From Heptranchias perlo (taxonomy: Eukaryota), in contig NC_090327.1 in the NCBI RefSeq assembly GCF_035084215.1, positions 40,486,001-40,550,000 of the forward strand: a stretch of DNA of 64,000 nucleotides, read 5' to 3'. This document shows positions 1 to 64,000 of the stretch, piece after piece. Both the position numbers and the translations under genes were made by a program. Below the pieces are notes generated by a model, which did no database searches, was not told where the DNA came from, and saw nothing but the letters and a program-made list of their open reading frames with translations. Numbering within the stretch: position 1 is the first letter of the stretch; every line of letters begins with the position of its first letter.

Positions 1-74
1 GCCGTTTAAAATTACTTACTGTACGACAATACATTTATGGTTATTACCTACAAGTTATCTTACTCAATATGGAG

Positions 75-1300
75 CGGCTACTACTCTCTCCACCCCTGTG
101 TCCTTGCACACTACCACGCCATCTCCAACCTTCCTTTTCTCTCAAAGTAACAACTTTACCTTTAACGTAGAAAAACGTAGGAAGAGCTTCACAGAAGCGT
201 AATCAAGACCAAAATCCATACCGAGCCAAAGAAGGAGATATTAGGAGGATGACTAAAAGCTTACTCAAAGAAATGGGGTTTGAAGAGGGTCGTAAAGGAG
301 GAAGTCCTTGAAAGAGTTGCCACATCCCAAATCTGTGCCCATCTTTCCTGCAACTCCCTGTTTGAATCTCTCCAATCAGGTTTCTGCCGCTCCCACAGCA
401 CCAAAATGGTCATATGTCATTTTCCGTGACAGTAACCTTCCTCATCCTTCTATGCAGCATTTGGCTTGGTCCACTGCACCATCCTCCTCCAATGCTTCTC
501 CTCTATTGTCCAGCTCAATGGGACTGCCCTTGCCTGATTGAACTCTTACATCCCCAAGTGAGCCACAGTATCTTCAGCAATGACTTTTCTTCTTGCCCCT
601 CCCTCCCCACACCATCACCATGGGAGTCCCCTAAGGATGCGTCCTTGACCTCCTGTTCTTCTCCATCATCCATCTCAACATTCCCCCCATCCCCACCCAC
701 TGTTTCTGTGCTGTGACACTGCTTAACTGACATCCAGTCTTGGATGAGCTGCAATTTCCTTCAGTTAACCATTGGGAAGACCAAAACCATCATCTTTGGT
801 TCATGCCACATGCATGCCACTGACTCCAGCCTCTCTCTGGCCTCTGTAACATTTCCACCTCTACCCTTTCTAAGGCCTCATACATGCATTTGTCACCTTC
901 ACACCCAATTATTCCAATGGTCACCTAGCTGGCCTCCCATTCTCCACTCCCTGTGAACTTCAGTTCATCCAAAACTCTGCTAAAATATCCTACCCCACAC
1001 TTAGTCCTGCTTGTCCATTACCCTTGTCCTTCATTAGTTCATGGTCTCCCAACGCCTCAAATGTTTAATTCTTATCCTCATGTTTAAATGCCTCCATGAC
1101 CTTAGCCCTCCTCATCTCTGTAACCCCTTACAGCACTATAAATATTACCCAGAATTCTCTACTCCTCCGACTCCAGCCTCCTGTGCGTCACTTCTTCCTT
1201 TGCCCCACCATTGGTGACTGTGACTTCAGATCCCCAGGCCCCATATTCTGAAATTCCCTCCTTAAAACATTCTGCCTTGCCCACACTTCTCTGTCTTCTT
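75..1300 (+). mobile_element. Highly decayed L2-clade LINE fragment (RT and 3' region), interrupted by an inverted L2 3'-end piece at ~150-303
   Basis: Collinear with the better-preserved L2 at 5663-7724 (e.g. NFLQLTIGKTKTIIFG vs NFLQLNIEKVKAIVVG). 150-303 matches the reverse complement of the L2 3' UTR at ~7545-7710. Confidence 0.75.
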
Positions 1301-1839
1301 TGCAGAGGTGGTTGTCAAAGATTGGATAATGGGGGTGCATTCACCAGTACTATTTTTACAATGGTGTGAACAGAAGGTGCTGAATTGTACTGCTGCACTT
1401 ATACTACTCTTGAATAAAAAGAAATGGTGCCAAACTTAGACGCTTGTGCTGAGCTCTGCTTGCATTCTCTTTAACGCAGATGAAGCTGCTAATGTTAGAC
1501 AAGAGGCCCCTTTTTATCATTAGATACTTATACTGACACTTTGGCATCACTGTGAAGTACTTCCCATTTGTAGTGATGCATGCATACAGCATTCAAAGTG
1601 TAACTTGCAGTCCACTGCATAAGTTGGTATAACAAGTGCGGCTAACATTCTCCAACCACTGGTCACCGGCTGGTTGCCCACTCTAACTGTATTATTAAAG
1701 GCAGTCCAATAGATGACGTGGGTTATTTTAAAACTTTAATTATTCTGTAATTTGTGCATAGCCAAAATGGTGTGAGACTATCTCCTCCAGGTGGTCTCGT
1801 GGTCAATACAAAATGCCAAACTGATGCTGATTAAGCTGA

Positions 1840-2290
1840 AAGAAGAAAAAGCTTGCATTTATAATGTGCCTTTCACACCCTAAGGCCGTCCCAAAGTGTT
1901 TCACAGCCAATGAATCACTTTTGAACTGTAGTTGCTGTTATTTTGTAGCAAACGTGGCAGCTGATTTGAGCACAGCAATATCCTACAAACAGCAATGAGA
2001 TGAATGACCAGTTAGTCTGTTTTGTTGATGTTGACTGAGGGATAAATGTTGACGAGCCAACTTGCCTGCTTTTCCACAAAAGTGCTACAGTATCTTTTGT
2101 GTCCAACCTAACAGGCAAATTGAACCGGTTTAACATCTCACCTGAAAATAGCACCTCTGATAATGCAACACTTCCTCAATACTGTGCATACGTATCAGCC
2201 TAGATTACATGCTCAAATCCTGAATAGGGCTTGAACCCATGTCCTCTGACTCATAGGTGAGAGTGCTACCACTTAGCTGAGATGACACTT
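1840..2290 (-). mobile_element. tRNA-headed SINE with L2-type tail (Deu-domain/SacSINE1-like)
   Basis: Minus strand has a B-box-like GGGTTCAAGCCC near 2227-2238 and a 3' tail (CATTGGCTGTGAAACACTTTGGGAC...TATAAATGCAAG) shared with short copies at 7829-7905 and 38488-38565. Family name from recall. Confidence 0.7.
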
Positions 2291-2785
2291 TTCTCCTTTA
2301 CTTTCTGATTAACCTGATGGTTTACTAATCTTGTGCTGCTATAATGCAGAAACCATTTTGCAGTGACACAAGATTAGTAGTATAATTACACCTTTACAGG
2401 ACAGCATTTCGGAATGGCAAAGTCTTATATCCTCCTCAGTACAAGATTTAGATAGTCAGCAAGGCTACCTAAAAATGATTGAGTTGAATGTTGCACCCAA
2501 TTGTATCAGAAATTTGGTAGTCTCGGCCCCATAGGTGGCTGAGCCTTAGTTTATTGTATTACTACTTATAATGATTTGAGACTGATATCTGTAGAGTACT
2601 ATGCATAGCATCGAACCTGAATCACATTCCCAGCTCTATATCACACTGCACAGAAGCAAAGGAGCCCTGTTCACCAGGTCTTTAAATTTTAATATTAAGA
2701 TGGAACCAATAAGAGTGTCAACTCTCTGCTAACATTAAAAGCATTAAAAATTAATTTTATGAAGTTGCCAGAAGGGAGTTATACC

Positions 2786-3726
2786 ATAAGAATATAAAAA
2801 CAAAAGAAATAGAAGCAGGGGTAGGCCATGCAGCCCATCGAGCCTGCTCCATCATTCAATAAGATCATGGCTGACCTACCTCAACTCCACTTTCCCGCCC
2901 AATCCCTATATCCCTTGATTCCCTTAGTGTCCAAAATCTATCGGTCTCAGTCTTGAATACACTCAATGACTGAGCATCCACAGCCCTCTGGGGTACAGAA
3001 TTCCAAAGATTCACAATACTCTGAGTGAAGAAATTTTTCCTCATCTCAGTCCTAAATGGTTGACCCTTCATCTTGAGACTATGACCCCTAGTTCTAGACT
3101 CTCCAGCCAGCGGAAACAGCCTCTCAGCATCTACTCTGTCAAGCCCTCTAAGAATTTTATATGTTTCAATGCGATCACCTCTCATTCTTCTAAACTCCAG
3201 AGAATATATAGGCTCATTCGACACAATCTCTCCTCAATCTAGTGAACCTTCATTTCACCCCCTCTAAGGGAAGTATATGCTTCCTTAGGTAAGGAGACCA
3301 AAACTGTACACAGTACTCCAGGTGTGGTCTCACTAGAGCCCTATATAATTGCAGCAAGACCTCCTTACTCCTATCCTCCAGCCCCCTTGCAATAAAGGCT
3401 AACATACCATTTGCCTTCCTAATTTCTTGCTGTACCTGCATGTTAACTTTTTGTGATTTGTGTACAAGGACACTCAAATCACTCTGATTACCAACATTTC
3501 TTAATCTCTCACCTTTTAAAAATATCCACATCATGCCTATTCTTCCTACCAAAGTGGATAATTTCACATTTCCCCACATTATACTCTATCTGCCATCTTC
3601 TTGCCCACTCACTTTTCTTATCTATATCCCTTTGCAGCTTCTTTGCATCCTCCTCACAGATTACTTTCCCACCTAGCTTTGTATTGTCAGCAAACTTGGA
3701 TACATTACAATCGGTCCCCTCATCTA
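2786..3726 (-). mobile_element. 5'-truncated CR1 LINE with internal deletions
   Basis: ORF pieces SKFADNTKLGG, LYRALVRPHLEYCVQFWSPY, RKNFFTQSIVNLWNSVP, followed by a CR1-type 3' UTR. Confidence 0.9.
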
Positions 3727-3762
3727 CCACATCCAGTATGAAGCCTGAGAAATGTGAAACTG

Positions 3763-3860
3763 GTCCAAGATGTGGTTTCACAACTCTTGAGATTAATGCT
3801 GTCTGTAATTGGAATGTGAACCTGCCCCTGTGTTATACTGCCGTTTTTGTGTCAATTCAC
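3763..3860. repeat. Left copy of a ~98 bp direct repeat flanking the L2 insertion
   Basis: About 88% identical (12 differences by manual alignment) to 7725-7823. Confidence 0.85.
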
Positions 3861-4309
3861 TATTCATGTTCTCTCTCCTCTGAGTTCACTACCTTCCTAT
3901 CCTCCTTTAATCTCTCCCTACATATAAACTCCCCAACCCATATTCACAGCCATCCCCTCAATCTTGGCATCTCTACTCCCATTGTGTCAATCACAGATGA
4001 GGCCATCTCTGATCACTTCCTTGTATCCCTCTCCACCCACATTCCCCTATCCCTTCTCAACCCCACTTCCTTCTGTGTTTGCCCTGGAGAAAACTCTCCC
4101 CCAAGTCACTTACAACGGCACTTTCAAATTCCCAGCTGTCCAGCCTTTGGCCCTCCATTCACCACAACATTTCTACAGCTACCGATCAGATCAATTTTGA
4201 TGCCATTATCCCTATTAAAACCATTACTCTCTCTCACCCTGGTCATTCCCCCTGGTATGGCCCTCATCTCCGCTCCCTTAAGTCAAAGGGATGCAGACTT
4301 GAATGTTTA

Positions 4310-5658
4310 AGAAACATAGAATTAGGAGCAGGAGTAAGCCATATGGCCCCTCGAGCCCGCTCCGGCATTCAATAAGTTCATGGCTGATCTTTGACCTCAA
4401 CTCCACTTTCCTGTCTGATCCCCATACCCCTTGATTGCCCTAGAGTCCAAAAATCTGTCTATCTCAGCCTAGAATATACGCAATCACTCCGAACTCTGGG
4501 GTGGAGAATTCCAAAGATTCACAACCCTCTGAGTGAAGAAATTCCTCCGCATCTCAGTCTTAAATGGCTGACCCCTTATCCTGCGACTATGCCCCCTAGT
4601 TCTAGACTCTCCAGCCAGGGGAAACAACCTCTCAGCATCTACGCTGTCAAGCCCCCTCAGAATCTTATATGTTTCAATGCAATCGCCCCTCATTCTTCTA
4701 AACTCCAGAGAGTATAGGCCCATTCTACACAATCTCTCCTCATAGGACAAACCTCTCACCCCAGTAAGCAATCTAGTGAACATTCATTGCACCTCCTCTA
4801 AAGCAAGTATATCCTTCCTTAGATAAGGAGACCAAAACTGTACACAGTGCTCCAGGTAAGGTCTCACCAAAGTCCTGTACAATTGTAGTAAGACTTCCTT
4901 ACTCTTGTACTCCAACCCCCTTGCAATAAATGCCAATATGCCATTTGCCTTCCTAATTGCTTGCTGTACCTGCATGCTAACTTTTTGTGATTCTTGTACA
5001 AGGACACCCAAATCTCTCTGAACAATAACATTTAAAAGTTTCTCACCATTTAAAAAATATTCTGTTTTTCTATTCTTCCTACCAAAGTGAATAACCTCAC
5101 ATTTCCCCACATTACACTCCATCTGCCACCTTCTTGCCCACTCACCTAACCTGTTTATATTGCTTTGCAGACTTGTTGTGTCCTCCTCACAGATTACTTT
5201 CCCACCTAGCTTTGTATCGTCAGCAAACGTGGATACATTACACTCAGCCCCTTCATCTAAGTGATTAATATAGATTGTAAATAGCTGAGGCCCAAGCACC
5301 AATCCTTGCGGCGTCCCACTAGTTACAGCCTGCCAACCTGAAAATGACCTGTTTATCCCTGCTCTCTACTTTCTGTCCATTAACTCATCGTCTATCCATG
5401 CTAATATATTACCCCCAACCCCATGAACCCTTATCTTGTGTAACAACCTTTTATATGGCACCTTATCAAATGCCTTTTGAAAATCCAAATATACTACATC
5501 CATTGATTCCCCTTTATATACCCTGTTAGTCACATCCTCAAAAAACTCGAATAAATTTGTCAAACAAAGTTTCCCTTTCATAAAACCATGTTGACTCTGC
5601 CTAATCATATTATGATTTTATAAGTGCCCTGTTACCACTTCCTTAATAATGGATTCCA
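4310..5658 (-). mobile_element. 5'-truncated CR1 LINE nested in the L2
   Basis: RT motifs QHGFMKGK.CLTNL, YLDFQKAFDKVP, FADDTKLGG. Flanked by a near-duplicate target, GAATGTTTA (4301-4309) and GAAGTTTA (5659-5666). Confidence 0.92.
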
Positions 5659-7027
5659 GAAGTTTATGGTGGACAACTGGTTTAGCTATTCATCGCCAGA
5701 TCTGGCTGGATCACATAAAGCACTATTGGGTTCTGCTGTCCTCTGCCAAAACTGCTCACTATTCCAGGATGATCCTGGAATACAAAGATAACTTCCGGCT
5801 TCTCTTCTCCACTACAAACCGTCTTCTTAAGCCCCTCTCCCCTGCCTCCTCCACCCTCATCTCCAAAAACAAGTACAAGGTGCTCATGGATTACTTTGTC
5901 ACTAACATTGAGACCATCGATTCAGCTGCCTCTGCCACTTCCCTCCCTTCGCCCTTGCTCTAGCTCTGAACTCGCATCTTTCTCCAGTTTCTCTCTTATC
6001 TCCCCTTATGCCCTTTCCAAGCTCATCTTGACCATGAGACCCATCTCCTGCTCTCTCAAACCTATTCCCACCAAACTGCTGACCTCTCAACTTCCCTTCC
6101 TGGCCCCATGTTAGCTGATATTGTTAATGGTTCCCCCTCCTCAGGTACTGTCGCCCTTCCCTTCAAATCTGCTGTCATCATCCCCCTCCTCAAAAAAACC
6201 ACCCTTGACCCTTCTGTCCTTGCAAACTACCACCCCATCTCTAACCACCCTTTCTCTAAAAGTCCTTGAACGTGTTGTCGCCTCCCAAATCCGTGCCCAT
6301 CTTTCCCACAACTCCATGTTTGAATCCCTCCAATCAGGTTTCCACCCCTGCCATATTATTGCCCTTATCAAAGTCACAAATGACATCCTATGTGACTGTG
6401 ACCATGGTAAACTCTCATCCTTCTCAAACTGTCTGCAGCCTTCGACACTGTTGACCATGCCATCTTCCTCCAAAACCTCTCCTCCGTCGTCCAGCTGAGA
6501 GGGACTGTGCTCACCTGGTTCCATTCTTATCTATCAGGTTGTAGCCAGAGAATCACCTGCAATGGCAACTCTTCCCACTCCCAAACCGTTACCTCTGGAG
6601 CCCCCAAAGATCTATCCTTGGTCCCCTCCTATTTCTAGTCTACATGCTGCCCCTCAGCGACATCATCCGGAAATACGTAAGGTTCCACATGTACACTGAT
6701 GACCCCTGCTCTACCTCAAACACCTCCCTCGACCCCTCCACTGCCTGATTTATCACACTGCTTGTCCGACATCCAGTACTGGATGAGCAAAAATTTCCTT
6801 CAACTAAATATTGAGAAGGTCAAAGCCATTGTCGTTGGTCCCCACCACAAACTCCATTCCCCAGCTACTGACTCCATCCTTCTTCCTGGCCACTGTCTGA
6901 GGCTGAACCAGACCGTTTGCAACCTTGATGTCCTATTTGACTCTGAGATGTGCTTCCCACCACATATCTGCTCCATCACCACCTACTTCCTCCTCCGTAA
7001 CATCGTCTGTTTCCACCCTGCCTCAGC

Positions 7028-7105
7028 TCGAGGGCAATTAGGGATGGGCATAAATGCTGGCCTTGCCAGCAACGCCCACATCACGTGAACGAATAAAAAA
7101 AAAAA
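7028..7105 (+). mobile_element. 3'-terminal fragment of the tRNA-headed LINE/SINE family with poly(A)
   Basis: TCGAGGGCAATTAGGGATGGGCA(A)TAAATGCTGGCC...GCCCACATC..TGAACGAATA(n) matches the 3' end of the LINE at 56726-60032. Confidence 0.85.
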
Positions 7106-7724
7106 TCTCCTGTTGAAGCCCTCATCCATGATTTTGTTACCTCTAGACTTCACTATTCCAATGCTCTCCCGGCCGGCCTCCCATGGTCCACCCTCCATAA
7201 ACTTGAGCTCATCCAAAACTCTGCTGTCCTTATCCTAACGCGCACCAATTGCCGTTCTCCCATCACCCCATGCTTGCTGACCTACATTGGATCCCGTTCC
7301 GGGAATGCCTCGATTTTAAAATTCTCATCCTTGTTTTCAAATCTTTCTATGACCTCGCCCCTTCATATCTCTGTAACCTCCTCCAGCCCTATAACCCTCT
7401 GAGATCTCTGCGCTTCTCCAATTCTTGCCTCTTGCTCATCCCCGATTTTAATCAGTCCACCATTAGCAGCCGTGCCTTCAGCTGCCTAGGCCCTTAGCTC
7501 TGGAATTCCCTCCATGAACCTCTCCATCTCCCTACCCCGTCTCCTCCTTTAAGTCATTCTTTAAAACCTACCTCTTTGACCAGGCTTTTGGTCACCTGTC
7601 CTAATATTTCCTTATGTGGCTCGGTGTCAATTTTTGTTTGATAATGCTCCTGGGATGTACCTTGGAACGTTTTACTATGTTAAAGGTGCTTTATAAATCC
7701 AAGTTGTTGTTTGCTGTTGTTGTT

Positions 7725-7823
7725 GTCCAAGATGTGGTTTCACAGCTCTTGGAATGAATGCTGTCTGTAACTGGAATGTGAATCTGCCCCCTAAGTTACA
7801 CTACCATTTTTGTGTCAATTCAC
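7725..7823. repeat. Right copy of the ~98 bp direct repeat
   Basis: Matches 3763-3860. Confidence 0.85.
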
Positions 7824-9484
7824 GTTAAAAAGTACTTCATTGGCTGTAAAGCACTTTGGGATATCCTGAGATCATGAAGGACACGATATAAATGCAAGCT
7901 CTTTCTTCTTTCTCTTTATTTCCAATAAATTTGTATTACAGTTTAATTTAATGCCTTGGTTCAGAAATATATCAGAAAAATTATTGCATGACTTCTGCCA
8001 TGAAACAATTATTCTTTAGGTGCCATCTATATTCAATGTTAATGTACTCTAAAAGATAACTTGGGACCAATTTTCTAAAAAAAAAAGCTTAATATTTTGG
8101 CAATTTGGTGGGTCTCCACTCTAGGGAAGGTTCAAGTGCACTTAGTGCTGTGTTTCTTTCAATTGATAGAGGATTCTTAACCGATTAAGTGTAGATTCCA
8201 TTCATTCATAACAAGAAGCTCCCAACATTACATATATAAAGGATTTATTCCTATTATATTAGTGAAAAGCACATTTGAAAGATTAATCAGTCTTTAGTTT
8301 CCCAAGAAGAGGATCAATTACCCGCCGTCAAAAAGAAAGTCAACAAATGTATTCGGCTGTGTTCCAGAAACTTGTATTGTGTTACAATAAGGAACAAATG
8401 CTGTATTTTATATCACTGAGAACCTGCTGACCATGACTAATTAAATAATTTCACCTGTATGATACACTCTAGATTCAAATTGATTCTGTTTTCTGGCTGT
8501 CTTATAGTTTGCTGGGGCCAAAATTCCAGTTTTTGCTAATTTTATTGAAAAGATGGCATGGGGGATGTTGGTATAAAATGCTAATGGACTATTCATCCAT
8601 CTTTAGTACATCTCTGACCGTTCCTACCCCTCTAAAAATGAATTGTCAGAAATAGCAAAACAATTATAAACATTTCCATTTCTGCTCCTTAAGGCTTTGT
8701 TCAAATAATTTCTGTGGATGTTGTGCAGAATCCCACAGCATCACGGTCAAATCAGAAAGTGACAATGTTTCTCTAGATCACGTGGCACTAGTGAGCTTAA
8801 TGAAGGGGAAGATTTTGAAGTATCACACAGCCATTGACAGAGGCCAAGGAGTGACAGATAGATTCACACTGTTGGTCAGAAATTACATATAATGTGTACG
8901 CTGAGGCAAACGTTTAAAAAAAAGGTTTAAGCTGACTAGTAAATCGATGGCTGTGCCAATCTACTTTAAAAGCAACAGGGAGCATTGCAAGTTAATTATG
9001 GAGGTTTGATCCATTTTTATAGCTGGTCACTGAATTGGCTCTGTGGCTTAATCAGAACTGTCAAATTGTAAAAATATTATTTAGAACAAAGCTCAGCATT
9101 TCCCTATGAAATGCAATCAATATGAATTCTGATAGCAATTTCATTACTGACATTTTTAGTGGTCACATTTCAGAGCAAATTCAATTGCCTGATCCTAAAA
9201 GGAATGAACTTTAGCCTCTGATGAGAGGAAGTTTTGAATTAAGTCCCATAAAATCCAATCAGATGTGTTTTTAGGTTGAGCTGCATGTTTACATTCATGG
9301 AGAGATGGATAGACATACTACTAGCAGTAGAAAATTACTCTCACTGCTTTTGGAGGGTAGATTTTTAAAGTCAATTGCAGCATATGATCCAAGTACTCAA
9401 CTTGAAGGCTTCCTTTCACATAATATTATGTATATCATAGTTGATAGTTGGAGGTAGAAACCTGAGCTTGATTGGATTTCAAAG

Positions 9485-10200
9485 CTGACCTTGGAAAATG
9501 CTGGAAATCAACAGTAGGTTCAGCAGCATCTGAAAAGAAAAAGACAAGTTAAAATTTTGATAGAGGCCCTTTATCAGACTGAAAAATGAAGGCAGACAAG
9601 CCCTATTAAAGGGCTGATAAAAACAAAGGGGGTGGGAGAACGACAGGTAAAGGCCGCAGATCAAATTTGCTGACTGCTACTACAAAGAAGCAGCTAATGA
9701 GGTTAATAGCCTGTGAACAGATTCCTTCCACAACACCCTTGTTCACTTTTCTTTCACTCCCACCCCCTCCCCATGACTGCTCCTCCCCAGGCACTTTCTC
9801 ATCCAGCCATCGCAGCTGCAATACCTGTCCATTCATTTCTTCCCAGACAACTGTCCAGGGCCCAAACAATTTCTGCATGAGACAGCGATTTGCATCTACT
9901 TCCTCCAATCTGATACACTGCTCATGGTGCAATGTGCCATAGATTGGGGAGACCAAGTGCAGACTGGGAGATAGCTTTGCCAAACATCTCTGTTTTATCT
10001 GTAAGCAAGACTTCTCTATTCTTTGGCAATTCATGTCTCCCTCACATCCCCACTCCAACATTCCCATCTTTGACCTCCTACACAGTTCAAACCAAGCTCA
10101 ATGCAAACTCAGGAATAGCCTCCCATCTTTTTCCTTGGCAGTCTGAAGCATTCTAGTCTGAACACTAATTCTAATCATTTCAGATCTTAGCCGTCTTCCC
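9485..10200 (+). mobile_element. Penelope-like element remnant (GIY-YIG endonuclease region) with an inverted terminal piece
   Basis: Frameshifted translation GTF..HRSCNTCPFISSQTTVQGP..RQRFASTSSNLIHC..C..IGETKCRLGDSFAKHL. 9485-9585 is an inverted copy of the tail also seen at 11982-12115. Confidence 0.75.
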
Positions 10201-11975
10201 CATGTTCCCTTGGTTTCTCCCAATCACATTTTACTTCACTTCATTCTATTTTAGGTGTGTTTCTAATACCTTACCCTAAGCAGTAAATAAAAATTGTGCT
10301 GGTGACACAAATACTGGATATTTGACAAATGAGACAACATAATGTGATGCTTCTGCCACTATCAACAATGTCAAGATCTCTTGTTTTTTAATGAAAGTTC
10401 TGTTCATTTAATGTACAGTATTTTGGTGTGTGCAGCAAGATTATTTGTGCTGGTTGGCCTTTCAGGTGAACACAATTTGAAATAAATACAGCACTCAGTC
10501 TAAAAGTTGTTGCACAAATATGGAAGCTATATACAAATAGTGCAAATTTCTGGCACTATATCCAAGCAATGTTCCCATTCACATTAAGTCTGGACAATTT
10601 GAAGATGGCCAATAATTGGAAATATGATTGCCACATTATAGCATCACATACACAAGTGGTGGATATTTACTGCAGATAGGAATAAAGTCAGCAGTAAAAA
10701 ATAACACCCATTTAACTAGTAGAATAACAAGAAATGGACAATGTTGTTTACATAAAACCCTTGGTGGTTTTATATTGCAATTTTATTTTGCTGGAATATA
10801 AATTAAAACATCGAAAAATCAAAATATGACACAAAAAATCAAAAAAGTTTAACCGTATTGTGATGTTGAAACTATTACCAGTGTCAAAAATGATTGGCTT
10901 TATCTGTGCTGCACTTGAAACCATTCTTCTGCGGGAAAGTCAGCACTGTCACTGTGTAGCCTTGGGAATGTTCTCAATTGTTCTTCAACCACTTTCTCCT
11001 ACATTGCACACTCCACAACTGGATGAGCAAAGTAATGGACGTAATGAAGGATCATTATTGCTGATGTGTCGTGATTGCCTACTTTTTGTATCACAAATGA
11101 AATTGTGTTCAAAACAGAGGTTTCTGCAATTGACTTAGTGGCGTTAATTTTGACAAAGAAACAAGCACCTCTTCTTTTGGGCAACAGTGGCTATATTTTC
11201 CTCAACGTCAACATTCTTCCTTTCCTGACGGACTGAGTATTTCCAGCATTTTCTGTTTTTCTTCCATATTTTCCTCTGTTTGCCAATTTTCGTGGAAAGG
11301 TAGATGTAAAGCAGTGAACTTTGTTTTACAGTCACACTTACTGTCTCATTAAAATTAGTGAACGGGGAAAACATACAGCTTATTCCCGATAATTTAGGCC
11401 GTTTTTGCACTAAAAAACTGAATTATCCAATATTTTATGTTAGACAACATAATAACACAGCAAAATGGGAATTTAGTGGCAAAACTTAAATGATCAGATA
11501 ATAATAAGGGGCTTTCAATAAAGGTAGGCTATATCCCTGCTAAATAGAATGTGATAGTTGTCTATACCCTTATTTCTACAAGAGTAAGTCAAAATCTTAT
11601 TTAAGGATAAGTTGTAGCAATCTACGACCATCACGTTAATTAATATCGGGGATAAAATGAAACGAGTTAAAATACAAATTTACAACAATAAAAAACTCTC
11701 CATTGTATTCAGTGTCAATTCTGAGGATTCAGATTTTAAATCAGCACCAGAATCCAATTTAAAATGCTTGATCGGGCAATGGCATATCATTGTAGTTACA
11801 GTATATTTGATGCACTACTGCTTAGTACTGCCACCAGATGGGGGAATCGTTTAATGTTTTAGGCACTGTCAACTTTACCTATACACGCAACAATCTATAA
11901 TTGAGTCTTGGCATTGAGTGCGCAATGGTCAGCTGGACTGTATTAGTAGAAACATAAACTTGGTAATAATAAATA

Positions 11976-12118
11976 ACATAGTGTTCTGATGAAAGGTCAT
12001 CGACCTGAAACGTTAACTCTGTTTATCACTCCATACATGCTGCCTTACCCGCTGAGTGTTTCCAACATTTTCTGTTTTTATTTCCGATTTCCAGCATCCA
12101 CAGTATTTTGCTTATGTT
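11976..12118 (+). mobile_element. Short Penelope-derived repeat containing a minimal hammerhead ribozyme motif (~11976-12025)
   Basis: CTGATGA (11986-11992), stem II AGGTC/GACCT, GAAA (12007-12010), palindromic ACGT, and stem I GTT/AAC with imperfect extension. Confidence 0.65.
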
Positions 12119-12829
12119 TAACATAGTGTGCGAACCTTCTTACTACAGCATATAATTGCTGCTTTACCGTCGTAATTTGCATTTGAACAAAAATATTTAG
12201 ACTTTCCAGAACAAGGAACTAGATATCAACGAAATCAGTTTAGACATATTTCATTTAGCAATTAGCGCTTTCCATTTATAGAAACTGCATTTATGTTTTT
12301 TTCCTAGCAATATTATAATATTTGTCCATACACGTATAGAATAATCTTGCACTGACAGGACACATACATTATTTTGTTATTCACCTTTAAACCCAAATCC
12401 AGAAGATCGCGTTCTTGTAATGCACCTGTATGTAACATTTCATATTTACATTAGGGAGAAAATTTCACTGTTTGGAGAAAAAAAATACACCATCCATGCA
12501 AATAGGTGACATCAAGTTTTCAGTGTAAGACTGCCAGTATCTACCTGTTATGCTTGTCATTTGCCCAGCATGTATTTTTGGTAAATATCTTTTAAAGCAC
12601 AAATCGAAATTAAAAATTGTGTGAGGTGTTATATGGAAAAGACATTTCACGTTGTTTCCGTCTGGCTTTATTCTGCTAGCACGCTATAAAACAATCTGAC
12701 AAGTGCATTCTCTTTTCGACTAAACGTTAATACCAAGGATCCGGAACATTTCCCTGGGGAGCCGGTGTATGTTTGGGTGGAGAGTGAGTGAACCGATCTG
12801 ATTGCTCCCACTTGGCATGGTGGTGGGTG

Positions 12830-13160
12830 GTGGGTGGAGGGGCGATCCCCGTTAGAAGCAGCGCGGCCTCCCCATTCATATTCCCCCCCCTCCCTTTCCC
12901 CCCTGGTGGAGGGGGGAGAGGGCAGCGCGCGCCCAGGGCCGGCGTTCGACCAATCGGGAAGCGCGTGCGTCCGGGCGTGCGTGAGTGGGCGGGTCGGCGC
13001 GCGGCGTCAGGGCAGTGGGTGCCGGGCGGGCGGGAGGGAGGGAGGGGAGCTGCAACAGGCGAAGCGCTTGGCGATATTTTTTTTGTGTTGTTGTTGCTGC
13101 TGCTTAAGCGATACGTGCCCGAGCGGAGCGGTTTTAAATTCCATTCGGGACTCATTCGGG
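12830..13160 (+). promoter_or_regulatory. CpG-island promoter and 5' UTR of GDF6
   Basis: Abrupt GC/CpG enrichment. CCAAT at 12950-12954 and several GGGCGG boxes (~12987, 13024-13033) upstream of the ATG. TSS cannot be determined from sequence. Confidence 0.75.
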
Positions 13161-26671: not shown

Positions 26672-28276
26672 GTGCTACTGGATGGACTAAAAATTGGTAA
26701 AGAGGAGGTACTAGAAAGATTGACTGTACTTAAAGTAGATAAGACACCTGGTCCGGATGGGATGCATCCTAGGTTGCTGAGGGAAGTAAGGGTGGAAATT
26801 GCAGAGGTGCTGGCCATAATCTTCCAATCCTCCATAGATATGGGGGTGATGCCAGAGGGCTGGAGAATTGCAAATGTTACACCCTTGTTCAAAAAATGAT
26901 GTAAGGATAAACCCGGCAGCTACAGGCCAGTCAATTTAACCTCGGTGATGGGGAAGCTTTTAGAAATGATAATCTGGGACACAATTAATAGTCACTTGGA
27001 TGAGTGTAGATTAATAAAGGAAAGCCAGCACAGATTTGTTAAAGGCAAATCGTGTTTAACTAACTTGATAGAGTTTTTTGATGAGGTAACAGAGAGGGTT
27101 GATGAGGGCAATGTGGTTGATGTTGTTTATATGGACTTTCAAAAGGCTGTTGATAAAGTGCCACATAATAGGCTTGTCAGCAAAATTGAAGCCCATGGAA
27201 TAAAAGGGGCAGTGACAGCGTGGATACAAAATTGGCTACGTGACATGAATCAGAGTAGTGGTGAACGGTTGTTTTTTGAACTGGAGGAAGGTGTTCCTCA
27301 GAAGTTGGTACTAGGACCACTGTCTTTCTTGATATATATTAAAGACTTGGACTTGGGTGTACAGGGCACAATTTCAAAATTTGCAGATGACACAAAACTT
27401 GGAAGTGTAGTAAAAAGTGAGGAGGATAGTGATAGACTTCAAGAGGACATAGACAGGTTGGTAGCGGACACAAGGCAGATGAAATGTAATGCAGAGTGTG
27501 AAGCGATACATTTTGGTAGGAAGAATGAGGGGAGGCAAAATAAACTAAATGGTACAATTCTAAAGGAGGTGCAGGAATAAAGATACCTGGGGGTATATGT
27601 GCACAAATCTTTGAAGGTGGTAGGACAAATTGAGAAAGTGGTTAAAAAAGCATGTAGGATCCTGGGCTTTATAAATAGAGGTATAGAGTACAAAAGCAAG
27701 GAGGTTATGTTGAAACTTTATAAAACACTGGTTTGGCCACAGCTGGAATTTTGTGTCCAATTCTTTAGGAAGGATGTGAAGGCCTCAGAGAGGGTGCAGA
27801 AATGATTTACTAGAATGGTGCCAGGGGAGAGGGACTTCAGTTACGTGGATAGAGTGAAGAAGTTGGAGTTGTTCTCCTTAGACCAGAGAAGGTTAAGAGG
27901 AGATTAGATAGAAGTGTTCAAAATCATGAAGGATTTAGATAAAGTAAATAAAAAGAAACTTCCTATTGGCAGAACGGTCGAGAACCAGAGGACACAGATT
28001 GGTGATTGGCAAAAGAACCAAAGGCAACATGAGGAAAAACTTTTTTATGCAGCGAGTGGTTATGATCTGGAATGCGCTGCTTGAAAGGGTAGTGGACGCC
28101 AATTCAATCGTTGCTTTCAAAAAGGAATTGGATAAATATTTGAAGGGAAAAAATTTGCAGGGCAACGGGGAAAGTGCAGAGGAATGGGACCAACTGGATT
28201 GCTCTTACAAAGAGCTGGCACGGGCTCATTGGGCCGAGTGGCCGCCTTCTGTGCTGTAACCATTTTATGATTCTAT
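26672..28276 (+). mobile_element. 5'-truncated CR1 LINE (RT to 3' UTR)
   Basis: DKTPGPDGMHPRLLRE, YMDFQKAVDKVPH, SKFADDTKLG, RKNFFMQRVVMIWNAL; ATTCTAT-type tail. Confidence 0.92.
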
Positions 28277-28402
28277 AAGGGGCCTATATAGTGTTGCCAA
28301 TTCTTGTTGGATGTATTCCTGGAGGTTCAATCACATGACACTTGATCACTGACATTATCTGGGCTCACACATGAAGAATGGCAACTCCAGGTGGCTCTCT
28401 GT

Positions 28403-28812
28403 GGAACCATACCTCAGTGAATGTCAGTGCCAGGCAAACCATACTCCAGTGAGAGTCAGTGCCAGGGGAACTGTTACCCAGCAAGAGTTGGTGCCAGTGG
28501 AACTGTACCACAGCGAGAGTCAGCACCTGGGGAACCAGAACATAGCTAGAGTTAGTGCCAGGGTAACTGTACCTCAGTGAAAGTTAGTGGCAGAGCAATG
28601 GTACCACAATGAGAGTTGGTGCCAGGTAAACCGTACCCCAGCAAGAGTCAGTGCCTGCAGTACCATTCAACAGTAAGAGTTAGCACCAGGGTAACTGTAC
28701 CCCAGTGAGAGTCAGCAGCAGAGGAACTGTACCATAGTGAGATTTGATGCCAGGAGAAATGTACCCCAGTGAGAGTCAGCATCAGGGCAACAGTACCCCA
28801 CTGAGAGTCAAT
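28403..28812. repeat. Degenerate 32-bp minisatellite, ~13 copies (consensus ~GGAACTGTACCCCAGTGAGAGTCAGTGCCAGG)
   Basis: Head-to-tail units without unique spacers. The flanks resemble the 3' part of the SINE at 51385-51780. Confidence 0.85.
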
Positions 28813-28962
28813 GTTTTCAGGTGGTGAGGGGAAAAAATTGAACAAAAAAACCCAAAAATGTTCTTGGGTATGTGGATTATTATACTGAGAGGAGGAATTC
28901 CCCTTTATATACTGGGCTATTTACATATATGCTGTCCCTTTAAGAGGTGTTGTATTGCTGAC

Positions 28963-29298
28963 CTTTTTGACGTGTGGTCCAAAGCATTCATATTTTTTAG
29001 GAGCTGAAAGTTGATGATTCGGATTCTTTTTCCCAACACGTGGATTGAGTAGGTCCGTTTAAATTTCGGGTGCAAGACCAGCCCCAGGAATCCCCTCTGT
29101 CCTCTGAGCCATGAGGAGATCAGCACTGCCTTGCTGAGGTTCAGGGATGGCCTGTTGATGCGCAAGCCATTGGGCAGGTAGAGCCACATCAGCCTCACCT
29201 GCTCGGCGATGAAGTAGCGGTATGTTCCGTTGTTGGTGCACAGGATGGCCACAGCATTCCAACTTCCTGCAGAAAAGTTGGAGACAGCCCGAGAAGTC
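28963..29298 (-). pseudogene. Frameshifted exon fragment of an HHIP-like (HHIPL1/HHIPL2-type) gene
   Basis: DFSGCLQL/LQEV/NAVAILCTNNGTYRYFIAEQVRLMWLYLPNG..RPSLNLSKAVLISSW.GQRGFLGLVLHPKFK..RIRIINF..MNALDHTSKR aligns by eye to the HHIPL motif [42 protein letters not shown]..PFLN...VLTSPW.GDERGFLG.AFHP.F..RIRISEF..N.VDH.SER. Ends at a donor-like AAG|GTCAGC. Confidence 0.8.
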
Positions 29299-30116
29299 AA
29301 AGTGTGCATTCGTGAAGCGCGAATGTGAAGTAGTTTTCTCCCAGGTTGCTAGCAACAGTGACCGGGAGATCAATCTTTCTTTCTGGGAGACTCTCAGACA
29401 ATCTGGGAGGATTGGCATTGCTAGACCTATGTGAATTAAGTTTGGGACGTCTCAATATAGTTCCTCATGGACATAGCAAACAACACAAAATTAATTTGGC
29501 ATTATCTGGCAATCTCATTCAGGGAAGCCACAGGATAAGTGATGTCACACTAGTGCAGTAGGGGTGCTTTTCTGAAGTGGAGGTTGAGGTGCATTGTTGG
29601 GGCAGAGTAAAAGGACCTTTATTTTGCACCTGGCTGCACTATACCTGAACTGTACACTGGGTGCCTGAAATGGGAAGGGTACCATCCTCCACATTAAGAG
29701 GCTTGAGCACAAATCTGTGGAGAAAAAATGATGATAAGGTTTGCTGGGTTTTATGATTATTGAGGATGATGCTTTTTAGCTTCTTTTCGAGATAAGTTGT
29801 TTTAATTTCTTCTTTTCTGCCTTGAAGATAGTTACTCAATTGGAGTGCAGTTCCACAGGTGTCATCAGCTCTACAGAACCTTTGTAAAGTGGTCCTCCTT
29901 CATGCGTAAGTCTGAATAGTGAGAGCTCACTGTGGGAGGAGGGTGATCATTGCCAAATAGAATCCTCTCATCCACACACTTTACAGAAGGGGTCACTTGG
30001 TAATGATCAAGGACAGAAATCATGGCTCTGTGATCCCGTGACGCTGAGGCAAATTGTAGCATCCCAACTATGCCTTGACAGAGATCAACAAGGACTGAGA
30101 TTGGACCTGGGACTTC

Positions 30117-31410
30117 CTAATAAAGAATAGTCAGCACGGATTTCAAAAGGGAAATCATGCGTGACCAACCTTATTGAATTCTTTAAAGAAGTAACAGAAA
30201 GGGTAGACAAGGATAATGTAGTAGATGTAATATATTTGGATTTTCAAAAGGTCTTCGATAAAGCACTGCATTGTAAACTCATGACTAAGGTCAGAGCATG
30301 TGGAATCAGGACAAATAGCAGAATGGATAGCAAGCTGGCTACAAAACAGAAAACAAAGAATGGGGGCTAAGGGTATCTACTCGGACTGGCAAAAGAAGGG
30401 AAGTGGTGTTCCACAGGGATCGGTGCTGGGACCACTATTGTTCACAATTTACATTAATGATTTGGATTCTGGAATGGGAACTACAATTTCAAAATTTGCA
30501 GATGATACCAAATTGGATTTTGTAGTTAATACAAATAAAGAATGCATCAAATTGCAAAAAGACATTAATAAACTTGCAGAATGGGTGTATAATTGGCAAA
30601 TGAATTTCAATATAGATAAGTGTGAGGTGGTGCATTTTGGTAGGAAGAATAAGGAAGCCACATACTGCTTGGATAATAAGCATCTAAACCAGATAGAGGA
30701 GCAAAGAGATCTAGGGGTACAGATACACAAATCACTAAAAGTAGCGACGCAGGTTATTAAGGCTATAAAAAAGGCAAATCATGCACTATGGTTCATTTCA
30801 AGAGGGATAGAATTGAAAAGCAAAGAAGTTACTTTACACATGAATAGAACTCAGATTAGACCATACTTGAAGTATTTTGCACAGTTCTGGTCTCCATATT
30901 ATAGAAAGGATATAGAGGCATTGGAGGGGGTGCAAAAAAGATTCACAAGGATGATACCAGGACTGAGAAGAAATCCTCATGTGGAAGGGCTGAATAGGCT
31001 AGGACTCTATTCTCTAGATTGAGAAGGCTGAAGGGTGACCTGATAGGGGCCTTTAAGATAATGAAAGGGTTCGATAGGGTAGATGTAGAGAAAATGTTTC
31101 CACTTGTGGAGGAGTCCAAAACTAAAGATCATAAATATAAGATGGTCACTAATAAATCCAATAGGAAAATCAGGAGAAACTTCTTTAGCCAAGGAGTGAT
31201 AAGAATGTGGAATGCGCTACCACAAGGAGGCAAATAGCATAGATGCATTTAAGGGGAAGCTAGATAAGCACATGATGAAGAAAGGAATAGAAGGGTATCC
31301 TGAAAGGGTTAGATGAAGTAGGGAGGGAGGAGGCTTGCATGGAGCATAAATGCTGGCACAGACTAGTTGGGCCGAATGGCCTGTTTCTGTGCTGTGGTTC
31401 TAATGTAACT
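30117..31410 (+). mobile_element. 5'-truncated CR1 LINE
   Basis: SGVPQGSVLGPLLFTIYINDLD..SKFADDTKL, QFWSPYYRKDI, and a CR1 3' UTR. Confidence 0.92.
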
Positions 31411-32724
31411 TGAAGCAATCTGTATGTTTTAGTACCATTTTATACTGAGCAACTGTGTGATGTGCCTATGAACATTTACAATACGTGAGGTATAATGTAC
31501 TCAGCAATGATCATATTCCAACTTTCCTGTATAGTTATGTAACAACACCATTTTATCCATCAAAATAACATGTTGAAGTTTTCTGAAATGTAGGAATTGT
31601 AGCATTTTAAAACATGTGTTTCCAGTCCACAATGTTAATTTAATTCCTTCAATTTATTTCACATATGATTATTTCAGCCATTAGAATAAATTTGATGTAT
31701 TTTTGAATTGGTAATTTGGGCAACATTGCCAAATAGCTCTCAGTTTTCACATATTAGAGGTAAACATAATTTTTAATGTTGGAAACTTGAAATAACTGTA
31801 GATAATGCTGAAATTACACAACAGGCTGAAAAAGGAAAAACACCCTGACTGTCAGTTCTAAGGAAAGCTCACATATAAAATATTTAAGCCATCTTCCTCT
31901 GCTGTTGGACCTTATCTCAGTTCCATGTAGTACATGCCTTTTATCAAAGCACAGAAATAAATGTAAAAATGCTTTGATAAAACTTTAAGCTGGTAAAATT
32001 TCAAATTGAAATTCCTTCATTTAAATTCAATAAGCGTCATTTGCTACAACGAATGTCTGCGTCAATCCAGGGTTTCTCTGACCAAATATTAACATTTTCT
32101 GTAAAGTAGCACAGTTCTTTATTTAAAATTTTCAATTCTGCACCAGCTTCCTGGCACTAAATAAACTTTCCAGCAGAAAATGTATCATTTCCATTCTTTG
32201 CTAGATACCAGACCATCATTAATGGATTCTTGTCTTCCTGCCAATAACTATAGTCGCTTTTATTGCATCTTTGATTAATGAATATGATTTCTTGAACTGT
32301 ATAGCACTTTACTTGTTCTCAGCAAATGGGCTTAATTACAGAAATTACAGTGTTTGACAGCCTCAAGATAAAATCAGATTCTCTTTATTCTCTATGCTCT
32401 TGATTCAAAAGTGTTCTAGGTTCATCACAAAAGTACCATAACTATATGGCTAGAAAATGCTCTATACTACAGTGTTTGTACTTTGTATGGAGAGAGCAGG
32501 TTGTAGTAAACTTGGTGCTGGAGTGAACAATGCATATTGAACCTGTTGATAATGTAAGCCAAAATAAATGGAACCAATGTCTTAAATATCTGGATGCTAA
32601 AAACGGCTGCAGCCCTTCATTAAAATGGCTAAGTTCAATATATAGCCACAACCAAAAGTGAGGAAACAATGGCCTAGCAATTACTCCCAATTTGCAATTA
32701 TTTACATTTTAGGCCCTAAGACTT

Positions 32725-33568
32725 GGAAGGAGCAGATATGGCAAAAGTTGAAAATGTGAAGTCATCCAGTTTGGGAGGAAAAATAAAAAAGCAAAATATT
32801 ATTTGAATGGAGAAATACTACAAAATGCTGCGGTACAGAGGGATCTGGGTGTCCTCGTACATGAAACACAAAAAGTCAACATACAGGTGCAGCAGGTAAT
32901 CCAGAAGGCAAACAGAATATTGACCTTTATTTCTAGGGGGATGGAATATAAAAGCAGGGAAGTCACACTACAACTGTACAGAGTGCTGGTGAGACCACAC
33001 CTGGAGTACTGCGTACAGTTCTGGTACCCTAATTTAAGGAAGGACATACTTGCATTGGAGGCAGTTCAGAGAAGGTTCACTAGGATTATTCCGGGTATGG
33101 AAGTGTTGTCTTATGAGGAAAGATTGAACAGGTTGGGTCTATACTCATTGGAGTTTAGAAGGATGAGAGGAGATCTTATTGAAACATACAAGATTCTGAG
33201 GGGACTCAATAGGGTAGATGCTGAGAGGATGTTACCCCTCATGGGGGAATCTAAAACTAGGGATCATAGTCTCAGAGTAAGTAAGACAGAAATGAGGAGG
33301 AATTTCTTCTCCCAGAGGGTCTGAATCTTTGGAATTCATTACCCCAAAGAGCTGTGGAGGCTCAGTCATTGAATACATTCAAGGCTGAATTAGACAAATG
33401 TTTGATCAGCAAGAGAGTCAAAGGATATGGGGAAAAGGCGGGAAAGTGGAGTTGAGGTAAAAATCAGATCAGCCATGATCTTGTTAAATGGCGGAGCAGG
33501 CTCGAGGGGCTGAATAGCCTACTCCTACTCTTATCTTTTATGTTCTTATGGTCTCTTATGGTCTTATG
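32725..33568 (+). mobile_element. 5'-truncated CR1 LINE
   Basis: 173-aa ORF RDLGVLVHE..LYRVLVRPHLEYCVQFW; CTTATG(T/G)T-repeat tail. Confidence 0.92.
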
Positions 33569-33694
33569 GGAAGCGCAGTACTTGGTTTGGTTCATTGCTC
33601 CAGATACTGTAATGTGCACCTGTAACTGGGAGCATGCCATCGGCACATACATACCCCATGCATCAGTGGTGATGATTGCGGCTGCCACAGATGT

Positions 33695-34097
33695 ATGGTC
33701 ATGGCAATGTCGTGGTTATGTTACTAGGCTAGTAATTCAGAGACCATAGATTCACATCTCACCACAGCAGTATGAGAATATAAATTCAGTCTTTTTTAAA
33801 AAAATTGGAAATAAAAAACTGGTATTAGTAAAAGTGAAGCTGACAGATTGTTGTATAAACCCAACTGACTAATGTCCTTTAGGGAAGGGCATCTGATGTC
33901 CTTACCCGGTCTGGCTTATGAGAGACTCCAATCCCACATAAAAGTTGTTTGACTCTGAAGTGCCCTAGAAAGTCGCTCATTTGTATCAAAATTGCCACAA
34001 AGAATAATAAGCCCCACCACCACCTTCAAAGGGCAACTAGGGATGGGCAATAAATGCTGATGTTGCCAGTGATGCCCATATCCTGAGTATGAAAAAA
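33695..34097 (+). mobile_element. Decayed SINE made of the tRNA-like head/5' UTR and the 3' tail of the LINE at 56726-60032
   Basis: GTGGTTATGTTACTAGGCTAGTAATTCAGAG head; CTAATGTCCTTTAGGGAAGG..GTCCTTACCCGGTCTGGC body; CACCACCTTC..GGGCAACTAGGGATGGGCAATAAATGCTG tail. Confidence 0.85.
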
Positions 34098-36344
34098 CAT
34101 ATAGAAACTGCAGGCATTAAGATGAACCTGTGCATGTATTTATACTGTGCTTTTTTATCTTTATACAGAAATGCCAAGATCCAGAAATGCTGCAACATTA
34201 CACAGCAATCACACCACATCCTATAAACATCAGCACACAGAATAAACCTTGGAGGTTATGGTTAGTTACATAGATATGGGGTCACCTGATGTAATGAAGG
34301 GTAAATGTGGGAGTTGGAAGAAAGGCCAGAGGTCATAGGGTAAAGGCTCCAAATGGTGACGGCAAAGCAGAGGAACTTCAGGAATCAGAGGGCCAACTTC
34401 ACGACTTCAGAACTCCTTGACCTTCCTACTCTCCTGCCGCCGTCCCAGGCTTGATTCCCTCTTTTAAAAGCCTACAGCTTCCCACTGTACATCTCTTGGC
34501 ATCCTCCGAAGGGCCCATCAAGGCACTCGTCGCTGCCTCCTTATGAGCAGCAACCCCAATTGCCCCATTCTACTCTGTCACCAACATTCCCGCCCAGCTC
34601 GCCCACATGGGGCTATTCTTACCAATCTCCTTCTCATCCCACTGACCCCTCTCAGCGCTGATCCTGTGGACTCTGCCAGCAGATCAGCTATCAATGCCAC
34701 ACTCCGCATTTTCCTTCAAAATGTATGTTCACTTGTGAACAAGGCCCTTTCCATCCTTGAGCTTATTGTGGATGATTGCATCGACATCATGGTCTTGACG
34801 AAAACTTGACTGACGGATGATGATACCTTCCCCTTAAATAAGCCTCCCCGCCTGGCTATATCTTCCACCACTTGCCCTGTCCAAACCACTATGGTGGTGG
34901 TGTGGCCCTTATTACCAAATCACACATTGGTCTGCCCCCTACTCCTCTGGCACCTTCTCCTCCTTTGAGAATCTTACTTTGTTCCACTCCTCTCGCCTCT
35001 CCTTTAAAATCCTTATTCTCTACCACTCACCCAAGCACCATGCCAAGGTTCTCATCGAGCTATCTTCACTGCTTTCCTCCCTCAGCCTCTGCACTGAGCA
35101 ACTTCTCATCTTCAGTGATTTCAACCTCCATCTTAACTCATCATGCCCTCTCTCCTCTTGAGTTCACTGCCCTCCTACCCTCCCTTAATCTCTCCATCCA
35201 CACAAACTCCTCTATCCATATTCATGACGACCCCCTTGACCTTGCCACCTCATGTGGCATCTATACTCCCATCATGTCAATCATAGATAAAGCTATCTCT
35301 GATCACTTCCTTGTATCCCTCTCCACTCACATCCCCCCTCCCCTTCCCATCCCACTTCCTTCTGTGTCCGTCCCTGGAAAAAACTCTCCCTCAAGTCACT
35401 TACAACTGCACTTTCAAATTCCCAACTGTTTAGCCTTTGACCCTCCATTCACCACGACATTTCTGCAGCTACCGATCTGCATAATCACAACCTCACCCCA
35501 CCTTTGATACCCTTGTCCCCATTAAAACTATTACTCTCTCTCACCCTGGATGTTCCCCCTGGTATGGCCCTCATCTCTACTCCCTTAAATCCAATGGACG
35601 CAGACTTGAATGTTTATGGCGGACAACTGGTTTAGCTGTTCATCGCCAGATCTGGCTGGACCACATAAAGCACTATCGGGTCCTGCTCTCCTCTGCCAAA
35701 ATTGCTCACTATTGCAGGATCATCCTGGAATGCAAAGATAAAACCCCCTGCTTCACTTCTCCACTACAAACGGTCTACTTAAACCCCTCTCCCCTGCCTC
35801 CTCCACCCTCACCTCCAACAACAAGTGCAAGGAGCTCATGGACTTCTTTGTCACTAAGATTGAGACCATCCATTCAGTTGCCTCTGCCGTTTCCCTCCCT
35901 TCCCCTGCCCACCAAACCAAACTTCCCCTAAGGCTCCCCTCGCCCTACCTCTGAACTAACATCTTTCTCTAGTTTTTCTCCTATCTCCCTTCATGCCCCC
36001 TCTGAGCTCATTTTGTCCATGAGACCCACCTCCTGTTCCTAGCCACCTACTCCATCCCGCTCCCTGGCCACTGTCTGGGGCCGAACCAGTCCGTTCGCAA
36101 CCTTGGCATCCTATTTAACACCTGAGATGAGCTTCCAACCATATATCCACTCCATCACCAAGACTGTCTACTTCCACCTCTGTAACGTCGCATCTCCACC
36201 CCTTCCTTAGTTCATCTGCTGCTGAATCCCTCACCCATGCCTTTGTTACCTCTAGATTTGACTATTCCAATGCTCTCTTGGCCTGCCTCTCATCTTTCAC
36301 CCTCCATAAACTTGAGCTCATCCAAAACGTTGCTGCCCGTATCC

Positions 36345-37373
36345 TTTTTTTGTTATTCGTTCATGGGATGTGGGCGTCGTAGGCGAGGCCAACATTTATT
36401 GCCCATCCCTAATTGCCCTTGAGAAGGTGGTGGTGAGCCGTCTCCTTGAACCGTTGCAGTCCGTGTGGTGAAGGTATTCTCCCACAGTGCTGTTAGGTAG
36501 GGAGTTCCATGATTTTAATCCAGCGATGATGAAGGAACGGCGATATATTTCCAAGTCGGGATGGTGTGTGACTTGGAGGGGAACGTGCAGGTGGTGTTGT
36601 TCCCATGTGCCTGCTGCCCTTGTCCTTCTAGGAGATAGAGGTCGCGGGTTTGGGAGGTGCTGTTGAAGAAGCCTTGGTGAGTTGCTGCAGTGCATCCTGT
36701 GGATGGTACACACTGCAGCCACAGTGCGCCGGTGGTGAAGGGAATGAATGTTTAGGGTGGTGGATGGGGTGCCAATCAAGCGGGCTGCTTTATCTTGGAT
36801 GGTGTCGAGCTTCTTGAGTGTTGTTGGACCTGCACTCATCCAGGCAAGTGGAGAGTATTCCATCACACGCCTGACTTGTGCCTTGTAGATGGTGGAAAGG
36901 CTTTGGGGAGTCAGGAGGTGAGTCACTCGCCGCAGAATACCCAGCCTCTGACCTGTTCTTGTAGCCACAGTATTTATATGGCTGGTCCGGTTAAGTTTCT
37001 GGTCAATGGTGACCCCCAGGATGTTGATGGTGGGGGATTCGACGATGGTAATGCCGTTGAATGTCAAGGGGAGGTGGTTAGACTCTCTCTTGTTGGAGAT
37101 GGTCATTGCCTGGCACTTGTCTGGATGTTATTTACCACTTATCAGCCCAATCCTGGATGTTGTCCAGGTCTTGCTGGATGCGGGCACGGACTGCTTCATT
37201 ATCTGAGGGGTTGCGAATGGAACTGAACACTGTGCAGTCGTCAGCGAACATCCCCATTTCTGACCCTATGATGGAGGGAAGGTCATTGATGAAGCAGCTG
37301 AAGATGGCTGGGTCTCGGACACTGCCCTGAGGAACTCCTGGGGCTGAGATGATTGGCCTCCAACAACCACTAC
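36345..37373 (-). mobile_element. 5'-truncated copy of the tRNA-headed LINE family, nested in the L2
   Basis: 236-aa ORF nearly identical to the C-terminus of the 887-aa ORF at 56791-59454; GMFADDCTVF motif. Confidence 0.92.
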
Positions 37374-37545
37374 CGAACTCGCACCAACTCCCATTCACCT
37401 ATCACCCCTGTGCTCGCTGACCTACATTGGCTCCTGGTCTGGGAATGCCTCGATTTTAAAATTCTCATCCTTGTTTTCAAATCCCTCCATGGCCTCACCC
37501 CTCCCTATCTCTGTAACCTCATCCAACCCTACAAATCTCTGATAT

Positions 37546-38096
37546 CTGGCCTCCACACTATAAAAAGGATATCGAGGCACGTGAGAAGGTGCAAAAAAGA
37601 TTTACTAGGATGATACCAGAAATGAGAGGTTATACCTATCAGGAAAGATTGAATAGGCTGGGGCTCTTTTCTTTAGAAAAGGGAAGTCTGAGGGGTGACC
37701 TGATAGAGGTCTTTAAGATTATGAAAGGGTTTGATAGGGTAGACCTGGAGAAGATGTTTCCACTTGCAGGGGAGACCAGAACTAGGGGCCATAAATATAA
37801 GATAGTCACTAACAAATCCAGTCGGGAATTCAGGAGAAACTTCTTCACCCAGAGAGTGGTAAGAATGTGGAACTCGCTACCACAAGGAGTAGTTGAGTTG
37901 ACTAGCATAGATGCATTTAAGGGGAAGCTAGATAAACACATGAGGGAGAAGGAAATAGAAGGATATGATGATAGGTTTACATGAAGAAGGGTGGGAGGAG
38001 GTTCCTGTGGAGCATTAACACTGGGCATGGACCTGTTGGCCAAATGGCCTGTTTCTGTGCTGTACATTCTTAGTAATTCTTTGTAATTCTTTGTAA
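37546..38096 (+). mobile_element. CR1 3' fragment nested in the L2
   Basis: RFTRMIPEMRG..RRNFFTQRVVRMWNSLP; (ATTCTTTGTA)-type tail. Confidence 0.9.
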
Positions 38097-38945
38097 TCTC
38101 TGCGCGCCTTCAATTCTGGTCTCTTGCGCATCCCTGATTTTAATTGCTCCATCATTGGTGGCTGTGCCTTTAGCTGCCTAGGCCCTAAACTCTGGAATCA
38201 TCTCCCTAAACCTCTTCGCCTCTCTACCTCTCTCTCCTCCTTTATGACGCTCCTTAAAATCTGCCTCTTTAACCAAGCTTTTGGACACCTGTCCTAATAT
38301 CTCCTTATGTGGCTCGGTGTCAAATTTTGTATGATAATCACTCCTGTGAAGCACATTGGGATGTCTTACTACGTTAAGGGCACTATATAAATGCACGTTG
38401 TTGTTGTTGTTGTTGTTGTTGTGTATGTAGCACTGGAAAACACAATGGCATTTTTGAATCAGAACGATCCTCTGACTAGAAGATCTGAAAGAAAGAACAT
38501 TGCACTCTTATAGCGCCATATCATGTTCTCGGGACATCCCAAAGCACTTTACAGCCAATGGATTACAAAGACATAAACGATTATTTATTATTGATCACAA
38601 ATATTGGGTAAAAGATGGCAGTGTCCTTGCTTGATAATTAGGAAACAACACCAGACCTTTCGGTAAAGGACTGAGTACAATAGCAGAACAGGAAGCTGTA
38701 GAGGCAGTTATAGGAACACAGAAATAAAACAACATTGAAAGTGAAAAAAACAGATACCAGCTTGTATTGTGTCTATTAGCTAAGGGATTCTAGTTACATG
38801 TTGCACAGCATCAAATATTTAAAATGATTTATAAGATTATAAAAAGACAGATCGTGGCTTGCATTAAAGGCAACAGGCTGTTACCTAAGGGATTACAGTA
38901 ACTTGTCTTACCACATCATAGGCAGTCAGCTCTCATTATTTATTT

Positions 38946-39300
38946 GGGGGCTAGAAGGGGTAGATGCTGAGGGAATGTTTCCCCTTGTGGGAGAGACTAG
39001 CACTAGGGGCTACAGTTTAAAAATAAAGGGTCTCCCATTTAAAGATGGAGATGAGGAGAAATCAGAGGGTCGTGAGTCTGTGGAACTCCCTTCCCCAGAG
39101 AGCGGTGGGGGCAGGGTCATTGAATATTTTTAAGGCTGAGTTAGATAGATTCCTGATTAACAAAGGAGTCGAAGGTTATAGTAGGTAGACAGGAAAGTAG
39201 GGTTGAGGTCACAATCAGATCAGCCATGACCTTAGCAAATGGCAGAGCAGGCTCGAGGGGCCGAATGGCCTACTCCTGCTCTTAATTTGTATGTTTGTAT
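38946..39300 (+). mobile_element. CR1 3' fragment
   Basis: VDAEGMFPLVGETSTRG and a 3' UTR like that at 33400-33540. Confidence 0.85.
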
Positions 39301-40215
39301 TTAAATACTTTGGAAATCATTTTTTAAAAAAAATATAAGAATGGATAGTAGATTTGTCATTTAGCTTTTTTCATTGTTCATCTTAGCTCTTGAAAGTGAA
39401 TGTAATTTTATTCCTAAATTAACTCCTTTCACTTCACTTCAATGTTGTTCCACTTAAGCCTGGAGGCTGGGATACATTTTGTCAGACTTTGCCACGACTC
39501 CCCTCACTACCATTCAGTATCAGATTATGGAGAAAGATGGTTTGAGGAGTGGGATGGGTCTCCCTGTTGGTTTATCATTTAATATAGAAGTTGAAATCTA
39601 ACTGTGCTGTATTCTATATAGAAACCTAACCAAGGACTAGTGGAACTTGCTCCTTACAGTTCTCAGTATATTTGGTATTTTTAAAATATGTACACAATCG
39701 TAGAATATTCATTATTTCAAAGTATTCTTTTAGCTAACTTAAAATACATTTTTCTCCAATTCCTTTTGGTCACCTTTGTGCCATGCATAGTTCACCCAGC
39801 TAAAAGGACAGATAGGTTATCTGCTCCGAGACTTCTGTCATTGGTGTTCTTGATCTGGCATCTAGAAATTGCAACTTAGATGCTCTCATTTTGAATTTAT
39901 TGAAGTTTTTTTTAATAGGCTGCTATTTTAGTTAATACTTTTTGTTCTTGGATCCCACAGCTTTCTCTATTAATGAATCTTTTCAGCAAAACATGAAGCT
40001 TCGACACCCTGAAATGTGGCTTACATTTCTGTTTCCATTTATGCAATTTATCTAAATTTATTATCAATGTAAAATAAGTCAGACTTATTACCAGAGGTCA
40101 GGTAGGCCATTTTTAGTATTAAGTCAGCAGAAATTCCTACTGATGAAAGTGCTGGCTGTGCTCTCACAGAATAGGCAAATTCAGTGCAAATGAAGGCTTA
40201 ATGTAATTTTTCTGT

Positions 40216-40967
40216 GTTCCAGACAAATGCCAGGCAATGACCATCTCCAACAAGAGAGAATCTAACCACCTCCCCTTGACATTCAACGGCATTACCATCG
40301 CTGAATCCTCCACCATCAACATCCTGGGGGTCACCGTTGACCAGAAACTTAACTGGACCAGCCACATAAATACTGTGGCTACAAGAGCAGGTCAGAGGCT
40401 GGGTATTCTGCGGCGAGTGACTCACCTCCTAATTCCCCAAAGCCTTTCCACCATCTACAAGGCACAAGTCAGGCGTGTGATGGAATACTCTCCACTTGCC
40501 TGGATGAGTGCGGCTCCAACAACACTCAAGAAGCTCAACACCATCCAGGACAAAGCAGCCCGCTTGATTGGCACCTCATCCACCACCCTAAACATTCACT
40601 CCCTTCACCACTGGCACACAGTGGTTGCAATGTGTACCATCTACAGGATGCACTGCAGCAACTTGCCAAGGCTTCTTCGACAGCACCTCCCAAACCCACG
40701 ACCTCTACCACCTAGATGGACAAGGGCAGCAGGCACATGGGAACAACACCACCTGCACGTTCCCCTCCAAGTCACACACCATCCTGACTTGGAAATATAT
40801 ATCGTCGCTGGGTCAAAATCCTGGAACCCCACTGTGGGAGAATCTTCACCATAGGGACTGCAGTGGTTCAAGGCGGCTCACTACCATCTTCTCAAGGCAA
40901 TTAGGGATGGGCAATAAATGCTGGCCTTGCCAGTGATGCCCACATCCCATGAACAAATAAAAAAAAA
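40216..40967 (+). mobile_element. 5'-truncated copy of the tRNA-headed LINE family
   Basis: 205-aa ORF matching the C-terminus of the 887-aa ORF; same 3' UTR and poly(A). Confidence 0.92.
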
Positions 40968-41089
40968 TACGGCGCATGAGGTGGTTATTGTAAGAGTGAT
41001 GCAAGGTGCTGTGAAGTGCTGATTTGCTCTGAGTAATTAGTCATGTTGTCAGGCTGCTCTCTCAGGCCTACAATAGTAGAAGAAGATAA

Positions 41090-41495
41090 CATGCATTCTA
41101 GGTTGTTGCAGGAATTCAGAGAAGAGATAGCAGAGGAGCTGCTTTTTAGTTCTGCATAATTTGCAAATTGTGCCAGGGTACGACTGAAGGGTAGTTAGTG
41201 TAACACCTCTGTTCAAGAAGGGAAAGAACGATAAACTGAGTAACGTCAGTTGTGGGCAAAGTCTTACAATCCATAAATCTTGATCACACTCATGGGCATT
41301 TAGAAATGCATGTGATAATCAAGGACAGCCAGCATGGATTTGTTAAAGGCTAATTGGGTTTGACAAATTTTAAGAGTTTTTTTGAAGAAGTGACTGATTG
41401 AATAAATAAAGGGAGTGAATAAGATATAGTGCATATGGATTTTCAAAAGGGTTTTAATAAGATGTCTCACAAGAAGCTTGTTACAAAACATATTT
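41090..41495 (+). mobile_element. Old CR1 RT fragment
   Basis: Degenerate SQHGFVKG and MDFQKGFNK motifs. Confidence 0.7.
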
Positions 41496-41689
41496 AGCTG
41501 ACTACTCTTGAAAGAGCTGGTGATGAAGACTTCTGGCTGCAGGCAATTGGAGCTCTCCCGCTTCATTGCCGTCCTCTATCCCGCCTCCTCACAATCCTGC
41601 CATCAGTATCCTCTCCTTCATCATGCTTAAAGCGTTCACCCAGTGATGGTTCCATGTTTTGTCCCCATTCAGCATACAGCAAACTACTA

Positions 41690-41950
41690 TCCTACTTTGA
41701 TTGCAAGCATGGACTGCAGATTAATATCTCCTGTGGCAGCCTGGAAGGAGCCGGAGGCAAAGAGGTTGAGGGCTGCAATGAACTTGACTGCAACAGGCAA
41801 TGCTGTGCTCACTTGGCAGTTGGTTGCAGGTCTTTTTTTGCAGGAGGTGACACAACTCTGTGGTAGCTCCCTAGAGAAGCAAAGCCGCTTTATACTGTTC
41901 CTCTGAGAGCTGTGGGTATGTTGCCTCTGAACTGTGTTGGGAGGTAAGGA
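41690..41950 (-). mobile_element. Harbinger (HARBI1-like) transposase remnant
   Basis: Minus-strand LSEEQ...ELCHLLQ..ALPVAVKFIAALNLFASGSFQAATGDI. Confidence 0.7.
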
Positions 41951-43450
41951 ATCCTGTGAGCATGCCTTATTCTAATTGGTCTCCCTCCAACTACACCTCT
42001 ATTTTCCACTTTTTCCTTTTGCTCCTGCTCCTCCACCTCTTACCAGAGTGAGATTTCCAGACGGACCCTCATGAAAAAATAATGCTGTCAGAAGTCCCTC
42101 AAGAGTTCGGAATGTTCTACAACAACTACAAACACTCTGAAATTGCCTAAGTAGCAAAAAACATTATCTAATTCAAGCAAAATATCTCCAAAACTTTCTA
42201 TAGTTTTACCTGAGGGCAACTGAGGATCTCTTTACTATTGCTGGAAATGGCCGGCTCTTGACTTGTACCGTTCATGGTTTGTTAGTGGGAGCAGAAACTG
42301 TGACAGCAATATGGGCAGAGACAAAAATGGCATTGGGGGTTCTAACAACATAATTTGATTCTGATTGGTATATAATAGTGAGGCTCCCATCTGTTTCCAA
42401 CAGGAGTTTCAGCCACTTAAAAATAAAATTAAATCATAGAATGATACAGCACAGAAGGAGACCATTTGGCCCATTGTGCCGGCTCTTTGAAAGAGCTGTC
42501 CAATTAGTCCCACTCATTTGCCCAAAAAGACAGGGTCTGGACTAATTTTCAGCCATTCCACTCCAGGGATGTGTGACTTTAGCAGAATTCTATGCTAAAG
42601 CCCCTAGGGGGTCTGAAGATATTTTTTAAATTGTGGCTTCACACCTTGCTGTAGTTACACTGCACATAATGTTTACTTCAAGTGATGTGTGATTACTCAC
42701 TCGGGGTTCTTTCATAGCTTTCACTTTAGTACGTTTATTAGTCAAAATGCAGCTCTGATTCCTGAGTTATATGGCCACTTTTGCATTGATGTGCACCCAA
42801 AATTACACCACATCAATGGGAAAGTGGCAGTATAGCTGCACCCTAACAGCGTTATCTACTGAGTTTATTGTATCTGAGTAAAATCCCCTAACATCCTAAG
42901 CTTGTTTTCATCTACCCAATTACAATCATGTTAAATATGTATGGCGACATGCTCAAAATACAAACAGGGATCAAAAAAGTTTCAGATATACTATTATTAG
43001 ATGTTATACTTTAGTTGTTAATGCTGTTGTTGTTAGACATTCAACACATTTGATGGGTCTAACAGACGTTTAAGCTAAAGCTTGTGAATTCTTGAGTGCA
43101 CTCTGTGCTCACGTGTAGGGATAAGAGGTAAGCCACATGCTTTCTTAAGGAACACTTTGTCAAAGGAATCTGAAAACAGAATAATGCATGGCACTGTTGA
43201 ATGTGGGACAGCTGAAGAGCATCCTGGTGCCACTTCAGTCTCTCCTGCTCACGCAGATAAACCATCAGGGAGGATTTTACTTAGTCCTGTCTTATCCTGG
43301 CTCTTCAATCATTCTTACTTCCAGTCTACCTTTTCTTCTCTTTGGAAACATTCTTGTAATTACCCTATCCCTAAGAAGGTGAACCCTCTTACCCATCTAA
43401 TTACTGACCTTTGCTCCTTACTTTCTAAAAGGATAATTTTCAGACTTCAT

Positions 43451-45508
43451 GGGCCTGATTTTACCAGGCCTGCGGGTTTCCGGCGGGTTTGGTTTCGGGA
43501 GCGTGGTCAACGCGCCCGGTGAAATTAGTGGGTTGCCCGCGCGATCGTGGCAGGCAACACACTAATGGGATTCAATTACCTGCTCCTCCGGGCTCAGCGC
43601 TGCTGGTCTGCGCGTCGGGCGGGCTGCGCATGCGCAGTACGATCTGTCAGCTGGAGGCTCTCTAGTTAAAGGGGCAGTCCTCCACTGACAGATGCAGCAA
43701 CCAATGGAACAAATTACAGCATGGAGCAGCCCAGGGGGAAGGCTGCTCCCAGTTTAATGATGCCTCACCCCAGGTATCATCAGATGGGGTGAGGAGGAGG
43801 GGGAGAACAGAGATCTTCCACCCGGCGGGCGGGAGGAAGCGGCCCGCCTCTGCCACCAAGAAGGACTGGCTCGAGGTGGCAGAGGGGGTCACCTGCACCA
43901 CCAACATATCGCCCACCTGCATACAGTGCAGGAGGCGCTCCAATGACCTCAGTAGGTCAGCCACAGTGAGAACACGTAGTCTTTCCCCTACACTCCGTCT
44001 GCCACAACACTGCCCCCACCCCACATCTCCTTCGGCACCGCCAACACTACTCTGTCACATCACCCCTCATACCCACTCAAACCCCATCCTCATCTTACCT
44101 CCACCTACTCACCTCGCCAGTACTCACCCCGCCACGAACACGCAACCCAATCCTCATACAATCTCATGGCTCTATCCCATACGCACCCTCTCGTGCATCT
44201 CCCTCACGGCCAGCCTCACTCAACCTGCCACCACCTGTGCTGCAGCCACAGGGCATGCATCGCATATGTGCAGTAGGCAGCGTACGGCAAACGTGTCGTG
44301 AGCATGAAGGGGATGCACAAGGGTGTCTGAGGGTTTGCCATGGGTGTTACCTATATTGAATTTCGGAGCAACAAACATCATACATTATATTGGCACCACC
44401 ACTGCCATGTCTCCCCGAATCCTGTCTGTTGTGTCCAATAATGCCCGCTCCTGGGTATCACTATGAGGAGCCACCACTGATGCCACCCATTGTGTTACTG
44501 CAGAGTAGGTGCAGGTGTATCTGCAGGGCTCTTCCACGCAGACGACTGAGAGACATCGGCGGTGTACCCGGCTGAACCCTGGAAGGATGCGGAGGAGAAG
44601 TTGTGGAGGGCAGTGGTGACTTTGGCAGCGACAGGTAAGCAGATGGTGCTGGGGCCAGCCAGGAGCAGCTCGGCATGAAAGAGGCTGCAGATGTCCACGA
44701 CTACATGTCGAGTGAATCTGCGCCTCCGTGTGCACTGCAGCTCGGAGAGGTCCGGGGAGCTGCGCCTTGGTCTGTGGACCCTGTGCGGAGGGTAGTGCCC
44801 TCTGCGACGCGTCTCTCTCTGCGGTTGCCCTCCCACCTGCTGTGCAGGTGGGTGTGCCACAGGACCGTGTTGGGGGGCTCCAATCCTCATACAATCCTCA
44901 TACGTGGACTGCGAGGCTGCTGGGGCTGGTCATGCTGTTCGTCCTCCGAGGATGTCAACGCACCACCCATCTGGCAGGTGTTGGTCTAAGGGGTTGTGCA
45001 GGGTAGGTAGGTGGTTCCTCGCACTGGGGCTGCGGTTTCATGTCGGTCTGTCCTCTGGCTTGGCGGGGGGTGGTGGAGGGCAGGGGTTGCCCTATGTGAC
45101 GCGGTGGCCTCCTGCGTGGGTGAGGGCTCTCCCACCCGCTGTGGAGTGCACCTTGGCAGCTGCCACAGGCTGCTGGCTGGAACACGACCGGTTGAAGGGA
45201 GACTGTTTCCCCCAGTGTGTGAAACTCACTGCCTTGAAGCTAAAATCCCACACTTCCTGTTTTGACAGCTGCTTCAGCTCATTTAATGACCTCAACAAGC
45301 AAGGTAAGTACTCTCAAGTGGAACCCCGCTGGCTTTAATTGCCTGCGGGATTCCCACCAGCGGGGCCTGTGCACGCAGCCCCGCACGTCAGCGCGGCACC
45401 CGGAAGTGGCCGGGATCTCGGCGCAATCCGGTCACGTGACTGGATATCGGGATTTTCGGGGCCCCCCCGCTGGAAACCTGCAGGAAACCCGACGCTAAAA
45501 TCGAGCCC
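43451..45508. mobile_element. Internally deleted PIF/Harbinger DNA transposon with convergent Myb/SANT-like (+) and transposase (-) gene remnants
   Basis: TIRs GGGCCTGATTTTA and GGGCTCGATTTTA; 3-bp TSD CAT (43448-43450, 45509-45511). Myb-like exon from ATG 43721 to donor 43966 (KKDWLEVAEGV..CIQCRRRSNDL). Transposase N-terminus at ~44500-44890 (RRRFTRHVVVDICSL..LPVAAKVTTALHNFSSASFQ). Confidence 0.9.
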
Positions 45509-45921
45509 CATGATGCTGGCAGAGCTAGCTGGAATCGCGTAGCGCAAATTTGGGTGCACACTGCACATGTTTCTTTGACCACATAAATGAATGGTTGGAG
45601 AATCATGTACACCACAAGCCCGAGGTCCAAACCTACTGGTGTGAGGAGCGGCTCCCTAATAGTATGCAACATATCCCTTAAAGCTATGGAAATTAAAATG
45701 AGCTTTCAAATTATCCATCATGTTAAAAGTTTGAGCCAAAAACAGGTTTGTCAGCATGGTCATTCCACTGATGTTCTTGTCTCTCATGTTGTACATCTCT
45801 GGAACACTGTCCTTGAACACTTTGGTGGATTATCAGTAATTTTCTTGGGCAAGGCACCATGCACTTCTAAACACGTTAACATCATATGGCCTCCCAACAA
45901 AGCTGTGCTCATAATCATTTT

Positions 45922-46096
45922 AGCCTGGAAATTATGCTGCGCGGAATTAACCGATGAACTGTTAAGTAATCCCAATGAAATTATGGAAATGTTAACTGTT
46001 AAAAATAAATGGGTTATTACCTCTTTAAAATAAGTAATTTCATACAAACATATTAGGCATTCATCCACTAATAATGCGCAGCATAATTTCTAGGCT
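45922..46096. mobile_element. MITE-like element
   Basis: 21-bp TIRs AGCCTGGAAATTATGCTGCGC and AGCCTAGAAATTATGCTGCGC; no clear TSD. Confidence 0.7.
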
Positions 46097-46330
46097 CTAG
46101 TTTCCTCTTAAACCATTTCACCTGTGCTGTCACTAATGCCTCATCCTATGGATTTTTTTTCAAAGGTTCCAGAAGGCTCCATCCTGGCACTCTGGTTCTT
46201 CTTCACACTGTTGTTTTCAGTTCTTCAAAGCCGTAACTCTAGACATTCTAGTGGTGCTGTTGTACTGTTAGGGGTGAAGCAGGATAGGACTTCCACCTGT
46301 CACTTTGGTTCCGCTATGACACCATCCCAC

Positions 46331-46446
46331 ATTTATAATGGAAGCTGCCTATGTAAACTTGTCATGCTGTAATTACATCTCCTCCTCCCCCATGGAGGGT
46401 TTAATTACAGCATGAAAAGTTTACATAGGTAGTTTCCATTATAAAT
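46331..46446. repeat. 45-bp inverted repeat (42/45 match) with a 26-bp spacer
   Basis: Arms at 46331-46375 and 46402-46446; a more diverged arm at ~49274-49325. Confidence 0.85.
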
Positions 46447-46554
46447 ATGAATGTAAGAAGCATAAAAATAAGGACATAATGTTGCAATTACCTTTTGGAC
46501 TTTTGCTTGAAGGATGTTGGCCTCTAGAATCAAATGGCAATTCATCTCTCCACC

Positions 46555-46940
46555 AATTACATGGGTCTTTACCCCCAATCCCATAGCCTTCATGAACATC
46601 ATGGAGTTCCATTCTTCAATGTGCAGTTAGTCTGTGACCATAAACACAAAATCCTGCATGTAAATGCCTGTTATCCTGATAAGTCATGACTCCTTTTATT
46701 TTACAGTAAACTATAGTGCCGCCATTATTTGAAGGGGCAGGACGACTGAACAGCTGGTTGCTTGTGAACCAAGTATATCCCCTATTAACCTGGCTCATTA
46801 TTCCCTTGAGGCCGCCATCAAGTATGTCACTGTCCATTACTTTGAATGGACGGATAATTGGGTGGGCTTGATTTTCCTGTATTCATCGCACCCAAGCAAT
46901 CCAATATTCCCAGGTGCAGGATCAGGGAAATTCTACTCCT
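46555..46940 (+). mobile_element. Harbinger transposase remnant (DDE core region)
   Basis: FHS.NVQLVCDHKHKILHVNACYP..HDSFIL...WLL..VYPLLTWLIIPLR, with frameshifts. Confidence 0.75.
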
Positions 46941-46971
46941 CTGTCTCAATATCCATTTGTGTTAAGGCCAG

Positions 46972-48406
46972 AATAGGAACATAGGAACATGAGTAGGTCA
47001 TTCAGCCCCTCGAGCCTGTTCCGTCTTTCAATGAGATCATGGTTGATCTGTATCCTAAATCCATTTACCTGCTTTGACTCCATATACCTCAATATCCTTG
47101 GCTAGCAAAAATCTGTCGATCTCAGATTTAAAATGATTAATTGAGCTAGCATCTACTCCTTTTTTGTGGGGAGTGTTCCACAATTCTACCACCCTTTGTG
47201 TGAAGAAGTGTTTCCTAACTTCTCTCCCGAATGACTTGGCTTTGATTTTAAGGATGTGTCTCCTTGTCCTAGACTCCCCCACCAGCAGAAAAAGTTTCTC
47301 CCTATCTACCCCATCAATTCCTTTCAAAAACCTAAAAACATCAATCAAATCACCCCTTAACTTCCTATATTCCAGGGAATACAGCCTAGTTTATGTAATT
47401 TCGCCTCATAATTTAACCCTTGGAGCTCTGGTAACATTCTGGTGAATCTGCACTGCACTCCTTCCAAGGCCAATATATCCTTTCTGAGGTGTGGTGCCCA
47501 GAATTGTACACAGTACTCCAGATGTGGTCTAACCAGGACTTTGTATGGCTGTAGCAAAACATCCTTTCCTTTTATATTCTAGCCCTCTAGTTATAAAGGC
47601 TAACACTCCATTAGCCTTTTTGATTATTTTTTGTATCTGACCACTACATTTTAGTGATTTGTGTACATGGACCCCCAAATCTCTTTGGCCCTCCACTGTT
47701 CCTAGCCTTTCACCATTTATAAGTACTTGGATCATAGAATCATAGAATGGTTGCAGCACAGAAGGAGACCATTCGGCCCATCGAGCTCGTACCGGCTCTT
47801 TGTAAGAGCAATCCTGTTAGTCCCATTCCTCTGCTCTTTCCCCGTAGCCCTGCAAATTTTTTCCCTTTATGTATTTATCTAATTTCTTTTTGAAAGCCAT
47901 GATTGAATCTGCTTCCACCACCCTTTCAGGCAGCGCATTCCAGATCATAACTACTCACTGTGTAAAAAGGTTTTTTCTCAAGTTGTCTTTGGTTCTTTTG
48001 CCAATCACCTTAAATCTTTGTCCTCTGGTTCTCGACCCTTCCACCATGGGAACAGTTTCTCTTTATTTACTTTACCTAAACCATTCATGATTTTGAACAC
48101 TTCTATCAAATCTCCTCTTAACCTTCTCTGCACTAAGGAGAACAACCTCAACTTCTCCAGTCTATCCAGGTACTGAAGTCCTTCATCCCTGGAACCATTC
48201 TAGTAAATCTTTTCTACACCCTCTCTAAGGCCTGCACATCCTTCTTAAAGTGTGGTGCCCAGAATTGGACACAATACTCCAGTTGTGGCCGAACCAGTGT
48301 TTTATAAAGCTTCAACATAACTTCCTTGCTTTTGTACTCTATGCCTCTATTTATAAAGTCCAGGATCCCATATGTTTTTTTAACCGCTTTCTCAACCTGT
48401 CCTGCC
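46972..48406 (-). mobile_element. Two adjacent 5'-truncated CR1 copies (46972-47730 and 47732-48406)
   Basis: Each has LVRPHLEYCVQFWAPH or LVRPQLEYCVQFWAPH and its own 3' UTR and tail. Confidence 0.9.
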
Positions 48407-48510
48407 ACGGTTTCCCATGCCCCCTATCTATTGCAGGGCAAAAGGGAGCCCACCCAATTATCCATCCATTTAACTTAATGGACACACAATTAAATTCACT
48501 CCATACAAGT

Positions 48511-49258
48511 ACCAGCAATGACCATCTCCAATATGAGAGGATCTTGTCACCTCCCCTTGACATTTAATGGCATTACCATTGCCGAGTCCCCCACCATCAA
48601 CATCCTGGGAGTCACCATTGACTGGAAACTCAACTGGACCAGCCACATAAATGCTGTGGTACTAGAGGCTGGGTATTTTGTGGCACATGGCTCACCTCCA
48701 GACTCCCCACCACTTACAAGGCACAAGTCAAGAATGTGATGGTATACTCCCAACTTTGCCTGGATGGGTGCAGCTGCAACAACACTCAAGAAGCTTGACA
48801 CCACTCAGGACAAAGTAGTCCACTTGATCGGCAACTTATCCACTCGCTTAAACATTTACCCCCTCCACTCCTGGCATACCATGGCTGCAGTGTATACAAT
48901 CTACAAGTTGCTCTGCATCAACTTGCCAAGGCTGCTTCAGCTTCTTCTACCTCCCAAACTTGCGACTTCCACCACCTAGAAGGACAAGGACAGTGGGCAA
49001 ATGGGAACACCATCACCTCCAAATTCCCTTCCAAGTTGCACACCATTCTGATTTGGACAATCAAAAGAGATTTGTTCAATGTTGCTGGGTCAAAATCCTG
49101 TAACTCCCTACCTAACAGCACTGTGGGAGCCCCTTCACCACACGGGCTGCAGCGGTTCAAGAAGAAGGATCACCACCGCCTTCTCAGGGCAACTAAGGAT
49201 AGGCAATAAATGCCGGCCTTGCCACTGACACCCACATCCTAATAATAAATTTTAAAAA
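48511..49258 (+). mobile_element. Older, diverged 3' copy of the tRNA-headed LINE family
   Basis: HLPLTFNGITIAESPTINILGVTID, TTLKKLDTTQDK and the same 3' UTR. Confidence 0.88.
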
Positions 49259-51384
49259 GTGCCATCACTGGCAGGAGATGTAATTACAGTGTAATAAGTT
49301 TACATGGACAATTTACATTATAAATAGGGACATGGGAATTCTTAATGGAAATATAAAAATATGGACAGAATCTATGACTAAAATGGGGACTGAGTTACAT
49401 CTTTGGGCCCTGGTCCAATTATCCCCTGGCCTCTAACTCTGCTTCACATGAAGACTACACTTACCATTGACTCCCTGTATGCAACTCTGTAGGAGATTGA
49501 CTAGTCACTTATATAAATGAAGACAAAAGAGATCCCAACACTGATCTTTGGGGCACACTACTACTCACAAACCAACTTACACACATTTGCCCCTACTCTG
49601 TTATCTGGTCACCTCTCTACTCGTCCCTTTTAATGTCATGCGCCTTAATTTTCATTAAAATCTTTTACAAGGCATTTTATTAAATACCTTCTGAAAATGA
49701 AACTACTAAGGATGAAAAGTTGAAAAGTGTAAAAGATTAGTAAGTGCCAAGCTTGAATTTTAAAAGCATGAGGAGGAAGGAAAGAAGGATTTAAGGAGTT
49801 CTACAGTTGTAAGGTCCTAGGAAAGAACAAATCAGAAATGGAGTCTGTGCTAACTGCTACAAAGATTTCTCAGGTTTGTATGGCTCATTACCACATCAGT
49901 AGTACATTTACACACTATGCCATCAGGGGATGCTAAAGCCACTTTTTATCAAAATGGGTTTGCATCAGCACAATCTGTAATGTATAACTGACTTGTAACA
50001 CGCTCAGATATGCATGGGCCTCTGGCATAAGCCAATTTTTTTCTGACTTTCTCACTTAATGAGAATCATTATAAGATGCAATATCATCACTATTTCATGA
50101 TTCACAAGGATAGCATAATAATTTAAGGTCAAATAATTTGCATTGATGATTTTAACCCCTTGAGCACGATGAGAGTGGGCCGTGCAGGGGATAAAATATT
50201 ATCAGCATGACACTCACCAGATCCACAATGCACATGTGCCGTGCTCTATTTTAACAGTTGCGTTTCGGGCCGCATGTGAGGCGCTCACCCTAGGCAGATG
50301 AGAGCCTCATTAAGACTCAGAAGTTGGGCTCTATTGACGTCAATCATTAGAGGGGAAGCAGGCCCAGAAGAGGTGTGAGAAGGTCAGTTAATTAAACTTT
50401 TTAAAGTTTCCTTGTGGGTCTGGAGAAACAGGAATGTTCCTCTGGGCCCCACAAAGAAAGGGTCTCCCTTTCCCCAGGCGTCCCCTCTCCCTGATAATGA
50501 TCTGTGTTGGCCCCTCCTCACCCCCTGATCTACTTACCTGACTGTCGGGGACCGATCCTGTGGGTCCCCTCCTGCTGCACTCGCATGACTCCTGTCTGCT
50601 AGCCTCACGTTATTGATGCTGGGTCAGGGCGAGAGTCGGGACTGTTGTATTTAAGTGAGACTTTTGAGTTAAAATAGCCCAAGCCTCATTCAGCAAGCTT
50701 GACCCTCGCCCTGCTGGTCCCATGCTTGTCGCTCGCCCCCAAGTAAAAGTCTTGGCTAATAACTCTGACATTTTATATTACTTTCTATAAAGCTGCATTT
50801 CTATCAAGTCCGCCAATTCTGATGGAATAAGGATCAACAGGAAACAGATTAAAAATGCAAAAAAATAGGACAGATTAAGAATAAAGAATGCAGGTGACAC
50901 AGCCTGTTAATACGCCATAGAGTGGTTGAGTTTTTCCAAATGGCAAGCTACCGACCTCAGCTGGAGCTGTCTGGGGAGGCCGGATGGAAACTAGGAAGGG
51001 AAAGTCGATATACATTTACATCCATTCCCTACTAGTTGATATGACATTACTGGGTAATGTTGCCTTGTCCAAACCTTGGTTGGTGGTAAGAGTATTGTTT
51101 GGGGGATTTTACTGAGGAAGATACTTGAAAAAAAGGCAAACGTTACTGGAACCTTGGCAATGCTGGATTTCTGTATCAGGTTAAGACTGTGCAAACATTT
51201 GGCACAAATTCATTTTTGAGTCAGTGCCAAAGAATACATCATGTACATTGCCTTCATTATTAGTGTGATCTGGATACGTTTTGACTGAATTAACACGTGT
51301 ACATGTGTGTGTGTGAATGCAAGTTAATGTCGATCTAGGAGATTCAAATTCATTCAAGTTCTCTGTTCTATATGGAACATTAAC

Positions 51385-51780
51385 ACTGGCTAGTGTAGAA
51401 CTGAGCCATATAGTCTAGAAATTCCCAAGTTCAATCTGGTCTGTGTTGAGCTAGCTGATCTCAGCTGGAGTGGTGGTAGGGCTGCTGCAGCAGCTAAAAT
51501 ATCAGCCAGGATTCCCATTCCTTACTGTTTTCCAGTGACTCCTGCTGGAAAGTGCACATGTCCATTGGCATTGGACAAGAAAAAGATTTGACTTGGCTTT
51601 AGTGTTCCCATGATTCAAAAACTGACCAGCAGTTATTGTCGAAGCTCACATATGAAAAATGGCTACTTAGATGAAGAATGGCTACTTAGATGGCTACTTA
51701 CAGGCTGCTGACAGTTGTACAACTGTACACAAGCAGAATCCATCACCTTCCGGGAGAGGAAGGCGAAAACATTTCCAAAA
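51385..51780 (+). mobile_element. Decayed tRNA-derived SINE
   Basis: Degenerate B-box AGTTCAATC at ~51428. The body segment GCTCACATATGAAAAATGGC..CCTTCCGGGAGAGG is shared with 28360-28830. Confidence 0.55.
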
Positions 51781-54700
51781 AATGGAACTGGAAGGCCAGT
51801 TTGAGTGGGAATGCAATATTTGCACAGCATAGGTCTTCAGTGGAAAAATATCCAAAATTAATTGAACAATTTTCTTTAATTATTAGGTGGCACAATAACA
51901 AGGTTCAGCTGAAGATAACTGTAACAATTCTGGTGATTCCTAGAAACCTGGAGAAACAAATGGACAAGTCACAGATTTCCTATAACCTAATGCTTGCTGC
52001 AGCAACTGTAGTTCAGCTGATGATCTATGATCCATGCCTAAACAATTCCTGGATTGCCAATGGACATATTGATACATGTTTGAGGCCAGATCTCTGATTG
52101 AATTGAATAGGGGGTTCAGGACCTCTCCATTAACTACACAGCACATTTTGAGGTTGAGATTTGGAAACCTAAGGCAGGGTTCCATAAGTATGCGGAATCC
52201 TGGTCTCCAGATCCCAGTCTCAAAATTTGTTGTGCAGTATCTGTACACATTATGCACCCTACCCCACCCATTAAACTATTGAAAGGACTTTCTGTTGAGT
52301 TGAGCGAGTTGATGGGTCTGGGGCAGTTTGGTTCTGCATCACCTGATTGGAGTTAGGACAGTGTCTTTAACAAGGTACTTAATGCACTTTATGTAGCCTA
52401 AATGTTTCACTTGCTGACAGACTACAAACCTGACACCTATATCGCCCTCCAGCTACCCACCTTCACAAGCTTATTACAGATCTGGGATGATCCTGGAGGC
52501 AAGTTGAACCATTCTGAATGAAAGAGTACGATTAGCTTACTGTGTGCGCTTGGAAGTCAACATGGCAATAATGCTGTGATGGAGTTTCCATATCATGCTT
52601 ATGCTGTCATTCTTTCTTACTTGCAAGTAAGAAAATAGATCATATAGGTACTTTTTAAAGGGATTGATCAGTTGATGAAAGAATTGTTATTTAGCAGTGG
52701 CTGACCTGTATTTGAACTTCAGCTCAGTGAAAGGCACACTCAGCTGAGGAAATCAAGTAGCACTAGCAAAATGTCTTTCAGCTCAATACAAAAGCAAAAT
52801 AAGGACTGCATGGAAGAGTGAAAAGAAAAATCTCACTGCTCTTTGTGATGGATCCATTCTGTTAGTTTGGTGTGTCTCACAGCAGAAGAGGGCATGTTAG
52901 CGAGGGAGATGGAGTCTGTCATGGATGATTGGTGTCAGTAAACAAAATTCTCCTCAGTTGTTCTCTAGAATTGCTTGGCTTCTTTGCATGTCTCGCTGAA
53001 TTGGTTTCTTTTATTTGCTGCTTGACTGGTTGACTCTTACCAGACCGAAGGATAAGACCAAAAGCCAAGCTTTCCAATCCACCGTACAAACTGGTTAGCT
53101 GACCCTTGACTCCCACCCATTAACCTAGGTGCTGGTGGTTTTTAGCCTTTTAATCATTCCTGTTCTTGCAGATACAGTCTTCTGTCTAATTAACTCAGCT
53201 TGCTCTACAATCTTCACTCTTTACTGTACTTCAAACCTACTATTTTTAAAGTACTGTACCTAAGCATTAGGGGCACTAATTAAAAAATGGTGTTCATACC
53301 TGAGGTTGACCTCTGGATATTGATGACAGGTAAAATGTGCTAATACACATTTTAAGAGTTCCACAGCAACAAATCTTTCACAGGATGAAGTGGTGGTAGA
53401 TCTTTGTACAAATAACTAATTCTAGTAGTATTGCCAGCTTGTCATTGTTTAAGTGATGTGCAATCATTATAAGAATCAAAGGCGGAAAACCTAAATGGAA
53501 CAAACTATGGTTGTATGTTTAGCTGTAAGTTTCCTTTCTGTCTAATCTTGATTGTTCATTTTGATTAAAATAATGCTCTTGAATATAACATGCATTATTT
53601 TATTATAATGCAAAATCATACTTTAACTTTACAGGTGTATTCCTTTGATGAAGATAGAATTCAACCTACGGTCTCAACAATTCAGAGCAGTCTTTATTTA
53701 TGTTGTAGGTTGTAAGTGCGTCTAGTCAAGTCTACCTCTCTCCTAACATGCCCAAACATAACCTTAAATACCCTTACAGTAATTACTAGTATGCTCTGGT
53801 CCACGCTTTTTGCTTGAACTCAACATGCTTGTTTTAAAATTCATTTTGCATTCACATTAGCACTAAAAAGCCATAATTACACTGATGTACGGTAATATAA
53901 ATGATTAAACAATTTTTTAACTCCATTCCTGTTTATATCTTTCTTTTTTCAGAACTGTTACAGCTTTTATCAGATCTAAATGGGTTAACATGATAAGGAT
54001 CTTGATCTATTAGTGACAGGAACAAACTTAAGAGAATCTCAAACTAGTACCTGCTTAGAATGATGCAGAGCTCACAGACCTGAGTTATACTGCCAGCACT
54101 GTGTTGCTCTCTGGCTAGGCAAAACAGAATTCACATGTCCAAACCTCTGTTCACCATGCTAGCAGATGGACGGCTATCCTTTCAGCTCGCTGCTAATGTT
54201 AAAAGGCTAAAAACAAAGTTTAAAAGTTCCTGGCTATTCTAGAGACTTTATAAAATTTGTTTTGTACCGGTTGCAGTTATACTTCAGTTGATCTGAAGCC
54301 AAAGTCATGTGACACCATGTCCCCCAGCTGGCCTCGCACTGCTTACCTAAATTCAATTTTGGCAACTTCACACCCACACATTTTTAGTTAATGTGAAGCT
54401 GAAACCACTTTGTGTTGACGGAAAATATATAATTCAACTGCACTTAAAAAAACAAAGGCATAAAAACCTGTAAGACCAACATTGGCTGAAAGAAACAACT
54501 TATTCCTTGGCCTGGTGAAATTTGGGCTGATTATTGTACATGTTGGTTTATTGACATTGTAAGAAAAAATTGTACTTTGTAAAACTAGCATGAAAAATTT
54601 GTTTTTGCTTCTGTTCTGTCAAACTCTGCTTTAAATAAATTGTCAGAATAAAGGTAAGTGGCAGATAGGTAATCAATCAAACAACATTATTATTGCTCTA

Positions 54701-56790
54701 ATTCTTTCCCTATTCTTTTGCTAAAATTGGTTGTTTAATCTGTATGCTCAGTGTGCACCAGTTAGATTAGGAAAAGCTCTGACTAAGGAAAGGTCATTGC
54801 TGAGGTCACATTGTATGAGGCCATAACTTCAAAGAAGTTTATCTCTTTTACAACACCATTAAGTCATTGGTAATGGCCTATTGTCTTTCATCATCTCAGG
54901 TCTTCTACCTGCTTATTTACTTCCAGACAAACTACAGAATTCAAGGCACAGTGTAAACAGGTGCTTTTCTGCTTCTTACTTCTTACCCATACCACAACCT
55001 TAACATTAAAAGGTAATGAGATCATTTGTTTAAAAAAATGTAATCATACACAATAGGAGGGCTTTCTATTTCAAGAGCCAATGATAGAACAAGAAACTAA
55101 TGAATAATTATTTTTTATATAATCCACTAAATTATATTTATTAGTTTTTTCCCTTTCCAGCTCTGCACTTCCCCCCCTTAATTGCCTCTTCTTTGCATAC
55201 AACTTCCTTGAATGTCATTAGCTTCCATAAATACTGTCCAGCCAACAACAGGTACATACAGGACATATTAAGAGCCAATATTGCCCACAATGAAGATCGC
55301 ATAAATTGCCAAGCATAAAAATTGTTAACCTTGAGTCCTAGTTGCAGAAGGTCAATCTCAGGAGCTGTATGCAGTGATCATAGCAGCTCTGCTATTATTC
55401 GGCAAGACCAGAAGCCATCCTAATCGAAGGCTGAGGTGGACTTTTTCCTTCTCTTTCTATATCTACCTCTTCACTGTGATAAACGATTTTATCAAGCTGG
55501 CTGCCAGAAAAGTGATAACAATTCAACTGTGCGTGGTGGATACAGGGTACGAAGTTTTGATCTGATACTCAAGTGTTATTTCTCCTCCTCCCCCCAAATG
55601 CCCTCCCCTGCCCTCACGCAAACACTTAACTGGATTTTGTAATGATAGGAAACCAAGAAAACCTTTATTAAATACAAAACCTTATAAATTTCTTTGTTTT
55701 GCATCTTACTGTAGGGAAGCCACCTGAGCTTTACTGGATTTTCATCAGATAGCCTCAGTTTTTGAACTATAACAAGGATTTAGGAATTTTGCAACACTGA
55801 AAAAAGGGTTCTGATCCTTGAACGGAGGATCATTTACAAATCCAGATGATTATGTGGTTGGAAAGCCACTCCTGTAATTTACTGGTAATTAGTAGAAAAA
55901 TAATGAAAGGTTCCTAAAAGTCTCGACAGTCTTCAAGAAAATAAAATAATTTCTTTTTTACTCCTTCAAAAAAGAACTAGATAATATTTGGTGAGGAATA
56001 GTGAAGAAATTATAGGGATAAATATGGACAGAACTAATCAAATACTCCATAGAACACCATGGTTCCTGTGCGGCTGAACCAAGGAAATGCCATCTGTGGA
56101 AAGCCAACCAGAAGTAAATACTGGACGTGTAAGAATAGATATCCTGGAGTTTTGCTTGATTTTCTTTGTAGATGAGGGAGATATTTTGCAGAGTTTTGCC
56201 CTCAGTAACTATAGGAGAACCATAAAAGTTAACAGCACAGAAGGCCATTTGTCCCATCTTGTCTGTGCCAGCTCTTTGCCAGAGCAATCTAAAACTAATC
56301 GCACTGCCTTGCACTATCCCTAAAGCAGTGCATCTTCCTCTTCCCTTAAAAAGATGTAATGCTTTCTGACTCAACTGCTTCCTGTGGCAAAGCATTCCAT
56401 GCTCTTATAACACTCTGTAAATAAATTTCTACTAACCTCTCTCCTCACTCTCTTAGCGACAATTTTAAATTGATAACCCTTCATAACTGACTTCTCAACC
56501 AGAGGAAATAGTCTTTCTCTATTATTCTATCAGAACTCTACATAATTTTAAAAACTCCTCTTAACATTCTCTGATTCAGTGGAAATAGTCCCAATACCTG
56601 AAGTCTCTCCTCATAACTATAATCCTGCTATAATTGTGGTGAATCTGAGTTGTATACACTTTATGGGGTAGATTCTGTTGAAATGGCACAGGAGAGCTCA
56701 AGTAAGAGATGTGGAGGTATTACCATTTTTTAAAAAATTCGTTCATGGGATGTGGGCGTCGCTGACGAGGCCAGCATTTATTGCCCATCC

Positions 56791-59728
56791 CTAATTGCCC
56801 TCGAGAAGGTGGTGGTGAGCCGCCTTCTTGAATCGCTGCAGTCCGTGTGGTGACGGTTCTCCCACAGTGCTGTTAGGAAGGGAGTTCCAGGATTTTGACC
56901 CAGCGACGATGAAGGAACGGCGATATATTTCCAAGTCGGGATGGTGTGTGACTTGGAGGGGAACGTGCAGGTGGTGTTGTTCCCATGCGCCTGCTGCTCT
57001 TGTCCTTCTAGGTGGTAGAGGTCGCGGGTTTGGGAGGTGCTGTCGAAGAAGCCTTGGCGAGTTGCTGCAGTGCATCCTGTGGATGGTGCACACTGCAGCC
57101 ACAGTGCGCCGGTGGTGAAGGGAGTGAATGTTTAGGGTGGTGGATGGGGTGCCAATCAAGCTGGCTGCTTTATCTTGGATGGTGTCGAGCTTCTTGAGTG
57201 TTGTTGGAGCTGCACTCATCCAGGCAAGTGGAGAGTATTCCATCATACTCCTGACTTGTGCCTTGTAGATGGTGGAAAGGCTTTGGGGAGTCAGGAGGTG
57301 AGTCACTCGCCGCAGAATACCCAGCCTCTGACCTGCTCTCGTAGCCACAGTATTTATATGGCTGGTCCAGTTCAGTTTCTGGTCAATGGTGACCCCCAGG
57401 ATGTTGATGGTGGGGGATTCGGCGATGGTAATGCCGTTGAATGTCAAGGGGAGGTGGTTAGACTCTCTCTTGTTGGAGATGGTCATTGCCTGGCACTTAT
57501 CTGGCGCGAATGTTACTTGCCACTTATGAGCCCAAGCCTGGATGTTGTCCAGGTCTTGCTGCATGCGGGCTCGGACTGCTTCATTATCTGAGGGGTTGCG
57601 AATGGAACTGAACACTGTGCAGTCATCAGCGAACATCCCCATTTCTGACCTTATGATGGAGGGAAGGTCATTGATGAAGCAGCTGAAGATGGTTGGGCCT
57701 AGGACACTGCCCTGAGGAACTCCTGCAGCAATGCCCTGGGGCTGAGATGATTGGCCTCCAACAACCACTACCATCTTCCTTTGTGCTAGGTATGACTCCA
57801 GCCACTGGAGAGTTTTCCCCCTGATTCCCATGGACTTCAATTTTACTAGGGCTCCTTGGTGCCACACTCGGTCAAATGCTGCCTTGATGTCAAGGGCAGT
57901 CACTCTCACCTCACCTCTGGAATTCAGCTCTTTTGTCCATGTTTGGACCAAGGCTGTAATGAGGTCTGGAGCCGAGTGGTCCTGGCGGAACCCAAACTGA
58001 GCATCGGTGAGCAGGTTATTGGTGAGTAAGTGCCGCTTGATAGCACTGTCGACAACACCTTCCATCACTTTGCTGATGATTGAGAGTAGACTGATGGGGC
58101 AGTAATTGGCCGGATTGGATTTGTCCTGCTTTTTGTGGACAGGACATACCTGGGCAATTTTCCACATTGTCGGGTAGATGCCAGTGTTGTAGCTGTACTG
58201 GAACAGCTTGGCTAGAGGCGCAGCTAGTTCTGGAGCACAAGTCTTCAGCACCACAGCTGGGATGTTGTCGGGGCCCATAGCCTTTGCTGTATCCAGTGCA
58301 CTGAGCCGTTTCTTGATATCACATGGAGTGAATCGAATTGGCCGAAGACTGGCTTCCGTGATGGTGGGGATATCGGGAGGAGGCTGAGATGGATCATCCA
58401 CTCGGCACTTCTGGCTGAAGATGGTTGCAAACGCTTCAGCCTTGTCCTTTGCACTCACGTGCTGGACTCCGCCATCATTGAGAATGGGGATGTTTGCAGA
58501 GCCTCCTCCTCCCGTTAGTTGTTTAATTGTCCACCACCATTCACGACTGGATGTGGCAGGACTGCAGAGCTTTGATCTGATCCGTTGGTTGTGGAATCGC
58601 TTAGCTCTGTCTATAGCATGTTGCTTCCGCTGTTTAGCATGCATGTAGTCCTGAGTTGTAGCTTCACCAGGTTGGCACCTCATTTTTAGGTACGCCTGGT
58701 GCTGCTCCTGGCATGCTCTTCTACACTCCTCATTGAACCAGGGTTGATCCCCTGGCTTGTTGGTAATGGTAGAGTGAGGAATATGCCGGGCCATGAGGTT
58801 ACAGATTGTGCTGGAATACAATTCTGCTTCTGCTGATGGCCCACAGCGCCTCATGGATGCCCAGTTTTGAGCTGCTCGATCTGTTCTGAATCTATCCCAT
58901 TTAGCACGGTGGTAGTGCCACACAACACGTTGGATGGTGTCCTCAGTGCGAAGACGGGACTTCGTCTCCACGAGGACTGTGTGGTGGTCACTCCTACCAA
59001 TACTGTCATGGACAGATGTATCTGCGACAGGTAGATTGGTGAGGACGAGGTCAAGTAAGTTTTTCCCTCGTGTTGGTTCGCTCACCACCTGCCGCAGGCC
59101 CAGTCTAGCAGCTATGTCCTTCAGGACTCGGCCAGCTCGGTCAGTAGTGGTGCTACCGAGCCACTCTTGGTGATGGACATTGAAGTCCCCCACCCAGAGT
59201 ACATTCTGTGCCCTTGCTACCCTCAGTGCTTCCTCCAAGTGGTGCTCAACATGGAGGAGGACTGATTCATCAGCTGAGGGAGGACGGTAGGTGGTAATCA
59301 GCAGGAGGTTTCCTTGCCCATGTTTGACCTGATGCCATGAGATTTCATGGGGTCCAGAGTCAATGTTGAGGACTCCCAGGGCCACTCCCTCCTGACTGTA
59401 TATCACTTGTACCGCCACCTCTGGTGGGTCTGTCCTGCCGGTGGGACAGGACATACCCAGGGATGGTGATGGAAGAGTCTGGGACGTTGGCTGAAAGATA
59501 TGATTCTGTGAGTATGGCTATGTCAGGCTGTTGCTTGACTAGTCTGTGGGACAGCTCTCCCAATTTTGGCACAAGTCCCCAGATGTTAGTAAGGAGGACC
59601 TTGCAGGGTCGACTGGGTTTGGTGTTTTTTTGCCGTTGTCGTGTCCGGTGCCTCGTGGTCCGTCCGGTTTTATTCTTATTCTGACTTTTCGTAGCGAGAT
59701 TTTACAACTGAGTGGCTTGCTGGGCCAT
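56791..59728 (-). pseudogene. Endonuclease/reverse transcriptase ORF of the LINE (~978 aa reconstructed; one in-frame TAA at 59702-59704 and one +1 frameshift at ~59408)
   Basis: ATG at 59728 is in frame with the 70-aa ORF 59360-59572. Removing one A in GGT ACA A GTG joins that ORF to the 887-aa ORF. Confidence 0.8.
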
Positions 59729-59950
59729 TTCAGACGGCAATTAAGAATCAACCACATTGCTGTGGGTCTGGAGTCACATATAGGCCAGACCGGGTAAGGA
59801 CGGCAGGTTTCCTTCCCTAAAGGACATTAGTGAACCAGATGGGTTTTTACGACAATCCGGTAGTTTCATGGCCACCATCCCTGATACTAGTATTTTAATT
59901 CCAGATTTTTATTTAATGAATTGAATTTAAATTCGCCAGCTGCCGTGGCG

Positions 59951-60032
59951 GGATTTGAACTCATGACTCTGGATTTTAGTCCAGGCCTCTGGATTACTAG
60001 TCCAGTAACATAACCACTATGCTACCGTACCC
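59951..60032 (-). promoter_or_regulatory. tRNA-derived type-2 RNA polymerase III promoter-like head
   Basis: A box TAGCATAGTGG (60024-60014), B box GAGTTCAAATCC (59962-59951), anticodon-like arm CTGGA-CTAGTAA-TCCAG. Confidence 0.75.
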
Positions 60033-62176
60033 GAGTACACCATTGAAGTGGTGTAAGAGGTTTTAGGGTTGCGCATGTATGAAATTCCAGTTAGGAGAAA
60101 TTATTAGATATAGTGCATGATCCTGAGTTAGAGCTCCCTTAACCAGAGTGCACCGTGAATGGTTAGTTGTACAAGTGTTTCCTTAAGAGGGTGAAGAATG
60201 TGCTGGTGCCTAGAGTGGGCAAGGAAGAAAAGGGAGAGTGTCTGGGTATGTTACCTTGCCTTCTTGATGAGGTCATTGAATTTCTTGCAGCCCTGGGACT
60301 AGTGCCAGTTCTACCTTTCTCTCAAGTTGGCATGAATGACATTCTTGGCATGCTTGTTGGCACACAAACCTTTGAGTCTGTGCCTCCTTACTTTAATTTC
60401 CTTGAAGAGGGCTTGGAGGTCTGAGTCAAAAAAATTCTGAGTTCTTTTTCTGAGCCTTGATGCTATGCCCTGCTGCCTTGTTTGGTTGCTTGTTCCAGAG
60501 GGTCCTGCTGTAGATATTCTTGAAAAGTATGATGAAAAAATTGCTGAGAGATGGTCTTAGCACCGTCACATATTTTGGCGGGAACAGGGCAGTAGCAAGA
60601 CCAAAATCACAGTACAGCAATTACTGCCCTGTCCCCACTGACATCTGATCCGCTAAAATTTTGGAATGGGCTGAGAAATAGGGGTTCCACATTCCGACCC
60701 TAAGCAGGTGGGAGCTTCATTCATTTATGCAAATCAAGGTTCTTAAAGGAACTGCTGGAGGCTGCTTGGCAAGTGCTTCAAGTACGTTTGCAGGCTGAAC
60801 TGTCTTTTTAAGGGCTGTATTCCAATTTCCATGCACTGCTGTAGCTTACACCCGTTTTATACAGGACTTACACCATTTGCGGTTCCAATGGGCACACAGA
60901 TAAGCTGACCCAGGAAACCCTCATGCAAATACCTCTCGATCACCAACAGGTGCCAATCCTTTTTTAATGGTGTGACAGCAGCTCATGTCACTGCATGGAA
61001 ATTCTCCCCCCACATCTTCTGCATTCTCTTTATCCATACAACCAGTCACTTCTTCAAAAAACTCTGTTGTTTGTCAAACTTGAGTTAACATGCACGTTGG
61101 CTGTCCTTGATTAGCCCATGTATCTCTAATTTTGATCTTGATTTATGGATTCTAAGAGTTTGCCCACAACTAACATTAGGCTAAGTGGCCTATAGTTACC
61201 CCTTCTTGAACAAGGCTGTTACATCACTATTCCCCAGTCATATGGCACAATTTGCATATTGAAGGTGAATTTAAAAATTATGGTCAGATCCTCTGCTACC
61301 TCCTCTCAGACTTCTTTCAACTGCCTAGTGATTGATCCAATTTTGAGTTCTGTTATTTTTTCAGAGCCAATTCCTTTTCTACAGTGATCTCTAACAATTT
61401 TTCCATATCTTCCTCTAGTACATCAATGTCCATTATTTCCAGAAATGCAAAATACTTATTTAATATTTCCATCATACCTTCATCCTCCACAACTAGACTT
61501 CCCTCTTCATGCCTGTGCAGCTATACCCACACTTAAGTAACATTTACTTTTAATAAACATATAGAAACCTTTACTATTGCCTTTTACCTGCCAGCCTTTC
61601 TTCATATTGCATTTTAGCCCTGTTAATCTCCCTATTCATGTTCACACTCCACTTTCTATATTCCTTGTGATTTTCTTTAATATTGTTAGCCCTTCTTTTA
61701 TCACATGCCCCATTTAAGATTCTGTTTAGTTTTAATCTCTATTTATTTATGGAATTCTTTCCTTTGATGAACCATTTTATAGGAATATATCTATTTTGTA
61801 ATCTATCCATCTTGTATTTGAAGATTCCCCACTGTTGGAGATTTAATAAATTGGGTTGAATCCATGATAGAACAGATCACGGTCTGTGGAAGGAGGGAGT
61901 TTGATGAGACGCATTACCTTTTCTTTTTTTGTGTTTTCTTATATTGTGTAGGGCTGAGTGAAATACAAGTCTGACCTAACAAAACAGAGTAATTGGTTAA
62001 TTATATGGTTCGGGCAGATTAACAAATATCTATTGGTTACCTGCTGACATTCTGACACTTAAAAAAACAACTATTATCAATCTGCCAGTTGTTCATATGT
62101 TTTGGAAACATGTAAGCAATATAACAAATTAAAATAGGAAGATTAGACTTTTTTAGTACCATCGGTAGTAATCGAA

Positions 62177-63630
62177 CTACATAGAATTACATAGAATGTA
62201 CAGCAGAAACAAACCATTTGGCCCAACTGGTCTATGCCGGTGTTTATGCTCCACAAGAGCCTCTTCCCTCCCTATTTCATCTGACCCTATCAGCAAACCC
62301 TTTTATTCCTTTCTCCCTCATGTGTTTATCTAACTTCCCGTTAAATGCATCAATGCTAGTTACCTCAACTACTCCTTGTGGTAGCGAGTTCACTCTCTGG
62401 GTAAAGAAGTTTCTCCTGAATTCACTATTAGATTTATTAGTGATTATCTAATATTTATGACCTCTAATTCTGGTCTCCCCTGCAAGTGGAAACATCTTCT
62501 CTACATCTACCCTATCAAACCCTTTCATAATCTTAAAGACCTCTATCAGGTCACCCCTCAGTCTTCTCTTTTCTAGAGAAAAGAACCCCAGTCTGTTCAA
62601 TCTTTCCTGATAGGTATAACCTCTCAGTTCTGTTATCATCCTGGTATTAACTATACCCCTCAATTTGGTGTTGTCCGCAAATGTTGAAATTGTATTTCTG
62701 ATTCCTGAGTCCAATCATTTATGTAAATGGTGAACAACTGTGGTCCCAGCACTGATCCTTGTGGAACACCACTTCCCACCTTTTGCCAATTTGAGTAACT
62801 ATCTTTAACCCCTACTTTTAGCCTTCTGTTTTGTAGCCAGTTTGCTATCCATTCTGTTACTTGTCCTCTGACTCCCCATGCTCTGACCTTAGTCATGCGT
62901 CTACTATGCGGCACCTTATCGAAGGCCTTTTGAAAATCCAAATATATTAAATCTATTGCATTACCCTTGTCTACTCTTTCTGTTACTTCAAAGAATTACA
63001 ATAAGGTTGGTCAAGCATGACCTTCCCTTTGAAATCCGTGCTGACTATTCTTTATTATATTTTTGGTTTCTAGATGTTTTTCTATTACATCTTTGAGTAA
63101 GGTTTCCATTATCTTTCCACCACTGACATTAAGCTAATTGGCCTATAGTTCCCTGGACTTGTTCTATTTCCCTTTTTAAATACAGGAATAACATTAGCTG
63201 TCCACCAGTCCTCTGGCATTATTCCCTTTTCTAGTGAATTTGTATACATATGTAATAATGCATCTGCTGCTAGCTTCTTTTAATATGCGCAGATGCAATC
63301 CATCCAGACCAAGGGTTTTTATCCTCTCTAAGTTTGATCAGTTTATCAATTATCTTTATTTTTTTATATCTCTTCTTCAAATGCCCTGCCCACCATGTTA
63401 GTCTCCTTGGTAAGTAATGAGGCAAAGTAACTATTCAATATTTCTGACATTTCGCTGTCGCTGCTTATAAGTTCATCATGTGCATTCCTTAGTGACCCTA
63501 TCCCTATCCTGATTTTTCTTTTGTTATTTATGTGTCTGTAGAATACTTTATTTTTTTAAATATTCCTTGATGATTTAATTGTGGTTTTGACTTCTTTCCT
63601 AACTTTTTCATATTCCCTTTTGTCATCCTT
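62177..63630 (-). mobile_element. CR1 LINE with internal deletions
   Basis: DFQKAFDKVPH, SGVPQGSVLGP, FADNTKL fused directly to RMITELRGY; 3' UTR at ~62177-62330. Confidence 0.88.
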
Positions 63631-63884
63631 TAGCTAAAGATCTGTGGACCAGATCTTAAATTTGAAGTGATCATGACAGACCGAGCAACCCTAGATGCCT
63701 ATTTCATATGGGTGTGCGTCACAGCACGAAGCATGGGTAATTGCTTGTGCAAACACGATCATCCCTGACTCCCAAGCCCCACAGCCCATATTATGCACAC
63801 ACCATCGCCACTGCCATGAACTATCTGAAAATCTTTGCCATGACTGAAACTCATAAATGTAGTAAACAGTTGGGGGGGGGGGGG

Positions 63885-64000
63885 ATAGTAACAGACTGGT
63901 GAAATGGGCAGACATGTGGCAGATGAAATTTAATGCAACGAAGTGAGAAGTGATTCATTTTGGTAGGAAGAATGAAAAGAGGCAATATAAACTAAATGGT
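63885..64000 (+). mobile_element. CR1 fragment running off the window end
   Basis: RLVKWADMWQMKFNA..HFGRKNEKRQYKLNG. Confidence 0.75.

Follow-up and report, generated by a model that had tools for sequence, protein, structure and literature searches.

A hAT-like terminal-inverted-repeat element holding captured HHIP-like exon and intron DNA, probably one of several decayed copies in a shark genome

The window, the whole stretch of 64,000 nucleotides analysed here, is vertebrate DNA with many LINE remnants. It contains a two-exon GDF5/6/7-type gene with its last coding exon at 22127–23056; the best chain for this exon in a PDB search was GDF5, and we take GDF6 to be a presumptive name for the gene. 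The element described below lies on the downstream side of this exon, 5.2 kb from the stop at 23056. An earlier, sequence-only reading had placed it about 6 kb downstream of GDF6, which was right as to the side, overstated the distance, and named more narrowly a neighbour that we describe as GDF5/6/7-type. A LINE 3' end, 86% like 47734–48408, occupies 27617–28276. Contigs (327 and 314) put the stop of this LINE at 28276, leaving four letters to the left target-site duplication, which places the element at the LINE tail.

Elsewhere in the window, a minus-strand open frame at 56791–59517 encodes 908 residues with endonuclease and reverse transcriptase domains, and copies 78–94% similar to its 3' part lie at 36355–37374, 40219–40958, and 48487–49261; judged by their similarity, these are best taken as a fairly young LINE family. 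On the plus strand, a 211-residue open frame at 43666–44301 had no Pfam match; it belongs to a region of higher GC content in which several frames overlap, and it presumably resembles a decayed Harbinger-type element. An Rfam search over 28000–30200 gave two matches only, both far below the cut-offs and outside the element.

The element has its termini at 28289 and 29423 and, with its flanking duplication, comprises the following parts, each given with its strand and the evidence for it.

28281–28288, plus strand: left copy of the target-site duplication, GGCCTATA (6/8 match to the right copy).
28289–28338, plus strand: 50-nt left end of a high-copy TIR element, with the TIR at 28289–28301 (contig starts; divergence of X5 contigs at 28339).
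28339–28402, minus strand: interior of 64 nt, either the end of the captured stretch or filler (between the divergence point at 28339 and the array start).
28403–28810, plus strand: 32-bp minisatellite of 12–13 decayed units in the captured intron-side DNA (TRF, units in register).
28811–28892, plus strand: tail that follows the array and closes with an A-rich run (sequence; no Rfam match).
28893–28962, minus strand: captured intron start, with the GT donor at 28962–28961 (read-through compared with a catshark genomic ORF; junction spanned by other contigs).
28963–29298, minus strand: 3' part of an HHIP-like (HHIPL) coding exon, beta-propeller/GSDH region, pseudogenised (tblastn, profile, trees).
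29299–29333, minus strand: 35 nt of weakly exon-like sequence separating the recognisable exon from the right end (frameshift-aware alignment).
29334–29423, minus strand: 90-nt right end of that TIR element, with the TIR at 29411–29423 (contig letters at 29355 and 29380, links, loose ends).
29424–29431, plus strand: right copy of the target-site duplication, GACCTATG (6/8 match to the left copy).

To look beyond the window, we used contigs from four public runs (X1, X3, X5, and X6), matched to it at 80% likeness. The runs come from one sample, which is perhaps the source of the window assembly; the listing covers 15 joints from a total of 139 and 32 pieces from about 29,600. Over their first 13 letters the two ends of the element differ only at positions 4–6, which leaves 10 matches, and the flanking 8-mers are identical at six positions. 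When duplication lengths from 2 to 12 were tried (11 lengths), more than three matches were obtained at length 8 only. The chance of at least 6/8 matches was 0.0054 from local composition and 0.0054 in 200,000 random window pairs, a figure that applies to length 8 alone among the 11 lengths tried.

The left terminus was marked by 266 (X1) and 275 (X3) contigs that start matching at 28289, with a further start at 28293 (175 and 184 contigs), and the flanks of contigs starting at the terminus were unrelated to one another (agreement 0.32–0.35). The consensus of loose ends from other copies at this end was TAGG, and 12 X5 contigs departed from the window sequence at 28339 into a different, shared interior. 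At the right end, 76–80 contigs had another letter at 29355 and 43–45 at 29380, and loose ends were found at 29361–29362 and 29417. A single contig joined 28327 to 29334 in each of X1, X3, and X6, three of the four runs. The contig starts, the departure at 28339, and the presence of both ends in one contig identify 28289–28338 and 29334–29423 as the two ends of a single abundant element, which here lacks its usual interior. The imperfect TIRs and the 8-bp near-duplication of the sequence-only reading were thereby borne out, and the case it had named against itself, ends from separate insertions, was not found.

An 8-bp duplication and short TIRs are typical of hAT elements. Both features are present here (6/8 at this one locus and 10/13), and on these two features the element may be called hAT-like; its terminal letters presumably recall the Blackjack hAT group. 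We found no transposase sequence inside the element, no further copies of its ends or interior inside the window (best outside match E 0.06), and 0 matches in a metagenome scan for the terminal motif.

Tblastn matched the minus-strand segment to catshark P0123 at E 2e-29 with 54% identity over 29258–28950, and a 16-protein profile run against the window found it at E 1e-31. A second frame lengthened the match to about 29298, giving approximately 336 nt up to the GT at 28962, and the frameshift-aware alignment reached 29325 weakly with one of the three proteins tried (P0023). The fragment showed 49% identity to Xenopus P0002 and 55–56% to catshark P0122 and P0123 (107 columns); Pfam alone gave no match. 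It represents about 110 of the 862 residues of the catshark protein and begins mid-exon, the catshark read-through ORF P0122 having about 90 more residues upstream. The piece is damaged by a frame break near 29260–29275, the loss of seven codons within 29028–29054, and the loss of one codon near 28998. Neither tblastn searches with two proteins nor the 16-protein profile found another HHIPL exon in the 64 kb; with one partial exon, a frame break, and deletions, a complete multi-exon HHIPL frame is absent. These results agree with the first description of a frameshifted minus-strand HHIPL segment that starts mid-exon, ends at a GT donor, and has no second exon beside it, and further exons outside the TIRs, which would have spoken against capture, were not encountered within the window. 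This copy appears to encode nothing, and there is no sign of function or of an effect on the neighbouring GDF gene.

The HHIPL match ends at a conserved exon end whose motif was present in 210 of the 260 proteins compared. After this motif, spliced proteins continue with residues of the [IVT][IL]LE type, and genomic read-through ORFs run into unrelated residues or a stop. For example, the S. torazame read-through ORF ends SEGQRL, and a spliced S. canicula protein from the same cluster continues VILEVV. The window reads SAIQHL after the GT, identical to the catshark SEGQRL at 3 of 6 residues, a level reached by 48 of 6869 window GT sites (0.7%). A tail starting with S occurred in 1 of 210, the catshark genomic ORF P0122, and the window tail likewise starts with S. 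The junction at the GT donor was also spanned by other contigs (records 4, 5, and 11). Because the match ends at the exon end and the continuation resembles the catshark intron, the intron start appears to have been taken along, which indicates capture from DNA. Sequence comparison thus supports capture, at the DNA level, of an HHIPL exon piece and the start of its intron between the ends of one TIR element, as had been proposed.

On the intron side, most of the captured DNA is a repeat array. TRF reported a period of 32, 12.1 copies, and 66% matches, and the 32-bp unit was very abundant elsewhere in the genome, including tandem arrays (many unit–unit joints in contigs). The first 132–135 nt of the array were matched by two contigs, one at 91% and the other at 83%, and the 83% contig also held 55 letters from 28893 on, so that the array and the intron start are joined in at least one other sequence, a parent or a sibling. 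The tail at 28811–28892 is presumably what had been called a SINE remnant, and we assume that the minisatellite may derive from the tail of a shark SINE. For 28403–28892 the candidate would be a SINE of the SacSINE1/Deu type, a class marked by a tRNA-derived head, a Deu domain, and an L2-like tail. The approximately 600 nt of intron-like DNA with a SINE remnant that had been claimed therefore held up at its start, which is intron-like (3/6 to catshark); the bulk is the array at 28403–28810, which had been overlooked.

The closest proteins to the fragment were the catshark HHIP-like 1 proteins XP_038641984.1 (Scyliorhinus canicula) and GCB85721.1 (S. torazame), and the fragment and two catshark rows grouped together in two trees (90/85 and 95/92); judged by these nearest relatives, the host would be a shark. 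The fragment formed a long branch (0.84–1.23, against 0–0.08 for the catsharks). In the AU test, an HHIPL2-type placement was rejected (p-AU 0.014) and an amniote-type HHIPL1 placement was not (0.051). HHIP itself was rejected as the donor, with HHIP chains matching at E 0.001 only compared with E 2e-29 for the HHIP-like P0123; the suggested hedgehog-interacting-protein-like origin thus stands for the HHIPL family and falls for HHIP itself.

The catshark proteins carry the NCBI label HHIP-like 1, yet they fell outside the clade of mammal and crocodile HHIPL1 rows. The same position was observed for the "HHIP-like protein 1" of shark, amphibian, coelacanth, and many fish (P0123, P0002, and P0023, set against P0127, P0131, and P0101); the mammal and crocodile clade also contains a second set of unnamed rows. 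In this tree of 110 columns, the pattern possibly reflects a third HHIPL paralog under the same "HHIP-like protein 1" label.

Many contigs carried a letter other than that of the window within the exon, with 21 (X1) and 23 (X3) at 29189, 19 and 22 at 29183, and 12 and 19 at 29073; on the intron side, at 28954, there were 9 and 11. Summed depth at 29189 was about 20 times that of the window's own contig, a measure that gives no copy number. At 11 listed exon positions the majority letters touch 10 codons and give the catshark residue in eight, which shows that these contigs are true homologues and that the window letters are private changes. Among the matches listed, six long, diverged, exon-covering pieces differed from the window by 13–22%, and no HHIPL piece other than the window's own reached 90% identity to the window.

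At 28954, the window's own contigs broke in X1 and X3 (records 3, 6, 10, and 12), at either a heterozygous site or a stretch close to sibling copies. In X5 and X6, which are RNA by guess only, HHIPL-like pieces were 83–86% alike over 29069–29235, one of them with small gaps. Going by these differences they would be sibling or parent sequences other than the window copy, and they are silent on expression.

Between HPxF and xIRI, the window encodes a loop of 9 residues, against 15–21 in every one of the 214 other pattern-matched proteins, which makes the short form derived; none of the best 10 of 70 representatives had a 9-residue loop. Contig X1-4 (28918–29087, 3 gap letters) and the identical pair X1-5 and X3-11 (28924–29098, 8 gap letters, net 0) spanned the loop without the 21 extra letters, as did X3-13 (28999–29188, 2 gap letters), with a short side of 29 letters only. 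Contigs that share the deletion are not the parent gene and point to an already shortened ancestor in common with the window copy, and a derived deletion common to two or three contigs indicates that the piece was multiplied after capture. The deletion-sharing contigs diverged by 13–19%, far more than alleles differ in the epaulette shark (diversity 0.002; PMC10587355). Three further pieces (X1-7, X1-8, and X3-16) break off within the part of the loop that the window copy has lost; they may represent the parent, paralogs, or copies in which the deletion is absent. The count that we regard as firm, judged from these alignments, would be three to four related copies, with two contigs clear and the third narrow. 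From contig numbers, in which the parent, paralogs, and alleles are counted as well, we estimate 10–20 copies. Applying the pedigree rate of 7e-10 per generation in a shark (PMC10587355) to divergences of 13–22% gave implausibly large ages, so no date is given.

No sibling HHIPL piece joined to a TIR end was seen among the 15 joints and 32 pieces listed, and no empty-site joint among the rows listed. Two contigs that extend beyond the window match, X1-5 by 159 letters past 28924 and X1-1 by 694 letters past 28403, had no match there among those listed. Searches for translated siblings in proteins matched 1 of 38 longer candidates and 1 of 3 candidates of similar length, the latter being the catshark ORF; the 9-residue loop occurred in the window only among 215 matched proteins; and none of 101 matches in a metagenome scan for the sibling pattern was confirmed.

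The chief alternative is that a resident TIR element was filled in place, as a single copy and without transposition, from one of several HHIPL pseudo-fragments whose copies arose by some other means, be it duplication, segmental or tandem, or a different mobile element. Gap-filling is the usual origin of animal Pack-TIRs, with an unloaded element at the orthologous site in 91 of 97 primate cases (PMC8277862), and siblings are tied to TIR ends in no listed row. However, it requires a second, unrelated amplification of the exon–intron piece with the same deletion. Donors in that survey are, moreover, mostly near (56.9% within 15 kb), whereas the 64 kb contain no further HHIPL sequence, and the median loss of 4.6% of the element compares with replacement of nearly the whole interior here (50 and 90 nt remain). 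We consider gap-filling unlikely.

Segmental duplication of the whole region including the element, with siblings that are not products of transposition, seems improbable to us, since no long diverged piece of the right flank was present among those listed, against six inside the element. It was suggested by a summed depth of 36–42 in the unique right flank (29425–29475) compared with 13–15 for the window contig, which implies some other sequence there at 80% likeness, although summed depth is no copy number. We give even less weight to a resident HHIPL unitary pseudogene in which two separate TIR insertions bracketed one exon by chance. TIR ends are abundant in the genome, and the exon and intron start stand in genomic arrangement, but the ends are inward-pointing complementary halves of one element with a 6/8 duplication, the exon is cut mid-way at the element end, no further exon lies in the window, and the siblings have a derived deletion in common. 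That the match stops at the exon end, lacks the residues of the next exon, and continues like the catshark intron leaves hardly any room for a fragment of a processed (retro) pseudogene trapped between the TIR ends, for which LINE remnants on both flanks, and nothing else, could be cited.

The reading we prefer, at a rough probability of two in three, is an old multicopy hAT-like Pack-TIR that captured HHIPL DNA, was moved and multiplied by transposase acting in trans, and has since decayed. Its history would begin with a short, abundant, non-autonomous hAT-like cut-and-paste element, one copy of which lost its own interior. About 1 kb would have been taken from a shark HHIP-like gene, reaching from the 3' part of a coding exon through its splice donor and a few hundred bases into the intron; most likely, a break within the element was repaired with a template switch to the HHIPL gene. 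As both ends were kept, transposase from elsewhere could have moved and multiplied the loaded element. An early loaded copy would then have lost seven codons, and the window copy and at least two to three others, as the shared deletion shows, appear to descend from it. One copy presumably inserted just behind the 3' end of the LINE, on the downstream side of the GDF5/6/7-type exon and 5.2 kb from it, with an 8-bp duplication, and later decay of this copy would account for the TIR mismatches, the frame break, and the private substitutions.

Comparisons with animal elements refer to the survey of Tan et al. 2021 (PMC8277862), which counts 370 Pack-TIRs across 100 animal genomes, with hAT as the commonest carrier (208), at a search cut-off of 90% identity to the parent. 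Multicopy Pack-TIRs number four cases only, in frog and alligator, and the multicopy share is 1.4% of animal Pack-TIRs against 36% of rice Pack-MULEs. In the species table as available, the sole cartilaginous fish found is the elephant shark, with 0 Pack-TIRs. The view that such capture is seldom reported in vertebrates consequently needs to be divided: single-copy animal Pack-TIRs are numerous, with 370 in that survey, and the multicopy form is rare. In the present element, an interior of 995 nt lies between ends of 50 and 90 nt, within the 100–5000 bp between both termini used to define Pack-TIRs there; the interior is DNA-level and no retrocopy, with an exon end followed by catshark-like intron read-through; and several interior copies are indicated by the deletion shared at 13–19% divergence and by up to 21–23 contigs over the exon.

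Like the multicopy animal Pack-TIRs, the element holds host-gene DNA, with the intron kept, between the ends of a non-autonomous TIR element with a target-site duplication. It differs from frog Pack-hAT-N8_XT, which carries 291 bp of CAPSL 5' UTR at three places in the genome (PMC8277862), in that its cargo is a coding exon, donor, and intron, and the contig count suggests more than the three copies of the frog. Its copies are 13–22% apart and fall under the 90% identity cut-off of that survey. With plant Pack-MULEs it shares a non-autonomous TIR element, a gene fragment, and amplification after capture, whereas Pack-MULEs have long TIRs and a 9–10 bp duplication instead of short TIRs and an 8-bp duplication. 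Non-autonomous MITE-like hAT elements are similar in their TIRs of about 12–13 nt, 8-bp duplication, asymmetric subterminal regions, and hundreds of end copies; unlike in ordinary ones, the interior here is host DNA, with the same exon end and a similar intron start as catshark HHIP-like protein 1. A literature search, with most subscription papers, Dfam, and Repbase outside it, found no description of HHIPL in shark or of this element. On the comparisons that were run, the best reading is a rare but known kind of element, a multicopy Pack-hAT-like one. We suggest more tentatively, at slightly less than even odds, a Pack-hAT family of about 10–20 dispersed copies with an HHIPL coding-exon piece and donor, the first from sharks and old enough to span shark species.

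That TIR elements of animals capture gene fragments is established, but almost every case on record is a single copy that arose in situ (PMC8277862). If the reading of a dispersed family is true, an old amplified family with a coding exon and donor would be a vertebrate parallel to the amplification of plant Pack-MULEs, and also a larger multicopy Pack-TIR than the animal cases compared here and the first from sharks. Old multicopy Pack-TIRs would then be undercounted, with identity-filtered surveys missing such families. The shared seven-codon deletion offers a marker for ordering the copies, and insertions common to several species would serve as phylogenetic markers. For annotation, such copies can pass as false extra HHIPL genes. 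For shark genomes more broadly, the finding would mean that exons were spread by cut-and-paste elements in a vertebrate lineage that evolves slowly.

Follow-up and report, generated by a model that had tools for sequence, protein, structure and literature searches.

A tRNA-headed CR1-Zenon retrotransposon in Heptranchias perlo that may be transcribed by RNA polymerase III

The element at positions 56726-60032, on the minus strand of a 64,000-nucleotide stretch of the Heptranchias perlo genome (the window), is a young APE-RT LINE with a single ORF, of the elasmobranch CR1-Zenon family; the copy is full-length and carries one frameshift. It combines a tRNA-derived head, the absence of T4 (a run of four T) from the sense strand and the lack of a normal start codon, and because of this combination RNA polymerase III (Pol III), held to produce non-coding RNAs alone, is likely to copy it. 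Transcription probably starts from the A and B boxes of the head. We also lean slightly towards a broader reading, in which the family would be an autonomous protein-coding Pol III retrotransposon of sharks and rays, in effect a SINE encoding its own reverse transcriptase, with a 3.3-kb uncapped RNA purged of terminators and translated without AUG via a conserved 150-nt leader element, since before the shark-ray split.

Extent, integrity and family of the element

The initial annotation had described a 3.3-kb element with a tRNA-like head joined to an APE-RT ORF; such an element is present, and both of its boxes were located. The features of the element and of related copies in the window are as follows.

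59947..60032, minus strand: tRNA-Ser(AGA)-derived head, from alignment with tRNA-Ser(AGA); the element's 5' end lies at ~60032
60014..60024, minus strand: A box, TAGCATAGTGG, from sequence; 7 of 552 letters differ across 46 copies
59951..59962, minus strand: B box, GAGTTCAAATCC, from sequence; 6 of 552 letters differ across 46 copies
59703..59852, minus strand: near-invariant non-coding block of the elasmobranch consensuses, read by eye
59539..59757, minus strand: out-of-frame, AUG-initiated upstream ORF, 72 codons in this copy
56791..59701, minus strand: single ORF for APE endonuclease and reverse transcriptase, ~970 codons in intact copies
59600..59701, minus strand: AUG-less, Arg-rich N-terminal leader of the main ORF, from frame conservation and shared variants
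56738..56790, minus strand: 3' UTR, common to the short form, with AATAAA at 56782-56777
56726..56737, minus strand: tail T6A6, likely a decayed poly(A)
33712..34095, plus strand: old copy of a short, SINE-like form in which element positions ~1-330 are fused to the final ~100 nt
36355..37374, minus strand: 5'-truncated copy, 94% identical
40219..40958, plus strand: 5'-truncated copy, 90% identical
48487..49261, plus strand: old 5'-truncated copy, 78% identical

The earlier description of a single APE-RT ORF holds for intact copies of the family, but the copy in the window is frameshifted by a 1-nt insertion near 59407 relative to the intact copy L063. Intact copies in this genome are L054, L063, L152 and L154, and the reading is open over 967-972 codons in 3 of 38 full-length copies. 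Pfam matches in the element were to Exo_endo_phos_2 and RVT_1; a Pfam scan of the upstream frame gave no family. The APE-RT ORF is under purifying selection, its variants showing a dN/dS of 0.24 when shared and 0.71 when singletons. No clear target-site duplications were found, the best matches being 3-7 nt in 35 of 36 copies.

Elasmobranch CR1-Zenon consensuses were published by Stuart et al. 2026 (CarCar, RhiTyp, ScyCan, SquAca and HypSab; PMC13343379). Like the Zenon-1 consensuses, which are 3.2-3.3 kb long, the element has a single APE-RT ORF, no ORF1 and a poly(A) tail (33 of 37 tails lack T4), and its first 400 nt, read by eye, match the published consensuses, about nine letters in ten agreeing with SquAca_Zenon-1. 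On this comparison the element does not differ in kind from elasmobranch Zenon and belongs to that family. All Zenons lack ORF1 (PMC13343379), and its loss is therefore no sign of Pol III. In a quick RT tree (130 of 136 rows, no named Zenon protein among them) the element fell into an 18-row clade with an SH-aLRT of 95, which also holds sponge and unnamed single-ORF elements and sits apart from the genome's own CR1 and L2. Identity with canonical vertebrate CR1 or L2 was rejected, since the RT groups with neither in this tree; protein identity to endonuclease-selected CR1 copies is ~20-37%. A search aimed at an older subfamily yielded only more diverged copies of the same Zenon family.

The tRNA-derived head and the scarcity of T runs

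Aligned with a tRNA-Ser(AGA) gene from this genome, the head scores 53.5, against a shuffle maximum of 42.5. Its Rfam tRNA match is weak (E 0.047, below the gathering score, model positions 8-63 only); no other match, and no ribozyme family, appeared when 59500-60200 was searched at E up to 10. ARAGORN called no tRNA in the window. By eye, the acceptor stem and T-stem are unpaired while the box sequences are retained, so that a promoter fits the head better than a tRNA fold does.

That full-length copies regularly begin with this head proved true family-wide. All 39 head-selected loci extend into the ORF, with 5' ends at most 13 nt apart, and among 16 copies selected by the endonuclease domain, eight begin at position 1-3 and eight are truncated, without a common alternative head. 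Because the head is family-wide, a chance SINE-LINE juxtaposition is excluded. Read by eye, A/B-box-like motifs start all seven elasmobranch Zenon consensuses (five species, one a ray), the boxes being constant between species and the spacer between them altered, whereas three hagfish and coelacanth Zenon consensuses have no such head and do contain T4 or longer runs. Six B-box 10-mers compared with the published supplement (PMC13343379) matched in only six rows, all elasmobranch Zenon. A regular expression for A plus B boxes found none in 63 metagenome loci, but it missed the element's own copies too and therefore carries no weight; relaxed ARAGORN on these loci gave scattered matches among those listed.

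The sense strand had been described as free of T4 with about seven T3, and the antisense strand as rich in T4 or longer runs. Over 56740-60032 the plus strand indeed contains no A4 and exactly seven A3, while antisense T4+ runs number 18; the element forms the longest A4-free gap of the window (3496 bp; the runner-up measures 1815). The same avoidance, claimed for the truncated copies, was borne out by zero T4 at 36420-37374 and at 40219-40900, and the four CR1/L2 fragments of the window do carry sense T4, 4-7 each. In this genome, 38 young copies hold 5 sense T4 in 122 kb (0.04/kb) and 20 older copies 7 in 39 kb; the corresponding density is 2.2-3.1/kb for CR1 (30 copies) and 2.6/kb for L2 (10 copies). 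T4 sites shared between copies number 0 in the element, against 9, 6 and 6 in the CR1/L2 sets. By eye, the first 400 nt of the seven elasmobranch consensuses also lack T4.

The depletion thus exceeds that of same-genome CR1 and L2, and zero T4 has a probability of 0.002 under the genome's CR1 codon usage and 0.023 under that of L2; measured against shuffles of the element's own codons, it does not reach significance (P 0.07-0.24). The absence of T4 alone is within chance for this codon usage (P 0.087 and 0.145 in two tests), and the significant signal is the scarcity of T3 (4 versus 11.7 under codon shuffle, P 0.0003; p 0.005 or less across tests). In L063, TTT is the most depleted CpG-free trimer, and 6-nt windows with five T number 0 on the sense strand and 24 on the antisense strand; A runs show no depletion in the element. 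Among metagenome ORFs, 5 of 63 had an equally strong T3 deficit yet kept 8-27 T4 runs, and 1 of 63 (401 aa) had no T4. As the element's copies are mutually dependent, the T scarcity counts as one evolutionary event, and T4-creating variants (43 sites: three singletons, one doubleton, none in at least three copies) are powerless as a test of selection. A further point against Pol III is that TCTTT, which acts as a weak terminator in mouse B2, is found at one of the T3 sites.

The T6 at 56732-56737, which the initial annotation had taken as the 3' sense T run, turned out not to be a family feature, with T4 or longer runs in 4 of 37 tails. A built-in terminator was ruled out on the same tails, and T6 likely reflects decay after insertion. 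The AATAAA lies 40 nt ahead of the tail and would be equally suited to RNA polymerase II (Pol II).

An AUG-less leader

The earlier proposal that such an RNA would need unusual translation gained support. In intact ORFs the first Met lies only at residue 245-281, leaving the endonuclease domain without an AUG, and eight AUGs lie upstream. An in-frame TAA (59704-59702) immediately precedes the Arg-rich leader, whose frame is kept in 35 of 36 scorable copies; the indels common to copies are +15, +3 and -3, and shared leader variants are 4N/4S in the main frame and 7N/1S in the other. The lack of an early Met together with the kept leader frame implies non-AUG initiation. This missing AUG with a frame-keeping leader is a new observation here.

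The upstream ORF at 59539-59757 is probably not a conserved gene; its stop is altered in 13 of 46 copies, and shared variants are mostly non-synonymous in its frame. The AUG at element position 276 was rejected as the true start from the shared-variant pattern. The near-invariant block at 59703-59852 may be a translation or RT-binding element, although it folds no better than shuffles (z -0.79) and matches no Rfam family; the 5' end as a whole (373 nt) is better folded than its shuffles (z -2.43). A conserved in-frame AUG-GCC-UAG mini-ORF lies 21-27 nt upstream of the leader, as read partly by eye.

Transcription by polymerase III, alternatives and related elements

If Pol III transcribes the element, TFIIIC and the polymerase would start near +1, traverse 3.3 kb that hold no terminator and end transcription at a T run outside the element; Alu transcripts likewise end at a flanking T run. 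Translation of the uncapped RNA would begin at a non-AUG codon immediately past the in-frame TAA, through internal entry or re-initiation, and the APE-RT protein would attach to the 3' tail and integrate the RNA through target-primed reverse transcription. The same machinery would also mobilise the ~400-nt short form. The idea of a LINE that had adopted Pol III and purged its terminators came from the initial annotation; the family-wide head and the T-run depletion speak for it, whereas the T4 count against the element's own shuffle and the T6 terminator do not.

A less likely, though serious, alternative is that a template switch gave the LINE the 5' portion of its own SINE and that Pol II makes the full-length RNA, either starting at a promoter within the 330-nt leader or reading through, with T scarcity due to a preference for C-ending codons or to avoided U-rich Pol II processing signals, and with AUG-independent re-initiation. 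Zero T4 is within chance for the element's codon usage, the genome's L2 likewise favours C-ending codons (T4 observed/expected 0.54), the element has an AATAAA and a poly(A), Pol II is regarded as the polymerase that transcribes LINEs (PMC10886601), and the conserved mini-ORF would suit re-initiation. However, this account leaves unexplained why sharks and a ray have kept the boxes despite stem decay and why T runs are ~60 times scarcer than in L2 when runs of A, C and G are normal, and the eight upstream AUGs would impede cap-dependent scanning. We consider it improbable that the head is instead an RNA processing signal (RNase P cleavage or the like) releasing the element from longer transcripts of Pol II, giving RNA that is uncapped but not Pol III-made. 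Such processing would account for the fixed 5' end and non-AUG translation and has a precedent in the HDV-like ribozymes of R2 and L1Tc (PMC6765202); yet ARAGORN called no tRNA, the Rfam match is limited to part of the model, the two stems are unpaired by eye, no ribozyme family matched, and the loss of T runs would be left unexplained. Hardly credible is a view of the head and the T scarcity as relics without a present role, with either polymerase reading through by chance from the flanks: slow sequence evolution in these fishes could preserve neutral features, and 33-74% of the element's 31-mers are present in runs from several organisms, but the spacer has diverged between species and the boxes have not. 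Transcription by Pol III from the head remains the reading that we prefer.

The divide between LINEs (Pol II, coding) and SINEs (Pol III, non-coding) is stated as a rule (PMC5786205, PMC10886601), and SINEs are described as unable to encode a protein (Kojima 2018, PMC5786205). If a Pol III messenger of 3.3 kb with an AUG-less ORF of 970 codons does exist in nature, it would break this rule and provide a vertebrate model for how uncapped RNA is translated. Such a messenger would also put to the test the proposal (PMC2666806) that the polymerase determines the need for ORF1. In practice, the endonuclease domain will escape annotation tools that demand an ATG, and annotation tools will divide the element into a SINE and a LINE.

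The main text of the Zenon paper (PMC13343379) mentions neither tRNA, polymerase III nor a start codon, and the head, the T-run scarcity and the missing AUG go unremarked there. In the titles, abstract openings and text passages searched, we found no description of a tRNA-headed or Pol III-transcribed LINE and, among the papers listed, no occurrence of the terms tRNA-headed LINE, pol III-transcribed LINE or SINE-LINE hybrid/chimera; Repbase, Dfam, SINEBase, subscription journals or bioRxiv supplements may contain one. 'Protein-coding SINE' had one match (10.1101/2021.11.26.470093). According to a review (PMC6765202), R2 and L1Tc share a single ORF, uncapped RNA and IRES-like translation with the reading preferred here, and R2 depends on a polymerase other than Pol II, as a Pol I co-transcript released by an HDV-like ribozyme, and is site-specific; the element, in contrast, has no Rfam ribozyme match, dispersed insertions and an APE-type endonuclease. 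The Cassandra, Helenus and Ajax TRIMs (Kojima 2024, PMC10886601) are non-SINE retroelements with Pol III promoters derived from small-RNA genes but, unlike the element, are non-autonomous, non-coding LTR elements. SINE2 elements, including bipartite SINEs from LINE ends (PMC5786205), have a tRNA head, A and B boxes, a conserved body and a LINE-type tail. The short form at 33712-34095 matches this description and alone is short, non-coding and non-autonomous, whereas the long form is 3.3 kb and encodes its own 970-residue enzyme under purifying selection. We did not equate the element with SacSINE1 or LmeSINE1, whose body and tail presumably differ from its own. These Deu-SINEs of shark and coelacanth are tRNA-headed, ~400-460 nt long and LINE-tailed, with a partner LINE given as L2-2_CM or CR1-4_DR-like (PMC5499810, PMC3747384).

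The short form (~400 nt) is older than the long element and has head and tail in common with it, and its joint was found in assembled contigs of all four runs examined. Speaking against the Pol III reading, T4 or longer runs stand right after its B box in 21 of 30 copies of a query-biased set and in 10 of 25 copies of an unbiased one, in which the mode is T3.

A headed LINE of the elasmobranch Zenon family

The retrotransposon lies in the window as follows; element positions count from its 5' end.
56726-60032, minus strand: 3.3-kb non-LTR retrotransposon

It comprises a tRNA-like head with an A box and a B box, a 330-nt leader, one open reading frame for an APE endonuclease and reverse transcriptase, and a 3' end in which a short 3' UTR with AATAAA precedes a T6A6 tail. 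An insertion of 1 nt near 59407 sets the window copy apart from L063, an intact copy. The best-matching named proteins, shark (81%) and ray (82%) gene models in which parts of the element are included, mark the host as a cartilaginous fish. Two public shark/ray models with translated element pieces, P0015 and P0112, one of them named aldo-keto reductase-like, are likely to be annotation artefacts.

The element is a member of a published family, elasmobranch Zenon (Stuart et al. 2026, PMC13343379), defined there by the lack of ORF1 and a poly(A) tail. Supplementary Table 2 of that work holds seven elasmobranch Zenon consensuses, from white shark, whale shark, catshark, spiny dogfish and a stingray. 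Within the first 400 letters of each entry, the head and leader stand at the start of all seven and are absent from three hagfish/coelacanth Zenon consensuses; likewise, six B-box 10-mers matched six rows, all elasmobranch Zenon. CR1-Zenon is mentioned once in the available text of a whale shark preprint. A quick reverse transcriptase tree built without a named Zenon reference separated the element from same-genome CR1 and L2 and placed it among relatives of 35-40% identity, some from sponge and some unnamed. All 30 bins of the element were covered by contigs from four organisms. The family, with its consensus, has already been published. The main text of PMC13343379 contained no match for tRNA or Pol III, and neither the Pol III reading nor the absent AUG was described in the papers searched, a set outside Repbase, Dfam and most subscription journals.

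A genome search with the first 636 nt of the element returned 2087 candidates, 40 of which were scored, and 39 loci were fetched, excluding the window copy. All 39 carry the head and run on into the reading frame, with 5' starts no more than 13 nt from a common point; in 37 the fetched stretch extends as far as the element's 3' end. Because this set was selected by the head, we also examined 16 copies selected by the endonuclease domain: eight begin at position 1-3 with the head, and eight are truncated at scattered points and share no alternative head. The head noted in the initial annotation is therefore no accident of a single copy. Aligned to one of the genome's own tRNA-Ser(AGA) genes, the head scored 53.5, versus 42.5 for the best of 500 shuffles. 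ARAGORN did not call it as a tRNA, and no pairing of the acceptor or T stem is visible by eye.

Several minor features were observed around the head and among neighbouring repeats. An inverted head piece directly precedes the element in two of the 39 copies, and one to three extra letters (C, TC or CTC), perhaps leader from the source locus as in pre-tRNA, precede the usual first G in several.
L039 and L068, 5' flank; G000:C1:110204458-110204506 (genome contig): inverted head piece (fold-back)
L031, L033, L036, L044, L046, L047, L053, L054, L063 and window 60033-60035: extra 5' letters

On genome contigs C1414 and C1089, tRNA-Ser(AGA)-like genes form large arrays, in many cases at ~3 kb spacing, and the gene pattern has 105 exact matches in the genome. 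At L151:2322-4760, a truncated element copy lies within CR1, and an 813-codon open frame appears to continue from CR1 endonuclease sequence into the element. Canonical CR1/L2 fragments, some of which served as controls, lie at window 2931-7542, 26702-33401, 47112-48405 and 62313-63549.

Scarcity of T runs on the sense strand

The T-run counts made by eye in the initial annotation were exact: no run of four T (T4) and seven of three (T3) on the sense strand. The opposite strand has 18 of T4 or longer. In 122 kb of young copies there were five T4 runs, and 33 of the 38 copies had none; a second copy set had one in 51 kb and older copies seven in 39 kb, as compared with 2.2-3.1 per kb in CR1 and 2.6 per kb in L2 copies. 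No T4 site was common to at least half of the element copies, versus 9, 6 and 6 such sites in the CR1/L2 control sets.

Since the copies share one ancestor, a fair test uses a single sequence. Against a shuffle of the element's own codons, the absence of T4 was not significant (P 0.087; 0.07-0.24 for three intact copies), but the shortage of T3 was (4 versus 11.7 expected, P 0.0003); runs of the other three bases were normal. With the codon usage of same-genome CR1 or L2, the probability of no T4 fell to 0.002 or 0.023, and none of 2000 draws had T3 as few as the element. The proposed depletion of terminators thus stands relative to CR1/L2 densities and for T3, but not for T4 under the element's own codons. 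No CpG-free trimer is more depleted than TTT, and five T never fall within a 6-nt window. Phenylalanine makes up 2.0-2.1% of residues, below all but one of 29 relatives among the matches listed, and is encoded by TTT at 3 of 19 codons. Among 80 metagenome loci, 63 had a stop-free frame of at least 400 codons; 62 of these carried 5-49 T4 runs and one carried none, and five showed a T3 deficit as strong as the element's, a weak control, as most of the loci have a higher T content. By eye, the first 400 letters of the elasmobranch Zenon consensuses contain no T4, whereas three head-less consensuses do.

A late first methionine and candidate transcription by Pol III

In three intact copies the first methionine comes at residue 245, 250 or 281, at the end of the endonuclease domain or beyond it. 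In 34 of 38 copies the reading frame follows an in-frame TAA, the other four being unmatched by the pattern, and the leader contains eight AUGs. Variants common to at least three of 46 copies gave a dN/dS of 0.24 (singletons 0.71, shifted frames 0.69-1.68), which indicates, from sequence comparison, that purifying selection acts on the reading frame across source lineages. From the TAA up to the first endonuclease motif, shared indels were +15, +3 and -3, and 35 of the 36 copies that could be scored kept the frame; at positions 55-243, by contrast, most shared indels had lengths not divisible by three. Shared substitutions in the TAA-to-motif interval, although few, favoured the main frame, with 4N/4S there versus 7N/1S in an overlapping AUG frame. 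In four of five published Zenon-1 consensuses, inspected by eye, a GCT codon is kept in frame with the same Arg-rich leader, with no in-frame AUG from there to letter 400; the dogfish consensus is one base off frame, in an A run. The published Zenon-1 consensuses carry an out-of-frame AUG absent from the window element's family. L070, a relative within the clade, does have a genuine AUG, and it holds 20 T4 runs; other relatives begin with M, starts that are biased by gene callers. The late methionine and the frame-keeping, AUG-less leader point to initiation at a non-AUG codon, likely near positions 332-370. The route may be internal entry or re-initiation after short upstream reading frames; fold tests of the 5' leader demonstrated no IRES fold.

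Type-2 promoters consist of an A box plus a B box, and in vertebrates a run of four or more T terminates Pol III (the latter is illustrated in PMC12101331). Three traits occur together in the elasmobranch lineage: a type-2 promoter is kept at +1, T runs have been lost, and so has the AUG. Transcription by Pol III from the head's promoter at +1 would predict all three, and we consider it reasonably probable that the element is transcribed in this way. Pol II may instead transcribe an element whose head was captured from a SINE, which directly predicts none of the three. Alternatively, RNA may be processed at the tRNA-like fold, on the R2 model (PMC6765202); this accounts for the head retained at +1 and for AUG loss, but leaves T-run loss unaccounted for. 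The retrotransposition of Pol III transcripts without ORF1 reported in PMC2666806 fits Pol III transcription, although ORF1 is absent from all Zenons. A coding LINE made by Pol III, if true, would break the LINE/SINE rule as stated in PMC5786205 and PMC10886601.

The short form and T tracts

A SINE-like relative of the element has the following occurrence.
33712-34095, plus strand, and at least 29 other loci: short form (~400 nt)

It joins element positions 1-330 (72-83% identity to the LINE in this 5' part) to the last ~100 nt, and the joint recurs in contigs of all four sequencing runs compared. Either the short form arose from the headed LINE by deletion, or it is the SINE from which the LINE took its head. 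It is probably distinct from SacSINE1 (PMC5499810, PMC3747384).

Some observations weigh against Pol III transcription. The 3' T6 of the window copy does not extend to the family: a tail with T6 or other T4+ occurs in just 4 of 37 copies, so the element lacks a terminator of its own. One of its T3 sites reads TCTTT, a motif at which roughly half of mouse B2 transcripts end (PMC12101331). In the short form, T4+ follows just after the B box in 21 of 30 copies of a set chosen with a T6-bearing query and in 10 of 25 copies selected through the 3' half, T3 being the mode in the latter set; we interpret these runs as probable growth of a T3A6 tract after insertion. T-then-A tracts recur at window 56732-56737 and, in the short form, both in the tails and internally; T4+ has been gained in 7 of 25 old short-form tails (3'-half-selected set), compared with 4 of 37 young tails of the element. 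In these tracts A appears to be converted to T with age (T1An to TnAn), a change that can mimic a Pol III terminator.
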